This document shows positions 1 through 64,000 of a DNA stretch of 64,000 nucleotides, piece after piece. Origin of the DNA: a virus. The notes under the pieces were generated by a model. That model saw only the letters and a list, made by a program, of their open reading frames with translations, had not been told where the DNA came from and searched no databases. Numbering within the stretch: the first letter of the stretch is position 1; each line of letters opens with the position of its first letter. The translations under genes were made by a program, and so were the position numbers. The stretch lies in IMG/VR virus record IMGVR_UViG_3300025141_000048; one strand, 5' to 3'.

Positions 1-2
1 GA

Positions 3-215
3 GAAAAGAACATCATTGCCGATGCTCTTTCTCGCAAGGCATTGAAAGGCATACCCGAATACGTCAACCGTAACAAGGTCGATGATGCAGAACTGTTTGA
101 GGGACTGGAGCCTATAGAGTGTCTGCGTCTGTCCGTCAGCAGAGGACGAATGAAGAACAAAGACAAGATGCTTGAATGGATTGAGCAGATTGGCAAACAG
201 CTAAAAACGGCTTGA
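3..215 (+). CDS. C-terminal end of a probable RNase HI-family protein (truncated by window edge)
   Basis: Manual translation EKNIIADALSRKAL...KTA*; NxxADALS is the RNase HI C-terminal motif. Confidence 0.5.
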   Translation, partial: EKNIIADALSRKALKGIPEYVNRNKVDDAELFEGLEPIECLRLSVSRGRMKNKDKMLEWIEQIGKQLKTA

Positions 216-324
216 GATTTCCATATATGCGAAAATTAGGCATCGAATTCTCAAGTACGAAGTCAGATTTAGAGTAAGGTATTAGTAGCCAGTTTCCTAT
301 TTCTAACAAAGGAGAAGCAAACAA

Positions 325-1239
325 ATGGAAACTCTGACCAGTTCGTTGACGCAGGTGTTGTATTCAGTCCCGTACTTCGCAGTCCTCTTGGGTATCCTCT
401 GGGTTGCGAAGCTCGCCTACGACGCAATTACTCCCTTTAAGTTCAAGGAGCAATTGGTGGGCGATGATGCCAAACCGGCGAACCCGGCTTTCGGAACGCA
501 CTATGCGCTCTGGATGATCGGTCTCGCCATCGCTCTGTCCGGAGCCTTATATGGATCGCTTGGCTCTGCGACCGGTGACGTAGCTGATCTGCAAGCCGAT
601 ATGGTCAACATCGGAGTCTACGGCTTCGAATGTTTGATCCTCGTTTGGCTTTCGATCCTCGTCAATGACAAGTTCATTCTCAAGAACTTCAAGATTGAGA
701 AGGAACTGATCGAAGACCGTAATGTGGGTACAGCGTTTGTAACTGGCGGAGCAGCCGTTGCAACGGGTCTCATGTTGAACGGGGCATTGAATGGCGAATC
801 TAGCAGCATGGTACGAGGCGTCGTAGACTTGGGAGTCTATTGGGTTGTCGGTCAAGCCATTCTCGTTGCCGCTGGTCTCGTCTTCCAGAAGATTACGTCC
901 TACGACATTCACCACGAACTCGAAGAACGAGACAATCCGGCTGTTGGTCTGTCGTTTGGTGGGTTCCTCGTTGCGACGGGTTTGATTACCCGAACGTCGC
1001 TCGTTGGGGCATCTTCTGAACTGTTGCCGGAACTGATTACTACGCTCTGCATTGGCGCAGCGGGTTTGGTTCTGCTCGGTCTTTCCAACAAGGTCTGCGA
1101 TCTCCTGTTCCTTCCTTCCGTTAAGTTGGATCAGGCACTCTCAGAAAAGAAAAACATGTCGGCAGCGGCAGTATCGGCGGCGATCTCGATCTCCGTTGGT
1201 ATATGCTTTGCCTTCGCAATTGCCGCATCGGCGGTATAA
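325..1239 (+). CDS. Tandem DUF350-like multi-pass membrane protein
   Basis: About 8 TM helices; two halves ending EKELIEDRNVGTAF and HHELEERDNPAVGL, typical of DUF350; SD AGGAG. Confidence 0.75.
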   Translation: METLTSSLTQVLYSVPYFAVLLGILWVAKLAYDAITPFKFKEQLVGDDAKPANPAFGTHYALWMIGLAIALSGALYGSLGSATGDVADLQADMVNIGVYGFECLILVWLSILVNDKFILKNFKIEKELIEDRNVGTAFVTGGAAVATGLMLNGALNGESSSMVRGVVDLGVYWVVGQAILVAAGLVFQKITSYDIHHELEERDNPAVGLSFGGFLVATGLITRTSLVGASSELLPELITTLCIGAAGLVLLGLSNKVCDLLFLPSVKLDQALSEKKNMSAAAVSAAISISVGICFAFAIAASAV

Positions 1240-1277
1240 CTAGATTCATCTTTGAAAAACGAAAGAAAGAAAGTAAG

Positions 1278-2000
1278 ATGAAAAAGCAAAAGACAAGTTT
1301 ACTTCGACGCATCCTGATTGTCGCTGTTGCGGCAATGGCATGCTTGGCCTTCTCCGTCGAGGATTCGTTCGCCAGAGGCAGCGGCGGAGGCGGTTTTCGT
1401 TCTTCGTCGTCCAGCTTCCGAAGCAGCAGCAGAAGTAGCAGTCGTTCCAGCGGTTGGGGCAGTCGTAAGGCAACTACTTCCACGAACCGTAAAGCTTCTA
1501 CGCCCAAACGTGCGGCAGCTAAGCCCAAACGGTCGGCGGCAGATACGGCTCAACAGGCAAAGGCTCAGAAAGCCGGAACCAAGTTCCAGAGTCGAGACAA
1601 AGCTGTTTCCGATTGGAAGACGAAGAATGCTGCCAAGTACAAGCAGACTCCGACTCCCGGCGCAGCGGCTCCGTCTACTCGACCTTCGCACATTCCGCAA
1701 ACTACGTCAGTTGGAGGTAAGAATGTCAACGTTACCTACAACGTCAATCAAGGCGGATATGGATACATGAACGCTCTCGGCACGTTTATGCTTTACGATG
1801 CGATTACTGATGCCGCATTTATGAACTCTCGCATGCGGTCGTCTGGTTACTATTACCCAGGAATGTATCCGTCCGTTGCCGCTCATGCTCCGCCTGTTGT
1901 GGTTCATCGGTCCAGCGGATTCGGTACGTTCTTCATCATCTGTTTGCTCGTCGTTGGCTTCATCGTTGTTCTCGCCATCGGCGGCGCAATCTTTCGATAA
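1278..2000 (+). CDS. Exported Ser/Gly/Lys-rich protein with C-terminal membrane anchor
   Basis: Signal peptide, RGSGGGGFRSSSSS low-complexity tract, C-terminal TM helix; ATG at 1278. Confidence 0.65.
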   Translation: MKKQKTSLLRRILIVAVAAMACLAFSVEDSFARGSGGGGFRSSSSSFRSSSRSSSRSSGWGSRKATTSTNRKASTPKRAAAKPKRSAADTAQQAKAQKAGTKFQSRDKAVSDWKTKNAAKYKQTPTPGAAAPSTRPSHIPQTTSVGGKNVNVTYNVNQGGYGYMNALGTFMLYDAITDAAFMNSRMRSSGYYYPGMYPSVAAHAPPVVVHRSSGFGTFFIICLLVVGFIVVLAIGGAIFR

Positions 2001-2012
2001 AGGTTCAAAGTC

Positions 2013-2702
2013 ATGAACGCACTCGACGACAAAACCAAAGCAAGTTATTGGCGACAGTTGATCACCAATGGCATAACTGGGGTCGTGGTCACGCTCAAGG
2101 ATGAGCAGACGATTGCAGATGTTTTGCAAGATCAAGGGATGATTGCCAGCGAAGGCATCGATCTGAAAGCCAAACGCACTTACCATATCAAGGAGTCTGA
2201 TGGTATATGCGAATGGATTCTGGTCTCGCTTGAGCATAGCGAACCCTTGTACGTTCTGGTCAAAATCGTGGACGAAGAAACGTTCGATGTGCGTATCTGC
2301 TTTGAACCCGATGATTGGGAACACGGAACCCGCTTTGACGCTATCGATAATGGGGCTCATTGGTTGTTCAATGAGCCGAACGATCCTGATGATTTCATTC
2401 CAAGTGAATTGGAATGGAATAAGGGCATCGAACAGGAAGTCGATGGCGTACCCATTGTCTATGCCGTCAAGGCGGGGCTCCCTCTTTATGGAGAGCTTCA
2501 GGAGTATCCTGACGAAAGCAATCCTTTGTTTGCCCAAGTCTGTGAATGGCAAGCGGAACAGGCTGTCGCCAATCCCGAACTGCTGATCATTGAAATGGGC
2601 GGTCTTGATGAAGATGATGAAACTGTCCCCGATGGCGGTTACCTCATGTTCCTTCAAGGCGAAAACGTCAGTCCCAATGACGTTGACCTTTTCATTCAGT
2701 AA
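2013..2702 (+). CDS. Acidic protein, DUF4178-like
   Basis: 229 aa, very acidic, WILVSLEH and WLF...ELEW segments; operon context with DUF350 and PspA. Confidence 0.5.
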   Translation: MNALDDKTKASYWRQLITNGITGVVVTLKDEQTIADVLQDQGMIASEGIDLKAKRTYHIKESDGICEWILVSLEHSEPLYVLVKIVDEETFDVRICFEPDDWEHGTRFDAIDNGAHWLFNEPNDPDDFIPSELEWNKGIEQEVDGVPIVYAVKAGLPLYGELQEYPDESNPLFAQVCEWQAEQAVANPELLIIEMGGLDEDDETVPDGGYLMFLQGENVSPNDVDLFIQ

Positions 2703-2727
2703 ACCACTTACCTTAGGAGACTCAGAT

Positions 2728-3186
2728 ATGAGTGCGAAACTTTCGACCTTGGCCGACATTCATGCGGCCCTCACCGAACAGGGAAAAACTGTTGAACTTC
2801 TCGATGGCAGCGTGGCTGTCGCAATGGGAAGCAGTAGTCATCCCATAGTTTCCGTCCTTACCATTGAGGACGAAAATCTCGTCATTACCTGCCAACTGGC
2901 AAAGTTTGGCGAGATCCCGGAAGACAACTTGGCAGCGTTTGCTCTCGCAGCACTCGACGCCAACACTCGCATCCATCCGTACAGCGTTGGCTACTTGAGC
3001 GATACGGACGGACAGGAAGGTTCCGAAGACGAGTGGCCCATCGTTTTGATCAACAGCGTTCCCCTTGGCGATCTGTCGAACGAAGAACTCGATTCGGCAA
3101 TGGAAAGCCTGCTCGCTGCGATCACTGGCGTTACGGATGTCATTCGAATCGGCATTGAAGGAATCAAAGAACCCTGTGCAGCCTGA
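2728..3186 (+). CDS. YbjN/CesT-like (T3SS chaperone fold) protein
   Basis: 152 aa acidic alpha/beta, LVITCQLAKFGEIP...ALDANTRI; directly upstream of pspA; SD AGGAG. Confidence 0.5.
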   Translation: MSAKLSTLADIHAALTEQGKTVELLDGSVAVAMGSSSHPIVSVLTIEDENLVITCQLAKFGEIPEDNLAAFALAALDANTRIHPYSVGYLSDTDGQEGSEDEWPIVLINSVPLGDLSNEELDSAMESLLAAITGVTDVIRIGIEGIKEPCAA

Positions 3187-3262
3187 TGGTGGCTTCTGTT
3201 CGTTGAGTACCAATGAATAGAATAGGTTCGAACAAACAACAAACCTGAACAGGAGAAAAACC

Positions 3263-3925
3263 ATGGGTTTGCTCAAGACAATCAAAAACGTTTTCAGGGA
3301 AAAGGCCGAACAAGCCGACAAGGCTCTGGCCGATCCGATCCGTGATGGTAAGTTTGCCATCGAGGATAGCAAGAAACAGATCGCTGAAATGCGCCGGGCT
3401 CTCGCCCAGTTCATGGCGACGAACAAAAAGATGGAAGGCGATCAAGCAGCGGCGAAAGCCGAAGTTGCTAAGTGGCAGAACATCGCTGTCGCAGCGGCCA
3501 AGGATGGCAATGAAGATGCGGCTCGCACGGCTTTGGAAAACAAGGGCCGCAACAAGGATGCCGCTGACAAACTGAAACAGGACATCGAACGCAACAATCG
3601 TGAGATCGAAAAGATCAAGAAACAGATCGATGTTGCGACTCGAAAGATTGCCGATGCGGACAGCAAACATTCGCAGCTTGCCGCCCGAAAGAAAGCGGCA
3701 GACGTTCGAGCCCAACTGTCGGCGGCATCGTCCAAGTTCAGTACCGATGGAGGTGCCTTGGCATCGCTTGACGATTTCGAGAACGAAGTCGAAGCCAAGG
3801 AAAACGAAATCGACGCCATGGAAGAACTCGATGGCGGCGGCGATGAAGACCTTGTCGAACAGTATGGAAAAGGTGCTGGTAAGGTAGATGATGAACTGGC
3901 GGCTTTGATGGCCAAGAGTGGCTGA
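3263..3925 (+). CDS. pspA: PspA/IM30 family phage-shock protein
   Basis: MGLLKTIKNVF...ALADPIRD...; all-helical 220 aa, EDAARTALENK, C-terminal VDDELAALMAK. Confidence 0.9.
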   Translation: MGLLKTIKNVFREKAEQADKALADPIRDGKFAIEDSKKQIAEMRRALAQFMATNKKMEGDQAAAKAEVAKWQNIAVAAAKDGNEDAARTALENKGRNKDAADKLKQDIERNNREIEKIKKQIDVATRKIADADSKHSQLAARKKAADVRAQLSAASSKFSTDGGALASLDDFENEVEAKENEIDAMEELDGGGDEDLVEQYGKGAGKVDDELAALMAKSG

Positions 3926-4010
3926 TGGCCGAAGCGTACCCAAGTAGGGCGGGGGATAAACTTCGGCTTTCCCTCGCCCTCTTGTTTTATACCCAAGAAA
4001 GGGGTTAAGG

Positions 4011-5072
4011 ATGAACTCCCTCGCCCTTTTATTTGTAGCCATTGTTTTTGCGGCCTCTCCTGCCCCGGAAACGCCTTCTGTGACGGTTGGTATCCATCCA
4101 TTTACGCCTTGCGTTATGGTAGGGGCTGATGGGGAAGCAACGGGCTTCGATATTGATATCCTCAACGATTCTATGAAACGTGCTGGAATCGATTACCAGA
4201 CCCGTTCATACGAAACCGTTACCGATCTATTGAACGCTCTTCGCACCGGAGAGATCGATGCGGCAATGGCTGGCTTGTCCATTACATCCAAGCGGGAAAG
4301 AGAGTTTGACTTTACCCAACCCTACTACAAATCAGGATTAAAGATTCTGATTAGCGAGAACGGGGCGACATACAGCTTTTGGAAATTCAAGTATGCTCGC
4401 AACGTCATTAAGGCATTGATCAATCCTGCCGTTGTTGAACCCTTTCTTTGCATGGGGGCATTGATCATTGGATTTGCTTTCCTCATGTGGATGTGTGAAA
4501 AAGGGTCAGATTCAATCAACGATAAATTCTTCCCTGGTATTTTTGAAGCCATCTACTATTCAGTCGTTACCAGTTCGACGGTTGGTTACGGCGACATTAC
4601 TCCCAAGAAATGGGTTGGACGATTCATGGCGGTCTGTTTGATCTTTCTTGGTATCGTCATGTTCGCCAATGCTACCGGCGTATTGAGCGTTGAATACAAT
4701 CAGGACATGCTCGATTTCAAAATCACCGGTCCCCAGGATTTGAAAGATGAGATCGTTTCTACGAAGCAAGGTACTACTTCAATGGATGCGGTCAAGAAAT
4801 GGGAAGCATTGGTTCAGCCGGTTGACGACATCGAAAGGGCATTGGATCTTCTTGAAGCGGGCAAGGTTGCGGCAGTTGTTTTTGATGCTCCAGTCATTGA
4901 TTGGGCATCCAAACAAAGAAGCAGCGTCATCTCCGTTCCGGGGTTGTATGAGCCTCAGAATTATGGTATCGTATTGTCAGAAGGCAGCAGTATGAAAGAG
5001 CCTTTGGACAAAGCTATTTTGTCAATGCAAGAAGATGGAACTTGGAGTAGGATTCATGACCGTTGGTTCTAG
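4011..5072 (+). CDS. GluR0-like ligand-gated K+ channel (split amino-acid binding domain + pore)
   Basis: Signal peptide, PBP type 2 segments (GFDIDIL...SITSKRE...FTQPY; PQNYGIVL), TM-pore-TM with filter TVGYGD. Confidence 0.85.
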   Translation: MNSLALLFVAIVFAASPAPETPSVTVGIHPFTPCVMVGADGEATGFDIDILNDSMKRAGIDYQTRSYETVTDLLNALRTGEIDAAMAGLSITSKREREFDFTQPYYKSGLKILISENGATYSFWKFKYARNVIKALINPAVVEPFLCMGALIIGFAFLMWMCEKGSDSINDKFFPGIFEAIYYSVVTSSTVGYGDITPKKWVGRFMAVCLIFLGIVMFANATGVLSVEYNQDMLDFKITGPQDLKDEIVSTKQGTTSMDAVKKWEALVQPVDDIERALDLLEAGKVAAVVFDAPVIDWASKQRSSVISVPGLYEPQNYGIVLSEGSSMKEPLDKAILSMQEDGTWSRIHDRWF

Positions 5073-5242
5073 ACAAACTGAATGGAGTGAACAATGGATC
5101 CTGAACTGACGTTAGAGCATTACAACCAAAGGGCTGTCATGTTTTATCAGGTCAGCGACAATGTTCAGATCAGGAAACGAGATGATGAATCTTTGGAAAC
5201 GTCCTTCGAACAGGGGGGCGGATTCAGGATGATCTGTAATTT

Positions 5243-5271
5243 CTCCATAGCCGAATATTTCTTGATATAAT
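5243..5271 (+). promoter_or_regulatory. CCATAG-class promoter 1/28
   Basis: CTCCATAG-CCGAATATTTCT-TGATATAAT. Confidence 0.8.
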
Positions 5272-5277
5272 GTCTCA

Positions 5278-5913
5278 ATGCCTAAATACCATGACAATGA
5301 GATCAAATTCGAGGCTCGACAAAGAAACGTAGACATCTTTCGAAAGCTGACTGGTCTTTATCCCATTCCTATTGGGCGTCAATACTGGACGCTCTGCAAT
5401 GAACAACCTAAAGGACCCGGTTCTGAGATTGTCCAATTGATTGATTTGGGGCTGTTGACTGTCGATCAATTCCATGGCGTTGACAAAGACGTTAACAAGC
5501 ATGGTAAAGAGAGCGGCATCATTAGACGTAATAGAAAATGGCATCCTAATGCCCATTGGTATCGTGGCGATTGGATAGCAACCATCAAAGAACAAACGAT
5601 GCAGGGGAAATTCAAACCTGCAATGATTTATTTGGATACCACCAGCTTTGCTGATTATCATATCGCCAGCAACATGGTAGGGGCGACCATGATGCGATGC
5701 CCCTCTGGTACGGTACTTTTTGCCAACGTTATGCTCAATGATTCTCACAGCAGTAAAAGATTCGATGAAGAAGCCCTTGTTAGGAATTTAGGGGAACAAA
5801 TCCCTTCATTTGAATTGGACGAATGGGATACTGATGTTCAGACCTTTTCTTACAATGCTTCGGGATTCACAAATATGCTCACTCACGCATTCTTCAAAAG
5901 AGGTAAGTCATGA
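5278..5913 (+). CDS. Hypothetical protein, possibly Rossmann/methyltransferase-like
   Basis: 211 aa, FHGVDKD and MIYLDT strands; leaderless start after a CCATAG promoter. Confidence 0.5.
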   Translation: MPKYHDNEIKFEARQRNVDIFRKLTGLYPIPIGRQYWTLCNEQPKGPGSEIVQLIDLGLLTVDQFHGVDKDVNKHGKESGIIRRNRKWHPNAHWYRGDWIATIKEQTMQGKFKPAMIYLDTTSFADYHIASNMVGATMMRCPSGTVLFANVMLNDSHSSKRFDEEALVRNLGEQIPSFELDEWDTDVQTFSYNASGFTNMLTHAFFKRGKS

Positions 5914-7784
5914 AAGTACAGGCCCACAGTCCAAATGCTCGCAAAATCCAAGAGTTGATCGCTCTCAACCCTCCGTCTGTAATTAAGTTGGGGGCAGAGG
6001 ATCGTAAGTGGCAACCCAAGGCTTATGAGAAATGCAAAGATAGCAGATTCGCTTTTATTATTTCTCCCTGCGGAAGCGGCAAAACACCTGTATTGGTAAA
6101 TGTGGCTGTCTATGGTGTGGTCGAAAGCAAATATACTCAAAAGCAACTGGGGGTTGTCTCCCAGCAGCATTTGTCTGATGGGTTTAGTAATGGTGGCAAA
6201 TACATACAAGCAGAGGTGGAGGGGGAAACATATCAATGGGACATAAAAGAGAATAACTTTTGTGACCCCAATAGCAAGGATGTTCGCCGACGCTTCAAAC
6301 AATGGCTTATCACTCCTGGATATAAACTCGCCTTAGGTTTCAATGGTAAAGTCATATCTGGTCTTAATGCCATTGTCTCTCATCAAACACTTGGCATCGT
6401 ATGGGAACAACTTACTGCTAGTGAAAAGAAAAAGGCAATCAAAAAATTGACGCTGATTATAGACGAGGCCCACCATGTTAAAGGAATCTTTGAAAACACA
6501 GGCAACGGTATGACGGAAGAAGAAAAACAGGATGCCGAAGAGGCATCTAACAATTTAGGTAAAGTATGCCGCTACATCATCAATAGTCGATGTCGTACAT
6601 CTAAAATCCGTCTGGCCACTGCTACTCCATTTCGCACAGAAGGCATTATTATGTGCGACAAAGCGAAAGAAAAGTTTGACATCTTTTATACGGATTGGCT
6701 GGAGCATTGGCATTCATTGGGTATATCTGATTTTGAACTTTCCTATGGCGAATATCGCAATATGCGAGATATGATGCAGCAGATCTACGACAATATAATC
6801 GCTGATGGTCCTGGGCATTGGCATTACATCACGATGCCTCCGACAGGACAGAAGTGGAGAAAGACAGCAAAAGAGACCAAAATCTTCATTCGATTCTTTA
6901 AGAAGCATTTTCCAGGTTTAGTCTTGGACCTTGTGACTCCGTCAACTCAAAAGAGAAACAAAGACATTCTGCTCGATGAACCTAAGCGAGGAAATCCTGG
7001 AGACAAAGAATCGAAATTCAAGATCGTAATTACATGCATGCTTGGGAGAGAAGGTACAGATTGGTGTCCTTGCTCAAGGCTTCATAACACGGCATGCGAG
7101 AACAGTCTTAATTTGGCTACCCAAACTTTGGGACGAACTTTTAGACGTTTCTTTGGTAAGGACAACGTTCATGCTCGCTACTACGTTCCCGAATTCACTA
7201 AGCCTAAAAAAGGCATAACCAAGCGAGAACTCTTTTCGGACAGGACGAATGCCCTGTTGGTTTGCATGCAAGTAGATGAACATTTTCATCCCATCATTAT
7301 GCCTGCTATTCGGTCTAAAGACGATAGCAAGAAACGTGAGAAAAGCGAGTTAAGTATTTTGCTGGGAGAGAGCTATACGGACATTCGCCGAGAAATGATT
7401 GAAGAATGCGAGACGTTGGCTATTCAAGGTAACGCAACCGCCGACTATATCGATTTAGTGATCGATGATATCATCGGAAAGTACAAGATAACGGATCGTA
7501 TCTCTGATGTAAGAGATGGTTTGCGACTCATCTGGCTGAGAGCATTGAAGACAACAGGGGCGACTGTAGCCCCTAAGGATATGGGTATCGATGTAGCCTT
7601 TATTCGAAAGGCCGGATTTGACAAGATTATTGAAGAGCATGGTCTTAGTGGCAGAAGCCTGTTCTTTGCCGAATTTGACGAAAAGGATTGGGACAAGATC
7701 AAAAAGATCGTAAATGAGGGTATTAGTATATGGGATTTCGTCAAGGAATATAATCGAACATATCCATCAGAGGTTGTTTCGTGA
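5910..7784 (+). CDS. SF2 (DExH, Res-subunit-like) helicase
   Basis: Walker A SPCGSGKT, IIDEAHH, ATATP, motif VI QTLGRTFR. Confidence 0.85.
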   Translation: MKVQAHSPNARKIQELIALNPPSVIKLGAEDRKWQPKAYEKCKDSRFAFIISPCGSGKTPVLVNVAVYGVVESKYTQKQLGVVSQQHLSDGFSNGGKYIQAEVEGETYQWDIKENNFCDPNSKDVRRRFKQWLITPGYKLALGFNGKVISGLNAIVSHQTLGIVWEQLTASEKKKAIKKLTLIIDEAHHVKGIFENTGNGMTEEEKQDAEEASNNLGKVCRYIINSRCRTSKIRLATATPFRTEGIIMCDKAKEKFDIFYTDWLEHWHSLGISDFELSYGEYRNMRDMMQQIYDNIIADGPGHWHYITMPPTGQKWRKTAKETKIFIRFFKKHFPGLVLDLVTPSTQKRNKDILLDEPKRGNPGDKESKFKIVITCMLGREGTDWCPCSRLHNTACENSLNLATQTLGRTFRRFFGKDNVHARYYVPEFTKPKKGITKRELFSDRTNALLVCMQVDEHFHPIIMPAIRSKDDSKKREKSELSILLGESYTDIRREMIEECETLAIQGNATADYIDLVIDDIIGKYKITDRISDVRDGLRLIWLRALKTTGATVAPKDMGIDVAFIRKAGFDKIIEEHGLSGRSLFFAEFDEKDWDKIKKIVNEGISIWDFVKEYNRTYPSEVVS

Positions 7785-8794
7785 TTACTAAATCGCAATT
7801 ACATGCCAAGACAGGAACCTTGCGTAAGGCATATGCATCAGGTAGGTTGTCTAAGGTCTATATCAAGATCATCGAAGATGGGATACCTGGATGGCAGTGG
7901 GTGGTAGACCCTACTGCTGAAACCAAAGAATTGTTATTGCAATTGGCTAGATCTAACGAGAGCAAACCCTGTCAACCCACTGAATTAGGTCATCGCTTAA
8001 GTAGATATACCAATGAGAATAGCAACTGTTATGACCCTGTTTTCGATAAGGATATTAGATCTCTTAGGCCCGATTGGTTCATAAATACAGCCGACGAAAA
8101 GAGAAGTCAATTCTTACAAATTGCAAAAACGGGAGGGGCCAAACCCAAAGGGGCATTGGGTAGGAATTTGGCTTCTTATCTCAATGAGAATAGCGAGTGT
8201 TACAATGCAGAATTTGCCAAAGAGATCAAAACAGTTAGACCTGACTGGTTTGCAGATGTAGTAAGTGAAAACAAGAGTGATCTCTTATTAATGGCTGAAC
8301 GACAAGAGAAGCGTCCTCCTAAGGGGTCTCACCCTTTAGGCAAGGTTCTGATTCATTACACTAATCCATCTAGTAAATCTTATGATAAGGATTTTGATAA
8401 TAAAGTGCGTAAATTGGCTCCTCATTGGTTTACAAAATCTGCTGATGAAAGCAAAAAGAAGCTGTTAAAATTAGCACAAGATGGAAAGGAGAAACCCTTC
8501 TGGAAGTCTCGCTTAGGAATGCTGCTTAGAAACTACACTTGTGAGACCAGCAATTCCTATGATCCTGTCTTTGACAAACAGATTAGAAAACTCGCTCCGC
8601 ATTGGTTTGTCAAGACTATTGATAGAAAAAAACAACAACTTATCGAAATGGCTAAGAGAAAAGAGACCAGGCCGAATTATGATAACCATCCTCTAGGACG
8701 GGCTTTATCCAGATACACTAATAAAGGCTACAATACCTACGACCCTGTCTTCGACAAAAAGATCAGAGCATTGGCTCCGCATTGGTTCAGGTAA
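7781..8794 (+). CDS. Helical repeat protein with 5 x ~60 aa repeats (…LG..L..YT…YDPVFDK.IR.LAPHWF)
   Basis: Repeats visible in the translation; N-terminal half helicase-associated (HA)-like segment ending GIPGWQW; GTGA overlap with helicase. Confidence 0.75.
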   Translation: MITKSQLHAKTGTLRKAYASGRLSKVYIKIIEDGIPGWQWVVDPTAETKELLLQLARSNESKPCQPTELGHRLSRYTNENSNCYDPVFDKDIRSLRPDWFINTADEKRSQFLQIAKTGGAKPKGALGRNLASYLNENSECYNAEFAKEIKTVRPDWFADVVSENKSDLLLMAERQEKRPPKGSHPLGKVLIHYTNPSSKSYDKDFDNKVRKLAPHWFTKSADESKKKLLKLAQDGKEKPFWKSRLGMLLRNYTCETSNSYDPVFDKQIRKLAPHWFVKTIDRKKQQLIEMAKRKETRPNYDNHPLGRALSRYTNKGYNTYDPVFDKKIRALAPHWFR

Positions 8795-9873
8795 TGGCTA
8801 AACTGACTTATCAACAATTGCATAGCAAGGCATCCAGTCTGCGACGGGCGTATGCAGCAAGTAGTTTATCTAAACGTGATATCAAGGCTATAGAAAAGGG
8901 CATACCGGGTTGGAAGTGGGATTTAGAAGATCCGGAAGACCATGCTCTTGATATGACAGGGAAAGTAGCTGAATTCTATCACAAATACGGGAAATATCCG
9001 TCTCATGGTTCTAAAGATCCTAAAGGAAAGAAACTTGGCACATGGTTAAAGACACAAAGACGATCCAAGGCGGATAAAGGATATGGTATTTTCTATCCTT
9101 CATGTGAAAGGTTGGCTAAACAACTCGGATGTCCTGATATGTTTGAACAAGTTGGGACTAAAGATGTCAGAGAATTATATGCCCTTAAAATGACAAGAAA
9201 ATCATGCGAGTTTTATCACAGACATGGGAAATATCCTAGCCACGTAAGCAGAGATCCGGAGGTGAAAAAACTCGGAAGATGGATGCATCAACGTAGACAA
9301 GCAAAAAAAGGGAAAGGGACGGGATCCTTACATCATTCAAGTTCGTGTGAAAATTTGGCTAAGGAGCTTGGCTGTGCCGGTATATTTGACAATATTGATT
9401 TGGAAGCTAAATCTCTTGAGATGACAAGAAAAATATCTGAGTTCTATCACAAACATGGAAGATATCCGTCTGGAAAATCTAAAGATCCTGAAGAAAAGAA
9501 ACTTGGACAATGGTTAGGGCAGTATAGGAATGCTAAACAGGGTAAGGGGCATCGTATTTTCTATCCTTCATGTGAAAAGTTGGCCAAACAACTCGGATGC
9601 TCCGACATGTTTGCACTTTCACGAACCTCAGAAGCAAGAGAATCTCATGCTCTTGAGATGACAAGAAAATCATGCGAGTTTTATCACAGACATGGGAAAT
9701 ATCCGTCTAACAAATCTAAAGATCCTGAAGAAAAAAAGCTTGGAGGATGGTTGAGTAATATGAGAAAAACCAAACAAGGTAAGGGGCATCATATTTTTTA
9801 TCCTTCATGTAAAAAGTTAGCTAAGAAACTCGGATGTCCCGATATGTTCAAACCCCAAAGGAGATCGTCATGA
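8794..9873 (+). CDS. Helicase-associated (HA)-like repeat protein, 4 repeats
   Basis: 4 x EFYHKHGKYPS..SKDPEEKKLG.W...R; N-terminus homologous to that of the preceding ORF. Confidence 0.75.
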   Translation: MAKLTYQQLHSKASSLRRAYAASSLSKRDIKAIEKGIPGWKWDLEDPEDHALDMTGKVAEFYHKYGKYPSHGSKDPKGKKLGTWLKTQRRSKADKGYGIFYPSCERLAKQLGCPDMFEQVGTKDVRELYALKMTRKSCEFYHRHGKYPSHVSRDPEVKKLGRWMHQRRQAKKGKGTGSLHHSSSCENLAKELGCAGIFDNIDLEAKSLEMTRKISEFYHKHGRYPSGKSKDPEEKKLGQWLGQYRNAKQGKGHRIFYPSCEKLAKQLGCSDMFALSRTSEARESHALEMTRKSCEFYHRHGKYPSNKSKDPEEKKLGGWLSNMRKTKQGKGHHIFYPSCKKLAKKLGCPDMFKPQRRSS

Positions 9874-10013
9874 CAACGCAAGCTGCACTCAAGGCATGGG
9901 AAACTCGTCGCCAAAACCAGGCCAAACGAAGCGAAGCCGCTAAGAAGGCGTGGAAGACAAGGAAGGCTAGGGCCAGAGCCCGCAAGGCGTGGGAAACAAG
10001 AAGAGCCGCCTAA
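9870..10013 (+). CDS. 47 aa basic peptide with 3 x KAW(E/K)TR repeat (below ORF-track cutoff)
   Basis: MTTQAALKAWETRRQNQAKRSEAAKKAWKTRKARARARKAWETRRAA; SD AAGGAG; ATGA overlap. Confidence 0.6.
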   Translation: MTTQAALKAWETRRQNQAKRSEAAKKAWKTRKARARARKAWETRRAA

Positions 10014-10087
10014 ATTCCCAGGAGGAGATATCCGATAGTCTTCGTAAGTGAATGTGCGAAGACCGGATACCAACTGTACAATAAAGT

Positions 10088-10137
10088 AATCCTCGTCGGC
10101 ACCGGTCTTCGCAAACCTGCTGGCGGGGATTCTTTTT
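10088..10137 (+). terminator. Intrinsic terminator-like hairpin upstream of LAGLIDADG-rtcB
   Basis: AATCCTCGTCGGC/GCTGGCGGGGATT 13 bp with G-U pairs, then CTTTTT. Confidence 0.55.
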
Positions 10138-10148
10138 AGGTTGCGAAG

Positions 10149-10835
10149 ATGGCGAGATTTAACGAACACTTCTTTGACAAAATAGACAATGAACTAAAGG
10201 CATATTGGTTAGGGTTTATATGGGCAGACGGTTCTATCACTTGCAATAATGGCACTTATTCATTTGCCATACATTTACAAGACAGAGATCATTATCATCT
10301 TGATATCTTGGATAGAGATTTATCTTATGAAGGCAGCCGTAACGGAGGTAAGTATTCGTGGTTCTCTAAATATATGATTGGAAGAATAATGCATTTGGGT
10401 CTCGTGCCAGATAAAAGTCATAACGAAGTTTCAATTCCACGCATGCCTAAGCGTCTTATTCATCATTTTTGGCGAGGAGTTTTTGATGGGGACGGCATGA
10501 TAACCACAAGATCTAAAAAATGTCTTGATGATTTTAGATTCTCAATTTGTGGTACTCACACTACTGTGACGTCATTCAGCGAATGGATGTTGAAGTTTGG
10601 TATCAAAAAACAAAAGATTGCTAAAGCAAAAAATCAATATGGCGAAACACATGCATGGAAATTTGAGGTGGGAGGAAATCGACAAGTAGCAGCATTAATG
10701 AGTCAGTTATACCATCGATCTACTCGATATCTTCTTCGTAAATATAAGATTGCTTGCGAATTGCATACAATAAACGGTGAAATAAGCCCCTCTTTTAAGC
10801 GTAAGTATATTGACAAACCATTCAAAATACGGTAG
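10149..10835 (+). CDS. Free-standing two-motif LAGLIDADG homing endonuclease
   Basis: AYWLGFIWADGSI and FWRGVFDGDGMI; C-terminal LLRKY. Confidence 0.9.
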   Translation: MARFNEHFFDKIDNELKAYWLGFIWADGSITCNNGTYSFAIHLQDRDHYHLDILDRDLSYEGSRNGGKYSWFSKYMIGRIMHLGLVPDKSHNEVSIPRMPKRLIHHFWRGVFDGDGMITTRSKKCLDDFRFSICGTHTTVTSFSEWMLKFGIKKQKIAKAKNQYGETHAWKFEVGGNRQVAALMSQLYHRSTRYLLRKYKIACELHTINGEISPSFKRKYIDKPFKIR

Positions 10836-10846
10836 CATAACAACCT

Positions 10847-12265
10847 ATGAATGGGAACGATATTATTTCTCTCGGATTCGGGCCGGGACCGGTCGTAGGT
10901 ATCGCCCTGTCCGCTGCCAATCTGTCTTCGGAGAGAGGCAGGCGAGATAAGGATATCAAGCTTACCTTGTCGGCTTTGAAAGAGAAGCCCAAGGACTTTC
11001 TGCATGATGAAATCTTTGGGGAGTTGGCTCAAGCTTTGGCTAAGCAAACTGTTGATGATGAAAAACTTAAGAAGATGCTTGAAGACACTAAGCCTAAACC
11101 TTTTAAGATCTGGGGCGAAGAGGGTATCGGTAATAACGCTATAGAACAGATGCATACAGCCATGCAACTTCCCTTTGCGGTTAAGGGGGCTTTGATGGCG
11201 GATTCACATCTTGGCTACGGTCTGCCAATCGGGGGAGTTATCGCTTGTGATAATGTTGTTGTACCTAATTTTGTCGGAGTTGATATCGCATGCCGGGTTA
11301 AGCTGACTATTCTCGACATGCCCGCAAAAGAACTGGCTGGCATGAAAGATAAGTTCAAGAATGCTTTGCTGAGAGAAACCAAATTCGGCAAGGGAGTTGA
11401 ATTCACAAGAAGCGGTCGTCATAATCACGGAGTTATGGATGACCCTCTTTGGGATAAGATTGAACTCCTTAGGAATGGGAAAAACAAGGCTCATAACCAA
11501 CTCGGGACCAGTGGAAGCGGGAATCATTTTGTCGATATCGGAACCATAAAAGTATTTGACGAAGAACTGGGAGAAGGCGAATATGTTGCCATTCTAAGCC
11601 ATAGTGGTAGTCGTGGCATTGGCCATAAGGTAGCTTCTCATTACCATAAGCTGGCTATCTCTTTGATGCCCAAACAGTTTAATCACATTGCAGCATTCCG
11701 TAACTTGGCATGGTTGAGTTTGGACACGGATGAAGGTCAAGAGTATTGGGAAGCCATGAACCTCATGGGACGCTATGCCTCTGCCAACCATGCTCTGATC
11801 CATGAAAGCATCATCCGAAACATCGGCGTCAATGCCATGTCAACGGTTGAGAACCATCATAATTATTCTTGGCTTGAAGAGCATGATGGTAAGGACTATA
11901 TCGTGCATCGTAAGGGAGCAACGCCTGCTGCTATTGGAGAAGTTGGGGTAATTCCTGGAACGATGGCTGACTCTTGCTTTGTTGTTAGGGGCAAGGGTAA
12001 CGCTGAATCTCTGTGTTCTTCTTCTCATGGGGCGGGACGCCAGATGTCTCGTACCGATGCAAAGAACAGCTTTACATGGAGCGAATGGAAGAGGGTTCTG
12101 GAAGAGAAGGGCATTGAGTTGATCTCTGCCGGATTGGATGAAGTGCCTGGAGCATACAAGGACATTCATGAGGTCATGGCAGCACAGGTCGATCTTGTCG
12201 ATCCTATTGCCGAATTTTCTCCTAAGATTGTTCGTATGGCAGATGATGGAACGGCGGAGGATTAA
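10847..12265 (+). CDS. rtcB: RtcB RNA-splicing/repair ligase
   Basis: ADSHLGYGLPIGG, GVDIACR, GSGNHF, NHHNY, HRKGAT, PGTM, SHGAGR, DEVPGAYK. Confidence 0.95.
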   Translation: MNGNDIISLGFGPGPVVGIALSAANLSSERGRRDKDIKLTLSALKEKPKDFLHDEIFGELAQALAKQTVDDEKLKKMLEDTKPKPFKIWGEEGIGNNAIEQMHTAMQLPFAVKGALMADSHLGYGLPIGGVIACDNVVVPNFVGVDIACRVKLTILDMPAKELAGMKDKFKNALLRETKFGKGVEFTRSGRHNHGVMDDPLWDKIELLRNGKNKAHNQLGTSGSGNHFVDIGTIKVFDEELGEGEYVAILSHSGSRGIGHKVASHYHKLAISLMPKQFNHIAAFRNLAWLSLDTDEGQEYWEAMNLMGRYASANHALIHESIIRNIGVNAMSTVENHHNYSWLEEHDGKDYIVHRKGATPAAIGEVGVIPGTMADSCFVVRGKGNAESLCSSSHGAGRQMSRTDAKNSFTWSEWKRVLEEKGIELISAGLDEVPGAYKDIHEVMAAQVDLVDPIAEFSPKIVRMADDGTAED

Positions 12266-12266
12266 T

Positions 12267-13142
12267 ATGGACGCACAACCGATCTTCTTGTTTGAAAAGG
12301 ATACCTTCGACGAAGGTAATCCTGAAAAGATGATGACCATAGCCCAAGACAAGGGGTGTGAAGCCTATTGGTTCGACTACGTTCCATTGGGTGGAGGTCT
12401 TGTTTTGCCCAAACAGGTACAAGACAAGCTGGAAAGTGAAGAGCGTATTTGCAGTGTATTCTATGGTACACTGAACATGACCAGATATGTCAAAGGATCG
12501 CAATTCATTCCTGGAGTATGGGAAGACGATCATGCTTTGTCTTGTTCAACTTACTACTCCCATTGGAGTAGACACATGCTCAATCAGAGGTATGGCATCT
12601 ACTCTATTGGCGAAATTGGCAACAAGAAGGATTGGTTGTTCTTTATGTTTGGGGACAAAACTAATAACCCCCAAGTTTTGATCAGACCCAATGCAAATAC
12701 AAAATCATTCCATGGTGGGTTGGTAACTTTCAACAAGTTCGAACAATGGTTCGAGACTGCACTGTTCTATGACAACGATCCGTCTCAATTGGCTGTTGTC
12801 GCTACGCCGTCTATTATCTATCAAGAATTCAGAGTTGTCATTTATGACGGCAAGGCTATCGCTTCCAGCGAGTACAAAAACCGAACCCCGTCAGTAGATC
12901 CTGTTACTCCTGATGTGGCTGCTGAAAAAGCGGAGAAGCTTATCAAGATTCATGAATGGCAGCCTGATCGTCTTTTTGTTCTTGATATCGCTAGGACTCC
13001 AGAAGTTGATGGTCTGTTTGCTGGATGGAAGATCATTGAATGCGGAAGCATCAATTGTTGTGGTTTGTATAAATGCGAATTGGAACCCATAGTAGATGCT
13101 ATGGCAGATTTGGCGGTACAAGATTTCAAAGGATATGAATAA
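12267..13142 (+). CDS. ATP-grasp domain protein (DUF4343/R2K-like)
   Basis: LIRP...KSFHG, EFRVVIYDGK, FVLDIA, KIIEC..INCCGLY. Confidence 0.7.
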   Translation: MDAQPIFLFEKDTFDEGNPEKMMTIAQDKGCEAYWFDYVPLGGGLVLPKQVQDKLESEERICSVFYGTLNMTRYVKGSQFIPGVWEDDHALSCSTYYSHWSRHMLNQRYGIYSIGEIGNKKDWLFFMFGDKTNNPQVLIRPNANTKSFHGGLVTFNKFEQWFETALFYDNDPSQLAVVATPSIIYQEFRVVIYDGKAIASSEYKNRTPSVDPVTPDVAAEKAEKLIKIHEWQPDRLFVLDIARTPEVDGLFAGWKIIECGSINCCGLYKCELEPIVDAMADLAVQDFKGYE

Positions 13143-13606
13143 TGAAACGTAGAGCTATTACCGCACTTATTCTCCTTGCCGTTGCCGTAGGCATATTCTA
13201 CTCATGCTATCATCTATGGAAGAGCCGAGCCAAACCTGGAGCCATTGCCACGCTTATTACCGGAAGTAACACGTACGCATCTGGCGTACGTTCTGGCTAT
13301 CTCCAGAAGTTTACGGACAAGGGTCTTACCGGCTATTGGGAAGCTGAGATCGTTCTCAAAGACATCGGTACTGCCTCCGAAAGCATAGGTAACGTTTGGG
13401 TTGTCAACGTTGACGAAAGCGAAGAGAAGCAAGAACTGCGTGACCAGATTAGATCTCTGGTTGGTCAGAACGTTCGCATTTTCTACGACGAGAAGAATAT
13501 TCGTGGAATTGATGCTTCGTCCAACTATTGGATTACCGGCGTCGAGATAGTCCCTCCGCTTTGGCATTACTATCCTCTCAACAATACAGCAGGAGCAGTA
13601 CAATGA
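13142..13606 (+). CDS. Membrane-anchored hypothetical protein
   Basis: N-terminal TM; YASGVRSGYLQKF...GYWEAE motif. Confidence 0.6.
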   Translation: MKRRAITALILLAVAVGIFYSCYHLWKSRAKPGAIATLITGSNTYASGVRSGYLQKFTDKGLTGYWEAEIVLKDIGTASESIGNVWVVNVDESEEKQELRDQIRSLVGQNVRIFYDEKNIRGIDASSNYWITGVEIVPPLWHYYPLNNTAGAVQ

Positions 13607-13863
13607 TGGTAGCATACGCTATCTTGGCTTTTGTTTTGGTAATGTTGTGGTTCCGATATGGTTGTCGGCTTGGTCTAAATACAGAACAGGTTGAGCACTT
13701 GTTCGGGACCTTACTTGCAGTTGCCTTGGTGTTTGCCATAGGGACAGGTCCTAACAAAGATCCTTTTACTATACTGATTGCCCGATTGCTTGTTATGGGG
13801 TACGCTATTATACCTGTTACTTGTTTAGTATTGGCGACAAAGAAACGAATAAAAGGCGAATAA
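13603..13863 (+). CDS. Small 3-TM membrane protein
   Basis: Hydrophobic helices; ATGA overlap; SD AGGAG. Confidence 0.55.
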   Translation: MMVAYAILAFVLVMLWFRYGCRLGLNTEQVEHLFGTLLAVALVFAIGTGPNKDPFTILIARLLVMGYAIIPVTCLVLATKKRIKGE

Positions 13864-13872
13864 TGAAGGGTC

Positions 13873-13900
13873 TTGACAGCACAAGCCGATATGGTATAAT
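13873..13900 (+). promoter_or_regulatory. Sigma-70 promoter for ssrA
   Basis: TTGACA-16-TATAAT with TG extension. Confidence 0.8.
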
Positions 13901-13933
13901 GGACGCATCCTTCGGGATCGCTCTTTGACAACA

Positions 13934-14316
13934 GGGGCCGCTTGGTATCGACTGGATAAGTTGAGTTGCTAAGCTGCATGCAGTGGTTGGTCGAACGGCC
14001 ACTTAAAAATTCGACTAAAAAACAAATGCCGACAATGGCATCGCTGGCAGCATCGGCCCACAGGCCGATCTCGCCCTGGCTGCTTAGATCAGCCAGCGTT
14101 TCAGGTCGCCCGCTCCTGCGGGGCGTCTGAGGCGAACGAATAGCAGGATCGTCCGTAGCTTGGAAGCCCATCCAATCTACAGGGTTAAATCTAAACGGGC
14201 TGGCAGGGCTTGAGGCTGTCTCTGGTCGCCTCCCTGTAAGATTAAAACAGAGGATAAGCATGTAGAGGCTGGTGGTTTGCTATCTCAGGACGAGAGTTCG
14301 AATCTCTCCGGCTCCA
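13934..14316 (+). ncRNA. ssrA: tmRNA; tag (A)ADNGIAGSIGPQADLALAA at 14028-14087
   Basis: 5' GGGGCCG pairs with 3' CGGCTCC-A (G3-U70), T-loop TTCGAAT, resume context AAAAAACAAAT-GCC, tag ends LALAA*. Confidence 0.92.
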
Positions 14317-14321
14317 TTAAC

Positions 14322-14355
14322 AGTACAAGTCCATGTATGGGCTTGTGCTTTTTTT
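14322..14355 (+). terminator. Intrinsic terminator after ssrA
   Basis: AGTACAAGTCCAT/ATGGGCTTGTGCT + T-tract. Confidence 0.85.
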
Positions 14356-14464
14356 ATTACTGAAAAAAGGAATGAAGACAGTATAATATGAATAGGATTG
14401 ACTTAAGATATCACCGATGTGATGTCTTGTTTTTAGGGTTCTCAGTCTAAACAAGGAGAAGAAA

Positions 14465-15346
14465 ATGAGAACGTTTTTGTGCCTTATGGCAATGTGTATG
14501 GCGATTCTTACTGTGGGGACAGTACACGCCGAAGAAGGGGGAGCCCCAGTTACAAACCTGGCGGCGATGATCGAAGATGTTGAGGTGTCGGTTGGAGTAG
14601 ACTATACCACTCAATACTTTGATCGAGGTATCCTTCAGGAAGACGAAGGATTGATCGTACAGCCTTGGGTCGAGGCTACGTTTCCATTGACAGACGAGTT
14701 CTTTGGATTCGATAACGTTAAACTTACTTTGGGTAATTGGAATAGCATCAATGATAACAACACCGGTGCTACCGATTCTCCTGATAACTGGTTTAAAAGC
14801 GACCTGTATATGCAGCTTGAAGCTGACATTGGTGATCGAATTGGCGTAGCAACTCGATATACCTACGAAACTAGCCCTAGCGATGCTTTCAGCGATCTCA
14901 ATGAGATTTCTGTTTCATCTTCGTACAATGATGCGAATCATTGGGGGGAAGATTTCGATGGTTTAAAGCCATACGTTTTGATTGCGTTTGAACTTGGAGA
15001 CAATGGTCTCGATGGTGGCAGAGAAGGCATCTACGGAGAACTGGGAATTAACCCGTCGTTCACGTTGGTCGAAAGCCTTCCTGTTGAACTGTCAATCCCC
15101 GTCACATTGGGATTGAACCTTGACGGGTACTACGAAGCTGGAGCCGTTGGTGGTGAAGACGTTTTTGGGTATTTGGACATTGGAGGCGAACTTAGTACTC
15201 CGTTGTCTTTCGTTCCCGGATCGGTCGGAGCATGGAAACTTCATGGCGGAATTCATTACCTGATTTTGGGTAATGACGCCGATGATTTCAACGGTGGCGA
15301 AGGCGATGAATGGATTGGAACTATTGGCGTTAGCGCCTCGTTCTGA
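14465..15346 (+). CDS. Outer-membrane beta-barrel protein (TorF/Gcw_chp-like porin)
   Basis: Signal peptide, DYTTQYFDRGILQ motif, alternating beta strands, C-terminal Phe. Confidence 0.7.
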   Translation: MRTFLCLMAMCMAILTVGTVHAEEGGAPVTNLAAMIEDVEVSVGVDYTTQYFDRGILQEDEGLIVQPWVEATFPLTDEFFGFDNVKLTLGNWNSINDNNTGATDSPDNWFKSDLYMQLEADIGDRIGVATRYTYETSPSDAFSDLNEISVSSSYNDANHWGEDFDGLKPYVLIAFELGDNGLDGGREGIYGELGINPSFTLVESLPVELSIPVTLGLNLDGYYEAGAVGGEDVFGYLDIGGELSTPLSFVPGSVGAWKLHGGIHYLILGNDADDFNGGEGDEWIGTIGVSASF

Positions 15347-15360
15347 TCTTAATGATAAAC

Positions 15361-15394
15361 ACTGCTGATCGGCTACCGCTGGTCAGCAGTTTTC
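15361..15394 (+). terminator. Intrinsic terminator
   Basis: ACTGCTGATCGGC/GCTGGTCAGCAGT + TTT. Confidence 0.75.
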
Positions 15395-15463
15395 GACAAG
15401 AAATAGTTTGAGAACCAGACGTTAGTCATTGATAGTCATGTCAAAGTAAGGTAGAATACTCTC

Positions 15464-16717
15464 ATGACTACTGACATCAAAAACATTGACGCCATATGGT
15501 CTAACTTTACATACGCACGATGGATGGAACGATATGTAAGTTATGACGCTTTCTTGTCACTTAAAGAGAGATACGCAGAACCGCATAGGTTCTATCATAA
15601 CGAAAATCATCTTGCCTATCTCTTCTCCAAAATTCTAGGCATCCAAGACTTGAAGTTGGCATTCGGGTCTGGTGGATATGGCTTGGTCTCATCCGATATG
15701 GTTAGCATCTTGGTTGCAGCCACCTTCTACCATGACGCTGTCTACGAAGTTGATTCTGTGACCGGCAGCAATGAGAGACATTCTGCTGACCTATGGATAA
15801 AAGACGTTAAGGCTCATGGCAAGTGCAATAATACTGAAGAGATTAGTGATGTATGGAAATGCATCCACGCAACTTCTGGTTGCCCTTCGGAAATGTCGAT
15901 TCCTAGTTTCAATGATTCGATTGACGAATGGGCGAAATGGTTTGCTGTTCTGGATTGGTCCATACTGGGATCTCCATTGCATGAGAAAATTCTTTATGAA
16001 GAAGCCATCAGGAAAGAATACGACCATGTAGACTACAGCGACTACATGAAAGGACGATTGGCATTCCTGAGCGAAGTCAGTAATGCAGATAATGGTTGGA
16101 ATGTTTCTGCGTTGATCGATTACGTTGAGCATCGAAAGATCAGTCTGGGCATTTATGCGGGTACGTTTTCCCCGTTCCATGTCGGTCATGCAGATGTTCT
16201 GCGTAAGGCTCAGAAACTGTTTGACAAAGTCATCGTTGCTATTGGTGTCAACCTGGAAAAGACGACTATACGTACGGAAGGAGTTGTTAATCAACTTCCT
16301 CATACATGCGTTAGGTCATTTGCAGGATTGCTGACTGAATTCATCCAAGAATACAAGAACGATGGGGTCTATTCCGGCATAACCGTTATCCGGGGTTTGA
16401 GAAACGCCAGTGATTATGCTTATGAAATGAACCAGTTCAGGGCCATGCAGGACTTTATGCCCGATTTGGAAATCGTGTTTATACCATGCTCCAAGGAACT
16501 TGAACATGTATCGTCTACGTTAGTAAGAACCATTGACCATTTCGCTCCATCTGAAGTGGATCGTTACATGGTCATTCCAGAGGGGAGATCTGGTAATGTT
16601 AGAGAAAAAGGTAGGTCAGAAGAACAACGGTGGGCCAACGAACAAGATCAAGAGGCCCTGGAAGGGTTGAAATCAATTTATGGCAAGAGATCCACAACGA
16701 ATTCCTCGTGTCCTTGA
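15464..16717 (+). CDS. coaD: HD-domain phosphohydrolase fused to phosphopantetheine adenylyltransferase
   Basis: YAEPHRFYHN and FYHDAVY (HD); YAGTFSPFHVGH, IRGLRNASDY.YE, VSSTLVR (CoaD). Confidence 0.8.
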   Translation: MTTDIKNIDAIWSNFTYARWMERYVSYDAFLSLKERYAEPHRFYHNENHLAYLFSKILGIQDLKLAFGSGGYGLVSSDMVSILVAATFYHDAVYEVDSVTGSNERHSADLWIKDVKAHGKCNNTEEISDVWKCIHATSGCPSEMSIPSFNDSIDEWAKWFAVLDWSILGSPLHEKILYEEAIRKEYDHVDYSDYMKGRLAFLSEVSNADNGWNVSALIDYVEHRKISLGIYAGTFSPFHVGHADVLRKAQKLFDKVIVAIGVNLEKTTIRTEGVVNQLPHTCVRSFAGLLTEFIQEYKNDGVYSGITVIRGLRNASDYAYEMNQFRAMQDFMPDLEIVFIPCSKELEHVSSTLVRTIDHFAPSEVDRYMVIPEGRSGNVREKGRSEEQRWANEQDQEALEGLKSIYGKRSTTNSSCP

Positions 16718-16877
16718 TCTGCTCGATCAGGTTTGGAGAAAACATCCTGACCAACGTTTGTGTCAATTAGTTGTCAATTTAACCAATCAGAATGACCCCT
16801 TTTATGTCGAAGACGATATCGTTGAACGTCTTTTGTTGGAAGCGATGGCTAAAGATGCCAAAGATGGGAAGACATAA
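16680..16877 (+). CDS. YihD/DUF1040-like small protein
   Basis: RDPQRIPRVLDLLDQVWRKHPDQRLCQL. Confidence 0.6.
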   Translation: MARDPQRIPRVLDLLDQVWRKHPDQRLCQLVVNLTNQNDPFYVEDDIVERLLLEAMAKDAKDGKT

Positions 16878-17136
16878 AAGCGTTGACCGCAACCTGCGAC
16901 AGTCAATTAGTTGGCTCAAGTCTTTGGATGGAGTATCCAAGGTAGTCCTGAATAGAACCGACAATTGTCGTCATAAATTCACTCCAGGTCATCTTAGGAT
17001 ACAGAAGGCAGACGATGCGGGTCTGCATATCAATGCATATGGCGGGAATGGAGTGGTTGTAGCCTTTGTTAGAATAAAGCCTATTGAAATGCTCGATGGG
17101 ATTAGAGATCAGATAGAAGCAAGATTTAAGGATTGA
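16864..17136 (+). CDS. DUF2103-like small protein
   Basis: MGRHKS...VSKVVL...CRHKFTPGHLRIQ...NAYGGNG. Confidence 0.5.
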   Translation: MGRHKSVDRNLRQSISWLKSLDGVSKVVLNRTDNCRHKFTPGHLRIQKADDAGLHINAYGGNGVVVAFVRIKPIEMLDGIRDQIEARFKD

Positions 17137-17139
17137 ACG

Positions 17140-17355
17140 ATGGCAAGAATGAAGACAAAAGACGAAAAGCGTAAGATGGCTTTCCCTTCCGACTACGGTT
17201 CCCATGCCTCTATGATCGATGAGTCTGAAACTGAGGATCTCAACGATCCTAAGAGGGTTGTCATTCGTGATAACCATGGAACGTATATCACTGATCGTAA
17301 GCGTCTGGATACCGGCATGGCTGACCCTAATCGTTACAGCAGCCTCAGGGTGTAG
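17140..17355 (+). CDS. Hypothetical protein
   Basis: ORF in a contiguous + strand operon. Confidence 0.5.
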   Translation: MARMKTKDEKRKMAFPSDYGSHASMIDESETEDLNDPKRVVIRDNHGTYITDRKRLDTGMADPNRYSSLRV

Positions 17356-17374
17356 CTCAAATTCCGATGGAAGA

Positions 17375-18079
17375 ATGAGTACGAAGATCTACTACGCATG
17401 GCGCACTCCCATTTCTCGTCTTGCCGAATTTGGCAGACTGTTTGATGACTATGGTTTTGAAGTAACCGTATCGTTCGTCAAGAAAATGATGGCTACTGTC
17501 GCCTACGACAAGTGCAATGAGATCTGGGAAAAGTACAAAAACAATCTTACATGGGAAGAGTTTCAAACCCATCGTGAGAATATGCTGCGATACTCAATCA
17601 TCATGAAGCTTTGTTACGAAGCTTTAGACAGCATGCAAATAGAGTTTTTCGACATTGACTTTGGTTTCAATGCTTTCCTAAGTAGTGCCAAAGCCTACAT
17701 CATTCCGTATGGTACTCGTAAGGTAGTTGGATCTTTCACTCCTCCTGATTGGGTTGAGGAATATGGATATTGGAACAACACCGATCAACCATTAGACTTA
17801 ACTCGCAGGCAATGGAAAGCCAGAGGCGACAAGTGGGATGAAGTTGCCTTGGATGATTGGCAGAAGAACAGGTTCATGCATGCTTCTGTTGATCTTAAGG
17901 AAAACATTGGAGTAGAACGTATCAATCAGGGCATCTTTGATGAGGAAGATATGTTGAGGGCTTTGATCGTTTCAAGCGATATCAGGCTGAATATGCTCCA
18001 TGGGGCAGAAATGGATGTAGATCCTCACATACTAGCTCCCTTGAACGACAGAGAAAAGAATGTTACAATATCTTCATGA
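17375..18079 (+). CDS. Hypothetical protein
   Basis: 234 aa; YGYWNNTDQP…W..RG..W segment. Confidence 0.6.
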   Translation: MSTKIYYAWRTPISRLAEFGRLFDDYGFEVTVSFVKKMMATVAYDKCNEIWEKYKNNLTWEEFQTHRENMLRYSIIMKLCYEALDSMQIEFFDIDFGFNAFLSSAKAYIIPYGTRKVVGSFTPPDWVEEYGYWNNTDQPLDLTRRQWKARGDKWDEVALDDWQKNRFMHASVDLKENIGVERINQGIFDEEDMLRALIVSSDIRLNMLHGAEMDVDPHILAPLNDREKNVTISS

Positions 18080-18191
18080 AACCGTACCCTCACATCAAGG
18101 GTCCCAGTAAGGCTCCACAGCAGACCTGTCTTGCGTTAGGTCCTGATGAAGCTGAAAGGATAGATGCCATTTCTGGTCATCTCCCATTGTT

Positions 18192-18557
18192 ATGATCTCA
18201 TTCAACGACTACGAAGACGAAGACGAAAACGGTAAAGTTGACTGGACAGCCTATTACAAGGCACAAGTTGATGCTGGAGAGAAATGCCGCCAATGCGGCG
18301 ATCATATCATCTTCCCTAAAGGGTTCTTAACGACATGTCAAAATTGCCTTGATCTCATAGGGAGTTCTGATGAGAGGGAACATGAGAGGATGATAAGATG
18401 TCCTCATTGTGTCTATACATTCTCGCCAGAAGAATATACCATGGACGAAGAGATGGTTGTTGCATGTCCTCAATGCGATAAAGAGTTTATCGTAACCGTA
18501 AGAGTTACGTATCATTTCACAAGCCCGAAAGTTATTTGGGAAGGAGAAGAAGAATAA
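18192..18557 (+). CDS. Multi-CxxC zinc-ribbon protein
   Basis: CRQC, CQNC, CPHC, CPQC. Confidence 0.6.
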   Translation: MISFNDYEDEDENGKVDWTAYYKAQVDAGEKCRQCGDHIIFPKGFLTTCQNCLDLIGSSDEREHERMIRCPHCVYTFSPEEYTMDEEMVVACPQCDKEFIVTVRVTYHFTSPKVIWEGEEE

Positions 18558-18889
18558 TGGCCACCTTCATTCTCGATCTCGATGGGACCCTGTTCAAACA
18601 CTCATCTACCATGCCATTGCATGGAGCGTTGGAGTTTTTGGCAAAGATACATGCAGACGGGAATAGAGTCGTCTTCATTACCCGCCGAGGCGATGAGGAA
18701 TGGGGACCTGATGATCCCGTCTATTCCGAGGCTCCAACCAGAAAAATGCTGGATGATCTTGGCATCAAATACCATGACATCATATTCAATTGCAAGAGTC
18801 CAAGAATTATCATAGATGATGACGAAGTTCGCCATATTCAAGGCAACAATACACATGTGCCTCTAGACTGGGCAGTTATAAGTGATTGA
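18557..18889 (+). CDS. HAD-superfamily phosphatase-like protein
   Basis: FILDLDGTL, FITRR, IIIDDD. Confidence 0.75.
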   Translation: MATFILDLDGTLFKHSSTMPLHGALEFLAKIHADGNRVVFITRRGDEEWGPDDPVYSEAPTRKMLDDLGIKYHDIIFNCKSPRIIIDDDEVRHIQGNNTHVPLDWAVISD

Positions 18890-18931
18890 TATTATGATAT
18901 CATGTAATTGTCAAAATACAGGAGACAGGTT

Positions 18932-19252
18932 ATGGGTAAGTGGTTGTTTACACAGTTGTTGGGTTTTACCGTTGTTCTATATGAAGGTTTCGTAATATCC
19001 AAGTTTTGGGAATGGTTTATAACTCGAAATTTCGACATAAATCTATTGCCTTGGGCTGCTGGATGTGGCATCGCTTTGGTATTAAGAATGATCGTCCAAA
19101 GATTAACACTTAATGAATTGGAATCTATTATTGAAGAAAAGAAAAGCGGGGACGATTCGCTTACGGATGCTTATAGTTTCATGATGGCATTTACTAAAGT
19201 CTTAATCGTTACGATTACCCTATGTTGGGGATGGGTCTTGAGTCTACTCTAA
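18932..19252 (+). CDS. Membrane protein
   Basis: 3 hydrophobic helices; SD AGGAG. Confidence 0.55.
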   Translation: MGKWLFTQLLGFTVVLYEGFVISKFWEWFITRNFDINLLPWAAGCGIALVLRMIVQRLTLNELESIIEEKKSGDDSLTDAYSFMMAFTKVLIVTITLCWGWVLSLL

Positions 19253-19265
19253 ACTAGGAGATACA

Positions 19266-19544
19266 ATGTTTAGATGCGATATTTGCGGAGCTTCTGCTCC
19301 TCCTAAAACTCCCTGTAATATTGTTTCTGTCAAGTACAAAAAGGTAGCCTTTCCTTTCAGGAAAGATGCCAATGTATTTAAGAAATGGCAAGAAACAGAA
19401 ACCAACAATGATCCTGGCGGCGAAGGCATTCAGATCGCCAAGGAAATTAAGGTTTGCCCTCGCAAGTCCTGCGTAAGCAGATCTAAAGTCATGCATGAGA
19501 AAGCTCTCAGAAAGCCTATCCCTGCATGGTTGGAACATAAATAG
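19266..19544 (+). CDS. Zinc-finger hypothetical protein
   Basis: FRCDICG…VCPRKSC; SD AGGAG. Confidence 0.6.
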   Translation: MFRCDICGASAPPKTPCNIVSVKYKKVAFPFRKDANVFKKWQETETNNDPGGEGIQIAKEIKVCPRKSCVSRSKVMHEKALRKPIPAWLEHK

Positions 19545-19602
19545 CTGTAAGAGTGCTCATTTTCTTCTTGCATCTTATCCTATATTCATGTAAGTTACAA
19601 AC

Positions 19603-19869
19603 ATGAATCAACCTTTGGCCCATTCTGCTGAAGTAGATAAAGACGGTAACCAAATCTTTGCCCAATTGTACGCAGACCATCTGGATCCCTTCCGTATCAA
19701 GAGTGTCTTTGATGCTTTTCTTCGTAACAACATTGCAGATACATTTGGCGAGATCACCGATTTTGATTTACAGAAAGTGGCGTTTGAGCAAGCTGTTTTT
19801 CTTGCCTTTGAGTATCATGATTTTGGCAAGCTTGATCCTCAATGTCTCTTATCGTTCTATCTTCCTTAA
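19603..19869 (+). CDS. Hypothetical protein
   Basis: 88 aa ORF; 3' end overlaps the convergent gene. Confidence 0.4.
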   Translation: MNQPLAHSAEVDKDGNQIFAQLYADHLDPFRIKSVFDAFLRNNIADTFGEITDFDLQKVAFEQAVFLAFEYHDFGKLDPQCLLSFYLP

Positions 19870-20818
19870 GAACATTGAGAGAATCTCGGTTGGGATTAAA
19901 GTCTGAAGATAAGAACGGACCTACCGGGTGAGCGTGATCCCAAACGTCCAGCCATCTCAACTCATAGATCTGTCCAGATGACGGCAAGTATATCTCTCCT
20001 TGCTTCTTGAAATCGTTGCCTGTTAATACCACTTTTCCATCGCCAGATCCCCGATAATTACTCTCGGTAAATGGCGACACCCCAATAGCCCACATATCTT
20101 CCGATATAGCTATCCCTCTTAGCCATTTATTCTCATCTATTTTGACGTAATCAACGATCTCTCTATCTTCAACAATTGCGATAGAAGATTTGTTGGTATC
20201 TCCAACAAATAGAGTGTTGTCTATCTTGACCACATTATGAGAACAATATAAAGGCAATTCGATCAAATCCAATTGTTCATAAGTCTTTGTATCGTGGATA
20301 TATATCTGACTGTAATTGTTGCTTTTGAAGCTGTTATTATGGGCGGTAACGTACACTTTATTCTCTTGGTCGAAGAATAGAGAATTGAAATGATTCCTAT
20401 CGGATCCACTCCACTCTTTATTAGGCAACCAATGGATAAAGCTTCCGTTTTCCGGATCTATTACAGCAATGGTATTTAAGCTTGTACAGGTTGCCCATAT
20501 TTTTCCATTGTGAACTTGTATCTGATGGACATCTACAAAGTCTTCTCTGGGCATTTTGATGTATCGTTTGAAGTCGAATGTTCCGTTGTCAGGGTTGATG
20601 GTTGTAACCGTTATCCAACCCATCAATCTTTTGAGAGATAGGTTGTTTCTATTCCTGGCTTTTCGACGACGATATGCGGCATATATGAAGTCTTTATCCC
20701 AAGACATCCCGTAGAGCAATTGACGTATCCTTTTGGACGTAATGGTAGAGATGAATATGTCTTCAGTGTCTACGTTAATGATGCCGGAATACTGGTTGGC
20801 AGAGAAGAGTAAGTACAT
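19754..20818 (-). CDS. Beta-propeller protein (TIGR03032/DUF4915-like)
   Basis: Repeating 4-strand blades: DVHQI, NHFNSL, SHNV, WLRGIA, QIYEL. Confidence 0.65.
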   Translation of the reverse strand: MYLLFSANQYSGIINVDTEDIFISTITSKRIRQLLYGMSWDKDFIYAAYRRRKARNRNNLSLKRLMGWITVTTINPDNGTFDFKRYIKMPREDFVDVHQIQVHNGKIWATCTSLNTIAVIDPENGSFIHWLPNKEWSGSDRNHFNSLFFDQENKVYVTAHNNSFKSNNYSQIYIHDTKTYEQLDLIELPLYCSHNVVKIDNTLFVGDTNKSSIAIVEDREIVDYVKIDENKWLRGIAISEDMWAIGVSPFTESNYRGSGDGKVVLTGNDFKKQGEIYLPSSGQIYELRWLDVWDHAHPVGPFLSSDFNPNRDSLNVLKEDRTIRDIEDQACQNHDTQRQEKQLAQTPLSVNQNR

Positions 20819-21045
20819 GACAATCTATTCTGTCAGTATAAGGCTAATGCCTTCTTGTGATCACTATTCGATTATTGACGCAAAATCATGGTATGACTTC
20901 TTTTGTGCCGAAAATTGCTGCCAAGAGAAAAACTTATAAAGCTTATAATCCTGAAGATCGACTTGAAAAACGAAAAGACTATAGCTCCAGACGGATATAC
21001 GTCGATCTTTAATGAAGAAGAGATCCGTTTTCGTGGAGTCATATT

Positions 21046-21399
21046 ATGGATTGGAATGGAAAGGTTTGGGGCGAGACAGCATCTCTGTTTTGTCAAAACA
21101 ACATCGAGATTCATTACATCAATGCTAACAAAGGTGGATACTGCTCTAAGCACCATCATGTTCATAAATACAACAAGTTCGTTGTTCTCAAAGGCAAGTT
21201 GTTGGTCAGGATATGGAAGGATTATGGACTGGTTGATGAGACAGTGTTAAATGCCCATCATTCGTGCGAGGTCCCGCCTGGTTCGGTTCACCAATTTGAG
21301 GCTTTAGAGGATACCGAGGCTCTGGAAATATACTGGACAGAGATTGCTCCTTCTGATATAATCAGAGAGAACGTTGGGGGTAGCAATAACCAAGATTAG
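21046..21399 (+). CDS. Cupin-domain protein
   Basis: KVWG, SKHHHVHKYNKF, VPPGSVHQF. Confidence 0.8.
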   Translation: MDWNGKVWGETASLFCQNNIEIHYINANKGGYCSKHHHVHKYNKFVVLKGKLLVRIWKDYGLVDETVLNAHHSCEVPPGSVHQFEALEDTEALEIYWTEIAPSDIIRENVGGSNNQD

Positions 21400-21424
21400 T
21401 CTCTTAAAAATGAGACAAATAAAA

Positions 21425-21453
21425 CTCCATAGGTCAGAAATTCTTGATATAAT
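21425..21453 (+). promoter_or_regulatory. CCATAG-class promoter 2/28
   Basis: CTCCATAG-GTCAGAAATTCT-TGATATAAT. Confidence 0.8.
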
Positions 21454-21497
21454 GCCGTAAGACCCCTTAGGGGAGGACAGCATTATGAGAGAATGAA

Positions 21498-21794
21498 ATG
21501 GCCCTGACAAATGACCAAATTACCCAACTCTTTGAAGCCTACCACGCTGTACTGGCGGGGGAGAGGGTTTCTCGTCTCAAAGCCATGATTAACTCAAGGG
21601 CTCTTGCTGTATTCTCCAAGCTTGATGAAGCAATCATGTTTGAAGTCTATTTGCCGGGACTTGGGGCTGTTGAAATTCATGGTATCCAAAAGATGAATGG
21701 AAGACTTCGAATCCATCAAAAAGATGTTGGACAATGGATCGAACTTACTCATGAACAAGAACAGGCTTTGTTCGACAATTTTGTCCATGAATAA
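21498..21794 (+). CDS. Hypothetical protein
   Basis: ORF downstream of a CCATAG promoter. Confidence 0.55.
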   Translation: MALTNDQITQLFEAYHAVLAGERVSRLKAMINSRALAVFSKLDEAIMFEVYLPGLGAVEIHGIQKMNGRLRIHQKDVGQWIELTHEQEQALFDNFVHE

Positions 21795-21985
21795 GGGTTG
21801 CAAAAATGAGTTCAACTACCGCCTACCCCTTGCAAAAACCTATGCGTTGTAGTGCGAATATGCGTTTTTGCTATCGTGAAGAGGGCTAGTCCCTGAGAAT
21901 AACCTTAAAGGGCTGTTTACAATCTCCCAGAGATTTTGAGATTTTCGTTTTTCAATACCAGTTTTCTGGTACAATGTAGCAAGAC

Positions 21986-22204
21986 ATGTATATGAGAGAG
22001 ATAAAAGTAACGGCAACGATTACCAACCACGGTTCTAGTAAAGGCGTAGAATTTAACATGCTCAGTTTGGATACAAGGCATGTTGAAGAACAACGTTTTG
22101 AAGCCGAATCCCAAACTCGAATGATCATGGGAGATAGAGGCGAAATAAAGATCGTGGAAATGGAAGATTTGGGTCCGGTACATTCCGAAATGTTCTTGCC
22201 TTAG
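21986..22204 (+). CDS. Hypothetical protein
   Basis: 72 aa ORF. Confidence 0.45.
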   Translation: MYMREIKVTATITNHGSSKGVEFNMLSLDTRHVEEQRFEAESQTRMIMGDRGEIKIVEMEDLGPVHSEMFLP

Positions 22205-22217
22205 AAAGGGCGGTACA

Positions 22218-22721
22218 ATGAAACTTCTTCTGGCACTTTTTCTGATTCTTCCCCTCAACAAATGCGATGATCCCAACAAAGTCAAATCGAGGGCTGTATC
22301 CAATTTTAAAACATGCGTACTCATAAAGAATACGATGGGAAGTAAGGTCCCCGAATCCGTCGTGGCCCAAGAGAAGATCGAGCAAGTGCCTAACGTCAAG
22401 CGTCCAAGTATCCCCAAGGGTCTTGTCCGTCCCAAACCTGTTGATCCCATGCTTCGGGACATGCCGGTGATCGATCCTACGCTCAAGGATCGGGATGAGA
22501 TCATTGCTGCTGCGTATGAGGCTGGCTACATAAGGGCTATTTCCCTCAAGCCGCCCCACAGACGCCTTCTCCCGCATTTCGATCAAAATACCGTCCGGGA
22601 AGTCCTTGAATTGCTGGAACGCCTCAGGAAGCTCTCAGATCAAAGGGAAGAGAAGCAAATTCCCATGCCTCCGCAAAAGGGACGAAAGGGACGCAAACCC
22701 CTGCCTTCTCCCGCTGTCTGA
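22218..22721 (+). CDS. Hypothetical exported Pro-rich protein
   Basis: N-terminal hydrophobic segment followed by Cys; SD GAAAGGG. Confidence 0.55.
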   Translation: MKLLLALFLILPLNKCDDPNKVKSRAVSNFKTCVLIKNTMGSKVPESVVAQEKIEQVPNVKRPSIPKGLVRPKPVDPMLRDMPVIDPTLKDRDEIIAAAYEAGYIRAISLKPPHRRLLPHFDQNTVREVLELLERLRKLSDQREEKQIPMPPQKGRKGRKPLPSPAV

Positions 22722-22753
22722 AAAGTGGCATCCATTCTGATAAAATCGAGCCC

Positions 22754-22981
22754 ATGGTATGGGCTCTTTTAATATCGCTTGCGATCTATCTAATAGGCGG
22801 TGCATTTCTTTGTTTCTGCTCTGCTCAAGCTAGTCAAGCTTTGTCTCAGGGACGATACGAAGATTCTGTAACTGCGATGAAAGAGCGAGACAGGTGTTAT
22901 AACCTCTGCTGCTATTGGTGGAGCTTGGGTTTGTTGGTCGTGGCCTTTTTGACCTTAGGTTTTTTGTTCCTAATGGGCTAA
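22754..22981 (+). CDS. Small 2-TM protein
   Basis: Two hydrophobic helices. Confidence 0.5.
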   Translation: MVWALLISLAIYLIGGAFLCFCSAQASQALSQGRYEDSVTAMKERDRCYNLCCYWWSLGLLVVAFLTLGFLFLMG

Positions 22982-22991
22982 GGAGAAAGCA

Positions 22992-23192
22992 ATGGTAACG
23001 AAAGAAGAGAAAAAGAAGTATCGAGTTGAACGTTTTAACGGCAGAACCAGGAACCAATGGTATTGGCGAGTCGTTGCCAAGAACGGACAGACATTACTAG
23101 TAAGCGAGAGCTATACTCGAAAAGATTCTCGCAATCGAATAGCCAATCGATTTGGCAAGCTTTGCGGCATTCAAGTCATAGACTCTGAATAG
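22992..23192 (+). CDS. DUF1508/YegP-like protein
   Basis: QWYWRVVAKNGQTLLVSESY. Confidence 0.75.
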   Translation: MVTKEEKKKYRVERFNGRTRNQWYWRVVAKNGQTLLVSESYTRKDSRNRIANRFGKLCGIQVIDSE

Positions 23193-23193
23193 C

Positions 23194-23730
23194 ATGCCAA
23201 GATATGTAAAACAAAGGGACAGCTATTCATGTGGTCCCACAGCTTTGCTTAATGCTCTTAAATGGGCTGGCAAGGATGTCTCATACAAAGACATGCCTCG
23301 TCTTAAAGCCGTATGTCATACTGAATATACGCCAGGTTACGCTTTGGGAACTTGGCCAACTAAGATGTCTTCTGCCCTACGATACGAAGGCAAGGAATGG
23401 TTCTCATGCAAGCATCTAATCAATCCAAAATTCAGGATCATTGATAAGCATCTGAAAGATGATGGCTCAATCATCATGAGTTACTTTTGGAAGCTAAGTC
23501 CGGAGTACAAACGGTTCTGGGATTGGGGATGGAAATACGTCGGTCATTATATCTTCATCGATCATGTTTCCGAATCCGGAAAAACGTTTAGAGTTGTCAA
23601 CATGTTCTGCAACGGATCGGCCCATACCAATATCCGAAGGCAGACCTTGTTACGCAAATGTTTTCGGTACAGAAATCTCAAGGATCGTCATCATAACCTT
23701 TCAGTTTGGCTTCTGAATAAATGGGCTTGA
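23194..23730 (+). CDS. C39-like cysteine peptidase
   Basis: KQRDSYSCGPTALLNAL (Q, C), GHYIFID (H, D). Confidence 0.75.
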   Translation: MPRYVKQRDSYSCGPTALLNALKWAGKDVSYKDMPRLKAVCHTEYTPGYALGTWPTKMSSALRYEGKEWFSCKHLINPKFRIIDKHLKDDGSIIMSYFWKLSPEYKRFWDWGWKYVGHYIFIDHVSESGKTFRVVNMFCNGSAHTNIRRQTLLRKCFRYRNLKDRHHNLSVWLLNKWA

Positions 23731-23754
23731 AATAGAATCTCAATTCTGTATAAT
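23727..23754 (+). promoter_or_regulatory. Sigma-70-like promoter, leaderless start
   Basis: TTGAAA-16-TATAAT; ATG 6 nt downstream. Confidence 0.55.
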
Positions 23755-23760
23755 GGCCTC

Positions 23761-24249
23761 ATGGTTAAATTAGAGCTATTGTCGCATGGCGGTATCGTCT
23801 GCAAGGTCAGCGGTTGTAATTGGCAAGCAGAATGCGCCCAGCATCAATCTGCTGGCCTATTTCGTGGCGAGGATGGATTGACCCCCATACTTCATGTCAA
23901 TAAAGTTCCGTCCACCAATGACATAGCATCGCAAGAAGTACAGGTTATCTGCAATCGTCAAATTGACGACTCATGGCATGGGGCGATGGTAATGGAGGAT
24001 CGGGAGCTTAGGCATTACGAATCCCAATTCATTACTGCCGAAGACCAATTGGACAAAGCTTGTCGAAGAATTGGCAAAGCGGTACTGGAGGGATGGTGTC
24101 TTCATGACTTCCTTCCTGCTCAAAGTGATACATCAAGAGCATCGGTATGGGTAAAAAAACCCGAAGAAGAAGGTTGGCAATGCCACAAGGTATCTCATTC
24201 AGATGACTGGGTAAATTCGTTGCTTGATGAATCTGGAGTTCCTCAATGA
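23761..24249 (+). CDS. Hypothetical protein
   Basis: 162 aa, CxxxxCxxxxxCxxH N-terminus. Confidence 0.55.
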   Translation: MVKLELLSHGGIVCKVSGCNWQAECAQHQSAGLFRGEDGLTPILHVNKVPSTNDIASQEVQVICNRQIDDSWHGAMVMEDRELRHYESQFITAEDQLDKACRRIGKAVLEGWCLHDFLPAQSDTSRASVWVKKPEEEGWQCHKVSHSDDWVNSLLDESGVPQ

Positions 24250-24944
24250 ATCTTGACAGATATAGCCCGATCATACTTGAGACTTTAGGGAACTTGGATC
24301 AAGACGGATACAATCCTGGAGGATTCAATTGCGGAAACGGAGATTACTTCAAAGGTCTTCTCTGCCTTGATTGCGGAAAGATACAAGGTACATTTCCAGT
24401 TCCGGATCTTTTGGAGTAAGAACTGAAAGAGTAACTGGAGTGCAAAGGCATGGGGTACAATAAAGGTTTAGCTACTATAGGCGTATGGGTTGGGGTTGGT
24501 ATGATATCCTTATCCAATCCGCAATATGCGTTAGCGTGTCTGATTATTGGGTCAATCTGGTTCGGAATAATTTGGCTCAAATGACTAACTTGAGTCCATT
24601 GAACAATCTGAGGGAACGGGACTTCTTCAACTGCGTTTTTAAGAACAATGTTTTTGAAGCCATGTTATACAACAATTGTAGAGGCAGATTTTCAGAACAT
24701 AATCTACCAACTACTTGTGGGCATGTTATGCGTCAAGAGTTTGAGAACTGGCCCCTATGAGGATGCTATAAAATGTTTGGTCGTAGAAAAAACTCTGGCG
24801 GAGCATTGTCTGACTTCTTTGATGGACTAGATCGATTAATATGGGGACGATCATAACGCTTGCTATATGCGTCCCACTAGCCATATGGAAGTTGGTCGAA
24901 ATAATCATCTGGGTCTGTGAGCATACAACCATAGAGATCAAATA

Positions 24945-25196
24945 ATGGAAACAGGGTTACTAGGACGAGCCGTATCGTTTAACATGAACAGTGGTCCTGC
25001 CGCCCAACGCAAACCATTAAACGGTGTTATCCAAGCAGTATATTCAAGAAACAGTGGGTTGAAATTTCTTGTAGAAAAAGACGGAGATCTATACGAGATA
25101 GATAGGAGGGATATTATTAAGCTTGTTCCTCAAAAACCTGAAGTGACAGTGGTGTTGAAAGAGGAAGACAAACCTCCCTATCTGGACATGAAGTAA
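24945..25196 (+). CDS. Hypothetical protein
   Basis: 83 aa ORF. Confidence 0.45.
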   Translation: METGLLGRAVSFNMNSGPAAQRKPLNGVIQAVYSRNSGLKFLVEKDGDLYEIDRRDIIKLVPQKPEVTVVLKEEDKPPYLDMK

Positions 25197-25277
25197 ATTT
25201 CCAGATACTTCCGGATTTCCGGATAAAACCTATCTTAGAGTCAGGGATCAAGGTCGAGATTTCCGGATACTTCCGGA
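25197..25277. repeat. 19 bp direct repeat ATTTCC(A/G)GATACTTCCGGA x2; 4 TTCCGGA sites
   Basis: Copies at 25197-25215 and 25259-25277. Confidence 0.8.
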
Positions 25278-25286
25278 CAAGGGCTA

Positions 25287-25314
25287 TTGTATCCCATTCT
25301 GAATATGGTAGAAT
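25287..25314 (+). promoter_or_regulatory. Sigma-70-like promoter, leaderless start
   Basis: TTGTAT-16-TAGAAT with TG; ATG 6 nt downstream. Confidence 0.55.
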
Positions 25315-25320
25315 GGACTC

Positions 25321-25746
25321 ATGAACTACATATCTCCTGAACAAGTTAAGGAAGAGTACGGCGATGATCTTGAAGTCCTTATGAGGGTCTTCAACCATCG
25401 AGTTGTGGAGGATGAGGGAGTTTGGAGATGGGAGTGCAACCGTCTCACTTGTCATATACAGGACCATGCTCCGGTCTACACTCCATCCGCAGGGGATGGG
25501 GGATTCCATGCTCAAGCTCAGAAATTCAGGGCAAGTATCGATCTAAACACCCTTTGGATTGATTTTCATAGAAATCTGTTTTCTTTGGATGAACTTATGC
25601 AATTCTACATGGGTATTGGATATTCGCTCGGCGGGTTCCAAGAAGTGTTTTCAGAAGAAGACGTATTAAAAGCCGTTGCCATGAAAGGCAGCGATAACTG
25701 TAACGCCGAACATGCTCTGAAAGGAAATGATAATGACGATGCTTAG
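25321..25746 (+). CDS. Hypothetical protein
   Basis: 141 aa; QFYMGIGYSLGGF motif. Confidence 0.6.
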   Translation: MNYISPEQVKEEYGDDLEVLMRVFNHRVVEDEGVWRWECNRLTCHIQDHAPVYTPSAGDGGFHAQAQKFRASIDLNTLWIDFHRNLFSLDELMQFYMGIGYSLGGFQEVFSEEDVLKAVAMKGSDNCNAEHALKGNDNDDA

Positions 25747-26058
25747 TCAAATTGCTGATGCTCTTGAGAATGCCCAAGATATCGATCCAAGCACAATGGC
25801 AAACTACATAGCCAAGAAACGGTTGTATGGACTGCTGTTGGAAGAAGGGTAGGACGAAGATTTGGCAATGATTGCTGCCGCCAAGATAAAGGTAGAATTG
25901 CCTGGCAACGCTTTCGAAGAAGAAGGCGAAGATCTGATTCGTATGCTCACATCGATGGCCAAGATTATCAAAAATTTATACGACTGCTTGGAGAGGGACT
26001 ACCCTGTACCGGAACTTTTCTTCGTAGAGATGATCGAGGAAATGGAAGTTTCGTCGTC

Positions 26059-26643
26059 ATGAGAAAACATACAGTCATTATCTTTGGGGGAGCATTCGAT
26101 CCTCCGCATCGAGGCCATGAGGCTTTGATTAGGGCTGCACTTAAGTTGCATCCCGTATGGATCATGCCTGCTTACTTCAACCCCTTTGGCAAGGAGATGT
26201 CTCCTGCTACTGATCGTTATAATATGTGTCAGTTGATGGCCGATCAAACGGGAGCCCAGGTATCCGCTTTTGAATTGATCAATTGCTTGGTCAACGGAAC
26301 CTATGATTCCGTTTGTCAACTCAAGAAAGCATTCGATTGTAACTTCAAAGTATTGATCGGAATGGATCAGGCTAACTGCATCCATGATTGGCGTCATTCC
26401 GACTCTTTGCTTAAAGAGGTTCCTTTTATCGTTACCAAAAGATTCGGAGAAAAGGGAAACGACGACAGATGGTACGAAGAATCTCCTCATCAAATGTTGC
26501 AAGTTCCCGGAACCGTTAATGTATCTTCGACTCAGGTACGCAACGAATTAAGAATTACCAACAGTAAGGTTGGTAAGTGCGTCAATCCTGATGTATTGCA
26601 ATACATTAGTAAGAACCACCTTTACGAGCCTGTCCATGCCTGA
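26059..26643 (+). CDS. nadD: Nicotinate/nicotinamide-nucleotide adenylyltransferase
   Basis: FGGAFDPPHRGH, IGMDQ..W, VSSTQVR, YISKNHLY. Confidence 0.9.
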   Translation: MRKHTVIIFGGAFDPPHRGHEALIRAALKLHPVWIMPAYFNPFGKEMSPATDRYNMCQLMADQTGAQVSAFELINCLVNGTYDSVCQLKKAFDCNFKVLIGMDQANCIHDWRHSDSLLKEVPFIVTKRFGEKGNDDRWYEESPHQMLQVPGTVNVSSTQVRNELRITNSKVGKCVNPDVLQYISKNHLYEPVHA

Positions 26644-27070
26644 GAAAGAATTAATCTGGACTATATCGTCGCTTCGCATTGACCGAAAGGTGTTGGCGGA
26701 ATCCGAACCTATTGACCTTGAAGCTGATGAGAATCCGGATGCCTGGAAGAGAGTTAGTAAGTTCCCGGTTGATTGGCGAATGTGGGGATACTCTTTATCA
26801 CCGGAAGGGGCTCACTTTCTTGTAACCCATAACGGTCAATTTCTTAATGAAGCTGGTTATTATCCTTGGGTAGTTGTGGAAACGCTTGAGGGCGGAACTA
26901 TTTTGCCTCATGTCTCGACGGAGAAAGATCAGATATTCTATGAAGCTGTCCCCGATGGATATGATGGGGCATGGCCCAAGTCTAAGTATGTCAGGATGGA
27001 CGCTCCGCCCGAGGAAGTTGTAAAGCTGTTTGAACGTTTCGGTATTGTTCAGATGTTCAGTGTTCTATAG
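26636..27070 (+). CDS. Hypothetical protein
   Basis: ORF coupled to nadD. Confidence 0.5.
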   Translation: MPEKELIWTISSLRIDRKVLAESEPIDLEADENPDAWKRVSKFPVDWRMWGYSLSPEGAHFLVTHNGQFLNEAGYYPWVVVETLEGGTILPHVSTEKDQIFYEAVPDGYDGAWPKSKYVRMDAPPEEVVKLFERFGIVQMFSVL

Positions 27071-27078
27071 GGAAAACC

Positions 27079-27456
27079 ATGACAGCAAAAGAAATACATC
27101 AAGCACTAGCAAGTGGGGGCATGCGACTATTCCATGTCCAAATTTCCATTTCCGGTAGGTTTGAAGAAATCATTTTCATCCACAACGATAGGACTGTAGC
27201 AGCGTGGAGAGGTGGTGTTTCCAACATCATCAGCAGCAGTATTCGAGTCAATGATTCGGAAGAGATGGATGATGAAGTCTTCAACGACTTCCTAACCCAT
27301 ATGAGAAGGCTTGGATACATACAGGCTATGGATGTATGTTCTGATTGTTTTGAAGGCAAAGTGTTCGTAACTGAAGCTAAACTAATACATGACCCGGACC
27401 ATGAGGAACAGGTCGATGGTTTTGGACATTGGGGATGGGAGTCCAAACTAATATGA
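27079..27456 (+). CDS. Hypothetical protein
   Basis: 125 aa ORF. Confidence 0.5.
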   Translation: MTAKEIHQALASGGMRLFHVQISISGRFEEIIFIHNDRTVAAWRGGVSNIISSSIRVNDSEEMDDEVFNDFLTHMRRLGYIQAMDVCSDCFEGKVFVTEAKLIHDPDHEEQVDGFGHWGWESKLI

Positions 27457-27854
27457 AAGAAGACTAATCATGAAGGTATATCTTGAACATGAACTACATC
27501 TAGATGACGGTGATTTCCCCATCATAGCTGTACTGAACCTAATTGTAACGGTAATAATCTTGGCGGCAACGGGGGCAGTGCTGTATCCCTGTGAGGTGTC
27601 TCAAGTAATCGAGAGGTTTTGTACGAGAAGTTAAGTGTAGGACCAGATTAGGAGACAACCATGCCAGCACAACCTCACGCCAAGGCTTTTGAAGAAACAG
27701 AACAGATGCTCAAAGATTTGGAAGAGCGTAGAGAATCTATGAAAGGTCAGGATCTAGACACTCTAATGCTTGATGCTATGACCTTGACACTCAAAAACCA
27801 ATTGACAATCATGAGAATATCCTCATAGAATGAAGACACAGTTTCCAGAGATCT

Positions 27855-28076
27855 ATGATCAAAAAGTATGGAAGACCTGGGGATATTTTGCCATGGCGCT
27901 CTGCGATAAGAACGCCAAATTTCAAAAAACTCTTAGCCCATAACGATATCGATGCCATTCTTCAATTGTGTGAGAATAGGATGTCTATCGATCCTCTTGA
28001 TGCATTGATGTTCATGTGGGGCTATGCCGATAAAGAGTATAGATACGTAGGAGATATCTATTGTGAAATTCGGTAG
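27855..28076 (+). CDS. Hypothetical protein
   Basis: 73 aa ORF. Confidence 0.4.
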   Translation: MIKKYGRPGDILPWRSAIRTPNFKKLLAHNDIDAILQLCENRMSIDPLDALMFMWGYADKEYRYVGDIYCEIR

Positions 28077-28641
28077 TTTGGCAATGGTTAAACTTCTAAG
28101 AGACTATGATTTTGATTCAGTCTTAGATGTCGGAGCAGGAGAACTGAGACAAATCAATAGATTTAGAGAAGTGGGTAAAATAGCCCAGTACATCAGGCTG
28201 GAAGATGGCGACGATTACATGAAAGTCGAAATAGAAGATAAACAGGAATGCATATGGTGCTCACATGTGTTAGAGCATCAGCCCAATGTTATGCTGTTCT
28301 TGGAAAAACTATATGACGACCTTATGATTGGCGGGATATTGGCTATTACTGTTCCGCCAGAGAAGCCAGACATTGCCAGTGGTCATGTAACGACATGGAA
28401 TGCCGGTTTATTGATCTACAATCTTGTCTTGGCGGGATTTGATTGCAAAGATGCAGCAATCAGAACGTATGGATATAACGTTAGTGTTATTGTCAGGAAG
28501 ACTGAATGCAGAACAGAAAAACAAATACCCGTCATAGACATACATGAGTTGCAAGATCGCTTACCAGAATGCTGTAGACACGATCAAGGGGGCAATTCAA
28601 AGAATTCATTCGCAGGTAATATACAAATATGGAATTGGTAA
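28063..28641 (+). CDS. Class I SAM-dependent methyltransferase
   Basis: VLDVGAG, CIWCSHVLEH, GGILAITVP. Confidence 0.85.
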   Translation: MKFGSLAMVKLLRDYDFDSVLDVGAGELRQINRFREVGKIAQYIRLEDGDDYMKVEIEDKQECIWCSHVLEHQPNVMLFLEKLYDDLMIGGILAITVPPEKPDIASGHVTTWNAGLLIYNLVLAGFDCKDAAIRTYGYNVSVIVRKTECRTEKQIPVIDIHELQDRLPECCRHDQGGNSKNSFAGNIQIWNW

Positions 28642-29445
28642 ATGAGTGAAGAAATCATCTATGGAAAATCCGAAATGCCGTCAACTCTTGACACCGGATT
28701 GGGTTGCTTGAAAAGCAGTGGGGCAAAAGGTCTTCTTTATCATACCAGAGAATTGGGTACGGCGGAAGAACATGTAGCCAATTGGTGCGAATCTAACAAT
28801 CTTGAATTCATTCTTGCGCTGCAATGCAATTACGACGACGATGAGCTTATCGAAAAAGCCAAAGCTTATACGAACAAATTAGCCATAGGAAATATGACAG
28901 ATGGAGAATGGGTGGGAGGACCCAACCGAGCAAGAAGATATGTCAATGCAGTCAAAAGACATGGCATAGAATGGTTCCCCCTCATTACCCACCGATGTAT
29001 TCTGTCAGATTTGAAAACGAAACATGTGATCCCTTATCTAAAAGATTATGTCTGCATCTGTCTATGTGGATACATCGTGGCTGGATATCTATTTGCAGAT
29101 GAAAGAGTCCCCCATCAAGACTGGAGACCTAAAGAGTTTATCACCAATGGGGAAGATAGGCAAGGCTATACGTCTATTACAGGGGAGAACTTGAACGAAT
29201 TGTATGGAGCTACGGTCGAAACCTTTACTGAATACGTCTCGTCTATGACGATAATATCAGGTGTAGGATGGCAATCTGGGCTCAAAGTAGGGACAAGGGT
29301 TTATGTTAAGAAATTAGGCTTCAAAGGTATAGTTTCCGGCCTACCGTTTGATCTTGAGGGGACTGATCAAATAGAAGTCAAAGACGAACCTGATCGTTAC
29401 CCGGATGCCTGTGGTATATTTCCCTATGTTAGGAGAGAAGAATGA
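28642..29445 (+). CDS. Hypothetical protein (possible TIM-barrel-like fold)
   Basis: 267 aa alpha/beta alternation; coupled within the methyltransferase cluster. Confidence 0.55.
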   Translation: MSEEIIYGKSEMPSTLDTGLGCLKSSGAKGLLYHTRELGTAEEHVANWCESNNLEFILALQCNYDDDELIEKAKAYTNKLAIGNMTDGEWVGGPNRARRYVNAVKRHGIEWFPLITHRCILSDLKTKHVIPYLKDYVCICLCGYIVAGYLFADERVPHQDWRPKEFITNGEDRQGYTSITGENLNELYGATVETFTEYVSSMTIISGVGWQSGLKVGTRVYVKKLGFKGIVSGLPFDLEGTDQIEVKDEPDRYPDACGIFPYVRREE

Positions 29446-30326
29446 GCGAAGTTACATGGACAGTATGCGTAACACCGAATGCCCATCATGGTGGACCGCA
29501 TCTGGGGCATTTATGGTATATGGCCCATTGTCGCTATATGTATAACGAAATTAAACGTCGTAACGAAAAGTATGCGTTGGGCATAGACTTGAAATGGAAT
29601 ATTCTGTTTGACTTCCATTCTCGACCAGATAGCGAAAGCATGTTTATTGACATGCTTGACTGGATGGGCATGCCTCCAGATCAAGTAGACTACCTTAAGG
29701 AATGGGAAACGTGGCAGAATGTATATATCGTTTTGATGTCTTCTTTCTCGCCGTATTTTGTTGAATGGGATTATCTGGATCGTTATTGGCATCAGAGCGA
29801 ACTAGACCCCGAAAGCTTCTTATGCAAGTGTCTTTACTTCTATCACAACAATGTCTTCTGGCATATAAGAGGCATGGACCTTAGAGACGAAGGATCGAGA
29901 ACAGAGGGGTTACTCAAGGGTACGATCTTGAGGCAGCCCGAATACTGGATGATTCCATTACTCATGAAAGGTAAAAACCAAGAAGAGAAAATTGGCGGAA
30001 GTGATGGGGCTCCCCCTGAGTATCAGTTGTCAGACATATGGGATCGCCATGAAGCGACTGACATACTTAGGTTGACAATGGATATACTGGATTTTGATAC
30101 ATCGGGAGAAACTGTTACAGATATGATCAAGCAATTCTATCCCATCAGTTCAACCAAGCTTCACACTCAAGCTAACCGCAAGGATTTGATTATTCCTGAA
30201 GATTGGAAATCCATGTTAGGTACTAGAAATACAGAACCCATAGCGCCTCAAGCCTCAAGTAAAAATCCAACCGCAAGGGACTTGGACAAAGAGGCAACGA
30301 TTGAGGCAGTGAAAGGATTGGCTTAA
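29442..30326 (+). CDS. Divergent class I aaRS catalytic-domain protein (GluRS/GluQ-like, no anticodon-binding domain)
   Basis: HIGH-like PHLGH, MLDWMG, HIRGMDL, PEY.MIPLL, KMSKS-position EKIGGS. Confidence 0.6.
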   Translation: MSEVTWTVCVTPNAHHGGPHLGHLWYMAHCRYMYNEIKRRNEKYALGIDLKWNILFDFHSRPDSESMFIDMLDWMGMPPDQVDYLKEWETWQNVYIVLMSSFSPYFVEWDYLDRYWHQSELDPESFLCKCLYFYHNNVFWHIRGMDLRDEGSRTEGLLKGTILRQPEYWMIPLLMKGKNQEEKIGGSDGAPPEYQLSDIWDRHEATDILRLTMDILDFDTSGETVTDMIKQFYPISSTKLHTQANRKDLIIPEDWKSMLGTRNTEPIAPQASSKNPTARDLDKEATIEAVKGLA

Positions 30327-30898
30327 TGGAACAACTAGCATCATATTACGACGAAGTTTACGCTCGCCCTCATAGCGACTATACCATTTCCGTAGAAGAG
30401 GCTCCATGGATACTGTTGTGGGAAACCGCTGCTTCTCATGCCATAAAGCATGGTCCCTGTCATATCGTGGATATTGGATGCGGACCAGGTCATTTTCCCA
30501 AAGTACTACTAAAGCGGCATCCAACATGGATAGAAGAAGGAGGAAGTTATACAGGTATTGACTTCAGCGTTAAAGCTATTGAGTTGGCTCAAAAGGCTGC
30601 ACCTCAATTCTCTTTTGACATTCGTGATCTAAATGATAGCAAGCCTATCCCTGATGCAGATATGTATGTTACGATGGAATTTCTAGAACACATACATGAA
30701 GATCTAAGTGTTATGAAGAGGCTTAAGCCTGGGTCTGAGATTTTCCTTACCGTACCTAATGTTAATGACATCGCTCATGTTCGACATTTCCCTGAGTTGC
30801 AAAATGCCATCAACCGGTATGGTCAGTTTATTGACATCCAGTATGCCTATGGAATTACTGATGAACATCATGCAATTTTTGGCAAAATTAAAGGCTAA
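30326..30898 (+). CDS. Class I SAM-dependent methyltransferase
   Basis: IVDIGCGPG, YTGIDFS, EFLEHI, FLTVP. Confidence 0.85.
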   Translation: MEQLASYYDEVYARPHSDYTISVEEAPWILLWETAASHAIKHGPCHIVDIGCGPGHFPKVLLKRHPTWIEEGGSYTGIDFSVKAIELAQKAAPQFSFDIRDLNDSKPIPDADMYVTMEFLEHIHEDLSVMKRLKPGSEIFLTVPNVNDIAHVRHFPELQNAINRYGQFIDIQYAYGITDEHHAIFGKIKG

Positions 30899-30932
30899 TT
30901 ATACTTCAGCGAAACCAGATACCCGAATTTTA

Positions 30933-31571
30933 ATGAAACTGCATCTGGATAACCAAGTTAATAAATGGGCCAACGCAGGCGAGCGGTCCACCGAACACGC
31001 AGATCATCCATCAACAGATTGGATCATAGATTTCATTTGCGAACCGCTACCCGAAAGCGTATTTGAGATAGGTTGCGATACCGGAGTTAATCTTCTACGA
31101 ATCAAGCATAGGCATCATGATATTTGTGCAGGCGGTGCAGATATTAACCCCGTCGCCATAGAACAAGCCATACAGGTTTTCAAAGACAAATGCATACCAA
31201 GTAACGAATTGTTCTGCATGCCTTCATGGGATTTGTCCAGCATACCTGACAAGTCTTTTGACGTTTCCTTTTCCAAGGCAGTGTTCACGATTGTCAATGA
31301 TTCCTTGATATTCCCATCCATTACAGAACTGATACGTATCACCGAAAAGAAGATAGTCCTGTTTGAACATCATGATCCCGATTCAACCAGAATGGGTAGG
31401 AGAAGAAAGCGATGCGGGGACAAGGGCAAGCATTGGTATAGAGACTATGTCAATCTTCTAATGCCCCTTGCAAAGTCTGTCAAAACTGTTAAGATGCCAA
31501 GAGAAATATGGCCTGAAAGTTTGTCTTGGCAGATGTTCGGACATGTCATTATTGCTGAACTGTGGGAATAG
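30933..31571 (+). CDS. Class I SAM-dependent methyltransferase (start uncertain; 30870 also possible)
   Basis: VFEIGCDTGVNL, GADIN, FDVSFSKAV. Confidence 0.8.
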   Translation: MKLHLDNQVNKWANAGERSTEHADHPSTDWIIDFICEPLPESVFEIGCDTGVNLLRIKHRHHDICAGGADINPVAIEQAIQVFKDKCIPSNELFCMPSWDLSSIPDKSFDVSFSKAVFTIVNDSLIFPSITELIRITEKKIVLFEHHDPDSTRMGRRRKRCGDKGKHWYRDYVNLLMPLAKSVKTVKMPREIWPESLSWQMFGHVIIAELWE

Positions 31572-31575
31572 AGAT

Positions 31576-31968
31576 ATGAAATCCATACCTGGAAAATCAA
31601 TTCTAAAGGGCCATGCTCAACGATTGGGCATAATGATTAGGATACGGAACAAGAACAACTACAATGGCAAAGGTCATTACGTTGGAAGACCTACGCCATT
31701 AGGCAATCCCTTTACCCATCACAATAAGAAAACCCAAGCGCAATTCAAAGTCGATACCGTAGAAGAGGCTATCGAACGATACCTTCCTTGGCTTGAAGAA
31801 CAACTAGAATCAGACAATGAAACGTCTCGTATGTTCTTTATGCTGGAAGAAGAGTATCGAAAAGAAGGTGTCTTGACCCTCATATGTTGGTGCTATCCCG
31901 ACCCCTGCCATGCTGATGTAATAGCCGAGCTTATTGTCAGCCGAAATCTGCTAGAAGACGCTGATTAA
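31576..31968 (+). CDS. DUF4326 family protein
   Basis: YVGRPTPLGNPF … LICWCYPDPCHADVI. Confidence 0.85.
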   Translation: MKSIPGKSILKGHAQRLGIMIRIRNKNNYNGKGHYVGRPTPLGNPFTHHNKKTQAQFKVDTVEEAIERYLPWLEEQLESDNETSRMFFMLEEEYRKEGVLTLICWCYPDPCHADVIAELIVSRNLLEDAD

Positions 31969-32064
31969 AGCCCTTGTATTGTTGTCTCAGCATGGTACAA
32001 TACGGTTAATAACTTCATAGGAAACAGTAACCGCCTGAAATTGGCTACAAACACGAGGTTCAAC

Positions 32065-32700
32065 ATGTGCTTAGTACTGACTAAAAATCGTCGTCGTTCT
32101 GACAGAACAGTAGCATTCAAAGCAACCCTACCAAACGGTAACTCCATATTCCAAGACGGAAAATATGAAAAGGGACGCATTACCAGAAGCAACCGCAATT
32201 CTCCTGAACTAACGGATCTTGAACGCAAAGAGAGTGCGATATACCGAGGCATCCATGTCTATACAAGACTGGAATATGCGAAAATGTGGGCCTGTAAAGG
32301 CAGAGTTATTTGGGAAGTCGCCGTTGATCCAAAAGATTGGGTTGCGGATGGCGATTGCACCGGCTGTTCGCCAAGTATCCGCAATTGCAGGGCATCCGTA
32401 TATACGAAAGTCAAGTCAAAGAAGATCGTGTGGGAACATGATCCTTACCCCGAATTTGTCTGGCTTTATGATAAGGACGAATCAGAACTGGATTTGGGAT
32501 TGTGCGACCTGCTTACGGTCAATGGCATTGTAGACGAAGACCCTCAGCGACGGGTCGTGATTGTTATGAAAAAACACAAACTTGTTGTTAGCTCTAAAGA
32601 TTACAAAGGTCATGTACCGTCATGGTGGTGGTGTCTGGCTTTGAGAAAAGATAAGGCAACCGTCTGGAACCACGCTATGAGAAAGTTGGGATACGAATGA
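32065..32700 (+). CDS. Hypothetical protein
   Basis: 211 aa; RGIHVY…VIWEVAVDPKDW. Confidence 0.55.
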   Translation: MCLVLTKNRRRSDRTVAFKATLPNGNSIFQDGKYEKGRITRSNRNSPELTDLERKESAIYRGIHVYTRLEYAKMWACKGRVIWEVAVDPKDWVADGDCTGCSPSIRNCRASVYTKVKSKKIVWEHDPYPEFVWLYDKDESELDLGLCDLLTVNGIVDEDPQRRVVIVMKKHKLVVSSKDYKGHVPSWWWCLALRKDKATVWNHAMRKLGYE

Positions 32701-32765
32701 AAAACGAAATGGTAAAATCGAACTGAGAAATTTGATCTAACCGATAGATACCTGAAAGCGGGATA

Positions 32766-32987
32766 ATGGGACACTCAATCAAAAGATGCCTCAAGGGTAA
32801 TCACGACCTTATAGAAATTACCCGTACCTTCTCAGAAATGGGTATCTCCGATGAAGTCGTTAACTGGTGCAAATGTTGCGGCTCCGTTGTCGTAGATTAT
32901 GATATGGATGGCGAAAAACATTTCGGCTCTATGAGAACTCCCAATCATATAAAAGCCCGAATGAAACTCGATAAAAAGGATAAATAA
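32766..32987 (+). CDS. Small zinc-binding protein
   Basis: C..G.H … WCKCCG. Confidence 0.55.
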   Translation: MGHSIKRCLKGNHDLIEITRTFSEMGISDEVVNWCKCCGSVVVDYDMDGEKHFGSMRTPNHIKARMKLDKKDK

Positions 32988-33476
32988 ATGGAACAACTGA
33001 CACTAAAAGAAATCCAAGCTACCACCGAATCAGCACGATTGGCTATTGGTTATATACTTGAAAAAGCAACGTCAGATGATTTTAAAGATCGATTCGTCGA
33101 TGAATTAGCCCTCTTTGCACAAGTCGAGACTCTGCTCGAAATTATTACAGAAGAATCTGTACCACAATTCAAAGACCCCTATGACGATCAAGAAGGCTAT
33201 ACCTTCCTTGGTCGTTTCCAAAATCATGACCTCTATCATGCGGAGTTCGGTCAGGAATTGACGATCATCTCACGATTCGGAAATGATCCCGGAGATTATG
33301 GCTCAGGAATGGTCTTCGGTTGGCTTGATCCACAAGAACATCCTCAATGCCTTTCCCTTATCGAGGCTCGTAAAAGAGCACAAGCACTCGGACTTAATGT
33401 CGAAAAGGATAAGTATCAGAAACTCGGCCTAGCCCAAACTATTAACCCAATTTTTCGGCAAGAATTAAACACATAA
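32988..33476 (+). CDS. Hypothetical protein
   Basis: SRFGNDPGDYGSG motif; coupled to the upstream ORF. Confidence 0.6.
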   Translation: MEQLTLKEIQATTESARLAIGYILEKATSDDFKDRFVDELALFAQVETLLEIITEESVPQFKDPYDDQEGYTFLGRFQNHDLYHAEFGQELTIISRFGNDPGDYGSGMVFGWLDPQEHPQCLSLIEARKRAQALGLNVEKDKYQKLGLAQTINPIFRQELNT

Positions 33477-33676
33477 GAAGAACTGAAATGACAGAAAATC
33501 AAACCAAACTCACTAAAGAACAAATCGAGAACTATAGAAAGGTTCTCTTGCGCTCTCTGGGTCCCTATGCCCTGCTTATTTCAGATGAAGATGTACTACT
33601 GCATAGAGATAATATGCAAGCCCGTATAAACGAAAACCTCGAAGCAAGAACCCCACATTTTCGGCAAGAATTAAAC
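33452..33676. repeat. 19 bp direct repeat TTTTCGGCAAGAATTAAAC x2
   Basis: 33452-33470 and 33658-33676. Confidence 0.8.
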
Positions 33677-33697
33677 CACACGAAGAAACCGAAATAA
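33488..33697 (+). CDS. Hypothetical protein
   Basis: 69 aa; shares a FRQELN-coding repeat with the upstream gene. Confidence 0.5.
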   Translation: MTENQTKLTKEQIENYRKVLLRSLGPYALLISDEDVLLHRDNMQARINENLEARTPHFRQELNHTKKPK

Positions 33698-34007
33698 CTA
33701 ATGAAACTCCTTTTTCATAAAGCTACTGACCTATGCTGCTTTTCCCAAATAGAAACCGTAAATAACCAAGAAGAATTCCTACAGCAATACTTTAAGGTCA
33801 GACTCAAAATGATCAGGAATAACCCACTTAACCTCATGGGCTTGGTCATTAAACAAGAGATAATAAAATGAGTAATCCCAATAAATCAAGATCACAAATA
33901 CAACAAGATCATAAACAACAACTCAAAAAGCTTGGAATACCTGGTTCGCAGATGAACTAGAAGCACACCCAGAAGCTGCCTTCCATAAAAAGAAATTACA
34001 ACACTGC

Positions 34008-34052
34008 TACCAAGATGCCTACCAAGATGCCTACCAAGACGCCTACCACGAT
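34008..34052. repeat. 12 bp tandem repeat TACCAAGATGCC x3.7
   Basis: Direct reading; encodes YQDA repeats. Confidence 0.85.
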
Positions 34053-34082
34053 GGAGCATTCTATCATGAACATACATATGTT

Positions 34083-34358
34083 ATGAAGAAAATAGATGAA
34101 CTTAGAGAAAAACTCCTTGATAACCCCACAACCCCTCAATTGTTCAGAAAACCCCCTCTACCTGCCACCGAATCAATGAATGAGATGCCACCGAATCAAG
34201 ATATTGACGAGCCACCGAATCAAGATAAATGGATTGATCACAATGGAAATAAACTCAAACAAGGATCACAAATACTCTATGCGAATAAACATGGCTCACT
34301 TAGAATAGGAACCATCGAAGAATTTATCGGACCAAGTACCGTAAAGATCGTATCATGA
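34083..34358 (+). CDS. Hypothetical protein (reading frame open further upstream)
   Basis: PPNQD repeats; C-terminal SH3-like segment. Confidence 0.5.
   Translation: MKKIDELREKLLDNPTTPQLFRKPPLPATESMNEMPPNQDIDEPPNQDKWIDHNGNKLKQGSQILYANKHGSLRIGTIEEFIGPSTVKIVS
34164..34223. repeat. 13 bp repeat GCCACCGAATCAA x3
   Basis: 34164, 34187, 34211; CCACCGAATCA also at 33022. Confidence 0.8.
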
Positions 34359-34937
34359 TACTTGATATGTCAAAATCTCCGGCAAACCAGTAGAAAGGTA
34401 CAAAATCATGACTATCCAAGATATATTGGGTCTGGGCTTTCAAAACCAAAAACGAAATAATCGATCATGGGAAGAAACATATTGATGAACGAAAATACAG
34501 AACAAACAAGAGTATTGCAATGGGATGAAGCGATGGGATACGCTATTGAGTATACGCTATACATTCTTGCCGTAATCATTGTCATCCTATTGCTTACCAA
34601 TGAAAACTCCAAATCCCAAGCCACCAAAGCAAAATCACAAGCAAATTCCCAAGCCATCCAAGTAAATTCCCAGAGTGTCGGCGGATCTATCACACCCACA
34701 AATTATTTACTCACAAAAATGAAAAACGAAAAGTTATTCCCATTGATACACATGTTTTCCAACCTTGAAGCCATTCATGTATTCTCGACTATAGGCTTGA
34801 ATATATGTGGTATCTTGGTTCTGAGAGAGATTCTAAAAGGTTAACACAATGGAATTTCTGTTAATTTTGTACATCATTTATGAGTGGTTCCCAGATACTT
34901 GGGAAACACTTGTCGATTGGTTTGAGGAGATTTTTGG

Positions 34938-35213
34938 ATGAGTGAACAACCATGGCCAATATTGAAAGAAGAAGAACGTAAGATATTAAGTGAGGATGAG
35001 TTAGCTTGGTACGACGTTTTATGTGACCATGATTCTGGTGAATTTGAGGTTGATATAATCAATCGATTAGTGAGGATCATAATTGAACAACAGGATTCTT
35101 TGGATTTGATTGAGGACTTGAAGAGAAAATACGAGTCGGCAGATCGAACAACAGGTAACCGGGAATTTACAGCATTTGAGGATTTACTCAATGGATTGGG
35201 TATTGGGTCATAA
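34938..35213 (+). CDS. Hypothetical coiled-coil protein
   Basis: 91 aa; SD GAGGAG. Confidence 0.45.
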   Translation: MSEQPWPILKEEERKILSEDELAWYDVLCDHDSGEFEVDIINRLVRIIIEQQDSLDLIEDLKRKYESADRTTGNREFTAFEDLLNGLGIGS

Positions 35214-35318
35214 TTAAACTGTACAAATCTATCCGGGTTTAGGGGACCTGAGCCCCTATCTATATAATACATCTTCTTAGACGGGCTCTGAGGGGCCTGG
35301 GAGGGCAACTAGATATGG

Positions 35319-35346
35319 TTCTCCATAGGTACTGAGCTATGGAGAA
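35319..35346. repeat. Perfect inverted repeat TTCTCCATAG-N8-CTATGGAGAA
   Basis: Direct reading; arms equal the upstream element of the CCATAG promoter class. Confidence 0.85.
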
Positions 35347-35393
35347 TCTTTGTTTATCATCTTTAGCCGGAAAATTGGATGAAGTGTCGGATT

Positions 35394-35423
35394 CTCCATA
35401 GGAAAGGTGTTGATTGATATAAT
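35394..35423 (+). promoter_or_regulatory. CCATAG-class promoter 3/28
   Basis: CTCCATAG-GAAAGGTGTTGAT-TGATATAAT. Confidence 0.75.
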
Positions 35424-35507
35424 GCGAGCATGAAAGGTCAAAAAACTCCATCACAACGCTCCAATGTAGAAAAATGGAGAAAAAGTGGGGTCATCGGCAC
35501 TTTGCTG

Positions 35508-35536
35508 TTGACAGGGTTAATTTGATCTGGTAAATG
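35508..35536 (+). promoter_or_regulatory. Sigma-70-like promoter
   Basis: TTGACA-17-TAAATG with TG; upstream of 35642. Confidence 0.45.
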
Positions 35537-35641
35537 TGTTGTAATGTCAACTACCGGTTAAAGCCAAAACCCGTCTTTTACGACTCTCGTTGAGGGTTGG
35601 GACAGGAAATGGAAACAACCGAAAGCACGGAGATCTGAACA

Positions 35642-36385
35642 ATGGCTAAGAAGAAAGCTGCCAAGCGGAAAGCCCCGAAGCGGAAGGCACCTGCGAAGAA
35701 GGGTGCGAAACGAGGATCGGCGACGGTGACCAAGCCCAAGCCGAAGACAAAGAAAGCTGATGCTCCCAAGCGTCAGGTTTATTCTCAGGTCTGGAATAAA
35801 GCCGAATCTCAGGCTGAGAATGGCGTCAAGGATGGCGTTGACAAGATTCGTCGTTACCATCTGGACAACGATGAGTTGACTTCGCTTTGTGATTTGGCGA
35901 AGACGAAGGGCGTCAAATGGGTTTCGCCGTATGCTCTTTCGAGGGCAAACGGGACTTACGCAACGGCAGTGGATGTTTTGTTCGAGTTGGGGGCGAACAA
36001 GTTCCATGACGAAGCGACGGTCCTGAAGGCGATCAAGGCCCGTCTCCAGAAGATGGAGACGACCGAAGGCAAGAATGCCTGGGATCAGTTCGAGAAGCGT
36101 TCGAATTCTGACAAGAAGGCGAACAAGCAGGACCCGGCATGGAAGATCATGCATTCGTTCGAGGTCATGCAACGTTTGGGTGGGATGCATCCTTACGGAC
36201 TGCGTTTGGCCCAGACTGGGGCATCGATTGACATCGATGTCAAGAAGCATCCGAAAGACAAGGATGCGACGATTCGGCTGTTGCGTTTGAACACGCAGCA
36301 CAAGATTGCTCGTCCGCACGACATTGCGACGGTTCTTCGGTCTGTCAAGCCGTTGAACAAAGCTCGCAAGAGTCACGGTGAGTAG
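35642..36385 (+). CDS. Lys/Ala-rich (histone H1-like tail) probable nucleic-acid-binding protein
   Basis: MAKKKAAKRKAPKRKAPAKKGAKRG N-terminus plus ~200 aa basic domain. Confidence 0.7.
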   Translation: MAKKKAAKRKAPKRKAPAKKGAKRGSATVTKPKPKTKKADAPKRQVYSQVWNKAESQAENGVKDGVDKIRRYHLDNDELTSLCDLAKTKGVKWVSPYALSRANGTYATAVDVLFELGANKFHDEATVLKAIKARLQKMETTEGKNAWDQFEKRSNSDKKANKQDPAWKIMHSFEVMQRLGGMHPYGLRLAQTGASIDIDVKKHPKDKDATIRLLRLNTQHKIARPHDIATVLRSVKPLNKARKSHGE

Positions 36386-36412
36386 GGTTAGTTTTTGATG
36401 AGCTCGACGAAC

Positions 36413-36453
36413 GATACCCCTCTGGGTTTTACTCAGGGGGGTATCCGTCTTTC
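36413..36453 (+). terminator. Intrinsic terminator
   Basis: GATACCCCTCTGGG/CTCAGGGGGGTATC, T-rich tail. Confidence 0.7.
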
Positions 36454-36472
36454 TATTCTTGCCGAAGTTTTT

Positions 36473-36502
36473 CTCCATAGTCTGAAAATCCATTGATATA
36501 AT
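36473..36502 (+). promoter_or_regulatory. CCATAG-class promoter 4/28
   Basis: CTCCATAG-TCTGAAAATCCAT-TGATATAAT. Confidence 0.8.
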
Positions 36503-36535
36503 GGATCAGATAAGAATCCTTACGGAGTTTAAAGG

Positions 36536-37468
36536 ATGGGGAACAAAGCGGTTACGATTGATCAAGTTGAAGCGGTCTCGCCGATGCGAACCTCAACTGG
36601 TTTTCATGAGCTTGATTGGATGTACGGACATTCAGATCATGTAGAGGAAATTATGGGACCGTGGAAGTCATGGGGCTTACCTCATGGAGCCGTTCAACTC
36701 TGTGCTGGTGCTCAAGGTACTGGCAAAACGAAACTTTGGATGTTGATTTCATCCAAATTCAATGCCATGTGGCGAGTATTGGTCATTCAACAGGAAATGC
36801 CTTTGGGCATGTTCAAAGGCCAATACTTGGCAGATATGATCACTCGCCCTGACATCTTTCATATTCTGTCAGATCCTTTAACGGAAGATCCTGACTTGGA
36901 TCATCATATTGCTGAGATTCTTCGAATTCAGCCGCAACTTGTTATTGTTGATTCAGTTAGCATGTATGAGAACATGCAAGTTAAGCGAAATGCTCAACGA
37001 GTAGCGAAGGCATATCAGCATGCTGCTGAGAAGACGGATGCTCATATTGTTTTGATTGGTCATTTGACTTCTAATGGTGATACGGCTGGAAGCCGAGTAT
37101 TGCCGCATTTGGTAGACATTGAGACGAAATTACAGAGAAGTAAGGATAACCCTGAGATCATTGAATTTGCTATAGGGACAAAGAACCGTCTTGGTCCATC
37201 TGGCCGAACGGTATTGATGGAGCATGACGCCAAGACGATGAAAGTCTTGAGTCGTCAATGTCTGCAAGATGAGGTTTATCGTCTTGATCGGATGGAAGAT
37301 GAGATGCCTGAGGTTACTGAGACTTACTTTGATGGTGAGGATCCATATCCTGAAGGTCAGGATCCCGGCATTGTTCGAGGACCTAAGGAAGGTTGGACGT
37401 TCTGGTCAGATCCTCGCCCGGCAGCACCGACTCCGGAGAAGAAAAAGGGATGGCGATTTTTTCCATGA
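36536..37468 (+). CDS. radA: RadA/Sms-like RecA-fold ATPase (no N-terminal Zn finger, no Lon-like domain)
   Basis: STGFHELDWMYG, GAQGTGKT, VIVDSVS, IGHLT..G..AG…L.HLVD, KNRLGP. Confidence 0.8.
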   Translation: MGNKAVTIDQVEAVSPMRTSTGFHELDWMYGHSDHVEEIMGPWKSWGLPHGAVQLCAGAQGTGKTKLWMLISSKFNAMWRVLVIQQEMPLGMFKGQYLADMITRPDIFHILSDPLTEDPDLDHHIAEILRIQPQLVIVDSVSMYENMQVKRNAQRVAKAYQHAAEKTDAHIVLIGHLTSNGDTAGSRVLPHLVDIETKLQRSKDNPEIIEFAIGTKNRLGPSGRTVLMEHDAKTMKVLSRQCLQDEVYRLDRMEDEMPEVTETYFDGEDPYPEGQDPGIVRGPKEGWTFWSDPRPAAPTPEKKKGWRFFP

Positions 37469-37511
37469 GTTCTATCCCCCTACGGGGGATAGAAAAAACG
37501 GAGACACCGAA

Positions 37512-37847
37512 ATGAATGCTAATGCCAAGGTCATCATCTTTTCTGCCTTCTTATTGGTCGTATCGATTTTGATCGTTCATGTTCGCTTCCTTGAGGATCG
37601 ATATCAGACAGCCGTCCGTGAGGTTCATCCTCAGGATTGTTATTGGAAGACAGTTTGGAGAGACAATAAGACTCAGGCATTGGAGGCGATCCGTAAGGAG
37701 AACGTCAAGACGATGCTTCGAGCATATTCTGCGGGGATGAGAGATGGGGCTGGACAAGCGAATGGAGGTTTGGTAAGATATGTTCTCAAACCCAGGTTAG
37801 ACCCGCCTGACTTTAAACCTGACCTGGAACAAGAAGAACCCAAATAG
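37512..37847 (+). CDS. Membrane-anchored hypothetical protein
   Basis: N-terminal TM helix. Confidence 0.55.
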   Translation: MNANAKVIIFSAFLLVVSILIVHVRFLEDRYQTAVREVHPQDCYWKTVWRDNKTQALEAIRKENVKTMLRAYSAGMRDGAGQANGGLVRYVLKPRLDPPDFKPDLEQEEPK

Positions 37848-37888
37848 GTGTTTCGTGCAAAACTCGTTGATCAGGTCAGGCGGGTATT

Positions 37889-37917
37889 TTCCATAGTGGC
37901 AGAAATGTCGATATAAT
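37889..37917 (+). promoter_or_regulatory. CCATAG-class promoter 5/28
   Basis: TTCCATAG-TGGCAGAAATGT-CGATATAAT. Confidence 0.75.
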
Positions 37918-37919
37918 GA

Positions 37920-38030
37920 CAGACGGACCAGACTCCTCGTCTGACCTTAAATCTGGTCCTGCTTCTTTGCCCCTCATCGTATCGAGGTGGTTGAAAATGT
38001 GCTTGTTCGGGTCAGGCGAGGAATTTTGTA
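37920..38030 (+). ncRNA. Candidate structured RNA or RNA switch
   Basis: ORF-less transcript after a CCATAG promoter; GGACCAGA/TCTGGTCC and 13 bp TCCTCGTCTGACC/GGTCAGGCGAGGA helices. Confidence 0.45.
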
Positions 38031-38123
38031 GAAAAAGCTTGACTTCGTTAAAGGAGTTTGGTAAAAGATACGATAAGTAAGAGAGTTGCCTCAATTTTTG
38101 GGGCAGAAAAGTGAGACACCGAG

Positions 38124-38207
38124 ATGGAATTGATTACTAGAGCAGCCCGCTTTATAAAAGCTACAACGGATAATACCCGTTGGAGCTTTGGGTCTGTCTC
38201 TACTTAA
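38124..38207 (+). CDS. Putative 27 aa attenuator leader peptide MELITRAARFIKATTDNTRWSFGSVST
   Basis: Manual translation; overlaps the antiterminator 5' arm. Confidence 0.5.
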   Translation: MELITRAARFIKATTDNTRWSFGSVST

Positions 38208-38264
38208 TCACCATAAAAAAGTAGGAAAGAGACGGACCCAAGGCTAAAAGCTTTGGGTTTTTTT
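38159..38264 (+). promoter_or_regulatory. Transcription attenuator (anti-antiterminator / antiterminator / terminator) upstream of the tRNA array
   Basis: 38184-38201 pairs with 38228-38245 (18 bp); this excludes terminator 38236-38258 + T tract. Confidence 0.7.
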
Positions 38265-38281
38265 GTTGCCGAAAATTATGA

Positions 38282-38367
38282 TCCACAGTACCCGAGTGGT
38301 AGCAGGGGGCGGACTGTTAATCCGTTAGGCGTAAGCCTCGTCGTTGGTTCGAATCCAACCTGTGGAG
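38282..38367 (+). tRNA. tRNA-Asn(GUU) with long variable arm
   Basis: TCCACAG/CTGTGGA-G; loop CTGTTAA; V-arm AGGC-GTAA-GCCT. Confidence 0.9.
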
Positions 38368-38437
38368 TTAAAAGAAGGAGATCTCAAACTTCGTTGGAAA
38401 GTTAACAAGACATGTTAATTATCTAACGGAGATCGAG

Positions 38438-38986
38438 ATGATCCAGAAGTCAGAAAAGGTAAAGAAATGGCGTAAAGAAACGAAGAAACGTATTGTCGAG
38501 TCCATGGGAGGCGGATGCGTATGTTGCGGATACACACGATGCTTGAGAGCATTGGATCTGCATCACCTGGATCCTGAGGAAAAGGAATTTGGATTTGGCA
38601 GGATAATGGCGAATCCCATACGATGGGAAAAGATCGTCGAAGAATTGAGGAAATGTGTTCTTGTATGCAAGCGATGTCATGCCGAAATCCATGATGGGAT
38701 TCTAAAGATCCCGGAAAATGCGACCAGGTTTGATGAATCGTTTACCACGTACAAGAACCAAAAGAAAGAAGCTTGTCCGGTATGCGGGAATGATAAACCG
38801 CTGCATCTGATTACTTGTTCGAAGTCGTGTGCAGCAAAGAGGGCAGGTAAAGTCAATTGGGATGCAATTGACTTGAAAGGATTGTTGAAAGAAAAGACCA
38901 GCATCGTAAAGATAGCTGAACGGATAGGGGTTTCAGATACCTCTGTTTACAAACGAATGAGGAAATTGGGACTGGAACGCTGTTAA
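38438..38986 (+). CDS. HNH homing endonuclease with C-terminal HTH
   Basis: GGGCVCCGY…ALDLHHLDP…KCVLVCKRCHAEIH. Confidence 0.9.
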   Translation: MIQKSEKVKKWRKETKKRIVESMGGGCVCCGYTRCLRALDLHHLDPEEKEFGFGRIMANPIRWEKIVEELRKCVLVCKRCHAEIHDGILKIPENATRFDESFTTYKNQKKEACPVCGNDKPLHLITCSKSCAAKRAGKVNWDAIDLKGLLKEKTSIVKIAERIGVSDTSVYKRMRKLGLERC

Positions 38987-39022
38987 CCAAGAAAGATGCT
39001 GGTTCGAATCCAGTCCTTGGAA
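38980..39022 (+). pseudogene. 3' half of a tRNA-Asn(GUU)
   Basis: CTGTTAA-CCAAG…GCTGG-TTCGAAT-CCAGT-CCTTGGA; overlaps the HNH stop. Confidence 0.75.
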
Positions 39023-39092
39023 TTAGGAGTTGAGTCATGCGTTATGACAGTTCAGAAGTTCGATACAAACCGAGTTCATATCTTTGAGGTAT

Positions 39093-39178
39093 GGATCGGT
39101 AGTCAAGCGGTTGAAGACATCGGACTTTTAATCCGTCAGGCGTAAGCCTCATCGCAGGTTCGAATCCTGTCCGGTCCA
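39093..39178 (+). tRNA. tRNA-Lys(UUU) with long variable arm
   Basis: GGATCGG/CCGGTCC-A; loop CTTTTAA; V-arm AGGC-GTAA-GCCT. Confidence 0.88.
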
Positions 39179-39211
39179 CTTTGGATTCCGGCTCTTTGAT
39201 AAGTAAAGATT

Positions 39212-39241
39212 CTCCATAGACGCCGTGAGGCGTGATATAAT
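39212..39241 (+). promoter_or_regulatory. CCATAG-class promoter 6/28
   Basis: CTCCATAG-ACGCCGTGAGGCG-TGATATAAT. Confidence 0.8.
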
Positions 39242-39345
39242 GGCCTGTCGTCCATCGATAAGGGACGTAACTTAGATCCCCAGCAGTGTAACGACTGCCC
39301 GAATAGCGGGTTCTTCATATCTGGTAGGTAAAGCCAGACGAATTG

Positions 39346-39374
39346 TTGACAATGTAGTCAACAGATGGTACATT
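39346..39374 (+). promoter_or_regulatory. Sigma-70 promoter overlapped by inverted repeat TGTTGAC-N6-GTCAACA
   Basis: TTGACA-17-TACATT with TG. Confidence 0.6.
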
Positions 39375-39393
39375 GGTCGTAAAGGAGACATCC

Positions 39394-39753
39394 ATGTCAA
39401 CTCAGATTCTGGAATATGTCAAAAATCGCAAGGGCAATCGTGTTGGCGTTTTCGTCGCTGCCGTTCAGGCGGACGAAACTGTTCAGATCGGCTGGTCGAA
39501 ATGCCATGGGACCAAAGACAAATGGAACCGTGAGCGAGGAATCGACATTGCTACTCGTCGAGCGAAGAGTGGTTCGATGGTTCCTATGCCCCTTATGATC
39601 GAAGACAAGGTCGAGGGTTTCTTGGAACGTGCTCGGCGATATTTCAAAGGTCGAGAGATTGTCAAGACCTTTGTTACTCAAGCAGAGGCTGCTGAGTTAG
39701 CGGCAGCTACTGACGTTACTGCCGTCATCGAACATGAGTTGAAACAGGGCTAA
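39394..39753 (+). CDS. Hypothetical phage protein
   Basis: IGWSKCH..D.WNRERGIDIA..RA; SD AAGGAG. Confidence 0.7.
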   Translation: MSTQILEYVKNRKGNRVGVFVAAVQADETVQIGWSKCHGTKDKWNRERGIDIATRRAKSGSMVPMPLMIEDKVEGFLERARRYFKGREIVKTFVTQAEAAELAAATDVTAVIEHELKQG

Positions 39754-40026
39754 CATCGACAAGGAGAGTCATGATTGATGAACTTTTGCTTATACTACAA
39801 TGTGCATCCGGCATTTTCGGAATTATAAGCACTGTCATCTCATTTGGTGGTGAAGAAGAAGCTAGTCGAGCAGCAAATTCTTGCTGGCTGGGCTTCATCG
39901 GTTTCACCTTGTGCCGAATTTTGACAGCAATGCCATAACTGGATCATGGACATCAGAGGATAGCGAGAAGTTTATGCCGCACGGTATGGGAGCCGAGATG
40001 TCTGTGATCTTGTTTCCTTTCTCATT

Positions 40027-40100
40027 GGTCTCGTAGTTCAGCCTGGTAGAACAACGCACTTTTAATGCGTGGGTCGAAGGTTCGAATCCTTCCGGGACCA
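40027..40100 (+). tRNA. tRNA-Lys(UUU), canonical
   Basis: GGTCTCG/CGGGACC-A; ACGCA-CTTTTAA-TGCGT. Confidence 0.92.
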
Positions 40101-40110
40101 CTTATCACAT

Positions 40111-40183
40111 ACCACCGTAGCTCAATTGGCAGAGCATCGCATTCCAAATGCGGCGGTTAGGGGTTCGAGTCCTCTCGGTGGTG
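40111..40183 (+). tRNA. tRNA-Trp(CCA)
   Basis: ACCACCG/CGGTGGT-G; loop TTCCAAA. Confidence 0.92.
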
Positions 40184-40188
40184 CTTTT

Positions 40189-40263
40189 GCACTCGTAGCT
40201 CAGTCTGGACAGAGCAATTGCCTTCGAAGCAAAAGGTCGTAGGTTCGAATCCTACCGGGTGTA
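40189..40263 (+). tRNA. tRNA-Arg(UCG)
   Basis: GCACTCG/CGGGTGT-A; loop CTTCGAA. Confidence 0.9.
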
Positions 40264-40266
40264 CTT

Positions 40267-40295
40267 TTCCATAGCTGCCAAATTTCTGATATAAT
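40267..40295 (+). promoter_or_regulatory. CCATAG-class promoter 7/28
   Basis: TTCCATAG-CTGCCAAATTTC-TGATATAAT. Confidence 0.8.
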
Positions 40296-40301
40296 GGTAG
40301 T

Positions 40302-40805
40302 ATGAACCTCTCAGACGATCAAATCAAAGCTGTCAACAAAACCGCAACGAATTCGAGTCGTTTCGTCGATCAAGCAGTTATCCCGAAACTCGTTGAAGAG
40401 ATGGCCAACACCGATTGGCGGATCCTCGACTATGGATCCGGACCCAAAGCTCTGCATGTCCATCGTCTTCGAGATCTTGGGTTCAATGTTGTTGCACACG
40501 ACTTTGGCAACAATGTTACCACCGAACACGATCCCAAAGCACTGACTCGAACGTATGACTTAGTCTATGCTTCGAGCGTCATTAATGTTCAGATCTCTCA
40601 TGAGATGTTAAGATCTACGCTCGTCGAGATCTCAACTCTTTTGGATCCAGGCGGAGTCTTCTTGTTCAACCTGCCTAAGGAGCCTCAGAAGATTGATTTT
40701 GACATTCAGGATCTGATCTTGACGTTGTCAGAAATCTTCGGTGATGACATCGATTACAAGAAGCGGAATTCGTCTTGGATCTTTACGGTAACGAAAGGGA
40801 CATGA
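40302..40805 (+). CDS. Class I SAM-dependent methyltransferase
   Basis: ILDYGSGP, YDLVYASSVINV; leaderless. Confidence 0.8.
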   Translation: MNLSDDQIKAVNKTATNSSRFVDQAVIPKLVEEMANTDWRILDYGSGPKALHVHRLRDLGFNVVAHDFGNNVTTEHDPKALTRTYDLVYASSVINVQISHEMLRSTLVEISTLLDPGGVFLFNLPKEPQKIDFDIQDLILTLSEIFGDDIDYKKRNSSWIFTVTKGT

Positions 40806-41156
40806 TGGAATTTGTCGGTGAGAAAAACATGACGGAGATGGGATGTCCGCCTATGGATCCTCCATGTAAATGCGGATCCTCACTGTCTCATGACTCCAGT
40901 ACTCATCAGTGTAAGACAGAGTTATTCAAACCCTGTCCACACTGTGGTAGTCGTTTGTTATACTGGGGACATCATGATTCTGAACTGCTTTGCAGTTGAG
41001 TGTCATAATTGTGGATGTGTAGGACCTCGAATCAGTTACGACAGTGCTGAGAGGTTAGGGCTTCCTGTTGAGATCCGGTATGATGAGCTTGCAGATCTTG
41101 ACGGCAAGTTACTTGATTTTGCGATTGAGGCGTGGAATCAAAGAGAGCACCAGTAG
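40802..41156 (+). CDS. Lar-like (restriction alleviation) Zn-ribbon gene split by a +1 frameshift near 40988
   Basis: FKPCPHCG in one frame, VECHNCGCVGP…AIEAWNQR in the next. Confidence 0.55.
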
Positions 41157-41220
41157 CTCAATTGGACAGAGCACGGCACTACGGATGCCGAGGTTTCAGG
41201 TTCGAGTCCTGGTTGGTGTA
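41147..41220 (+). tRNA. tRNA-Arg(ACG)
   Basis: GCACCAG/TTGGTGT-A; CGGCA-CTACGGA-TGCCG. Confidence 0.92.
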
Positions 41221-41222
41221 TT

Positions 41223-41447
41223 ATGTTAATAGTTTCTGAAGTACCATATCCTCCCATATGTGAACTGTGTGGATCTCAAGATACACGACATGTTGCAGAT
41301 CTCGAAGACGGGATCTTGCAGAATTGTTGGTGGCGTTGTTTGGGATGTCAGATGGAATATGGCATTGATCCGGATCCCAAAAAAACGTATGTGGATCCAC
41401 GTACGGGGAAATGGGTTGTGACGTTATCATTTCGTCGTAAGTTCTAA
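41223..41447 (+). CDS. Small zinc-ribbon protein
   Basis: CELCG…CLGC. Confidence 0.5.
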   Translation: MLIVSEVPYPPICELCGSQDTRHVADLEDGILQNCWWRCLGCQMEYGIDPDPKKTYVDPRTGKWVVTLSFRRKF

Positions 41448-41455
41448 GTCTTTTA

Positions 41456-41552
41456 CCGCCGGTAGTTTAATTGGTAAAACCCCAAATTTATAATTTGGTA
41501 AAACGCCTCGCTGATTACGGGGTAAGTCCTGGTTCGAGTCCAGGTCGGCGGA
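41456..41552 (+). tRNA. 97 nt tRNA-Ile with two anticodon arms (UAU at 41489-91, GAU at 41513-15)
   Basis: CCGCCGG/TCGGCGG-A; CCAAA-TTTATAA-TTTGG and CCTCG-CTGATTA-CGGGG; intact D and T arms. Confidence 0.8.
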
Positions 41553-41554
41553 TT

Positions 41555-41583
41555 CTCCATAGCCGGAAAATTCCTGATATAAT
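41555..41583 (+). promoter_or_regulatory. CCATAG-class promoter 8/28
   Basis: CTCCATAG-CCGGAAAATTCC-TGATATAAT. Confidence 0.8.
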
Positions 41584-41604
41584 CCGGCTGAAAGGAAGAT
41601 ACCT

Positions 41605-41823
41605 ATGAGGCAGCAAATCATTACTGAGAATAGGGCAGATCGTTTCGAAGACAAAGTTAACCAACTGATGAATGATGGTTGGATGGCGGTCCCCGCAACC
41701 CATGTCGTGGCCAAGGATAACGATTCTATCTTTGGCTACTTCGCTATCGTCCTTGAGAAAAAAAAGATGGGTAACACCGGAAAGTTGCGGACTCCGCCGA
41801 TTTACAACTGGTTGTCACCATGA
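41605..41823 (+). CDS. DUF1737-like small protein
   Basis: FEDKVNQLMNDGW; SD GAAAGGAAG. Confidence 0.6.
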   Translation: MRQQIITENRADRFEDKVNQLMNDGWMAVPATHVVAKDNDSIFGYFAIVLEKKKMGNTGKLRTPPIYNWLSP

Positions 41824-42002
41824 ATCTACGGTGTATGATGTCAACGGACAGAACATCTGCATTGCCAATTGTTTGACGCTGAAGCCGAAAGAAGAGGGTT
41901 TGCGACAAATCATTTTCTGGCCCAGCGGGCGGATTACATATGATTGGCAACATGAAGGTACAATTCTCTTGTAATCGTCGAAGATGACGATACAATGCAT
42001 AT

Positions 42003-42030
42003 GGGGCTATAGCTCAATTTTGGGAGAGCA
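42003..42030 (+). pseudogene. 5' half of a tRNA-Ala
   Basis: GGGGCTATAGCTCAATTTTGGGAGAGCA, ending at the anticodon stem. Confidence 0.75.
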
Positions 42031-42105
42031 TTGGGAAGCCGCTGCTAAGATCGTGGCTTGGGTTCGTTTGGAGAACGGGATTAGAATCACCGAGTATCAT
42101 GTGTT

Positions 42106-42519
42106 ATGAGGTTGATGAATCTGGAAACTGAAGAGGTGATTCTGATACGGGTTATTTCTCAGGAAAAGGATGGTATCTGGGGTCACATTGTGGCTTCGAA
42201 TGGCACCGTGGATCGTCAACCTGAGTTCTTTCCGATCATTGAATGGAGAGAGTTTACTGTGATTGGCCTTGGAGAGCAATCTTCTCGGTTTAAGGCGAAA
42301 AGAGAGCAAGCAGTTACATACAAAGGTGGGAAGTGCGAACGTTGTAACTACGACAGATGTATGCAGGCATTAGAATTTCATCATCCAGATCCATCATCTA
42401 AGGATCCAGATTACAGCAGAATCAAATCATGGTCATGGGATAGGGTGAAGAAAGAGATTGACAAATGCATATTGCTTTGTAGTATTTGTCATCGAGAAAA
42501 ACATGCGGGGATATGGTAA
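42106..42519 (+). CDS. HNH homing endonuclease
   Basis: YKGGKCERCNY…ALEFHHPDP…KCILLCSICHREKH. Confidence 0.9.
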   Translation: MRLMNLETEEVILIRVISQEKDGIWGHIVASNGTVDRQPEFFPIIEWREFTVIGLGEQSSRFKAKREQAVTYKGGKCERCNYDRCMQALEFHHPDPSSKDPDYSRIKSWSWDRVKKEIDKCILLCSICHREKHAGIW

Positions 42520-42578
42520 AATTGGGATCACATCGCCTTTGCACGGCGGAATTCGGGGTTCGAGTCCCCGTATCTCCA
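42507..42578 (+). tRNA. tRNA-Ala(UGC), diverged; overlaps the HNH stop
   Basis: GGGGATA/TATCTCC-A (G3-U70); loop TTTGCAC. Confidence 0.88.
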
Positions 42579-42583
42579 CTTAA

Positions 42584-42654
42584 GCTCCTGAGGTGTTACG
42601 GTAGCACGTCGGACTGTCGATCCGAAAGCCGGGGTTCGACTCCCCGTAGGGGCG
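42584..42654 (+). tRNA. tRNA-Asp(GUC)
   Basis: GCTCCTG/TAGGGGC-G; TCGGA-CTGTCGA-TCCGA. Confidence 0.88.
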
Positions 42655-42655
42655 T

Positions 42656-42690
42656 TTCCGAAGGTTGGGGGTTCGAGTCCCCTGGTGGCG
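42656..42690 (+). pseudogene. Orphan tRNA 3' half (isotype unknown)
   Basis: AGGTT-GGGGG-TTCGAGT-CCCCT-GGTGGCG. Confidence 0.6.
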
Positions 42691-42745
42691 TTGAAATAAA
42701 AACGGTGTGCAAATGGTATACGCAAGACAGTAGGGCAAATAATAT

Positions 42746-42818
42746 GGGGCAGTAGCTCAATTGGGAGAGCATCTCGTTCGCAACGAGAAGGTTGAGGGTT
42801 CGAGTCCCTTCTGCTCCA
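42746..42818 (+). tRNA. tRNA-Ala(CGC)
   Basis: GGGGCAG/CTGCTCC-A; loop TTCGCAA. Confidence 0.92.
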
Positions 42819-42825
42819 CTTGTAT

Positions 42826-42898
42826 GGGGCCATAGCTCAGTTGGGAGAGCGTCTCACTGGCAGTGAGAAAGTCGCAGGTTCGAGTCCTGTTGGCTCCA
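42826..42898 (+). tRNA. tRNA-Ala(GGC)
   Basis: GGGGCCA/TGGCTCC-A; loop CTGGCAG. Confidence 0.92.
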
Positions 42899-42904
42899 CT
42901 TTAA

Positions 42905-42979
42905 GCGCCTGTAGCTCAGTATGGACAGAGCACACCCCTGATAAGGGTGGGGTCGTAGGTTCAAATCCTACTAGGCGCA
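42905..42979 (+). tRNA. tRNA-Ile(GAU)
   Basis: GCGCCTG/TAGGCGC-A; CACCC-CTGATAA-GGGTG. Confidence 0.92.
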
Positions 42980-43098
42980 TTATGGAAAAAGACATATGGC
43001 AATATCGTAGTAATCTTGCAGGATGGGTCGTCATTTCTGTAAGTTTTGCAGCTTGGTTAGCGGTACATGCTCCAGGCAAGGTCCGTTTGTGTTGTTAA

Positions 43099-43135
43099 GC
43101 CTCCGTAGCTCAATTGGTAGAGCATTCCGCTTACG
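43099..43135 (+). pseudogene. 5' half of a tRNA-Val(UAC)
   Basis: GCCTCCG-TA-GCTC…GAGC-A-TTCCG-CTTACG, then unrelated sequence. Confidence 0.7.
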
Positions 43136-43205
43136 TTCTGGACTTGGTTGTCTGCGTTGTGGATTACTGGTATAGTCCATGGCAGTTCTAGTAGTAGTTC
43201 TTAAC

Positions 43206-43278
43206 GCCAAGTAGCTCAGTTTAATTTGGAAGAGCGGTGGAGTGAAATCCCACAGGTCGCAGGTGGGAGACCTTGGTA
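43206..43278 (+). pseudogene. Degenerate tRNA-Phe(GAA), damaged T arm
   Basis: Anticodon arm GTGGA-GTGAAAT-CCCAC; T loop missing. Confidence 0.6.
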
Positions 43279-43338
43279 GAAGAAGCGAAGAAATGCAGCC
43301 TCTTGTGTTGTCGATGTCATAGAGAAATAGAGAACGAA

Positions 43339-43411
43339 GGCTAGTAAGCTAATCTGGTGAAAGCGTCCGCCTGAAGAGTGGAAGAGCCCGGCTCGAAACC
43401 GGGACTAGCCA
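43339..43411 (+). tRNA. tRNA-Phe(GAA)
   Basis: GGCTAGT/ACTAGCC-A; loop CTGAAGA; T loop CTCGAAA. Confidence 0.88.
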
Positions 43412-43508
43412 CTTAACATACGTGTATCGGGGTTACTCCCTTACAACTGCCAGGCATGTCCCTGTTGCGTATGTTTAACAGAGAGAAGGCAGCCTCTTTC
43501 TCTGTTAT

Positions 43509-43582
43509 GCCACCGTAGCTCAATCTGGTAGAGCGGCTCCCTTGTAAGGAGCGGGTTGGGGGTTCGATTCCTCTCGGTGGCC
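43509..43582 (+). tRNA. tRNA-Thr(UGU)
   Basis: GCCACCG/CGGTGGC; loop CTTGTAA. Confidence 0.9.
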
Positions 43583-43587
43583 CTTTT

Positions 43588-43660
43588 GTCCCCCTGGTGT
43601 TAAATGGCAACATCACTCTTTCGTAATGAGTGGCTATCGGTTCGAATCCGGTGGGGGACT
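43588..43660 (+). tRNA. tRNA-Thr(CGU)
   Basis: GTCCCCC/GGGGGAC-T; loop TTCGTAA. Confidence 0.88.
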
Positions 43661-43666
43661 TTACAT

Positions 43667-43739
43667 GCTGCCGTACATCAGTTGGAAGATGGCCTCCTTG
43701 GTAAGGAGGATGTCGTGGGTTCGAGCCCCACCGGTAGCT
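43667..43739 (+). tRNA. tRNA-Thr(GGU)
   Basis: GCTGCCG/CGGTAGC-T; loop TTGGTAA. Confidence 0.9.
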
Positions 43740-43750
43740 TTCAGATTTTT

Positions 43751-43779
43751 CTCCATAGCCAAAATCTAGCTGATATAAT
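43751..43779 (+). promoter_or_regulatory. CCATAG-class promoter 9/28
   Basis: CTCCATAG-CCAAAATCTAGC-TGATATAAT. Confidence 0.8.
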
Positions 43780-43784
43780 GAGAC

Positions 43785-43994
43785 ATGAAACCGAATCGAA
43801 TCAAACTTGCAATTGACTTAACCGTCCTTGTCTTGAGTCTTTTCCTCATGTTTGGCGTTGGACGTTTGAGTAACTGGGGACCCAACGTTAGCGACATTCC
43901 GTTATGGGGATGGATCTCTATGGGGCCGGGGGTGGCGGGATGGATCTGGCTCTGCAATGAACGGTGCAAAATTGATTGGCAAGGTTTTCCATAA
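43785..43994 (+). CDS. Small membrane protein
   Basis: 2 TM helices; leaderless after a CCATAG promoter. Confidence 0.6.
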   Translation: MKPNRIKLAIDLTVLVLSLFLMFGVGRLSNWGPNVSDIPLWGWISMGPGVAGWIWLCNERCKIDWQGFP

Positions 43995-44031
43995 ATACAT
44001 GGCATTACGACGGAAAGTCAAGACAAGGCTA

Positions 44032-44060
44032 TTGACAAGAGACGCAGGATATGTTAGATT
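44032..44060 (+). promoter_or_regulatory. Sigma-70 promoter for the initiator tRNA
   Basis: TTGACA-17-TAGATT with TG. Confidence 0.65.
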
Positions 44061-44089
44061 AAGCGTAATGGCCTTTGATAACCTAAGAT

Positions 44090-44163
44090 TGCGGAGTAGA
44101 GCAGTTAGGTAGCTCGGGTGGCTCATAACCACCAGGTCACAGGTTCGAATCCTGTCTCCGCTA
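44090..44163 (+). tRNA. tRNA-fMet-like (CAU)
   Basis: U1:U72 mismatch, A11:U24; anticodon stem GGTGG/CCACC (two of the three usual G-C pairs). Confidence 0.85.
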
Positions 44164-44327
44164 TTTGCTCGTCTGCGGTAGCTTTTTGGATCCTCTGACG
44201 GACGAGTAGAGTCATATTAGACCGAAAGGTCGAAACAGGGTGTCTGACTTTGTGTCGGTAAGGCCACCGTTCGCAAAGTTGGCATAATAACTTTGAAGCC
44301 TTAGGCTCAGGTGGAGTTCCCTATTTT
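44164..44327 (+). ncRNA. Candidate multi-stem non-coding RNA
   Basis: Six complementary stems (see findings); no ORF. Confidence 0.45.
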
Positions 44328-44357
44328 TTCCATAACCCAAATTTGCCTTGATATAAT
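44328..44357 (+). promoter_or_regulatory. CCATAG-class promoter 10/28
   Basis: TTCCATAA-CCCAAATTTGCCT-TGATATAAT. Confidence 0.75.
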
Positions 44358-44363
44358 AACATC

Positions 44364-44675
44364 ATGAGCGAAGACCAAGACCATCTCGAAGAAGAAAACG
44401 ATTACACCGACATTCCACTGCATTTATGCACCGTTCTCGATTACGACATCCTTATTATTTCTGATCTTGACTTCGTTCAAGAACAAGGTTTTAACACCTT
44501 GGTTCAACTTGTCTTTGCTGATCAAGATGGTGGTCAAACGACAATTCATATGACAGAAGCTGAGTCTGGAGCTTTGTGCATCAACATGATGAGGTTGCAT
44601 GCTGAAGTCTTGGATGACGATAATCCTAAGAAACAAGTGATGCTTGACTTCTTGGATGAACACTTCACGATATAA
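44364..44675 (+). CDS. Acidic hypothetical protein
   Basis: Leaderless after a CCATAG promoter. Confidence 0.6.
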   Translation: MSEDQDHLEEENDYTDIPLHLCTVLDYDILIISDLDFVQEQGFNTLVQLVFADQDGGQTTIHMTEAESGALCINMMRLHAEVLDDDNPKKQVMLDFLDEHFTI

Positions 44676-44677
44676 AT

Positions 44678-44708
44678 GCACCTGTAGCTCAATTGGAGAG
44701 AGCAAGAG
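44678..44708 (+). pseudogene. 5' half of an interrupted tRNA (Arg-UCU inferred)
   Basis: GCACCTG-TA-GCTC-AATTGGAGA-GAGC-A-AGAG; acceptor complementary to 45513-45519. Confidence 0.8.
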
Positions 44709-44781
44709 TCCCGCTAACTCAATTGGACAGAGTATCGCACTTCTAATGCGAAAGTTCCAGGTTCGAGTCCTGGGCGGGATA
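44708..44781 (+). tRNA. tRNA-Arg(UCU), nested inside the split tRNA
   Basis: GTCCCGC/GCGGGAT-A; TCGCA-CTTCTAA-TGCGA. Confidence 0.92.
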
Positions 44782-44860
44782 TTTTCGAACTATCAAAAAG
44801 GAATTTAGATTGAGAGTTCGAATGTGATAGTAACTTTATTCTTTATAAGGAGTTGCTATC

Positions 44861-45484
44861 ATGCATAAGACGGCCAAGAAACGAGCAGAACAAAAGCGAA
44901 AGCTTATCGAATTACTAGGAGGCAAATGCGAAGTATGTGGATATAATCGCAATGCGGCTGCCCTGGATTTTCATCACCGTGATCCAGACGAGAAAGACGC
45001 TTTTATTGGACATCTCATTAATTTCCACAAGTTTGAGCAGGCTTATGAAGAAGCGAAGAAATGCACTATTCTTTGCAAAGTATGCCATACAGAACATCAC
45101 AATCCAGACCTGGAGATCAAGGTTTCGGATAATGGGGATGTTCATTATATTAATCAGGAGCTTGATAGCATCGTCAAGACCTGCTCTGAGTGCGGGGAAT
45201 ATTCGGGAGGTATGACTTTCTGTTCTCAAGAATGTGCAAAACTTTCGCAACGTAAAGTAAAAAACAGACCATCTGAAAAAGAATTGAATGAATTGCTTAA
45301 GTCAATGAGTAAATGTGCGATTGGGAAGAAATTCGGAGTCAGCGAGGCTGCGATAAGGAAGTGGGTTGAGGCATCTAAACAGGCTAACGAATCGATCAAA
45401 AAAGCGTTTGCACCAGTTACCAAAGGATTGAATGAACATAACAAAAGGATGAGAGAATTAGGTCAAAATATTAAGCTATCTTGA
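44861..45484 (+). CDS. HNH homing endonuclease with C-terminal Zn-finger/HTH
   Basis: LGGKCEVCGY…ALDFHHRDP…KCTILCKVCHTEHH; GVSEAAIRKW. Confidence 0.9.
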   Translation: MHKTAKKRAEQKRKLIELLGGKCEVCGYNRNAAALDFHHRDPDEKDAFIGHLINFHKFEQAYEEAKKCTILCKVCHTEHHNPDLEIKVSDNGDVHYINQELDSIVKTCSECGEYSGGMTFCSQECAKLSQRKVKNRPSEKELNELLKSMSKCAIGKKFGVSEAAIRKWVEASKQANESIKKAFAPVTKGLNEHNKRMRELGQNIKLS

Positions 45485-45485
45485 T

Positions 45486-45520
45486 TCTCAAGGTTGAGGG
45501 TTCGAGTCCTTCCAGGTGTA
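45486..45520 (+). pseudogene. 3' half of the interrupted tRNA
   Basis: TCTCA-AGGTT-GAGGG-TTCGAGT-CCTTC-CAGGTGT-A. Confidence 0.8.
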
Positions 45521-45546
45521 CTTTGTCTATTTTAACAGGCCATTAA

Positions 45547-45620
45547 GCCCTTGTAGCTCAGTAGGATAGAGCAGAGTTTTCCTAAAGCTAAGGTCGCAAG
45601 TTCGAATCTTGCCAGGGGCA
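45547..45620 (+). tRNA. tRNA-Arg(CCU)
   Basis: GCCCTTG/CAGGGGC-A; loop TTCCTAA. Confidence 0.88.
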
Positions 45621-45697
45621 TTACATTTCTGGTATAATACCGTCAAGGAAAGAGAAGATCAGATAGCCACTTTCATGGAGGATTTGGTTACTCGACC

Positions 45698-45964
45698 ATG
45701 GAAAGTATGACGCTAACTTCATGGTTAACTAAGGAGAACCAAGTGGACGGTATTATAACAGTCCTGGTTCCCGCTGCATTACTGTTGGTAGCAACTATTA
45801 GTTTTGTTTTCTTGGTCCAAAAACTTTGTATGCCTTGCGATAATTGGAAGATCAAAGCATGGCTCTCCGTAGCCGTCTTTGTCTCTTTTGTCGTGACGGG
45901 CGTATGGACAATGACCAATCTCATCAATTCAAAGGAGATACATGTCTATCATGCTTCTCCATAG
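45698..45964 (+). CDS. Small 2-TM protein
   Basis: Hydrophobic helices; SD GGAGG. Confidence 0.6.
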   Translation: MESMTLTSWLTKENQVDGIITVLVPAALLLVATISFVFLVQKLCMPCDNWKIKAWLSVAVFVSFVVTGVWTMTNLINSKEIHVYHASP

Positions 45965-45986
45965 TGCCTAGCTTATCTGATATAAT
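45957..45986 (+). promoter_or_regulatory. CCATAG-class promoter 11/28
   Basis: CTCCATAG-TGCCTAGCTTATC-TGATATAAT. Confidence 0.8.
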
Positions 45987-46010
45987 GAGTCATAAGGAAA
46001 GGAGTTTCTT

Positions 46011-46721
46011 ATGGTTAAAGGTTCAAGAGGCAAGAAGGCGTGTCCGGAATGCCAAATGTTAGTTGGTGTCCGGACTTCTCTTTGTCCTGGTTGCGAGCAT
46101 GAGTTCGTCGCCGGAGCAAAAGATCGCAAGAAGGCGGAGTTCGAAAAGAAGTCGGCGGGCAGGGGTAAGAAGTATTGCCCGGACTGCGATGAAGTTATTG
46201 GGGCTGCCAGTCGAGCTTGTCCCCATTGCGGGTTCAAGTTTGTTAAGGCGGACAAGCCCAAGATTACTGCACCGAGACCGGCAAAAGAAGCACCCGATCC
46301 GGAACCCGTTGAGGATGAAGTTATTCCTCAGGAACCTCCGATCTGTGCGACCCCATCTCTTACTCGACTTGTTGCAATCCTGATGGATAAAGAGGTAAAC
46401 AAAGAACGTCTGAATCATATTGCGATTCCTTCGGGGCATTGCCCTGTCACCGTTTCCAAAGAAGTTGTCGAAAATCCGACGAAAGAAGCAGTCGTCGAAT
46501 GGGCTAACAAGGTCATCGATCACGGATTGGATAATGATGACTCGTTCTATTGCTGCTCGGCGGTTCAGTATTGGGCTGGCCATTTCTGGGATCGCTTTGA
46601 CGGCACCGAAAATGGTAAAGAGGTTGCACGATGGCTCGCCGAAGAGTTCGATCCCCAGTTCGACAATAACTGGACTGAGGATGTCGATGCACCGGACGAA
46701 GAGGAAGAAGTGGCAGCCTAA
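46011..46721 (+). CDS. Double zinc-ribbon protein
   Basis: CPEC…CPGC and CPDC…CPHC; SD GAAAGGAG. Confidence 0.7.
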   Translation: MVKGSRGKKACPECQMLVGVRTSLCPGCEHEFVAGAKDRKKAEFEKKSAGRGKKYCPDCDEVIGAASRACPHCGFKFVKADKPKITAPRPAKEAPDPEPVEDEVIPQEPPICATPSLTRLVAILMDKEVNKERLNHIAIPSGHCPVTVSKEVVENPTKEAVVEWANKVIDHGLDNDDSFYCCSAVQYWAGHFWDRFDGTENGKEVARWLAEEFDPQFDNNWTEDVDAPDEEEEVAA

Positions 46722-46834
46722 AGTGATATTGCCGAGAATATTCTTGGTAACAAGGTATTGAAATCTGTTTGCGATACTCTAATCTAGTCAAATACGGAGG
46801 CTTTATCCTGAAGTAGTTTTATAGGAGAAGTCAT

Positions 46835-47272
46835 GTGCAATTACGGCATCAATTTATACAAGAAGCAGGGAAGCGGCTCAGCCATTTGCCCCCAGAAGCA
46901 AGGAAAAGAACCCTACAAATCATCTGCGAAGATCTTAAGGATATCATAGATCCTTGGAGAGAACTGCGAGAGGAGTCCATAGCTCCGCCTGCAATAAGCA
47001 TTGATGATTTAATAGCTTTAGAACAAATAGCCAGAGGGATTGAACCAGATCCAGAGCCGGAGCCTGAGGAGTCTTCCCAATTTAATTGGGGTCGAGAAGC
47101 TCTTCATGAGGCGATCTGGAACGAGGATATCCCTGCGGTACAGAAGTTGGCTGAAGATGGGGCGGACATGGAGGTTACAGATAATGCGGGTCGCACCCCT
47201 TATCAACTAGCCTTGATGTTGAATAATCCCAAAATCATAGCCATACTGAGGCGAGCAATAAGATCTCCATAG
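46835..47272 (+). CDS. Ankyrin-repeat protein
   Basis: ALHEAIWNED…LAEDGADMEVTDNAGRTPYQLA. Confidence 0.8.
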   Translation: MQLRHQFIQEAGKRLSHLPPEARKRTLQIICEDLKDIIDPWRELREESIAPPAISIDDLIALEQIARGIEPDPEPEPEESSQFNWGREALHEAIWNEDIPAVQKLAEDGADMEVTDNAGRTPYQLALMLNNPKIIAILRRAIRSP

Positions 47273-47293
47273 CTGACAGATTTCTGATATAAT
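47265..47293 (+). promoter_or_regulatory. CCATAG-class promoter 12/28
   Basis: CTCCATAG-CTGACAGATTTC-TGATATAAT. Confidence 0.8.
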
Positions 47294-47299
47294 CTGTCC

Positions 47300-47593
47300 A
47301 TGCTGAAGATCTCTCAAGAACGTATCGAAGAACTTTGTCTTCAGATCATGGCGGACCCAGCCAAGATCGGTGGATCTATTAATTGGTTCACCCAAGAGAT
47401 CCAAGAGTACTTCAACGTTGATCTCAATTCTGAGGAGACTTTGGATGATCATCCCAGATGGAGGTCAAAGGTTTATCGTACTCTTCAGTCTCTGGTAAAG
47501 AAGAAGTCGGCGCAAAGAGAAAGAGTTTACGGCGGCACCGGTTTTCTTCGACCGGGCTGGTACTTCGTGTATGGTCTCTATAAGGACTCGTAG
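47300..47593 (+). CDS. Hypothetical protein (possible winged helix)
   Basis: Leaderless; WRSKVYRTLQSLVKK helix. Confidence 0.55.
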   Translation: MLKISQERIEELCLQIMADPAKIGGSINWFTQEIQEYFNVDLNSEETLDDHPRWRSKVYRTLQSLVKKKSAQRERVYGGTGFLRPGWYFVYGLYKDS

Positions 47594-47614
47594 CTCAGGG
47601 GTCAGAGCAGGGCG
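47584..47614 (+). pseudogene. Orphan tRNA 5' half
   Basis: GGACTCG-TA-GCTC-AGGGGTCA-GAGC-A-GGGCG. Confidence 0.65.
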
Positions 47615-47642
47615 GGTAGCTGAGAGGCTTAGCAGTTGATAA

Positions 47643-47729
47643 GGGAGTATGCCCTGAGTGGTCGAAAGGAACTGACTCATAATCGGTCGGCGTAACAGCC
47701 CATCGCAGGTTCGAATCCTGCTGCTCCCA
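47643..47729 (+). tRNA. tRNA(CAU) (elongator Met or Ile2) with long variable arm
   Basis: GGGAGTA/TGCTCCC-A; ACTGA-CTCATAA-TCGGT; V-arm GGC-GTAACA-GCC. Confidence 0.85.
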
Positions 47730-47879
47730 TTATTGCAAAAGTGGATGATTTTTATAGCGAGAATCAGATCGTTCATCTTCGATTTCAATATGACAGTTGC
47801 TGCAAAGAAGATCGCACTTCTTTGCTTCTTTTAAGACATCTTTCCAGGCGTGGCTGGTGAGATGTCTACCGGGTCCATT

Positions 47880-47908
47880 TTCCATTGCCGATAATTTTCT
47901 GATATAAT
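47880..47908 (+). promoter_or_regulatory. CCATAG-class promoter 13/28
   Basis: TTCCATTG-CCGATAATTTTC-TGATATAAT. Confidence 0.8.
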
Positions 47909-47914
47909 GTCAAC

Positions 47915-49156
47915 ATGAAAGCCCGCAAAAGAGCCAATTCCTGTCCCATAGTATATGAGCGGACACCCCTGGTTACTCAGATCGTTGATAAAATCGGCGA
48001 ACGAAGAGCTTCCGGATATAGAAGATCGCTGCATTATGCTGAAGATCAAGGGCTTGAGGGAGTTGATAACTCTACCCATACTACTCAGCCATGTATGGCG
48101 TTTAATAGCAGACGATGGAGTAAAGGTCCATTCGAAAACAACCCCAGATGGACAAAAGGAAAGATTGTATTCAGAGCTAAGGCATGTTATGATGAGTCTA
48201 AGAAAGAGAAGACAATGAAAACGAAAACTCCTATACCGCATCAAAAACTCATTGACATACGGATGAGCCACCCGTCTGTTCAAGCCTTGTCACCCAAACG
48301 ACAGCAAATCTTCCGGGATATCCTGATCGAATACAAGTTCAAGGATAATAAGTTGTTTCATTCGGAGCAGAGACGCAGCAAAGTTGAAATGATGGAGATT
48401 CCGGGCGATATCGCCGAACGAGAAGCTTCATGGAACAATTGGCTGGCGAACTTTGCTCTCGAAGGTTTCAGAAAACAGCTTAAGATCTTCCCCGTCCTGT
48501 CTGCGGAAGATGAGCGAGCACTGTTTTTACGATACAATCTGACTCGTTGGCATGTTTCACGTATCAGAAAACTTATCCTCCGCCGTCCCATGCACATGGT
48601 TATGATTGAGGAGCTTTTAGATTGGTATGACAGGTCAAAAGAATTGGAGAATGCAGCGTGCGTTTATAATTACGGCTTGGTTTTTGCCGTAATCAAACGT
48701 CAGTTCCCAAGAACTCCGCCCGGTATTGGTAGTGAACTCTTTGCTACCGGTCTCGATAGAGTTCGAGCTTCCGTTGGTGGATTTGATGTCGGTCGAGGAT
48801 TCAAGTTTTCCTCCTATGCATGGAGAGGTATTAAACAGGCCATCTCTCTGGACCTGTCAAAGTACAACAAATATCACAATCGCATTGCTAGTGATTTCAA
48901 TCCTCACCTTGAAAAAGGCGTGATAGATGCGAGCGTTGAGATTCAAGAAGACTTGGATCACATGCATTTCGTGTTGGAGCACAATTCTGCCGATCTTTCC
49001 GATATGGAGCAGCGGGTTATCGACATGCGGTTTGGTTTTTCTACAAATGATCGACCCATGACTTTAATGCAAGTCGGTGCTATTTTTAACCTGACCAAAG
49101 AGCGTGTCCGCCAGATTCAGTACAAAGCTCTGGAGAAATTGCATGCGCAATTCTAA
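47915..49156 (+). CDS. Sigma-70 family RNA polymerase sigma factor (alternative start 48215)
   Basis: LSAEDERALF, YNYGLV, FDVGRGFKFSSYA, region 4 MTLMQVG…TKERVRQIQ. Confidence 0.9.
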   Translation: MKARKRANSCPIVYERTPLVTQIVDKIGERRASGYRRSLHYAEDQGLEGVDNSTHTTQPCMAFNSRRWSKGPFENNPRWTKGKIVFRAKACYDESKKEKTMKTKTPIPHQKLIDIRMSHPSVQALSPKRQQIFRDILIEYKFKDNKLFHSEQRRSKVEMMEIPGDIAEREASWNNWLANFALEGFRKQLKIFPVLSAEDERALFLRYNLTRWHVSRIRKLILRRPMHMVMIEELLDWYDRSKELENAACVYNYGLVFAVIKRQFPRTPPGIGSELFATGLDRVRASVGGFDVGRGFKFSSYAWRGIKQAISLDLSKYNKYHNRIASDFNPHLEKGVIDASVEIQEDLDHMHFVLEHNSADLSDMEQRVIDMRFGFSTNDRPMTLMQVGAIFNLTKERVRQIQYKALEKLHAQF

Positions 49157-49490
49157 TCATATCCTGGTTCTCATTGCACTGGACAAGCACCGATCCGACC
49201 TGTTGGGTAACGTCTTTCCTTTCGATGGAATCGTTGTTGCCGAAAAGTTCATGAATGATCGGGAAGTTACTAACGGATTGATTGGCAGCCTCAATGGAGA
49301 GAACGAATATTTCCAACACCCAAAGCCCAAAAACTGGGTAGTCGTTCGAGTTCATAAAGATGATGCTGTCCATATCGAAAGCACCATCATTAAGTTTCAA
49401 AAGGGTTTTGTACTCGAATATGGCACCAGGAAAAAGGCGATGCAATGCATTAAGTCCCGTCTAGAAGACCCTTTACATGCCTACCGTTAA
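49143..49490 (+). CDS. Hypothetical protein
   Basis: ORF overlapping the sigma gene end. Confidence 0.45.
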   Translation: MRNSNHILVLIALDKHRSDLLGNVFPFDGIVVAEKFMNDREVTNGLIGSLNGENEYFQHPKPKNWVVVRVHKDDAVHIESTIIKFQKGFVLEYGTRKKAMQCIKSRLEDPLHAYR

Positions 49491-49491
49491 T

Positions 49492-49521
49492 TTCCATAGC
49501 TGATTAAACCTTTGATATAAT
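49492..49521 (+). promoter_or_regulatory. CCATAG-class promoter 14/28
   Basis: TTCCATAG-CTGATTAAACCTT-TGATATAAT. Confidence 0.8.
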
Positions 49522-49526
49522 AGGTC

Positions 49527-49892
49527 ATGAACGGAAATGACCAAGTCGTGCTGAATCTTGTCGGCGGAGCCGTTGCCCTTGGCTGCTTTGTATGGGGCTT
49601 CAAATGGCTTAATGCTCCCGATGACGGTGACCCTGACAATGAATCTGCTTGGGGATGGGGCGGAGCCTGTTGGGTTTTCGCTGCCCTTGTCGTGTTCTCT
49701 GTCTGGGCGATGGGTTTGCCGGAAGGTAAGAACCCCATTGACTATGGCGTTGATGCTCCGCAAATGACAGGCGTATTATGTCTTGCGTTTGCAGCTTCAA
49801 TGATTTATCGTGCAATCTTTACTAAGACTGGCTACCTCTTGGTTGCCGGAGCGTTAGGATTATTGGTTGGCTTCTGGTTCGCATTCATGTAG
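49527..49892 (+). CDS. 4-TM membrane protein
   Basis: Hydrophobic helices; leaderless. Confidence 0.65.
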   Translation: MNGNDQVVLNLVGGAVALGCFVWGFKWLNAPDDGDPDNESAWGWGGACWVFAALVVFSVWAMGLPEGKNPIDYGVDAPQMTGVLCLAFAASMIYRAIFTKTGYLLVAGALGLLVGFWFAFM

Positions 49893-49901
49893 GATTAAGT
49901 C

Positions 49902-50258
49902 ATGTTTGCTTTCATTGGTGCAATCATTGGTTTGATCGGCTGCATCTTTCTTTGGTGCAGCGATCATGAAGCTGCTGCCGCATGGTTCGGATTTACCTGC
50001 TGCTTAGTTGGTATCTGTTCCGATATCATCTTCCCCTTCCAACCTACTATCTCTTTGCCTTTAACCTGCCAAGCGGTTTTCTTTCTTTTCATTTACATGT
50101 TTATGTTAGTCGATCAGGGTCAAGGTAAATATTTTGCAGCTTTGCTCTTGTTTACCTTTGGAGTCCCTACGCTTGGGATTGGAATCCAAACGAAAGTAGG
50201 ATTGACGGCTGTCATTGGAATGATGCTGATCGGGGCTGGTATCTATTGTTGGCCTTGA
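49902..50258 (+). CDS. Multi-TM membrane protein
   Basis: Hydrophobic throughout. Confidence 0.65.
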   Translation: MFAFIGAIIGLIGCIFLWCSDHEAAAAWFGFTCCLVGICSDIIFPFQPTISLPLTCQAVFFLFIYMFMLVDQGQGKYFAALLLFTFGVPTLGIGIQTKVGLTAVIGMMLIGAGIYCWP

Positions 50259-50265
50259 CGGGAAA

Positions 50266-50295
50266 CTCCATAGCTGATATCTTCTCTGATATAAT
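50266..50295 (+). promoter_or_regulatory. CCATAG-class promoter 15/28
   Basis: CTCCATAG-CTGATATCTTCTC-TGATATAAT. Confidence 0.8.
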
Positions 50296-50320
50296 TCGGC
50301 AACAGGAAAGGAATGCCTCG

Positions 50321-51118
50321 ATGAAAAAAGCACTTGGCATCGTATGCTACAAAGGCCCATCATTGATCGACAACGAACCGATTGTGGCAATCGCCACTGG
50401 CATCGGTCGCAAGTCAAAGAATGAGAAAACGGGCGATATGATTCAGGTATGGATCATTCGTTCGGATACCGATCCTATCACCGCTCATGTTGAGGGTGAC
50501 GATGTTTCGGTATGCGGCGATTGTAAACACCGAATCATGGGCAGTTGTTACGTCAATCTTATTCATGGCCCCCGTCAAGTCTACTTGGCTTATAAAGCGG
50601 GAAGCTATGAAGATGCAAAGCCGGAACACCTTGATTACTTCCGGGATCGTTTCTTACGCATCGGAGCTTATGGCGATCCGGCTGCCGTTCCTACGTTCAT
50701 ATGGGAAACGCTTTGCGGCGTTGCTAAGCACTGGACCGGTTATACCCATCAATGGAAAGATCGAAGTATTGACCCTGAGCTTCGTAACTATTGCATGGCG
50801 TCATGCGATACGGAAGTTGAGGTAAGGGAAGCATTGGCGGTAAACTGGACACCGTTTTATGCTCGCCAAGTTCATGCTCCGATTCCGGTTGGCGGATTCG
50901 TTTGCCCGGCAAGTAAAGAGGCAGGCAAACGTCTTACTTGCGAACAATGCCGAGCTTGTAGGGGCGGCGAACACAATGGTATAAAGGGTTATCCGGTTAT
51001 CATTGTTCATGGCGCACCGATGAGACAGGCTATTTTTCGTAAACATATCACCCGATATATAAAGTTGGGTGTTCGCCGAGAAAATCGGCGAAAGCGAAAG
51101 GAAATGGTAACGGCATGA
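50321..51118 (+). CDS. Cys-rich phage protein, possible Fe-S enzyme
   Basis: KNEKTGDMIQVW, CGDCKHR..GSCY, LRIGAYGDP, GYTHQW, CPAS…CEQCRAC. Confidence 0.7.
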   Translation: MKKALGIVCYKGPSLIDNEPIVAIATGIGRKSKNEKTGDMIQVWIIRSDTDPITAHVEGDDVSVCGDCKHRIMGSCYVNLIHGPRQVYLAYKAGSYEDAKPEHLDYFRDRFLRIGAYGDPAAVPTFIWETLCGVAKHWTGYTHQWKDRSIDPELRNYCMASCDTEVEVREALAVNWTPFYARQVHAPIPVGGFVCPASKEAGKRLTCEQCRACRGGEHNGIKGYPVIIVHGAPMRQAIFRKHITRYIKLGVRRENRRKRKEMVTA

Positions 51119-51597
51119 GAATCATTGAAACCATCCGGTTTGATAAACCCGAACAAGCGGTGTTCCACCGTTGTCGTCGATGGATCTCTCTCGCCGAAAG
51201 TCTTGAGCTTTCAGAAGATGAATACAAGCATGCCATTCGTATCATCAACGAACCGTCTGGACTTGCCAAGGATAGACTGAAGGAAAGTCGAGACGTGTGG
51301 GAAAAGATTCGTCAAGTTGCTGTCACCCGTATAGACGAAATGAATATTCAGATTCATATCCTTCCCGAATTGGCGGAAGGTATCATCATGCGTCCGAAAC
51401 AGTTGGCGGAGACCGTCATCCAATGCTCTGAAGATGCCATCAAAGACATTGATTTGTTGCTGCTGGTTTTAGGAGTAGCTATTGGATGCATGGTTGATAA
51501 GCCGAATTTCGACGGATACGAAACTGACCACGAAGGGAACGAAATCGATGGCAAAGGTCCTATTGAATTTGCTAACGATATCGCTATTATGAGATGA
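51115..51597 (+). CDS. Hypothetical protein
   Basis: ATGA-coupled ORF. Confidence 0.55.
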   Translation: MRIIETIRFDKPEQAVFHRCRRWISLAESLELSEDEYKHAIRIINEPSGLAKDRLKESRDVWEKIRQVAVTRIDEMNIQIHILPELAEGIIMRPKQLAETVIQCSEDAIKDIDLLLLVLGVAIGCMVDKPNFDGYETDHEGNEIDGKGPIEFANDIAIMR

Positions 51598-51628
51598 TCA
51601 GGGAACATTAGTACAAGGAACGCAAGTC

Positions 51629-51883
51629 ATGGTGGACTTGGTGCATGTGATCTGGGGCGACGATCAAGGCTTAGTGTCGTTACGAAAGAAACTTACGCTC
51701 TTCTATGTTGAAGGGCCAAAACAAGTTCTGAAGGACAAAGCAATCCCAACGATTGTCCTTCGGGATAGAGACTTCGGCTTGGTTCCGGAGACGGTAGGAG
51801 ACAGAGCAGAATGGAAACATGTTATCCCATTGCTCAAACATAAAGCGTTTCCTATCCAGAAACGAATGCAGGTTCCTACATAA
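51629..51883 (+). CDS. Hypothetical protein
   Basis: 84 aa ORF. Confidence 0.4.
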   Translation: MVDLVHVIWGDDQGLVSLRKKLTLFYVEGPKQVLKDKAIPTIVLRDRDFGLVPETVGDRAEWKHVIPLLKHKAFPIQKRMQVPT

Positions 51884-51900
51884 ACAGAAAGGAAAATACC

Positions 51901-52239
51901 GTGCAAAGTCAATTCGCAAAAGACTTATTGTTGGCAACGTTTACCAACAGTCAATTCAATGCTCGTCGATTCTTCGAGTCTTCTCAGATTGAACAGGACA
52001 AATTCCTGGGTGAAATCGCTAGTCTGGCTGAGTGTTTCGAGGAGGGGGATCTGAAAACCCCTGATCAAGGTCCTCTATTACTTGGAGACGAAGAGGCGGA
52101 CATCTCGTCATCAGTTCATTTGGTTTTGGAACAAACCATAGGGGCGAGTCTTATTGATGGTACTGCTGGTAAATTCTTGGATTCGTTGAATGACCAAGGA
52201 TTAAAAGTCACAAGAGTGAACCCATGTGGATGCCAATGA
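51901..52239 (+). CDS. Hypothetical protein
   Basis: GTG start with SD GAAAGGA. Confidence 0.55.
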   Translation: MQSQFAKDLLLATFTNSQFNARRFFESSQIEQDKFLGEIASLAECFEEGDLKTPDQGPLLLGDEEADISSSVHLVLEQTIGASLIDGTAGKFLDSLNDQGLKVTRVNPCGCQ

Positions 52240-52268
52240 TTGACATCGGATGAACAGTATGGTAAATT

Positions 52269-52297
52269 CTCCATAGCTGGTATCCGATTGATATAAT
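52269..52297 (+). promoter_or_regulatory. CCATAG-class promoter 16/28
   Basis: CTCCATAG-CTGGTATCCGAT-TGATATAAT. Confidence 0.8.
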
Positions 52298-52332
52298 GGA
52301 ACGCTCAAAGACAAACAGCAAGGAGCCCAATC

Positions 52333-53694
52333 ATGCCTACAGTTAAGCCCGGCGATTCTGGATTCGTTGACGAAAGTATCCTCAAAACCGCTACTTGGAC
52401 GACCCGCCTTATCATGGTGGACGTTGGCGTAAACAATAACAAATTCCTCGAAGCCTACGTTTTGCCCGATGGGCGATTCGTTGTCATCAATGGACGGGTC
52501 GGCGTTACTCGAAACCAGCAGCCGTCTAAGAATGGCGGACAGTCCGTTGCTGATAAATGGTACAACTCGAAAATCAAAAAGGGCTATCAAGAGGAACGAA
52601 CCGTGGCGGGATCGAATGCCGCCTCATCGTCCGGTAGTCAAAAGGTCGCTTCCAACAAGCGATCATTGTTGCAGATCGCTTTGGATCAGATTCAGGGCAG
52701 CCAAGTTGTTCAGGACTTGGTTAAGTATCTGGTCGATGCCAACATTCATACAATCACGTCGGCAACCAAGATCACGTTTGATGAATCGGCGGGATCATTC
52801 CGAACCCCTAGAGGTTTGGTTGAAGCGTCGGCCATTGATGAAGCAAGGGATTTGCTTGTTCCTATCGGTGACTATGTCGCCAAGGGAGATATTAACAAAA
52901 AGGGTTGCCTCGATGTTGTCTCCGAATACTGCATGTTGATTCCGCAGAATGTCGGCATGACCAGAGGTTGGCATGAGCGTTTGTTCTCATGCGTTGCTGA
53001 CGTTCAAAAGCAGAACGATGTTTTGGATGCGTTGTCATCTTCGCTTCAAGATGCGTTGACTGCCAATGCAAAGCCGACTAAGGGCAAAAAGAAAAAGGCT
53101 GATGCTCCCAAGGTCTTTACCGTCGAGCTTGAGCCGGTTGCTGATAAGAAGATTGTCGCAGCGGTTCGTAAGAAATACAAAGCTGACAAAGGCAATCATT
53201 ACGACGTTGCCACTTTGGATATCAAGGCGGTTTGGGCGGTTCATCTTCCGCCTGTTCGTTCGGCGTTTAAGACTGACGGAATGATTGTCGGCGGCGTCAT
53301 GCAGTTGTGGCATGGAACGAAAGCGTCCAACTTACTTTCGATCTTGAAGGGCGGATTGGTTATTCCGTCGTCAAGCTCTGGTCATGTTACTGGTCGAATG
53401 TTTGGCGATGGTTTGTACTTCTCCGATCAATCGACTAAGAGCCTGCGTTATGCCACGAATGCTTGGGCAGGTGGCGGGCGAACGGATCGGCGTTTCATGT
53501 TCCTTGCTGACGTTGCAATGGGCAAGCCTCATCATCCCAACAATTCTAATTGGTCGATGCGTAAAGCTCCGGCTGGTTATGATTCGACGTATGCTAAAGC
53601 CGGTGCTTGCGTTTCAAACAATGAGATGATCGTTTACAGAACGTCGCAAGCTGACTTGACTTATCTGATTGAGTTTACGCCAAACGGTTGCTGA
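52333..53694 (+). CDS. WGR-domain + regulatory helical domain + PARP catalytic domain (ADP-ribosyltransferase)
   Basis: NNNKF.E…NGRVG (WGR-like); LWHGT, GRMFGDGLYF…SLRY, FLADVAMG, NNEMIVY. Confidence 0.88.
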   Translation: MPTVKPGDSGFVDESILKTATWTTRLIMVDVGVNNNKFLEAYVLPDGRFVVINGRVGVTRNQQPSKNGGQSVADKWYNSKIKKGYQEERTVAGSNAASSSGSQKVASNKRSLLQIALDQIQGSQVVQDLVKYLVDANIHTITSATKITFDESAGSFRTPRGLVEASAIDEARDLLVPIGDYVAKGDINKKGCLDVVSEYCMLIPQNVGMTRGWHERLFSCVADVQKQNDVLDALSSSLQDALTANAKPTKGKKKKADAPKVFTVELEPVADKKIVAAVRKKYKADKGNHYDVATLDIKAVWAVHLPPVRSAFKTDGMIVGGVMQLWHGTKASNLLSILKGGLVIPSSSSGHVTGRMFGDGLYFSDQSTKSLRYATNAWAGGGRTDRRFMFLADVAMGKPHHPNNSNWSMRKAPAGYDSTYAKAGACVSNNEMIVYRTSQADLTYLIEFTPNGC

Positions 53695-53696
53695 AT

Positions 53697-53725
53697 TTCC
53701 ATAGCCAAATTTTGGCTGATATAAT
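53697..53725 (+). promoter_or_regulatory. CCATAG-class promoter 17/28
   Basis: TTCCATAG-CCAAATTTTGGC-TGATATAAT. Confidence 0.8.
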
Positions 53726-53730
53726 GGATC

Positions 53731-54312
53731 ATGAAAGTACTCATTGCATGTGAATTGAGCGGGACCGTCCGAGACGCATTTATCCATAAAGGACATGATG
53801 CTTGGTCTTGCGACTTGGAACCTACCGAGTCGCCCGGTCCTCACTTCCAAAGGGATGTACTTGAAGTCATCGCCGATGGTTGGGATCTTATGATCGCTCA
53901 TCCTCCATGCACTTATCTTACGTCCAGCGGATTGCATTGGAACAAACGTCGCCCCGAACGAGCAATCAAAACGGAAGAGGCGTTGGCGTTTGTCCAAGCA
54001 TTCTTTGATGCTGACGTTGATAAAATCGTCATTGAGAATCCGGTTGGTTGTATTAGTACTCGTATCCGTAAACCGGATCAGATCATTCAGCCGTATCACT
54101 TTGGTCATTCCGAATCTAAGGGTACTTGCCTTTGGTTAAAGAATGTTCCTAAGCTGGTTCATACGGATGTTTTGTCTAAGCCTGAATGCGGGTATTGGGA
54201 CAATCAAACTCCGAGCGGGCAGAATAAACTTGGTCCGTCACCGGATCGAGCTAAGAAAAGAAGTTATACCTACGTTGGTATCGCAAACGCAATGGCCGAT
54301 CAATGGGGATAA
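53731..54312 (+). CDS. Short phage-type DNA cytosine methyltransferase
   Basis: VLIACE.SG, AHPPC, IENPVG, K.TCLW. Confidence 0.8.
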   Translation: MKVLIACELSGTVRDAFIHKGHDAWSCDLEPTESPGPHFQRDVLEVIADGWDLMIAHPPCTYLTSSGLHWNKRRPERAIKTEEALAFVQAFFDADVDKIVIENPVGCISTRIRKPDQIIQPYHFGHSESKGTCLWLKNVPKLVHTDVLSKPECGYWDNQTPSGQNKLGPSPDRAKKRSYTYVGIANAMADQWG

Positions 54313-54526
54313 ATCATGTTTGAATTGTTCATTACAATTGGACGTTTCTCAGGATCGGATAGCTTGCATATCTTTCTCCCCGATATTAGTAACGATTCAC
54401 TTCTTGGCATCTGCGAAGAATGGGTCAAGAGGACACCGAATGCGAGTCACATGGGGACGCAAGTCCTGTTCACAATCTGATCGCTGTCTATTCTATCCCT
54501 GATCGGGAATTGATTGTGATTTAGTT

Positions 54527-54555
54527 TTCCATAGTCGATTTTCGGCAGATATAAT
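54527..54555 (+). promoter_or_regulatory. CCATAG-class promoter 18/28
   Basis: TTCCATAG-TCGATTTTCGGC-AGATATAAT. Confidence 0.8.
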
Positions 54556-54560
54556 GTTCC

Positions 54561-55214
54561 ATGATACAGCAGACAAACACAATTCGACGTAAGGCCCAAC
54601 TGTTGGGCGGCAAGACTCATTATGCCCATTACGATCAAGCTTATGGGGCAAAGCTTAGAATTGTTTTTCCCGACTCGGAGAGTCTCGCTGAAATGACAGC
54701 ATGGTTAACTGATCTTGCGGTTCATTATCGGCTTCATCGCCCCCTTTGGGATGAAACGAATACTCTCGATATTCGAGTTACTCGCAAAGCTCCGCAAGCT
54801 ATGTGTGAAGATGATGTCTTGGCTGCTGTCATGGAAGCGTATGCGGATTCCCATGGGTACTTCCCTGTTGGCGATCAGGTACGAGAAAACAAAGCGTACA
54901 AATATCGCAATCTCTGGTTCCGGGCCAATCTCCCTGTCGGTAGAACGGCTGCCAAGGCTACCATGGCTCGGGTGTTACAATACACGCTTGAAGATGGTAC
55001 GCCCGAACCTGATTGTTTTCCCGGCTACAATGAATTCGAGCCTGATCTGATCGATAAGTTTCCCGAAGATACTCAATTCCTTATCGCAAGGGAAGGCAGC
55101 GTATGTCTTTACGTCAAGAGTCGTAAGAGACTCCCGACGATGGCTGCTGTTTGTTGCGATGAAATGCACCAGTATAAGGGAGACGACGGATATACCCGCT
55201 ATTGGTGGGATTGA
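54561..55214 (+). CDS. Hypothetical protein
   Basis: Leaderless after a CCATAG promoter; AREGSVCLY, RYWWD. Confidence 0.65.
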   Translation: MIQQTNTIRRKAQLLGGKTHYAHYDQAYGAKLRIVFPDSESLAEMTAWLTDLAVHYRLHRPLWDETNTLDIRVTRKAPQAMCEDDVLAAVMEAYADSHGYFPVGDQVRENKAYKYRNLWFRANLPVGRTAAKATMARVLQYTLEDGTPEPDCFPGYNEFEPDLIDKFPEDTQFLIAREGSVCLYVKSRKRLPTMAAVCCDEMHQYKGDDGYTRYWWD

Positions 55215-55217
55215 ATT

Positions 55218-55246
55218 CTCCATAACCACAAAACCTCTGATATAAT
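55218..55246 (+). promoter_or_regulatory. CCATAG-class promoter 19/28
   Basis: CTCCATAA-CCACAAAACCTC-TGATATAAT. Confidence 0.75.
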
Positions 55247-55270
55247 CTGGTACGAAAGGAAAAAAGCCTC

Positions 55271-56086
55271 ATGCCTGACTACAAAGAAATCAAGACAATC
55301 GACCCCGTCATCGACCGTACCGACGTTGTTACGGAATTGAAGCATGACGGAACCTGCATGGAATGGGATGGTCAACATCTCGTTTCCGAGCGTGGCATCG
55401 TCCGAGATGATCGCTTCCCTCACATCGTTCAAGAGCTTAAGGGCTTCAATTGGAAGCTCCAAGGCGAAATCGCCGTACCCGGCGGTAACGTTCATGACAT
55501 CAACGCAAGTATCAATTGGCAGAAAGGTTTGTTCTACGCCTTTCAGATCAATGAGCTTGACGGTGACGATTGGACGGATGCTTTGCCGGTCGATGTTCGA
55601 GCCAAGCTCGACGAGCTTTTCGACATCTCCGCCAATTCGTTCAAAGCTCTGCGAACCGTCAAGCGTTTCCCGACTGTCAAGGCAGGATGGAAGTTCATTC
55701 AGCATCATTGTAAGCTGGATCATTACGTTGAAGGTTTGGTTATCAAGCCTCATGACGGAAGCAAGGGAATCAAGTTTAAGATTCTGCGGGAAGGCAAGTT
55801 CCCTGTTCTCGATCACGAACCCGGCAAAGATACGGGCGACGGTCCTGCTAAGGGAGCTTTTATCATTGATTGCCTTAATGGCAATCGGGGTAAATGCTCT
55901 GCTCTGTCGGTTGGATACGTTGACCGTTTCCATAAAATGGTCAAGGCGGGTCAGACGCCGTATGCTGAGATTGAATATCCGTTCATGACAAGCAATGGTA
56001 CTGGCGTTCTGTTTCAGCCTCGCTTGCGGGACTTGGATACGCTCGCCGAGTTGCAGAAGAAATTCCCTGAGAACAAGGTGGCATAA
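55271..56086 (+). CDS. Minimal ATP-dependent DNA ligase
   Basis: ELKHDG (motif I), LQGEI, EGLVIK, KFK, C-terminal OB fold FQPRL. Confidence 0.8.
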   Translation: MPDYKEIKTIDPVIDRTDVVTELKHDGTCMEWDGQHLVSERGIVRDDRFPHIVQELKGFNWKLQGEIAVPGGNVHDINASINWQKGLFYAFQINELDGDDWTDALPVDVRAKLDELFDISANSFKALRTVKRFPTVKAGWKFIQHHCKLDHYVEGLVIKPHDGSKGIKFKILREGKFPVLDHEPGKDTGDGPAKGAFIIDCLNGNRGKCSALSVGYVDRFHKMVKAGQTPYAEIEYPFMTSNGTGVLFQPRLRDLDTLAELQKKFPENKVA

Positions 56087-56374
56087 ATGCCTCGACTTCC
56101 CAAAACCATTACGATCTATGTTCCGGAAAAGGTTGATACTGTTACTTTCTTCCGATCAGAGTTGGAAAGAATTCTCAGGACAGCCCCCCGTAATGATAAG
56201 AAACTTATACGACAGGCTATTGATCTTTTGGTTGGGTTCCCTGGCCGACGAGAGGTTGGTTTGGCTTTCAAGTGCTTTATGGAAACCGACCGGAGAGATG
56301 ACATGAATGAAGAGTTGTGGGATGCCTTGCAGGAAGCTTTTTCTGATGGGGTCTTCTACAGGTTTCCCGAGTAA
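56087..56374 (+). CDS. Hypothetical protein
   Basis: Coupled ORF. Confidence 0.45.
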   Translation: MPRLPKTITIYVPEKVDTVTFFRSELERILRTAPRNDKKLIRQAIDLLVGFPGRREVGLAFKCFMETDRRDDMNEELWDALQEAFSDGVFYRFPE

Positions 56375-56422
56375 CAATACCATAGCCGAAAATCGCTGGT
56401 AATACGGCGAAAGGAAAGATAC

Positions 56423-56707
56423 ATGAATTCTCACGAAATGGCCAAACTTCTCTACGAAAGCTATCCGCATGGCGATTTACTGAACCTTGATCCGGAAACG
56501 TCACTGAAAGATATGGATACGCTCTTGGAGGATGCCAAACGATCAGGTGATACCCTCTTCCTTTTCTTGGTCCGGGAGACTCATGATCTCAAAGAGGAAA
56601 ATGGAAGCTACACCGAAGCATCGTTTGAAAATCTGATCTACAAAGCAATCGACGAATTGCACGAAGTTCTCGATGCAATGCGATTCGGGAGAAAACCCAA
56701 TGCCTGA
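56423..56707 (+). CDS. Hypothetical protein
   Basis: SD GAAAGGA; GDTLFLFL motif. Confidence 0.6.
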   Translation: MNSHEMAKLLYESYPHGDLLNLDPETSLKDMDTLLEDAKRSGDTLFLFLVRETHDLKEENGSYTEASFENLIYKAIDELHEVLDAMRFGRKPNA

Positions 56708-57227
56708 TAAACTCCCATTACTTGGTGACACTGCTCTCATCTATCCCGGTAGCAAAGCTGAGGATAAGACGATCATGGAGGGTAAAGTCTCCCTGTTGAT
56801 CGAAAACGATCATAAAGTCATCCATGAAGTCGTCGTCGAATTCGAAGGCGGAGGTTGTGGGGGATTTGACGTTTTCTGTTATGGTCAAGACTACTCCATC
56901 TATTTTGCCCCCGATGAATCCGAAGTCCCCGACGTTCTGAAAAAGGAATTGAAACGACTCCGGGAATATGTCAACGATGACACCGTTTTCGATCCTATTG
57001 CTGTGCGTCGAATGTCTACTGATCCTCGAAGCTATATCATCGTCAACAAGATTGATGGGTTTGAGGTCGATGTCGTAAGCGAAATGACTGAGGCGGCGGA
57101 CTACGCTCATTGGGGTGGCGACAAACGTATGTCAAACGGGAAATGGCAGATGAATGACTGCGAAATCAGCCTGCAATGCGGTGATTTAACGTTCCCGACG
57201 CCGGAGGATTATGAGTCAAACGGATAA
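56700..57227 (+). CDS. Hypothetical protein
   Basis: 175 aa acidic ORF. Confidence 0.55.
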   Translation: MPDKLPLLGDTALIYPGSKAEDKTIMEGKVSLLIENDHKVIHEVVVEFEGGGCGGFDVFCYGQDYSIYFAPDESEVPDVLKKELKRLREYVNDDTVFDPIAVRRMSTDPRSYIIVNKIDGFEVDVVSEMTEAADYAHWGGDKRMSNGKWQMNDCEISLQCGDLTFPTPEDYESNG

Positions 57228-57228
57228 T

Positions 57229-57257
57229 TTCCATAGCTGGAGATTTTCTGATATAAT
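57229..57257 (+). promoter_or_regulatory. CCATAG-class promoter 20/28
   Basis: TTCCATAG-CTGGAGATTTTC-TGATATAAT. Confidence 0.8.
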
Positions 57258-57316
57258 GTATCTGCGTAACCGATAGTCTCAAGGAACCAAAGAGCTAAAG
57301 CCAAAGGAGAACCGAA

Positions 57317-58045
57317 ATGTGCAACATTGCGAATCAAGTCCTTGTCGAAGATCAGATTGCCGCTCATATCGCCGCCGATGAGGTGTTTACCGGCTATCAG
57401 GTCGCCTGCGAAGCGTCCGCCAAGGGGGCCGATGAGCCCAACTGGCATCTCAAGAATCATGTCATCCGGAACTGGGATACGCTGATCGCCCCGCATGGTT
57501 ATCTGCGTACCGCCAGCCTGTTCGTCGGCCAGCCCTCCGGTAAGCCGAACCCGTGGATTTTCTACCCGGCATCGGTTGACCCGGCTGTCTACGCCAACGA
57601 GTGCGTTGTTAAGGCAGGCGGCAGCGCCGCCCCGACCAGCGTTGGTAGCGTCCCCTCTCCGAATCTCGACGTTGACGATGACGTTGACGATGACGGCGAC
57701 GATGATGGCGATGATATCCCGTCCCCGAATGATGGCGCAACTGCAACTGCAACTGCAACTGCAACCGGTCAAGCTCTGACGGCGAAGCAGCGATTGCAAA
57801 TCTCGCCGGATGTTGCGGAGTCGGTTGGCCTTAATCCCGGCAGATCGGCAATCATCGACGCTGACGGCTCGACTCTGAAGATTGCGGCTCAGATGCCGAA
57901 TCTTTCGTCTGCGGCTACGATGCTTTTCGTCAATGCGGATGGTCGCATCCGTCTGAACCAGAAGGAGCTTGCTCTTGCTGGTCTGGACGGAAAGACTCAT
58001 CTGGAAGTCAAGGTCGATGGAACGACCATCGTTGTCTCTGACTGA
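57317..58045 (+). CDS. Putative DNA-binding protein with tandem AbrB/MraZ-like C-terminal repeats and low-complexity linker
   Basis: LQISPDVAESVGLNPG… and VNADGRIRLNQKELALAGL; Asp-rich and Ala-Thr linker. Confidence 0.5.
   Translation: MCNIANQVLVEDQIAAHIAADEVFTGYQVACEASAKGADEPNWHLKNHVIRNWDTLIAPHGYLRTASLFVGQPSGKPNPWIFYPASVDPAVYANECVVKAGGSAAPTSVGSVPSPNLDVDDDVDDDGDDDGDDIPSPNDGATATATATATGQALTAKQRLQISPDVAESVGLNPGRSAIIDADGSTLKIAAQMPNLSSAATMLFVNADGRIRLNQKELALAGLDGKTHLEVKVDGTTIVVSD
57737..57766. repeat. (GCAACT)n hexamer repeat x5
   Basis: Direct reading; encodes (AT)5. Confidence 0.9.
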
Positions 58046-58073
58046 GACCTGATCTAGGCTGTATCTTTCCTGT

Positions 58074-58102
58074 AGCCCGCCTCCGTATGGGGCGGGCTTT
58101 TT
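58074..58102 (+). terminator. Intrinsic terminator abutting the next CCATAG promoter
   Basis: AGCCCGCCTC/GGGGCGGGCT + TTTT. Confidence 0.85.
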
Positions 58103-58130
58103 CCATAGCCAGGAATCCTGTTGATATAAT
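58101..58130 (+). promoter_or_regulatory. CCATAG-class promoter 21/28
   Basis: TTCCATAG-CCAGGAATCCTGT-TGATATAAT. Confidence 0.8.
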
Positions 58131-58153
58131 GCAGCAACAGGAAAGGAAACATC

Positions 58154-58444
58154 ATGAGAGCTGTACGAGTCTGCTTAGGGGCTCTGACAAGAGTCGAGTA
58201 TACTTGTCTTGTCGAAGTCCCAGACAATGCCACCGACGAACAAATCATGGATATGGCTGACAAGATCTATGATCGCACCGATGGCGAAGAATACGTTGAC
58301 GATCCCCATTTCTGGGAAAGAGGGATGACTCAAATCAACGACGATGAATCTGGAGATGATTGCCGAATTGAGTTTATCGCTACACCTGATCCCGAAAACA
58401 ATGGTGACCTTGACATTGAATGGATTCCTGCTGAGGAAGGATAA
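58154..58444 (+). CDS. Acidic hypothetical protein
   Basis: SD GAAAGGA. Confidence 0.65.
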   Translation: MRAVRVCLGALTRVEYTCLVEVPDNATDEQIMDMADKIYDRTDGEEYVDDPHFWERGMTQINDDESGDDCRIEFIATPDPENNGDLDIEWIPAEEG

Positions 58445-58446
58445 TT

Positions 58447-58475
58447 CTCCATTGCTGAGATATCCTTGATATAAT
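58447..58475 (+). promoter_or_regulatory. CCATAG-class promoter 22/28
   Basis: CTCCATTG-CTGAGATATCCT-TGATATAAT. Confidence 0.8.
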
Positions 58476-58494
58476 GGGATAAAAGGTAACACCC

Positions 58495-58905
58495 ATGCTT
58501 AAGAAAGTTACAGTCGGATTCGTTGTTCAGACCTTTGACCCGTATGCGGGCAAATTCGTCAGCCAAGAATTCGTTGCAGGCGATGAGGTAACTTACGAAA
58601 ACGAAATGGGCGATGTCGTCGATGAATGGGAAGAGTATTTGCCCTTCAACATGGTCCAACCGGAACCTTCGGGTTTCGATATCGACATTGTCGTTGAAGC
58701 GATGGGTCATTTCACGCAAACGATTCGGGTAACTGACCCCGACTGGTCTCCCGCCGACATTATCGCCACTTTGCATGAAGGTAGGATTGCCACTACCATA
58801 CAGGAAGGTGGCGATGTCTCCGATGTTGCGACTGGTCGAGTTATTGCCATAGTAACCAATGTTGACAATCATCTTGAGTATTCGGAATTCGAGTTGAAAG
58901 GGTAG
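58495..58905 (+). CDS. Acidic hypothetical protein
   Basis: Follows a CCATTG promoter. Confidence 0.65.
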   Translation: MLKKVTVGFVVQTFDPYAGKFVSQEFVAGDEVTYENEMGDVVDEWEEYLPFNMVQPEPSGFDIDIVVEAMGHFTQTIRVTDPDWSPADIIATLHEGRIATTIQEGGDVSDVATGRVIAIVTNVDNHLEYSEFELKG

Positions 58906-58907
58906 CC

Positions 58908-59387
58908 ATGAACCGTCCGCCCGAATGGAATGAAAAACTCAAGACGTTGTTGCTCAATGGCGGGTCTACCATGGGTGCCGACGCCGAAGGCGTTATGAAT
59001 TACATCTGTGAGTCATTGACTCACGATGAATACAAGTTGGGTTTGGCATTCCTTACATGGGTTTGGCCCGACAAAGGCTTTGGTCATGGAAACATTGACC
59101 AACGATTCGACGAATTCATGGAAGATAGCCATATGTCAGTCTTTTTCGTGACAAGGGACTATAATCTTCCTTGTTATGGTATCGAGGTTAAAACTGACAA
59201 GTACGGGGGAGCTATTATCAGTGATCTGAAAACCGTACCGGCTGATGTTAATGATCCTTTCAACAGAGCAATGGATGGTGTCGAATCATTGATTCTGGCT
59301 GCCGCTTGCGAAGGGATTGATATCGAATCTCCGGCATTTGTTAAAGCCGTCGAAACTGCCGTTGAAGCAATCGGGAACAATACTTAA
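58908..59387 (+). CDS. Hypothetical protein
   Basis: 159 aa; GVESLILAAACEG. Confidence 0.6.
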   Translation: MNRPPEWNEKLKTLLLNGGSTMGADAEGVMNYICESLTHDEYKLGLAFLTWVWPDKGFGHGNIDQRFDEFMEDSHMSVFFVTRDYNLPCYGIEVKTDKYGGAIISDLKTVPADVNDPFNRAMDGVESLILAAACEGIDIESPAFVKAVETAVEAIGNNT

Positions 59388-59393
59388 GCCATT

Positions 59394-59422
59394 TTCCATA
59401 GCCAAAATTCGGCTGATATAAT
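59394..59422 (+). promoter_or_regulatory. CCATAG-class promoter 23/28
   Basis: TTCCATAG-CCAAAATTCGGC-TGATATAAT. Confidence 0.8.
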
Positions 59423-59442
59423 GGGTTGGAAAGGAACCACTT

Positions 59443-61122
59443 ATGTCCAAAGAACAACGTACTCTTACGATGCATCCCAAACTTCTGCTTGACGTTATCC
59501 AACGTCAGGCAGGAACGCTTGAAAAGGCTGTACTCGAAGGCGTTATGAACGCCATCGAAGCCAAAGCTAATACCGTCAGAATCAGTCTGAAAGAGAAGAA
59601 CAACAAAGCCGTCCTCTCTATCGGCGATGATGGTCGTGGTATTACGACAAGGGAGGAAGTTGAACTGTTCTTTGAACAGTTTGGTACGCCTCATGAAGAG
59701 TCGGAAAACAAGATATGGGCTCAATTCAGAATGGGGCGAGGTCAGCTTTTTGCATTCGGTAAGAATGTATGGCGGACTGGTCCATTCAAGATGACAGTCG
59801 ATGTCAAAAACAAGGGCCTTGATTGGCTCTTGGAAAAGAATACCCGCTCTAAGGGTTGCAAGATCGAAGTAGAGTTGTATCAGAATCCCATTGGCTACAG
59901 CTATCCGAGCATTGCATCGTTCAAGGAACGTATTCAGGAATTGGTACGTTTTGTCTCCATCCCCGTTCTGTTCGATGGAGAACAGTTGAACAATGACCCG
60001 AAAGAGTTGGAATGGACATGCCAAGATAAAAACGCTTATTATATGTTCGGAGTTGGCGAGGAATTGAAGGTTTACAACCTTGGCGTATACGTCCATTCGA
60101 TCCCGTCTTATCGCTCCGGCGTCAGCGGAATCGTTGTCTCAAAGAAACAGTTGAAAGTTAACTTCGCCCGCAATGATGTCCATTCGGATTGCCCCATATG
60201 GCAAGACATGGACAAGGTCGTTATTAAGAATCGCAAAAAGACTCGTCAACAGCGTCGGTCGCTCGATAAGTCTGAACGATTGAGTACGCTGATTGACCTG
60301 CGGGATGGTGTCGAGGATTACGATGAAGTCAAAAACATCGGGTTGGTCCATGATGTCAACGGCAGAGTTGTTACGCTTGAAAAGATTCGCAAGCATAAGG
60401 GAGCATGGACCTTTGCTAAGCATGGCGATATCATCGCTGACAAACTCATGCAACAGGGACAGGCCCTTTGTCTTGACGAAAATCTTCCCGAAGCTTTGGG
60501 ATTTACTGGCAATCCCGGTCGCCTGTTCTATTGGTTGGCGAATGCGTTTGCTGCTGATTGGGACCTCTTTCAAAATTGGGGTCACCTTGAGGGTTGTTTT
60601 AAACCGTTCAAAGAATTGCGCAAGCAATTCAATTCAAGCTATTCGATTCTTACCAGTCAATGTCTTACAGCCACCGAGAAGAGAATCCTTGCCATTCTCA
60701 ACAAGATGCCTTGTTGGAAAGGTAGAGAAATCCATATCGGTCTGTCAATGACGGCTTATGGTTGGACCGATGGCGAAACGTATATCGTCATTGAACGTTC
60801 GTTCTTGGATGGACTGAACTTGAATGATAGCATTGGCGTTGGAGCATTGTTCGCCTTACTTTCGCATGAAATGGCTCATGATATCAATACAGCTGGCTCC
60901 CATACTCATGGCGAGGAATTCTTTCGAGGTTTCCATGATATGATTATGTCGGTCGAAGCGGGGGATTGCCGCAGCGCATCGCCGCTGGCTTGGATGTCAA
61001 GCTTTGAGTATCAGATCAAGCGGAGTCGAATCGAAGATCGGCGAGTCAACGAAAGGGATAAGAAACAAAAGCAGCAAGCAAGGACGAACAAAAAACTTGG
61101 CATTGCTGCAAAGGTAAAGTAA
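59443..61122 (+). CDS. GHKL ATPase fused to a C-terminal HExxH zincin-like domain
   Basis: EGVMNAIEA, DDGRGI, QFRMGR; LSHEMAH…HTHGEEF. Confidence 0.8.
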   Translation: MSKEQRTLTMHPKLLLDVIQRQAGTLEKAVLEGVMNAIEAKANTVRISLKEKNNKAVLSIGDDGRGITTREEVELFFEQFGTPHEESENKIWAQFRMGRGQLFAFGKNVWRTGPFKMTVDVKNKGLDWLLEKNTRSKGCKIEVELYQNPIGYSYPSIASFKERIQELVRFVSIPVLFDGEQLNNDPKELEWTCQDKNAYYMFGVGEELKVYNLGVYVHSIPSYRSGVSGIVVSKKQLKVNFARNDVHSDCPIWQDMDKVVIKNRKKTRQQRRSLDKSERLSTLIDLRDGVEDYDEVKNIGLVHDVNGRVVTLEKIRKHKGAWTFAKHGDIIADKLMQQGQALCLDENLPEALGFTGNPGRLFYWLANAFAADWDLFQNWGHLEGCFKPFKELRKQFNSSYSILTSQCLTATEKRILAILNKMPCWKGREIHIGLSMTAYGWTDGETYIVIERSFLDGLNLNDSIGVGALFALLSHEMAHDINTAGSHTHGEEFFRGFHDMIMSVEAGDCRSASPLAWMSSFEYQIKRSRIEDRRVNERDKKQKQQARTNKKLGIAAKVK

Positions 61123-61167
61123 CAACGGAGTGAGAAGAGCATCCCATGGGGATATACGCAAGGGAAC

Positions 61168-61419
61168 ATGCTCATGCCTGAAAGAAGTACTGAAGAAATC
61201 GTTGAAAGCTTTATTGATCGTACTGCATGGAACGAGCTTAGTCAGATAATCCTTCTTTGCCGATTCATTGATGAGCGGTCAGAGAAGGACCCGGAGACGA
61301 AACAGGCTCTTATCCAATATTTGGAGGATCAGGAAAGCGAAGAAGATAACATGGGGCAAACTCATGGTTGGCTGGATGACGATGATATCCTCTTCATCGG
61401 CGACGACGAACCTGATTAG
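61168..61419 (+). CDS. Hypothetical protein
   Basis: 83 aa ORF. Confidence 0.5.
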   Translation: MLMPERSTEEIVESFIDRTAWNELSQIILLCRFIDERSEKDPETKQALIQYLEDQESEEDNMGQTHGWLDDDDILFIGDDEPD

Positions 61420-61456
61420 TACTGGCCATATGGGTCCCTTTCCGACCCGTTTCTTT

Positions 61457-61486
61457 TTCCATAGCCAGGAATTCTGTTGATATAAT
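61457..61486 (+). promoter_or_regulatory. CCATAG-class promoter 24/28
   Basis: TTCCATAG-CCAGGAATTCTGT-TGATATAAT. Confidence 0.8.
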
Positions 61487-61508
61487 GCGGCGGAAAGGAA
61501 CCTAGCTC

Positions 61509-61967
61509 ATGTACTCTCATCATGTTTCAGCAATGGCTCAGAGGTTGTTTGACGCTGGTCTTATCAAGGATGGGGTTGATGTCATAACAGTATTCAACAT
61601 CCTTCATGGAGAATGGAACGATAAGATTGCGGTTACATGGTGCGTACAAGATGTTATCGACACCATTGAGGCTCATCGTGGCGTAACCCCTACTCATGCT
61701 GCGGCTTACGAAACGTTGAAAGACGTATTTCGTAAGTTTGATGCTAATCAAGGTATCAATTGGGATACCATCTTGGCTCATTGGGACTTCGACCATTCGG
61801 CTCTTTGTTCGAGTTGCGTTGAACCTGATTGTCCAGAATGCGGCAAAGAATTGAAACTGTTCATGAAAGACATGGACGGTACGAACCAAGAAGAGGTTTA
61901 TGGCTGCCCGAAATGCCATTACCCACAAAGGGAACGTTATGCACGATCAACTCGACCCGGCTCCTGA
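61509..61967 (+). CDS. Hypothetical protein with C-terminal Zn ribbon
   Basis: FDANQGINWDTI; CPECG…CPKC; SD GAAAGGA. Confidence 0.65.
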   Translation: MYSHHVSAMAQRLFDAGLIKDGVDVITVFNILHGEWNDKIAVTWCVQDVIDTIEAHRGVTPTHAAAYETLKDVFRKFDANQGINWDTILAHWDFDHSALCSSCVEPDCPECGKELKLFMKDMDGTNQEEVYGCPKCHYPQRERYARSTRPGS

Positions 61968-62157
61968 GCCCGAACCTGAATCGAATGATGATCTTGAAGC
62001 TCTCAAGGCAATGAATTGTGTTTTGCAGCATGGTCATTCAGTCGGTATCACCGATTCGGAGTTGACCCAAGCTGGAGACTCTGCCGAACTCGTTATTACC
62101 CACAAAGGGAAACGTTTCCTCTTGAGTAGGAACGACTTGGTTGAATGCATAAGCTGA
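61939..62157 (+). CDS. Hypothetical protein
   Basis: 72 aa ORF. Confidence 0.45.
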   Translation: MHDQLDPAPEPEPESNDDLEALKAMNCVLQHGHSVGITDSELTQAGDSAELVITHKGKRFLLSRNDLVECIS

Positions 62158-62159
62158 TT

Positions 62160-62189
62160 TTCCATAGTCGGATTTTTGGCCGATATAAT
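62160..62189 (+). promoter_or_regulatory. CCATAG-class promoter 25/28
   Basis: TTCCATAG-TCGGATTTTTGGC-CGATATAAT. Confidence 0.75.
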
Positions 62190-62210
62190 AAACCGGAAAG
62201 GAACCACTGA

Positions 62211-62741
62211 ATGTCAAACAACTATATCCAATTCTCTACCGCCGTCAGTATCACCACCGATGAAAAGGCATGGCTCGAAAAACAGTTGGACGATGATGTC
62301 CTGCACGATATGTTCTGTCTTCACAACCCGGAAAACAGCGGGCTGTCACCGGAACAACTCGAAGAGTTGAGGAAAAAGATCCTTCCCGAGCCAAAAGAAA
62401 TGGCACTGTTCGATAACTATGCGGAGATGGGTTGTGTTTGCTTTGATGTCGAATTCAGCCGGGCCACCGATCCCAAGGATGGCAAGGATTGGATCATGTA
62501 CATTGGCACCGAAGAATCGGGTGACCCGGATCAGGTTGCCGAGTTGATGGGAGCATTCCTGTTGCATTTTCAGTCCAAGGATTCATTCAGCTTGGAATGG
62601 GCCTACTACTCGTCAAGGAACAGAATGGACGAACAGGGAGGCGGAGCCGTATTCGTTACTGCCGGAAGTACGCAATGGATCAATACCGGCATGTGGGTTC
62701 ATCGGAAACAGTTGGAACATGAAAAGGCGCAAGGAAAATGA
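62211..62741 (+). CDS. Hypothetical protein
   Basis: MSNNYIQFS…EQGGGAVFVTA; SD GAAAGGA. Confidence 0.7.
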   Translation: MSNNYIQFSTAVSITTDEKAWLEKQLDDDVLHDMFCLHNPENSGLSPEQLEELRKKILPEPKEMALFDNYAEMGCVCFDVEFSRATDPKDGKDWIMYIGTEESGDPDQVAELMGAFLLHFQSKDSFSLEWAYYSSRNRMDEQGGGAVFVTAGSTQWINTGMWVHRKQLEHEKAQGK

Positions 62742-62968
62742 TTAACCAAAAAGCTCAATGCCCAAACGACCCTTCTCATAACCGCTTCTATACGTCTGCC
62801 CATGTACAAGAAGAATGGTTAGTTGATGAGTTTGGTAATTGGATTTCGTCTAGCGAAGCTATCCAAACTACCCATGGACCGGATACGGGGAATTCATGGA
62901 TTTGTAAGGAATGCGGCGAAGAGGCAACCTTCGTCGATGTTGAATCTCCATCGACGGAAATTGTCTGA
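62738..62968 (+). CDS. Small zinc-binding protein
   Basis: CPNDPSH…WICKECG. Confidence 0.65.
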   Translation: MINQKAQCPNDPSHNRFYTSAHVQEEWLVDEFGNWISSSEAIQTTHGPDTGNSWICKECGEEATFVDVESPSTEIV

Positions 62969-62974
62969 TATAAT
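62946..62974 (+). promoter_or_regulatory. CCATAG-class promoter 26/28
   Basis: CTCCATCG-ACGGAAATTGTC-TGATATAAT. Confidence 0.75.
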
Positions 62975-62979
62975 AGTAC

Positions 62980-63282
62980 ATGAGAACAACACTTGCCCAA
63001 CTCGAAGCCGATCCGGGTATGTGCGTGGGCTCGGGCATGTGTTGTAAGAAAGTCCCCTGCTCATACGGAGCTTGGAACACCGAAAGAACGCAATGTAAGC
63101 ACCTCGAAGTAGAGGCAGCCTTACCCGGAGACGTTCATGTCTACAAATGCGGAGAGTTCGAGAGGATCTTGGCTGACAAAGGTTCCTATTTCAGCCCTGC
63201 ATTCGGTGCCGGATGCTGCCAATCCCTCTTCAATGACAACCGTCGTAGAATCGTCGCCCATGTCCGCCGAGACGAAGCGTAA
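62980..63282 (+). CDS. Cys-rich (possible Fe-S cluster) protein
   Basis: CVGSGMCCKKVPC, CKHL, YKC, FGAGCC; leaderless. Confidence 0.65.
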   Translation: MRTTLAQLEADPGMCVGSGMCCKKVPCSYGAWNTERTQCKHLEVEAALPGDVHVYKCGEFERILADKGSYFSPAFGAGCCQSLFNDNRRRIVAHVRRDEA

Positions 63283-63488
63283 CCTGATTGGTTGTGTCTG
63301 TATGCTGACCGGGCTCAGTTGTAACGTTTTATCCCCAGATGTTTGGGCTCTGGCTTCGTATCATGCCGAAGACTTGGCGATCAAACATGGGCTCTCTCCC
63401 GAAGACTTCAAAGCATTTCTCCAGGACATTATGCCAATGATTGATCGTAATCGCATGGACAACCCAGCATCCTGCCTGTTCTGAGCCT

Positions 63489-63518
63489 TTCCATAGCCGG
63501 GAAACAAGCTGATATAAT
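63489..63518 (+). promoter_or_regulatory. CCATAG-class promoter 27/28
   Basis: TTCCATAG-CCGGGAAACAAGC-TGATATAAT. Confidence 0.8.
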
Positions 63519-63543
63519 CCGGCAACAGGAAAGGACTACAGAC

Positions 63544-63924
63544 ATGGGATTGAACTTCAACGACCTCTACAACGATCTGAGGCCCCACATAGGCCATGAT
63601 CTCGTCTGCGTCGGATATAGAGGTGCTAACGACTGCGATCCGGTAAACATCGCTATCGAATGCGAAACCTGCGGTGAGGTATTGCTTGATGCCAATACGC
63701 CTGCTTACATTGTTCATGATGACCGGGATACCGGATGTGAGGGTATGGATGATGCCAACTCGCAAGGTGTTCGTTATGGGTGTGGCGTTTACAGTAATGC
63801 CGACGCCGCTGATGTATTGGACGTAGAGTATTTACTTGTAAGGCTTTATGGTCCCTCTGAGGTAGCAGCAATGCGTAATGCCTTGGAGTGGTGTAATTCT
63901 AATGGTTTCTCCGTTGCGGAGTAA
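63544..63924 (+). CDS. Hypothetical protein
   Basis: HIGHDLVCV…AIECETCGEV; SD GAAAGGA. Confidence 0.65.
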   Translation: MGLNFNDLYNDLRPHIGHDLVCVGYRGANDCDPVNIAIECETCGEVLLDANTPAYIVHDDRDTGCEGMDDANSQGVRYGCGVYSNADAADVLDVEYLLVRLYGPSEVAAMRNALEWCNSNGFSVAE

Positions 63925-63926
63925 AT

Positions 63927-63956
63927 CTCCATTGCCGAATTTTCGGCTGATATAAT
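63927..63956 (+). promoter_or_regulatory. CCATAG-class promoter 28/28
   Basis: CTCCATTG-CCGAATTTTCGGC-TGATATAAT. Confidence 0.8.
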
Positions 63957-63980
63957 GGGTCAACAGGAAAGGAACCTATC

Positions 63981-64000
63981 ATGAGTTGCTACGAATGGGA
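63981..64000 (+). CDS. Start of the next gene (truncated by window edge)
   Basis: Promoter + SD GAAAGGA + ATG. Confidence 0.6.

Follow-up and report, generated by a model that had tools for sequence, protein, structure and literature searches.

The module described here lies on the plus strand of a 64,000-nt window, the whole stretch of DNA that we analyzed (IMG/VR virus record IMGVR_UViG_3300025141_000048), which belongs to a huge phage (338 kb contig, 19 tRNAs, tmRNA). Five genes follow one another: a gene for a methyltransferase-fold protein (211 aa; 5278..5913), the gene for an SF2 helicase of the ResIII/DEAH type (624 aa; 5910..7784), ORF2 (337 aa; 7781..8794), ORF3 (359 aa; 8794..9873) and a small ORF with KAWETRR-type repeats (47 aa; 9870..10013). 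All are joined by stop/start overlaps. The end of the first gene and the start of the helicase gene share 4 nt (ATGA). The helicase and ORF2 share GTGA at 7781-7784, within which the GTG start codon of ORF2 lies, and a GAGG Shine-Dalgarno sequence stands at 7770-7773. ORF2 and ORF3 meet in a TAATG overlap (8792-8796), and the KAWETRR ORF, with an AAAGGAG Shine-Dalgarno sequence, overlaps the ORF3 stop in another ATGA. A first-pass annotation had recognized the helicase, ORF2 and an ORF3 ending at 9873 as a coupled chain of three overlapping genes. These ORFs and their overlaps stand, but the chain is longer, with the methyltransferase-fold gene upstream and the KAWETRR ORF downstream. The annotation had also begun ORF3 at TTG 8782, whereas gene callers in three other assemblies chose ATG 8794, which is most likely the true start. 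A blastn search of the region against phage genomes returned no match.

The helicase matches Pfam ResIII (24.1 bits; cut-off 22.5) and PHROG 16 ('DNA helicase'), and its motifs place it in SF2: Walker A GSGK at residues 55-58, DEAHH at 185-189 and motif VI Q405..GR..R412. Residues G55/G57/K58, D185/E186/H188 and Q405/G408/R409/R412 are invariant across 35 homologues, and the family comprises at least 124 clusters (E <= 1e-30). Two RecA-like domains span approximately residues 30-430, followed by a helical C-terminal region at 480-606. The core of the AF2 model is confident, and Foldseek searches with this model gave generic SF2 matches only (probability 1.0 to many; TM 0.31-0.41). Sequence searches of the PDB with the helicase, ORF3 and a profile of the ORF3 repeats returned nothing significant. 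The helicase C-terminus reads ...IWDFVKEYNRTYPSEVVS. Its last residues, 601-624 (VNEGISIWDFVKEYNRTYPSEVVS; 7710..7781), form a tail that we propose to be the first helix of an HA domain split between proteins. AF2 places a helix at residues 607-617 with a pLDDT below 50-60, and this low value is consistent with an unpacked helix.

ORF2 and ORF3 each open with a leader of about 40 residues, and these leaders are 48% identical to one another. The bodies that follow are of different repeat types. In ORF2, the leader (residues 1-41; 7781-7903) precedes five repeats of 57-60 aa (7904-8788), and in ORF3 the leader (residues 1-44; 8794-8925) precedes four HA repeats of 73-81 aa (8926-9849). Both the shared N-terminal segment and the dissimilar arrays had been proposed in the first-pass annotation, and both are confirmed. 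An HMM built from the leaders of relatives alone, searched against 1,123 six-frame ORFs, recovered the ORF3 leader at E 9e-8 and the ORF2 leader at 2e-6, and the next unrelated ORF scored E >= 0.69, so the likeness between leaders is more than chance. The ORF3 repeats belong to the Pfam HA family (PF03457), scoring 63.7 bits over four stretches against a cut-off of 28.4. The ORF2 repeats match PHROG 13199 and no Pfam family, and HA is absent from their matches at E <= 0.1. Comparison of the two repeat types by hhalign gave an alignment that is in register but weak (P 0.013), and the nearest clusters to ORF2 by ESM features are HA-domain proteins (0.87), which we take as a lead only. ORF2 has 141 homologues at E <= 1e-5.

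Many huge phages share this layout: a helicase accompanied by one to three leader-sharing partner genes is also present in Tunturiibacter phage Tunturi_5 and in 13 metagenomic loci. The split between the genes is real. The junction DNA of the window is identical in three further assemblies made from different samples, with 0 gaps across 4,736 nt (ENA ERZ27249081, 100% identity; JGI 3300002514, 99.98%; Logan SRR5251701, 100%). The first-pass annotation had named an assembly indel as a finding that would overturn its reading. Such an assembly or sequencing error, breaking one long ORF, has the adjacency of the ORFs in its favor and nothing further; it is refuted by the three independent gap-free assemblies, and the split is kept in a cultured phage genome and 13 other loci, which leaves this explanation with practically no probability. 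Fused forms exist as well, as the first-pass annotation had suggested checking: arrays are fused directly onto the helicase in P0016, P0031, P0214, P0261, L002 and others, and in P0041, P0223, P0268 and P0338 the leader follows right after the tail in cis (E 2.6e-9 to 4.7e-6). A region search with residues 575-740 of P0041 matched only P0041 itself.

The fused relatives also count in favor of programmed frameshifting, which the first-pass annotation had offered as an alternative. Each gene is shifted by -1 relative to the one before, its start codon overlapping the preceding stop, and a -1 shift could yield helicase-ORF2 (and ORF2-ORF3) fusions, so that some ribosomes would complete the domain in cis. 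However, the junction sequence ...TCA GAG GTT GTT TCG TGA contains no X XXY YYZ slippery heptamer, and each partner has a start codon of its own, with the GAGG Shine-Dalgarno sequence before ORF2. The geometry of the junction also differs by locus (a 2-nt gap, 4-nt overlaps, an 11-nt overlap), and a fusion to the helicase is impossible for second and third partners. In L004 and L008, partners are encoded upstream of the helicase, which rules out frameshift fusion as a general explanation. We therefore consider frameshifting very improbable.

The flanking genes recur with the module. The ESM Atlas model of the exact 5278-5913 protein has a TM of 0.62-0.68 to class I SAM-methyltransferase clusters, and the protein has no Pfam or PHROG match. 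We describe the predicted product as class I SAM-methyltransferase-like, an assignment made by fold only. Homologues of this gene directly adjoin the helicase in nine loci (L002, L003, L005, L006, L007, L009, L010, L011 and L015), making it a conserved upstream neighbor of the helicase family. Genes of 199-247 aa are found at this place in L013, L014, L016, L021, L022 and L023, where they are matched by position alone. The KAWETRR ORF contains three repeats, and the gene called for it in L017 also encodes 47 aa. Similar small ORFs adjoin the module in L002 (8117-8278, directly after the fused helicase) and L013 (5093-5365). The KAWETRR ORF probably belongs to the module too.

The first-pass annotation read the end of the helicase as the first helix of an HA repeat and the leaders as the rest of that domain, and its interpretation as a whole is partly supported. 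In the window, the tail aligns in register with helix 1 and with the 'YPS' of ORF3-type HA repeats and outscores 197-199 of 200 shuffled tails (98.5-99.5%), but the alignment is worth 0.6-0.8 bits only, a weak helix-1 signal. The motif W-[DE]-x-x-[FY] is found repeatedly in the tails of the helicase family. Alignments made with MAFFT that placed helicase tails onto leaders were misaligned and were left out.

The leaders of relatives are more informative. The Pfam HA profile has 64 positions and a gathering score of 28.4 bits, and all 11 class-A leaders of relatives (the classes are defined by tail and leader, as described below) match only positions ~25-63, two of them exceeding that score with 29.0 and 35.0 bits. 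These leaders are therefore C-terminal fragments of HA domains. In L013, a relative that is 45% identical, the leader by itself reaches 21.4 bits (profile positions 29-62), and joining the tail to the leader raises the match to 31.0 bits, above the gathering score, over positions 4-62. The L006 junction gives a weak HA match across the join (E 0.014), and in L014 joining tail to leader did not extend the match. The comparison with relatives supports the split-domain reading, as their class-A leaders correspond to the C-terminal part of HA and the L013 junction to the full domain. The tail and leader of the window have no Pfam HA match when joined, nor do its leaders match Pfam directly. Class-B tails alone, the natural cis forms and the leaders of classes B, C and D likewise gave no Pfam HA match, and the class C and D leaders do not resemble HA. 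With hhalign, junctions and leaders align to the repeat profiles in register and weakly (P 0.03-0.15; 0.03-0.04 for the junction against repeat units). An AF2 model of a natural cis-fused region (P0041:565-740) has a pLDDT of 74-90 over the leader and 45-52 over helix 1, and VIA-align with this model found nothing above Z 2.4, a value reached for the downstream repeat only, and no informative PDB match.

The tails and leaders fall into matching classes. At every one of 15 loci, the class of the tail is that of the leader (A, 6; B, 6; C, 2; D, 1), a perfect pairing that does not amount to 15 independent events because the loci are phylogenetically related. Class A combines a tail of 20-34 aa with a leader of 28-47 aa, and class B a tail of 44-49 aa with a leader of 18-23 aa. 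Tail and leader together mostly amount to 62-67 residues (58-77 overall), compared with the 64 positions of the HA profile. There are two split points with complementary tail and leader lengths, which may correspond to cuts behind the first and behind the second helix of the HA domain.

These observations have to be weighed against the possibility that the half-domains are mere relics of gene fission. A helicase carrying an array of HA domains could have broken inside its first repeat, leaving inert or disordered halves and repeat proteins that act as free nucleic-acid binders and are simply co-expressed with the helicase. The invisibility of the window junction to Pfam is in keeping with this scenario, as are the leaderless repeat proteins that adjoin the module in L013 (10018-10440) and L014 (9516-9671). 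A leader of at least 15 aa precedes the first repeat in 86 of 120 ORF2-type proteins, and the other 34 (~28%), many of which are truncated calls, are without one. However, half-domains without a role should erode or disappear, and the retention of leaders therefore counts against this explanation. They are kept on every paralogue and on unrelated bodies, with two repeat types in the window and at least two further body types in relatives. Moreover, the leader co-varies with the helicase tail at every locus, and at two independent split positions the pieces still sum to about one domain. We regard a remnant that does not dock as unlikely.

The leader could instead be a docking or oligomerization tag for something other than the tail, such as the methyltransferase-fold protein, the KAWETRR protein, another surface of the helicase or a second partner protein. 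The methyltransferase-fold gene is as conserved a neighbor as the partners are, the KAWETRR ORF recurs, and the lack of HA likeness in class C and D leaders would also fit such a role. Yet the leader stands directly after the helicase tail in the cis forms, the tail and leader of L013 together give a full-length HA match, and the complementarity of length is specific to the tail-leader pair. A different binding target for the leader is, in our judgment, quite improbable.

We favor the view that a split HA domain tethers alternative repeat-array partners to one helicase in trans, and we think this somewhat better than an even bet. The homology of the leaders, the identity of relatives' leaders as C-terminal HA fragments and the co-variation of tail and leader are observed, and comparative sequence support for the split-HA-domain reading is strong. 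In the proposed scheme, the five genes form a conserved huge-phage operon, in which those for the methyltransferase-fold protein and the SF2 helicase are followed by those for the two repeat-array proteins and the small KAWETRR protein. The helicase would end in a three-helix HA domain of the PF03457 type that was cut by gene fission, with helix 1 kept by the helicase as its last ~24 residues and helices 2-3 forming the ~40-residue leader that opens each partner. Behind the leader, ORF3 would present HA repeats and ORF2 HA-sized repeats from another family. The helicase tail and a partner leader would then co-fold as one HA-like bundle, and this co-folding would tether the repeat array to the motor in trans, copying the architecture of the cis-fused relatives. 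We infer physical docking of tail and leader from these sequence comparisons. With one helicase tail and the same leader on both partners, ORF2 and ORF3 would serve one motor as alternative subunits, and their occupancy of the helicase may be mutually exclusive. The arrays may bind nucleic acid, as suggested by the title of one HA structure paper, in which an HA domain, the solved example BVU_0683(627-691), is reported to bind DNA (Mills 2013, J Struct Funct Genomics 14:19, as cited in PMC12191111). It is doubtful, though conceivable, that the split HA domain is a plug-in socket in the fullest sense, such that every unit of an array contacts nucleic acid, whichever array is expressed or acquired sets the target, the split arose at least twice, and the half-domains are portable orthogonal tags.

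The closest known architecture is that of the cis-fused HA helicases (PF03457), which likewise combine an SF2 motor with arrays of ~64-residue three-helix HA domains. In contrast to these proteins, the arrays here are on separate polypeptides, the first HA domain would itself be divided between the helicase and its partner, the same proposed half-domain recurs on several partner genes, and the ORF2 array is not detectably HA by Pfam. The same three-gene layout is found in Tunturi_5 gp100/gp99/gp98 (PP885688.1), where the helicase is 37% identical and the same leader opens both partners. The partner bodies differ, being built from a third repeat type (EWV..AE.LA..NGG.LP...PE.F.HI). All three Tunturi_5 genes are annotated 'DNA helicase', and the annotation is silent on the split domain and the shared leader. 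By analogy only, the module resembles type I restriction-modification (HsdR, exchangeable HsdS and HsdM), in that an SF2 motor, a methyltransferase or methyltransferase-fold protein and separate, variable, repeat-built recognition subunits are co-encoded. Neither homology to HsdS or HsdM nor a nuclease domain was detected in the module. Docking is proposed here to occur by domain complementation, whereas HsdS uses coiled coils, and the methyltransferase is one by fold only. In split inteins, PKS/NRPS docking domains and donor-strand complementation, a fold is completed from two polypeptides to give specific non-covalent assembly, and the proposed completion of an HA domain from two polypeptides would be analogous. 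We know of no description of a split three-helix HA domain as a subunit-docking device, nor of one with several paralogous donors for a single acceptor.

HA domains are widespread appendages of helicases and, to our knowledge, almost uncharacterized. The present findings offer them a testable dual role, as cargo in the repeat arrays and as connector in the split domain. They also correct the annotation of the partner proteins, which are now labeled 'DNA helicase' or 'hypothetical'. If the proposed docking is true, the module would represent natural subunit exchange through fragment complementation of a three-helix bundle, and its co-evolved tail and leader classes could serve as orthogonal docking pairs. 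Docking would also define a conserved huge-phage module in which variable arrays accompany a helicase and a methyltransferase-fold protein.

The helicase gene (5910-7784, + strand, 624 aa in the ORF listing) is followed on the same strand by ORF2 (7781-8794, 337 aa, GTG start) and ORF3 (8794-9873, 359 aa from ATG), which we refer to as its partners. The ORF2 start overlaps the helicase TGA stop (7782-7784) within a GTGA junction that has GAGG 7 nt upstream, and the ORF3 ATG begins at the last base of the ORF2 TAA stop (8792-8794) to form a TAATG junction. We set the ORF3 start at 8794 rather than at TTG 8782 because gene callers in three other assemblies chose that ATG. The overlapping gene chain extends at both ends, to a 211-aa ORF (5278-5913, + strand) joined to the helicase start by an ATGA overlap, and to a 47-aa ORF (9870-10013, + strand) whose ATGA overlaps the ORF3 stop. 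The 47-aa ORF has AAAGGAG ahead of it and encodes three KAWETRR-type repeats. Small basic ORFs with two to three copies of KAW(E/K/D)TR(R/K) adjoin the module in three loci: the window (9870-10013) and the related loci L002 (8117-8278) and L013 (5093-5365).

Taken together, Pfam, a homologue alignment, an AF2 model and Foldseek show the helicase to be an SF2 enzyme of the ResIII/DEAH type with its motifs intact. Across 35 homologues, C376, W385 and C388 of GREGTDWCPCSRLHN (residues 376-392, ~7035-7085) are fully conserved, and C386 and H392 almost so; this segment may form a metal-binding knuckle within the second RecA domain. The partners open with N-terminal "leaders" that are 48% identical over ~40 residues, followed by bodies from different repeat families. 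The ORF2 body has five repeats of 57-60 aa, and PHROG 13199 was the only match of this protein in Pfam and PHROG scans. The four ORF3 repeats (73-81 aa each) match the Pfam helicase associated (HA) domain at 63.7 bits (cut-off 28.4). The first-pass annotation had described overlapping genes, a common leader and arrays of 5 × ~60 aa and 4 × HA-like repeats, and the ORF listing, junction DNA, repeat counts and leader identity bear this out.

That annotation proposed that one HA domain is divided between the helicase C-terminal end (the tail, helix 1) and the leaders, and that an assembly indel would undermine the idea. The 4.7 kb module recurs in three further assemblies of distinct samples (ENA, JGI and Logan) with 100%, 99.98% and 100% identity, zero gaps and identical DNA at both junctions, which excludes assembly error as the cause of the split.

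Among deposited phage genomes, the sole match is Tunturiibacter phage Tunturi_5 (308 kb). Like the window, it encodes a helicase (gp100, 37% identity) and then two proteins, gp99 and gp98, that open with the same leader, but their bodies represent a third kind of repeat. We examined 14 related loci whose partner genes are separate (Tunturi_5 and 13 from IMG/VR and public assemblies), together with several fused or uninformative loci. One to three partner genes lie downstream of the helicase in L003, L006, L007, L010, L013, L014, L016 and L020-L023, and upstream of it in L004 and L008. Fused homologues, for which the first-pass annotation had suggested a search, also exist: arrays are joined to the helicase in L002, L005 (protein P0031), P0016, P0214, P0261 and others. 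Frameshifting into helicase-partner fusion products had been offered as the alternative to a split domain. It is very unlikely as a general explanation, because the junction lacks a slippery heptamer, partners have their own start codons, junction geometry differs from locus to locus, the L004 and L008 partners precede the helicase, and second and third partners could not be fused to it at all.

Returning to the split domain, 11 leaders from relatives with the window's tail/leader type (class A) all match Pfam HA, only at profile positions ~25-63 of 64, and two of them pass the gathering threshold, at 29.0 and 35.0 bits. None covers the first ~25 profile positions. The window's own leaders gave no direct match in a Pfam scan. 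An HMM built from these eleven leaders of relatives alone retrieved the ORF3 (9e-8) and ORF2 (2e-6) leaders from 1,123 six-frame ORFs, and also gp99 and gp98, with unrelated ORFs at E ≥ 0.69. By these profile matches, class-A partner leaders are C-terminal HA fragments. Class-A helicases carry a conserved ...FFGxYxxKDWxxIRxI block and then 20-34 terminal residues, usually with W-[DE]-x-x-[FY]. In L013, whose helicase has 45% identity, the HA score rises from 21.4 bits for the leader by itself (HA positions 29-62) to 31.0 bits, over the cut-off, for tail plus leader (positions 4-62). In L013 the tail would thus supply the missing part of the domain. The concatenated window tail and leader are not recognized by Pfam, and in L014 adding the tail did not extend the HA match. 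When compared with a profile of the ORF3-type HA repeats (HMM), the window tail (IWDFVKEYNRTYPSE) matches helix 1 and its 'YPS' end at only 0.6-0.8 bits, an alignment that beats 197-199 of 200 shuffled tails. Because of this low score and the unrecognized concatenation, assignment of the window tail to helix 1 rests mainly on homology to relatives, along with arguments from two split points.

A second split point within the HA domain is apparent in another helicase clade, class B (L003, L006-L008, L021, L022 and many further proteins). Its tail is longer, at 44-49 residues with the pattern W.E.V..IK.IG..N......LY.F...QR..Y..., and its partners open with only ~18-23 leader residues (MLKKWQISALESIEGWDEF). 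When joined, the L006 tail and leader give an HA match that spans the junction (E 0.014, profile positions 30-62). Tail and leader sum to 58-77 residues across loci, compared with an HA profile of 64, and mostly to 62-67, a band that includes the window, L013, L014 and L006-L008. Unsplit forms place the leader behind the tail in one polypeptide (P0041, P0223, P0268 and P0338; leader HMM E 2.6e-9 to 4.7e-6), and the best helicase matches of the class-B leader HMM are the helix-3 part of these cis leaders (E 0.013 and 0.022). Pfam HA matches neither class-B tails nor cis forms, so the evidence for these links comes from profiles built within the family.

In every one of the 15 loci with both tail and leader known, the two belong to the same class (six A, six B, two C, one D), although these loci are related by descent and are not 15 independent trials. 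A Pfam scan found no HA likeness in class C and D leaders. The ~750-aa helicases of L010 and L023 are extended at the C-terminus by ~117 residues that end ...LN.I.PKGY.FF.K.SK..., and the partners of this clade all begin M(I)SNI.S.Y.S.C.LF.F, apparently a distinct docking pair of non-HA type (classes C/C2). Leaders of at least 15 residues occur in 86 of 120 ORF2-type proteins and fall into the tail/leader classes; the other 34 have none, many beginning mid-repeat on short contigs. All partners of a given locus have one leader in common. The class-A leader precedes ORF2-type, HA and Tunturi-type bodies and a fourth type in L020 (3746-4864; REWISMETLSSIAKTHGF..., faint INT_rpt match), and therefore serves at least four cargo families.

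The source of the window is a huge phage: the helicase lies on a 338 kb contig, its relatives on contigs of 183-640 kb, and RtcB and a LAGLIDADG endonuclease are encoded in the window (Pfam, PHROG). The window's tmRNA gene (tag ADNGIAGSIGPQADLALAA) and ~10 kb array of 19 tRNA genes, at 13934-14316 and 38282-47729, are typical of such phages. The free-standing LAGLIDADG homing endonuclease gene (10149-10835; PHROG 4645, 3.5e-34) is preceded by a 12-bp inverted repeat (10055-10066/10102-10113) and lies directly upstream of the RtcB RNA ligase gene (10847-12265; Pfam 2.4e-86), with an R2K-type ATP-grasp protein downstream (12138-13142; PF14243/PF18299 in the L017 gene table; PHROG 7313). A PspA/IM30 homologue (3263-3925) and a GluR0-like channel (4011-5072) with a ligand-binding SBP_bac_3/Lig_chan domain and an Ion_trans_2 pore were identified from Pfam matches in the gene tables of the identical loci L017-L019.

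We infer that tail and leader dock with one another. The AF2 model of a natural cis form has low confidence in helix 1 and gave no informative structure match; the helicase model places a low-confidence tail helix at 607-617, which is compatible with, and no proof of, an unpaired element. The arrays may bind nucleic acid, as suggested only by the title of an HA paper cited in PMC12191111. The conserved upstream 211-aa protein (5278-5913) resembles class I SAM-methyltransferases in its fold (TM 0.62-0.68) and has no Pfam or PHROG match; its motif is YWTLCN...SEI.QL...GL...QFHGVD, and it sits beside the helicase in most loci examined. With a motor, a methyltransferase-fold protein and variable recognition subunits, the module resembles the logic of type I restriction-modification, but this is an analogy only, because we detected no homology to those proteins and found no nuclease. 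Sequence comparison across relatives supports the split-HA interpretation well, and what would set this family apart from known HA-repeat helicases is a split that falls inside a domain and is served by several partner genes.

Follow-up and report, generated by a model that had tools for sequence, protein, structure and literature searches.

Organization of the locus

Five same-strand ORFs at 28063–31571 of the window (the whole 64-kb stretch of marine giant-phage DNA that was analysed) are translationally coupled, as the initial annotation had described; the ORFs are all present and their junctions are tight. With their flanking elements and internal motifs they comprise the following:

27802–27831, + strand: candidate sigma-70-like promoter upstream of the operon, TTGACA-18-TAGAAT, 11/12 consensus matches (pattern match only)
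27855–28076, + strand: 73-aa ORF, first gene of the operon, ~80% identical in relatives L009, L010 and L014
28063–28641, + strand: accessory SAM methyltransferase 1 (P0003, 192 aa), assigned from a sub-threshold Pfam match, a PHROG match and motif I
28642–29445, + strand: TIM-barrel family protein (P0002, 267 aa), the gene initially listed as "unknown", assigned from an AF2 model and fold search
29442–30326, + strand: GluRS/GluQRS-fold catalytic-core protein (P0001, 294 aa), assigned from fold and profile matches
29496–29510, + strand: HIGH-type motif PHLGH, P0001 residues 19–23, conserved in the family
29865–29882, + strand: IRGMDL, P0001 residues 142–147, equivalent of the GluRS/GluQRS VRGxDL strand
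29985–30002, + strand: EKIGGS, P0001 residues 182–187, degenerate KMSKS remnant aligned to KLSKQ of GluQ
30326–30898, + strand: class I SAM methyltransferase 2 (P0004, 190 aa), conserved, Pfam match above cut-off
30933–31571, + strand: accessory SAM methyltransferase 3 (P0005, 212 aa from ATG 30933), NCBIfam and Pfam matches below cut-off
31576–31968, + strand: DUF4326 protein (PF14216, E 8.7e-18; phrog_464)

The TAA stop of the first methyltransferase gene is followed directly by the ATG of the TIM-barrel gene (28641/28642), the TIM-barrel and GluRS-like genes share an ATGA overlap (29442–29445), and the GluRS-like and second methyltransferase genes overlap by TAATG at 30326. The most probable start of the third methyltransferase is at 30933, 34 nt past the preceding stop, and the DUF4326 gene is a sixth coupled gene, with its ATG at 31576, 4 nt past the stop at 31571. 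Promoter-like sites of the sigma-70 type are not enriched in the operon region. The 73-aa ORF, which had no match in a Pfam search, also immediately precedes the TIM-barrel gene in L009, L010 and L014.

A diverged GluRS catalytic core

The 29442–30326 product descends, with extensive divergence, from the catalytic core of bacterial GluRS/GluQRS. When its AF2 model (pLDDT 82; tail residues 272–294 disordered) was used in an exhaustive fold search, GlxRS structures occupied ranks 1–9 (Z 14.1–16.0), and class I aaRS other than GlxRS scored Z 12.3 or below. The protein matched GluRS 6brl (VIA Z 16.0, 231 residues, rmsd 3.7–3.8), GluRS 1j09 (Z 15.8), and GluQRS 4a91 (VIA Z 14.6 over 218 residues); its top Foldseek matches were GluRS and GluQRS; and its ESM Atlas model gave TM scores of 0.67 and 0.62 to the GluRS-family and GluQRS clusters. 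At the profile level, the family matched GluRS (E 0.0016) and YadB (E 0.0095) in the PDB, and hhalign paired it with E. coli GluQ (89% probability, E 2.3e-6). The likeness to GluRS initially seen in the motifs is thus borne out by fold and profile searches. None of the 24 family members had a Pfam match at E up to 0.1, all falling short of the PF00749 gathering score, and P0001 had no NCBIfam or PHROG match.

In a structural alignment to GluRS, residues 4–264 covered solely the catalytic and stem-contact part (GluRS residues about 1–350) and the anticodon-binding domains were absent from the 294-aa chain, so that an earlier remark on the missing anticodon domain was right. The protein no longer serves translation and cannot be a translational enzyme. 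Another HIGH nucleotidyltransferase (CTP_transf_like), the structural alternative named in the initial annotation, was rejected: PPAT and NaMNAT scored Z 8.2 and 7.5 in the exhaustive search, far below the nine GlxRS structures and the Z of 16.0 for GluRS, and P0001 had no PF01467 match, although the identical search found PF01467 in two neighbouring ORFs.

The active site is partly conserved

The family is small and metagenomic, with 25 clusters at 50% identity; residue counts are over 24 members, which are 19–34% identical to the window protein except for P0006 (71%). The three motifs quoted in the initial annotation (PHLGH, IRGMDL, and EKIGGS) are real and lie at the residues listed above. 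His20, Gly22, and His23 are kept in all 22 members having an N-terminus, giving the pattern P-H-[ILV]-G-H. IRGMDL aligns with VRGADL of E. coli GluQ, and Arg143 is found in 23/24, Gly144 in 24/24, and Asp or Glu at position 146 in 23/24 members.

Other hallmarks have decayed. The first Lys of KMSKS is kept in 15 members and absent in nine, and the second-Lys position is Gly, Ser, or Ala in all 24, which may have weakened or changed ATP-dependent activation. GluRS and GluQRS use an N-terminal Arg, that of the R-F-A-P-S-P motif, in binding glutamate; the equivalent positions (columns 8–10) are hydrophobic in all members in a manual first-strand alignment, no automatic alignment covering this region. 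The zinc knuckle is absent, as residues 85–125 of P0001 contain no Cys and this segment is ~50 residues shorter than its E. coli GluQ counterpart (Y-C-T-C...H-C), and the acceptor-binding insertion is reduced to ~45 poorly modelled residues. The family is also Trp-rich and acidic to neutral (pI 5.0–6.9 in 23/24 members).

The lost KMSKS lysines and, by manual alignment, the hydrophobic residues in place of the N-terminal Arg are what would be expected if the GluRS-like protein had lost catalysis and now served the TIM-barrel enzyme as a scaffold or binding subunit. We regard this as highly improbable, because H-x-G-H, Arg143, Gly144, Pro166, and Trp255 are invariant or nearly so despite the low identities within the family, which fits a preserved active site, and because adenylation without KMSKS is known in some class I-type enzymes, pantothenate synthetase among them.

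A TIM-barrel partner

The gene upstream encodes a new TIM-barrel family. Its AF2 model (pLDDT 86) is an eight-stranded β/α barrel with invariant residues Glu89, Asp123, Cys140, Cys142, Tyr149, and Asp153 and a Gly-rich loop after strand 7. Fold searches returned generic TIM barrels (Z about 12) and no specific family, and a Pfam search gave no match, so the link from this barrel to sugar phosphates is indirect; ulosonate-phosphate synthases of the DAHP/KDO8P/NeuB type were considered, and DAHP synthases were among many equal-scoring barrels (Foldseek E about 5e-5; VIA Z 11.1 vs a top score of 12.4). Elsewhere the barrel occurs as a fusion with a KpsC/KpsS-type Capsule_synth transferase or with a HAD phosphatase. 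In L011 it is fused to a HAD-like domain with sub-threshold 5'-nucleotidase matches, and in L012 its gene is followed by a PNK3P-type HAD gene. The probable role of the barrel is to make or bind a phosphorylated sugar intermediate.

Conserved pairing and gene neighbourhoods

The GluRS-like and TIM-barrel genes are adjacent or no more than two genes apart in 6/6 independent lineages with enough flanking DNA (window/L009, the L001 group, L004, L007/L026, L011 with two pairs, and L012), within a small sample of about nine independent contexts. The co-occurrence check named in the initial annotation came out otherwise than anticipated: the constant partner is the "unknown" TIM barrel and not the methyltransferases.

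Sugar-building enzymes recur around the pair. In small marine podoviruses (L001 and L004) it lies between portal and capsid genes and adjoins Capsule_synth, with Gly_transf_sug also adjoining in L001, and three podovirus lineages have the cluster within the structural module, next to or between the capsid and portal genes. The L007/L026 neighbourhood contains a Capsule_synth-TIM fusion, Methyltransf_24, and a GT47-type transferase; the P0012 contig encodes GDP-mannose-dehydratase/epimerases, an RmlD-like protein, a GT2-methyltransferase fusion, more methyltransferases, and a GDSL esterase. Even TIM barrels without a GluRS-like gene (L018, L016) lie among GT2, GT9, radical SAM, and Capsule_synth genes. 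No recognisable glycosyltransferase was found in the flanks of L011 and L012 or among the 56 ORFs scanned in the 64-kb window. Prepilin-like proteins adjoin the GluRS-like gene in two contigs.

Given the constant TIM-barrel partner and the sugar-building neighbours in other marine phages, a sugar, rather than tRNA, is most likely what is decorated. Among the three targets initially proposed (tRNA, DNA, or a virion or surface glycan), the neighbourhood survey favours the glycan.

Some of these contexts could instead point to DNA hypermodification, with the ligase and methylases adding groups to a modified base or a DNA-linked glycan as protection against restriction. Glycan hypermodification of DNA by phage glycosyltransferases is known (Pyle et al. 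2024, as cited in an excerpt of PMC12619734), the TIM barrel adjoins the replication genes PolA-UDG, DUF3987, and SNF2 helicase in L018 and L023, and the HAD domains that accompany it are of the 5'-nucleotidase and PNK3P types. This reading is nonetheless unlikely: the three podovirus lineages place the cluster among structural and not replication genes, no hydroxymethylase, 7-deazaguanine-pathway, or base-transglycosylase gene was seen in the flanks, and the enzymes that are present (Capsule_synth, GT9, GT47, and GDP-sugar enzymes) usually belong to the synthesis of polysaccharides or glycoproteins.

Methyltransferases and window context

All three ORFs initially called SAM methyltransferases withstood profile searches, one above the Pfam threshold and two below it, these two having motif I and PHROG or NCBIfam matches. 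The first (P0003) has motif I as VLDVGAG and a GTG start 8 nt past AGGAG, and it matched Methyltransf_23 (E 0.008, sub-threshold) and the phrog_22502 methyltransferase (E 3.4e-5). The second (P0004) matched Methyltransf_31 (E 7e-9, 35.9 bits vs a cut-off of 27); its best NCBIfam matches were weak and of the Tam/UbiG/BioC type. The third (P0005) has SAM motif I and a phrog_22502 match, with Methyltransf_25 (E 1.8e-5) and its best NCBIfam match, the pseudaminic acid biosynthesis-associated methylase TIGR03587 (E 5.7e-11), both below cut-off. Of the three, only P0004 is kept in the closest relatives (79% identity in L009/L010), where P0003 and P0005 have no homologue; methylases of other families are present in some distant lineages.

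The best PHROG match of P0004 is 'tRNA methyltransferase' (E 8e-7), and the window contains 19 tRNA genes, Asp(GUC) and Asn(GUU) among them, as well as RtcB; a tRNA array begins 7 kb downstream of the operon. Together with the GluQRS-like fold and length of P0001, these features are compatible with a GluQRS-type tRNA modification in which a modified base such as queuosine, in tRNA of the phage or host, would be aminoacylated and the methyltransferases would be tRNA methylases. That proposal is unlikely to be correct. First, the flanks of the small-podovirus and other-contig relatives contain no tRNA genes, and the gene there lies amid glycosyltransferases. Second, the zinc-bearing acceptor-binding insertion and KLSKQ of GluQRS are absent, and the family is acidic to neutral. 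Third, no queuosine-pathway gene was seen. Finally, tRNA-guanine transglycosylase does not appear in the fold lists of the TIM-barrel partner.

A NadD-like NMNAT gene lies 1.4 kb upstream of the operon, and the window has a PARP-like gene. DUF4326 is predicted to be a rhodanese-phosphatase-like domain whose substrates are ribose-linked phosphates of ADP-ribose derivatives (PMC9503650). The coupled DUF4326 gene is also downstream in L009/L010, in no distant lineage, and probably has a separate NAD/ADP-ribose function. With the NMNAT and PARP-like genes and the prepilin-like neighbours, it could alternatively mean that in this giant phage the operon acts on NAD- or ADP-ribose-derived ribose, another small metabolite, or a protein (as do EpmA, MshC, and hydrazine synthetase), with no glycan link; class I aaRS-like enzymes do acylate small molecules, as MshC and PyrN-type enzymes illustrate (bioRxiv 10.1101/2025.08.22.671884). 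We judge the chances of this to be slim, since only in the closest relatives is the pair joined by DUF4326 and the NMNAT, unlike in the other five lineages, whereas sugar enzymes are recurrent neighbours across lineages.

A model for sugar acylation

There is perhaps an even chance that the GluRS-like protein tailors a sugar or glycan as an ATP-dependent acyl or aminoacyl ligase, methylation being variable, and the odds seem similarly balanced that its gene and the TIM-barrel gene form a conserved two-gene unit of marine phages serving that purpose. In such a pathway, the retained HIGH motif would bind ATP and a carboxylate would be adenylated, either that of an amino acid such as glutamate or the carboxyl group of a sugar acid, with the conserved RGxD arginine contributing to its binding. 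The acyl group might then pass to a sugar hydroxyl or amino group, much as GluQRS acts on the queuosine diol and MshC on an amino sugar. The TIM barrel would make or bind the phosphorylated sugar intermediate, and the SAM methyltransferases, of which this phage has a conserved one and two accessory ones, would methylate a product whose final destination may be a virion protein, the host envelope, or a DNA-linked glycan.

Counted for a glycan are the TIM-HAD association, the Gly-rich loop of the barrel, the pseudaminic-methylase match of P0005, the pI and Trp content, and the shrunken, zinc-free insertion; counted against it are the NMNAT and DUF4326 flanks, the tRNA array, the lost KMSKS lysines, the lack of a recognisable glycosyltransferase among the ORFs scanned in the window and in the L011 and L012 flanks, the want of a specific family match for the barrel, the ability of phage glycosyltransferases to act on DNA, and the small sample. 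More tentatively, the protein could be the first class I aaRS-derived glycan-tailoring enzyme, with a GluRS descendant and a TIM-barrel sugar-phosphate enzyme attaching an amino acid to, or amidating a sugar acid on, a methylated virion glycan of marine phages.

Relationship to known enzymes

GluQRS (YadB/GluQ) is, like P0001, a stand-alone GluRS core of ~300 aa without an anticodon domain, and its VRGxDL strand and following 'P..PL...G.K' segment align with the phage protein. GluQRS forms an ester with a secondary hydroxyl on a non-ribose diol (queuosine), chemistry that is close to sugar acylation. P0001 differs in lacking the second Lys of KLSKQ, the zinc Cys cluster, a PF00749 match, and (by manual alignment) the RFAPSP Arg, in its much shorter insertion, and in having an obligate TIM-barrel partner and a glycan-gene rather than tRNA context. 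Bacterial GluRS is the best structural match and shares the HIGH motif and RGxD arginine, but identity is 12–15%, and neither the two anticodon-binding domains nor a full KMSKS is present in P0001, from which most of the acceptor-binding insertion is also missing.

In MshC (Cys:GlcN-Ins ligase) and BshC, an aaRS-type Rossmann core works outside translation and couples an amino acid to a sugar derivative, as our model supposes for the phage protein. The fold list of P0001 includes both, with much weaker similarity (3c8z, Z 10.2; 4wbd, Z 9.7); they derive from CysRS and not GlxRS, serve cellular thiol biosynthesis rather than a phage, and have no TIM-barrel partner. In PyrN-type hydrazine synthetases, a class I aaRS-like (MetRS-like) domain activates glutamate and forms an O-aminoacyl-hydroxylamine (bioRxiv 10.1101/2025.08.22.671884). 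Amino-acid activation and O-acylation of a small-molecule hydroxyl parallel our model (9l8v, Z 10.7 vs P0001), but the MetRS lineage, cupin fusion, natural-product N-N bond formation, and gene context are unrelated. Mycobacteriophage glycosyltransferases glycosylate capsid and tail-tube proteins (Freeman et al. 2023, as cited in an excerpt of PMC12619734). The podovirus relatives likewise carry the pair and glycosyltransferase genes in the structural module; the mycobacteriophage cassettes belong to other hosts and phage lineages, and the excerpt reports no aaRS-like ligase or TIM-barrel partner for them.

Neither a cultured-phage record among those searched nor a paper on the GluRS-like family was found, and we know of no described GluRS-like glycan-tailoring ligase. 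Synthetase paralogues outside translation are few (GluQRS, MshC, EpmA, and the hydrazine synthetases), and each opened new biochemistry. The present family is a new variant of this theme, outside the Pfam, NCBIfam, and PHROGs profiles yet with a clear, testable partner and context. If sugar acylation is correct, glycans decorated with amino acids, whose ligases are poorly known, would gain a named enzyme type, and the range of phage-made glycans, so far those of mycobacteriophage virions and of DNA, would widen to take in giant phages and abundant marine podoviruses. The TIM-barrel family, with its KpsC/KpsS-like and HAD fusions, is a second unannotated enzyme worth characterising.

Operon organization

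The initial annotation described five coupled genes, and the five open reading frames lie on the + strand where it placed them. The operon extends beyond them at both ends:

27855–28076, +: 73-aa ORF, first gene of the operon, with a promoter-like site ahead of it
28063–28641, +: first methyltransferase
28642–29445, +: TIM-barrel protein P0002 (267 aa), initially called unknown
29442–30326, +: GluRS-like catalytic-core protein P0001 (294 aa)
30326–30898, +: middle methyltransferase
30933–31571, +: third methyltransferase
31576–31968, +: DUF4326 gene, starting 4 nt past the end of the third methyltransferase

Translational coupling was evident from a TAA followed by ATG at 28641/28642, ATGA at 29442–29445, and TAATG at 30326. 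For the third methyltransferase, ATG 30933 is the most probable start, in agreement with the length of its best-matching model, TIGR03587 (pseudaminic-acid-associated methylase; E 5.7e-11, below cut-off).

Co-occurrence of these genes elsewhere, on which the original proposal depended, held in part. In L009/L010, the contigs most closely related to the window, the 73-aa ORF, TIM barrel, GluRS-like protein, and middle methyltransferase are conserved (protein identity about 70–80%), as is DUF4326 farther along. L009/L010 lack homologues of the first and third methyltransferases, which are accessory tailoring genes.

P0001 has the fold of a GluRS catalytic core

Motifs PHLGH, IRGMDL, and EKIGGS, quoted in the initial annotation, map to residues 19–23, 142–147, and 182–187 of P0001. 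The protein matched no model in Pfam, PHROG, or NCBIfam and nothing in the PDB by phmmer, and only 25 relatives emerged when 1.84 billion cluster representatives were searched exhaustively with HMMER. Cultured phage records contained no match to the DNA of the region, P0001, or P0002, an IMG/VR pattern scan using P0001 was likewise negative, and the BFVD viral fold library yielded full-length giant-virus synthetases only. Longer, fused forms of the family were sought and none was found, which is weak evidence, and our literature search returned no relevant work on phage GluQRS-like genes or aaRS-like glycan ligases.

Multiple lines of evidence support the GluRS-like assignment. First, a profile of 24 relatives matched GluRS (E 0.0016) and E. 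coli YadB/GluQRS (E 0.0095) over the region from RGxD to KMSKS, and hhalign against E. coli GluQ gave E 2.3e-6 (probability 89%). Second, a confident AF2 model built on the family alignment (pLDDT 82, pTM 0.81) placed GluRS and GluQRS at the top of Foldseek rankings, and VIA-align scored it at Z 16.0 against bacterial GluRS (231 residues) and Z 14.6 against GluQRS. Third, in an exhaustive scan of 48,161 chains, performed independently of Foldseek, GlxRS enzymes occupied ranks 1–9, and other class I synthetases reached Z ≤12.3. Weaker matches were MshC (10.2), BshC (9.7), PPAT (8.2), and NaMNAT (7.5); the far lower scores of the last two argue against another HIGH nucleotidyltransferase. Finally, the alignment is confined to the catalytic and stem-contact regions of GluRS, in accord with the earlier observation that an anticodon-binding domain is absent.

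Active-site features

The signature P-N-A-x4–5-P-H-[ILV]-G-H-[LVM]-W is conserved in every family member whose N-terminus is present, and the RGxD strand retains R143 in 23 of 24 members and G144 in all 24. The KMSKS loop has shrunk to K-[IL]-x-x, with the first lysine in 15/24 and the second in 0/24. The acceptor-binding insertion, the lowest-confidence part of the model, is ~50 residues shorter than that of GluQ and has no Cys cluster. The N-terminal arginine of GluRS serves glutamate binding, and hydrophobic residues occupy its position in the family by manual alignment. Members are unusually tryptophan-rich and acidic to neutral (pI 5.0–6.9 in 23/24; one at 8.3). This pattern predicts that ATP and carboxylate binding are probably retained in P0001, that its acyl substrate could be something other than glutamate, and that the apparatus for binding the tRNA 3′ end has largely been lost. 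R143, D57, K129, Y132, Y194, and W255 line a pocket in the protein.

Judged from its modeled fold, P0001 is a GlxRS-derived core. It shares the fold of the GlxRS catalytic family but falls outside that family by KMSKS motif and family HMM, and it lacks several GluQRS features, so we did not file it as a GluQRS.

A TIM-barrel partner accompanies the GluRS-like gene

The confident model of P0002 (pLDDT 86) is an eight-stranded β/α barrel that many TIM-barrel families match equally (Z 11–12.4); no profile matched. A homologue accompanies the GluRS-like gene in every lineage having enough flank, namely the window with L009/L010, the L001 group, L004, L007/L026, L011 (two pairs), and L012. We regard P0001 and its relatives as a new branch of the synthetase paralogues that act outside translation, one carried by phages and tied to a new obligate partner. 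Complex prediction for P0001 and P0002 scored 0.00, which counts neither for nor against interaction.

A Capsule_synth (KpsC/KpsS-type) protein has the barrel as its C-terminal domain in contigs L007/L026 and L016; in L011 the barrel bears a HAD-like C-terminal domain (5′-nucleotidase matches, E about 1e-5, sub-threshold), and in L012 a PNK3P-type HAD follows it. These fusions and neighbors, along with the conserved Gly-rich loop that follows strand 7, suggest a phosphorylated substrate. Barrels also occur among sugar genes without a GluRS-like gene, with a radical SAM gene in L016 and, in L018, near GT2, a GT2-B12-radical SAM fusion, radical SAM, GT9, and sugar ABC transporter parts. This large L018 cluster (L018:5520–12179), on a phage contig with a PolA-UDG fusion and DUF3987 but no GluRS-like gene, also encodes a GH123-like protein.

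TGT/DpdA transglycosylase identity, which would have linked the barrel to queuosine or 7-deazaguanine, was dropped as unlikely: the 50 best hits of Foldseek and of the exhaustive VIA searches included no TGT, no Pfam model matched, and the two invariant cysteines belong to strand 6, not to a C-terminal zinc subdomain. An extra barrel copy split across two or three frames (L012:7151–8462, −), near a TnpB/Cas12f-like gene, is probably a frameshifted or decaying paralogue.

Gene neighborhoods and proposed function

Contigs L001 and L004 (36–40 kb; terminase, portal, Bbp19, capsid) represent two BPP-1-like lineages of marine podoviruses that are related yet separate. Both have the order portal, two small genes, Capsule_synth, TIM barrel, GluRS-like, with a DXD glycosyltransferase between the last two in L001 only. 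More genes and then the capsid gene follow in L001; L004 stops before that. The L007 cluster (Capsule_synth-TIM, Methyltransf_24, GT47-like, a 385-aa protein, GluRS-like) sits just upstream of portal. On the contig of metagenomic family member P0012, neighbors are GDP-mannose-dehydratase/epimerase-type enzymes, an RmlD-like reductase, a GT2-methyltransferase fusion, further methyltransferases, a GDSL esterase, and a prepilin-like protein; in L011 they are two Methyltransf_24 genes, a PhyH dioxygenase, and a bona fide prepilin-like protein. The flanks of the GluRS-like gene contain no tRNA genes on L001, L004, L007, L011, or the P0012 contig. Prepilin-type proteins (N_methyl, G|FTLVELL) adjoin the GluRS-like/TIM pair in two unrelated contigs (L011:8074–8841 and that of P0012), and could be substrates or mere markers of a PVC-type host.

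Capsule_synth-type, GT-A, GT47, GT2, and GT9 transferases, sugar-nucleotide enzymes, phosphatases, and varied methylases recur in these neighborhoods, though lineages share only 20–35% identity in the two core proteins, and this company points to a role in sugar tailoring. GluQRS esterifies a cyclopentenediol and MshC acylates an amino sugar; by analogy, sugar acylation would be a short chemical step from either reaction. Class I cores of PyrN-type hydrazine synthetases O-acylate small molecules too (bioRxiv 10.1101/2025.08.22.671884). From the sugar-gene context and these chemistries, we propose that P0001 may be an ATP-dependent acyl or aminoacyl ligase with a sugar acceptor. In this scheme the barrel protein would provide or bind a phosphosugar; its fusions to KpsC/KpsS-type proteins and its HAD partners make an ulosonic-acid-type intermediate a possibility. 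Methylation would be variable tailoring.

A virion glycan would be an attractive target given the structural-module position in three podovirus lineages, and virion glycans occur in mycobacteriophages (Freeman et al. 2023, as cited in PMC12619734); the target may instead be a host-envelope or DNA-linked glycan. Among the 56 ORFs of the window that were scanned, no glycosyltransferase was recognized. In the window, coupling of the operon to DUF4326, which Iyer et al. linked to ADP-ribose derivatives (PMC9503650), keeps alive the reading that in this phage it acts on a metabolite or ADP-ribose.

Other features of the window

The window appears to come from the genome of a marine giant phage. Contigs of up to 338 kb carry proteins described here, and the window has 19 tRNA genes, one tmRNA call, two HIGH nucleotidyltransferases, genes for RtcB, R2K ATP-grasp, PARP-like, and sigma-factor-like proteins, and a PspA operon:

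10149–12265, +: RtcB (E 2e-86; two matching stretches, first match at residue 209)
13934–14316, +: tmRNA gene (ARAGORN), upstream of the tRNA array; tag peptide ends ALAA
15464–16717, +: second CTP_transf_like protein, with a 220-aa N-terminal extension
26059–26643, +: NadD-like NMNAT
52333–53694, +: protein with PARP catalytic and PARP_reg domains

The PARP-like protein, NMNAT, second CTP_transf_like protein, and DUF4326 make up an NAD/ADP-ribose toolkit. We rejected the NMNAT as a sugar-nucleotide cytidylyltransferase because it is NadD-like. A LAGLIDADG-like ORF precedes RtcB, and this region may be an intein or homing-endonuclease arrangement. On this phage-like contig, 4011–5072 (+) encodes a GluR0-like ligand-gated channel: a periplasmic solute-binding domain (SBP_bac_3, Lig_chan-Glu_bd) and the pore of a two-TM potassium channel (Ion_trans_2) share one ORF.

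What the first reader, a model, noticed from the sequence alone, without database searches (positions are those of the whole stretch)
38282..47729. Long variable arms on tRNA-Asn, tRNA-Lys and tRNA(CAU)
Seen: Asn (86 nt) and Lys (86 nt) share the identical AGGCGTAAGCCTC arm; the CAU tRNA (87 nt) has GGC-GTAACA-GCC. A canonical Lys(UUU) coexists, and Asn and CAU sit beside halves of displaced tRNAs. Established: bacterial long V-arms are confined to Leu, Ser, Tyr and Sec and are identity elements for SerRS/LeuRS. Inference: a class-II-shaped scaffold that evades anticodon nucleases or homing nucleases, or is mischarged (e.g. Ser at Asn/Lys codons).
Basis: partly seen in the sequence, partly recalled or inferred. 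Interest (0 to 1): 0.65.

Follow-up and report, generated by a model that had tools for sequence, protein, structure and literature searches.

The report
Phage Asn, Lys, Met tRNAs with extra arm
A large phage carries working-looking asparagine, lysine and methionine tRNA genes with an extra hairpin arm that cellular bacteria reserve for leucine, serine and tyrosine tRNAs; this design is common in phages and nearly absent from cells, and may help phage tRNAs survive bacterial tRNA-cutting defences, though that is untested.

Summary
tRNA-Asn(GUU) 38282-38367, tRNA-Lys(UUU) 39093-39178 and a CAU tRNA 47643-47729 each carry a 17-nt variable region forming a short hairpin. A fourth long-armed tRNA, Ile(UAU) at 41456-41552, was not part of this finding.

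These genes are not unique. Cultured phages have them too: phiKZ-like PA1C and Psa21, and T5-like phages including BASEL Bas27. About 138 tRNA-Asn matches in cellular genomes included no real long-armed tRNA. This scan has already noted the design on other DNA (154 notes).

Cognate identity marks are kept, so ordinary charging is likely and mischarging unlikely. In this window HNH homing-endonuclease cassettes reshuffled the array: a class-I tRNA-Asn remnant lies just after the HNH gene that follows the long-armed Asn, and Asn and Lys share a near-identical anticodon-arm plus V-arm module. Across phages, however, long arms are not linked to HNH genes.

The best reading is escape from host tRNA nucleases. 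It is inferred only: T5's own PARIS-neutralising tRNAs have the ordinary shape. No paper in the searched library describes these arms.

The parts
38282..38367 (+). tRNA-Asn(GUU), 86 nt, class-II shape. The V region is 38326-38342 and the hairpin AGGC-GUAA-GCCU is 38327-38338. It has U1-A72 and G73. Its anticodon arm equals the common bacterial tRNA-Asn arm.
   Evidence: about 90% identical to tRNA-Asn of phages PA1C, phiHQ and BRkr
38438..38986 (+). HNH homing-endonuclease gene (182 aa) directly after the long-armed tRNA-Asn. Its stop codon TAA lies inside the anticodon loop of the displaced older tRNA-Asn.
   Evidence: PHROG HNH endonuclease, E = 5e-28; C-terminal domain shared with the HNH genes that follow tRNA-Asn in PA1C and Psa21
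38980..39022 (+). Displaced 3' part (anticodon loop CTGTTAA to discriminator) of an older class-I tRNA-Asn with a short V loop.
   Evidence: read directly from the sequence
39093..39178 (+). tRNA-Lys(UUU), 86 nt, class-II shape. The V region is 39137-39153 and the discriminator is A73. The anticodon arm plus V arm match the Asn gene at 31 of 34 positions.
   Evidence: pair similarity 0.88, equal to the highest of 232 within-genome pairs from other phage loci
40027..40101 (+). Canonical class-I tRNA-Lys(UUU) that coexists with the long-armed copy.
   Evidence: 71.9 bits
41456..41552 (+). tRNA-Ile(UAU), 97 nt. The 29-nt V region is 41499-41527. Its hairpin (41506-41522) has the 7-nt loop CUGAUUA, which resembles a GAU anticodon loop.
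   Evidence: Rfam 56.2 bits, fold; the same NNGAUNN loop is present in 20 of 21 distinct long-armed phage tRNA-Ile(UAU) genes
47584..47642 (+). Two 5' halves of older tRNAs (47584-47609 and 47610-47642) abutting the CAU tRNA.
   Evidence: read directly from the sequence
47643..47729 (+). CAU tRNA, 87 nt, class-II shape. The V region is 47688-47704 and the hairpin is GGC-GUAACA-GCC. It has G1-C72 and A73, with one extra base between position 9 and the D stem. It is most likely elongator Met; Ile2 is not excluded.
47733..47885 (-). Remnant of an HNH gene (C-terminal motif KKC-LLC-NCH) just downstream of the CAU tRNA, in the opposite orientation.
   Evidence: translation compared with the intact HNH ORFs
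10847..12265 (+). RtcB RNA ligase gene next to the phage tmRNA (13934-14316). This is context showing that the phage invests in tRNA repair and ribosome rescue.
   Evidence: Pfam RtcB, E = 2e-86, PHROG tRNA splicing ligase, E = 9e-95, tmRNA

Best explanation
SHOWN. The three genes are intact tRNAs for Asn (GUU), Lys (UUU) and CAU (probably elongator Met). They are built on a class-II-like core: a 3-bp D stem, an enlarged D loop and a 17-nt variable region with a 3-4 bp hairpin. They belong to a large family that is almost confined to phages.

INFERRED. They are charged by the host's cognate synthetases, because the anticodon, the discriminator and the 1-72 pair are kept. The extra arm and the class-II D loop are a change of shape. 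It makes the phage copy a poor substrate for host tRNA-cleaving defence nucleases. Examples are PARIS AriB, which cuts Lys, Thr and Asn between positions 40 and 41 and is modelled to touch D-loop U16-U17, as well as PrrC and VapC-type enzymes. The ribosome and elongation factor, which already accept Leu, Ser and Tyr tRNAs, would tolerate the shape.

LOCAL HISTORY (partly shown). In this phage, HNH homing-endonuclease cassettes installed or reshuffled these alleles. A class-I tRNA-Asn was replaced by the long-armed one. The Asn and Lys genes share one copied module made of the anticodon arm and the V arm.
For: Real and conserved:
- The genes are called by two methods.
- At least 120 viral contigs each carry long-armed Asn, Lys and CAU tRNAs.
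- 291 INPHARED records carry the T5-like long-armed Asn.
- About 16% of phage tRNA-Asn matches are long-armed, against 0 real cases in about 138 cellular matches.

Cognate identity is kept:
- Long-armed Asn has G73 in 94 of 97 genes and U1-A72 in 67 of 97. Long-armed Lys has A73 in 83 of 101. These values are like those of short phage copies.

Shape matters rather than sequence:
- The stems covary and 53 of 88 loops are GNRA.
- Arms within one genome are no more alike than arms between genomes (0.462 vs 0.452).

Link to nucleases:
- The window's Asn keeps the bacterial consensus anticodon arm, including the AriB site U36-A-A-U-C|C41 (PMC12409363). Any resistance must therefore come from elsewhere in the molecule.
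- The class-II D loops lack the U16-U17 pair, and Lys has C16, the change that impaired AriB cleavage in PMC12409363.
- A changed variable loop already protects T5 tRNA-Tyr from retron-Eco7 (as cited in PMC13096335).
- The phage also encodes RtcB and a tmRNA.

Cassette history:
- An HNH gene and the class-I Asn remnant lie at 38438-39022, and HNH remnants at 43267-43338 and 47733-47885.
- The order tRNA-Asn then HNH is also found in PA1C, Psa21 and L023.
Against: - There is no experiment on any long-armed tRNA.
- The T5 tRNAs that neutralise PARIS are ordinary in length: Asn 78, Thr 75 and Lys 78 nt with CCA. They resist through point changes, so that work does not test the arm.
- Long and short phage Asn and Thr genes keep the U36-A-A-U39 motif equally often. 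There is therefore no sign that the arm replaces sequence escape.
- A canonical Lys(UUU) sits in the same array.
- Long arms also occur on isoacceptors for which I know no matching nuclease.
- The host of this phage is unknown.
Confidence: 0.42

Rival explanations
1. The arm is a positive 'self' mark. It lets a phage-encoded factor tell phage tRNAs from host tRNAs. Such a factor could be a nuclease that degrades host tRNAs, or a repair, processing or modification enzyme.
For: The design is restricted to phages. The phage carries RNA-handling genes such as RtcB.
Against: Arm sequences are not shared within genomes. The design occurs in very different phage lineages that have no obvious common partner gene. 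No candidate reader protein was identified.
Confidence: 0.15
2. The arm is a structural stabiliser or a near-neutral feature. A GNRA-capped helix would help folding of rapidly made, under-modified phage tRNAs, or it simply persists once acquired.
For: GNRA tetraloops and short stems are generic stabilising modules. The arm appears on many isoacceptors.
Against: The distribution across isoacceptors is very uneven: Ile-UAU 24/42, Asn 27/112 and Thr-UGU 30/138, against Ala 1/145 and Val 1/124. The design is also absent from cells.
Confidence: 0.15
3. The hairpin acts at the DNA level. It interrupts the recognition site of the neighbouring HNH homing endonuclease, so that the donor allele is immune to cutting.
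For: In the window each long-armed gene lies near an HNH gene or an HNH remnant. An HNH gene directly follows the tRNA-Asn in 4 of 15 members of its subfamily.
Against: Across phages an HNH gene lies within 300 nt of 12.9% of long tRNAs and 9.9% of short tRNAs, and 9.2% vs 7.7% in a second set. The junction with the displaced Asn is at the anticodon loop, not at the V loop. The replacement alleles also differ elsewhere.
Confidence: 0.08
4. Mischarging or recoding. The class-II body makes SerRS, LeuRS or TyrRS charge these tRNAs, so that AAY, AAA or AUG codons receive another amino acid, as in nematode nev-tRNAs.
For: There is a precedent: nev-tRNAs with Gly and Ile anticodons are charged with Leu (PMC3333845). 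Serine identity rests on the arm and tertiary shape (PMC9976931). Asn has G73, as tRNA-Ser does.
Against: Cognate marks are conserved. All three window tRNAs have G15 and C48, not the A15:U48 hinge of Leu identity. The stems are about 3 bp against about 5 bp in phage tRNA-Ser. The T arm and acceptor half of the Asn gene are closest to ordinary tRNA-Asn genes. The long-armed Asn is usually the only Asn gene in its locus (119 of 129).
Confidence: 0.06
5. These are pseudogenes, that is, decaying by-products of cassette shuffling.
For: The array is full of tRNA fragments. The CAU gene has an irregular D arm and the lowest score of the three (48.4 bits).
Against: The cloverleaves are complete, with U8, A14, G18G19 and the TTCGAAT loop. 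All scores lie well above the Rfam threshold of 29 bits. The family is conserved, with covariation, in hundreds of phages.
Confidence: 0.03

Closest known systems
[quoted passage not shown]
   Same: They are phage-encoded copies of the same isoacceptors, kept because host nucleases destroy the host copies.
   Different: The T5 genes are class-I in length (78, 75 and 78 nt with CCA). They escape through point changes (U39A, A41C, U16C). The window's Asn keeps the host-type anticodon arm and differs in shape instead. Neither paper mentions a variable arm.
T5 tRNA-Tyr, resistant to retron-Eco7 through a distinctive variable loop; Septu likewise cuts the tRNA-Tyr variable loop (PMC13096335, PMC11555353)
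   Same: A change in the variable arm of a phage tRNA gives resistance to a defence nuclease.
   Different: tRNA-Tyr is natively class II. Here the arm is added to isoacceptors that are class I in all cells.
Annotated 83-90 nt tRNA-Asn genes of Pseudomonas phages PA1C, phiHQ, BRkr and Psa21, and of T5-like phages such as SP01, EC142 and Bas27 TrudiGerster
   Same: It is the same design. The PA1C gene is about 90% identical to the window's Asn and is also followed by an HNH gene.
   Different: These genes are only annotated as tRNA-Asn. I found no discussion of the arm in the searched library. The window adds long-armed Lys, CAU and Ile(UAU) genes in one array.
Nematode nev-tRNAs (PMC3333845)
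   Same: They have a class-II body with an anticodon that is not Leu, Ser or Tyr.
   Different: nev-tRNAs derive from tRNA-Leu and are charged with Leu. The phage genes keep cognate acceptor marks and lack the Leu hinge.
Free-standing homing endonucleases in phage tRNA regions (T4 SegB; T5 hegA, hegC, hegD)
   Same: Endonuclease genes are interspersed with tRNA genes and drive local replacement and amplification (PMC13096335).
   Different: Here the cassettes left visible halves of the replaced tRNAs and in one case swapped a class-I Asn for a long-armed one. No cleavage data exist.

Membership tests
Class II (long variable arm) tRNA architecture | Variable region of more than 10 nt that forms a stem-loop | tested here: met
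   All three genes have a 17-nt V region with a 3-4 bp hairpin.
Class II (long variable arm) tRNA architecture | Isoacceptor is Leu, Ser, Tyr or Sec (bacterial rule) | tested here: not met
   The anticodons are GUU, UUU and CAU.
Bacterial tRNA-Asn | GUU anticodon, G73 discriminator, U1-A72 pair | tested here: met
   All three features are present in the window gene. In the family, G73 occurs in 94 of 97 genes and U1-A72 in 67 of 97.
Bacterial tRNA-Lys | UUU anticodon and A73 | tested here: met
   Both are present in the window gene. A73 occurs in 83 of 101 long-armed phage Lys genes.
Bacterial initiator tRNA-fMet | Mismatch at 1-72 and three G-C pairs at the bottom of the anticodon stem | tested here: not met
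   The long CAU gene has G1-C72 and the stem ACUGA/UCGGU. The short CAU gene at 44089-44164 is the initiator-like one (U1xU72, A11-U24).
tRNA-Ile2 (lysidine, CAU) | Recognition by TilS and IleRS | not testable with these tools
   The host and its TilS rules are unknown. A separate Ile(UAU) gene in the array makes elongator Met the more likely assignment.
E. coli-type leucine identity (mischarging route) | A73 plus the A15:U48 hinge pair (PMC9976931) | tested here: not met
   Asn has G73. All three genes have G15 and C48.
Serine identity (mischarging route) | Long, correctly oriented V arm recognised by SerRS | tested here: inconclusive
   The arms have about 3-4 bp stems, against a median of 5 bp in phage tRNA-Ser. 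Orientation cannot be judged from sequence.
Nuclease-resistant phage tRNA variants (T5 type) | Substitutions at or around the AriB cleavage site (positions 39-41) | tested here: not met
   The window's Asn has U36-A-A-U-C-C41, the same as the E. coli target described in PMC12409363. Lys has C41 (compare T5 Mut2) but U39.
Nuclease-resistant phage tRNA variants (T5 type) | Demonstrated resistance to a defence nuclease | not testable with these tools
   This needs cleavage or rescue assays.
Free-standing homing-endonuclease cassette | Endonuclease ORF next to a replacement allele, with remnants of the displaced target | tested here: met
   There are HNH ORFs (PHROG E = 1e-20 to 5e-28) and tRNA halves at 38980-39022, 44678-44707, 45485-45522 and 47584-47642.
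Free-standing homing-endonuclease cassette | Site-specific cleavage of the allele that lacks the cassette | not testable with these tools
   This needs the purified enzyme or co-infection crosses.

The most novel reading that the evidence does not exclude
The class-II body redirects charging. At least one of these tRNAs (most plausibly Asn, which has G73 and a 4-bp arm) would be partly charged by SerRS or another class-II-tRNA synthetase. The phage would then deliberately recode AAY, AAA or AUG codons during infection, as a bacterial-virus counterpart of nematode nev-tRNAs.
Probability: 0.06. Interest if true: 0.9.

Novelty: new variant of a known kind. Interest (0 to 1): 0.6.

Why it matters
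Textbooks and identity reviews treat the long variable arm as a hallmark of Leu, Ser and Tyr (and Sec) tRNAs in bacteria. Phages break this rule often, and for a non-random set of isoacceptors: Ile-UAU, Asn, Thr-UGU, Cys, Trp, Lys and Met.

If the arm blocks tRNA-cutting defence enzymes, it is a counter-defence principle based on changing the shape of the tRNA rather than its sequence. It could be tested at once in E. coli with existing PARIS, retron and PrrC strains and with cultured carriers such as Bas27. It would also offer nuclease-proof tRNA scaffolds.

This window adds an evolutionary snapshot. A homing-endonuclease cassette replaced a class-I tRNA-Asn with a long-armed one. This suggests one way such alleles could spread between unrelated phages.

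Tried and rejected
- No whole genome is held for this window, so the host's own tRNAs could not be read. Sampled cellular genomes were used instead.
- The search for related loci with the array ORF 46011-46718 found no relative in IMG/VR. BLAST of the array against all fetched loci found only tRNA-sized matches. The arms therefore could not be compared in close relatives.
- I assumed at first that the T5 tRNAs used against PARIS were long-armed. This was rejected: T5 proper has ordinary lengths, and its Asn gene is unrelated to the T5-like long-armed Asn.
- HNH coupling was tested and rejected as a general rule.
- I tested whether long arms replace sequence escape, that is, whether long-armed genes keep U36-A-A-U39 more often. 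There was no difference for Asn (9/23 vs 33/75) or Thr.
- I tested whether arms are homogenised within genomes. They are not (p = 0.15).
- I guessed BASEL accession numbers to find Bas33 and Bas34. This failed.
- The MAFFT alignment of the Asn subfamily put the arms out of register. I therefore did not run column-based pair counts and used per-sequence hairpin statistics instead.
- The single long match in a cellular genome (L212) is not a tRNA by ARAGORN.
- Literature searches for phage tRNAs with long or variable arms returned nothing that describes them.

Full report
**What is there**

ARAGORN finds 19 tRNAs and a tmRNA in the window. Rfam finds the same tRNAs plus one more. Three of them are long:
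- Asn(GUU) at 38282-38367
- Lys(UUU) at 39093-39178
- a CAU tRNA at 47643-47729

The Rfam covariance model aligns each end to end and places a 13-nt insertion in the variable region. RNAfold returns a textbook cloverleaf for Asn with a fourth arm, AGGC-GUAA-GCCU.

All three have a 3-bp D stem and an enlarged D loop of the GAGYGG type, as class II tRNAs do. They also have the usual U8, A14, G18G19, G15/C48 and the TTCGAAT T loop.

In fact they share 31 of 34 positions from the anticodon stem through the arm, while their acceptor, D and T parts differ.

Rfam alone calls a fourth long gene at 41456-41552, with anticodon loop UUUAUAA and a 29-nt variable region.

**Surroundings**

Three ORFs in the array are HNH endonucleases (PHROG E = 1e-20 to 5e-28). 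Two further C-terminal HNH remnants are present.

Directly after the HNH gene that follows the long-armed Asn lies the 3' part of an older tRNA-Asn at 38980-39022. It consists of the loop CTGTTAA, a short variable loop, a T arm and the acceptor strand. The HNH stop codon sits inside that loop. So a class-I tRNA-Asn was replaced here by a cassette carrying the long-armed gene.

Two tRNA 5' halves abut the CAU gene. Another tRNA is split around a tRNA-Arg(UCU)-plus-HNH cassette at 44678-45522.

Elsewhere the window encodes an RtcB RNA ligase (Pfam E = 2e-86) next to the tmRNA.

**How common it is**

All matches show short, covarying stems, mostly with GNRA loops. The equivalent scans for Lys(UUU) and CAU also hit the limit. 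Many of the CAU genes look like initiators.

With a spacer range that accepts both forms, the counts were:
- Asn in viral contigs: about 16% long-armed
- Lys(UUU) in viral contigs: about 7% long-armed
- Asn in cellular genomes: 138 of 139 matches canonical, and the one exception is not a tRNA

Cultured phages carry the design:
- PA1C, phiHQ, BRkr and Psa21, with 87-90 nt tRNA-Asn genes about 90% identical to the window's
- 291 INPHARED records of T5-like phages, for Asn
- 92 INPHARED records, for Thr(UGU)
- BASEL phage Bas27

ARAGORN tallies over the fetched loci show a very uneven distribution across isoacceptors:

| Isoacceptor | Long-armed / total |
|---|---|
| Ile-UAU | 24/42 |
| Asn | 27/112 |
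| Thr-UGU | 30/138 |
| Cys | 28/156 |
| Trp | 17/146 |
| Ala | 1/145 |
| Val | 1/124 |

For Asn, Lys and CAU, only loci that were not selected on that isoacceptor were counted.

This scan's notebook already holds 154 notes on such tRNAs in other genomes.

**Charging**

- Long-armed Asn genes keep G73 (94 of 97) and U1-A72 (67 of 97). Long-armed Lys genes keep A73 (83 of 101). Short phage copies show the same pattern.
- The window genes have G15 and C48, not the A15:U48 hinge that E. coli LeuRS needs. Asn also lacks A73 (PMC9976931).
- The arm stems have a median of 3 bp, like phage Tyr and Leu arms, against 5 bp in phage Ser arms.
- The T arm and acceptor half of the Asn gene are closest to ordinary tRNA-Asn genes.

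I therefore consider cognate charging likely. Recoding of the nev-tRNA kind (PMC3333845) is unlikely but not excluded.

**Why the arm**

[quoted passage not shown] Its second monomer is modelled on D-loop U16-U17, and a U16C change impairs cleavage (PMC12409363). [quoted passage not shown]

The window's Asn keeps the host-type anticodon arm, including the AriB site. What differs is the arm and the D loop, and the Lys gene has C16. This fits escape by a change of shape, and the phage's RtcB and tmRNA point to the same selective pressure.

The evidence remains indirect, for three reasons:
- T5's own PARIS-neutralising tRNAs have the ordinary length and are unrelated to the T5-like long-armed Asn.
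- Keeping the U36-A-A-U39 motif does not differ between long and short genes.
- No assay exists for any long-armed tRNA.

**Rivals that were tested**

- HNH immunity. An HNH gene lies within 300 nt of 12.9% of long tRNAs and 9.9% of short tRNAs (9.2% vs 7.7% in a second set). HNH genes therefore pervade phage tRNA arrays but are not tied to the arm. Only the window's Asn subfamily shows a recurrent tRNA-then-HNH order, in 4 of 15 members.
- A sequence-specific phage partner. Arms within one genome are no more alike than arms between genomes (0.462 vs 0.452, p = 0.15). The window's Asn-Lys pair (0.88) equals the highest value among the 232 within-genome pairs from other phage loci. That marks it as a recent local copy, not as a rule.

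**Side result: Ile(UAU)**

In 20 of 21 distinct long-armed phage tRNA-Ile(UAU) genes, the arm contains the motif NNGAUNN. It is most often CAGAUUA, and CUGAUUA in the window, usually as a 7-nt hairpin loop. By contrast, GAU lies in the hairpin loop in 28 of 946 other long tRNAs.

This arm looks like the anticodon arm of the major tRNA-Ile. E. coli IleRS charges a UAU anticodon poorly (PMC3575796). The arm may therefore offer the synthetase a GAU handle while UAU reads AUA on the ribosome. This is an inference only.

**Verdict**

That design appears not to be described in the papers I could search. The design is a new variant of a known kind.

The window adds three things: four long-armed genes in one array, a preserved replacement event, and a copied Asn/Lys module. 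The function of the arm remains open.

Noticed in passing
window 41456-41552 (arm hairpin 41506-41522); loci L016-L442: The long arm of tRNA-Ile(UAU) carries a loop that mimics a GAU anticodon loop. The motif NNGAUNN (mostly CAGAUUA, usually a 7-nt loop) is present in 20 of 21 distinct long-armed phage genes, flanked by spacers of about 5 nt. The arm may be a handle for IleRS, which reads UAU poorly.
   Followed up: partly
window 10847-12265 and 13934-14316: An RtcB RNA ligase gene (Pfam E = 2e-86) lies next to a phage tmRNA with tag peptide ADNGIAGSIGPQADLALAA. Together they look like a module for tRNA repair and ribosome rescue.
   Followed up: partly
loci L468-L583 (IMG/VR): Many phage CAU tRNAs with long arms look like initiators: they have a C1xA72 or U1 mismatch and GGG/CCC in the anticodon stem. 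So even tRNA-fMet is rebuilt with an extra arm in phages.
   Followed up: partly
window 42008-42040, 42655-42690, 43098-43140, 43207-43265, 44678-44707 with 45485-45522: There are further tRNA halves and HNH cassettes. One is an older tRNA split by a tRNA-Arg(UCU)-plus-HNH insert. Another is an HNH ORF (42106-42519) whose end overlaps a diverged tRNA-Ala(UGC) that keeps G3-U70.
   Followed up: partly
L465 (phage T5, NC_005859) versus L585 (Bas27, NC_105114): The same Cys-Asn-Asp slot holds an ordinary 78-nt tRNA-Asn in T5 and an unrelated 83-nt long-armed tRNA-Asn in Bas27. This is a natural pair for testing the arm.
   Followed up: partly
window 39210-39241, 40266-40297, 41553-41583, 43749-43786 and others: The repeated motif TCTCCATAG ... 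CTGATATAAT lies ahead of most small ORFs and often starts within a few to about 30 bases after a tRNA 3' end. It is probably a phage-specific promoter class. A protein with sigma-70 region 4 is encoded at 47915-49156.
   Followed up: no
window 52333-53694: This ORF has a PARP catalytic domain (Pfam E = 1.5e-25).
   Followed up: no
fetched IMG/VR loci: ARAGORN calls many phage tRNA-Leu genes at only 74-76 nt, that is, with a short variable region. This is the reverse anomaly.
   Followed up: no
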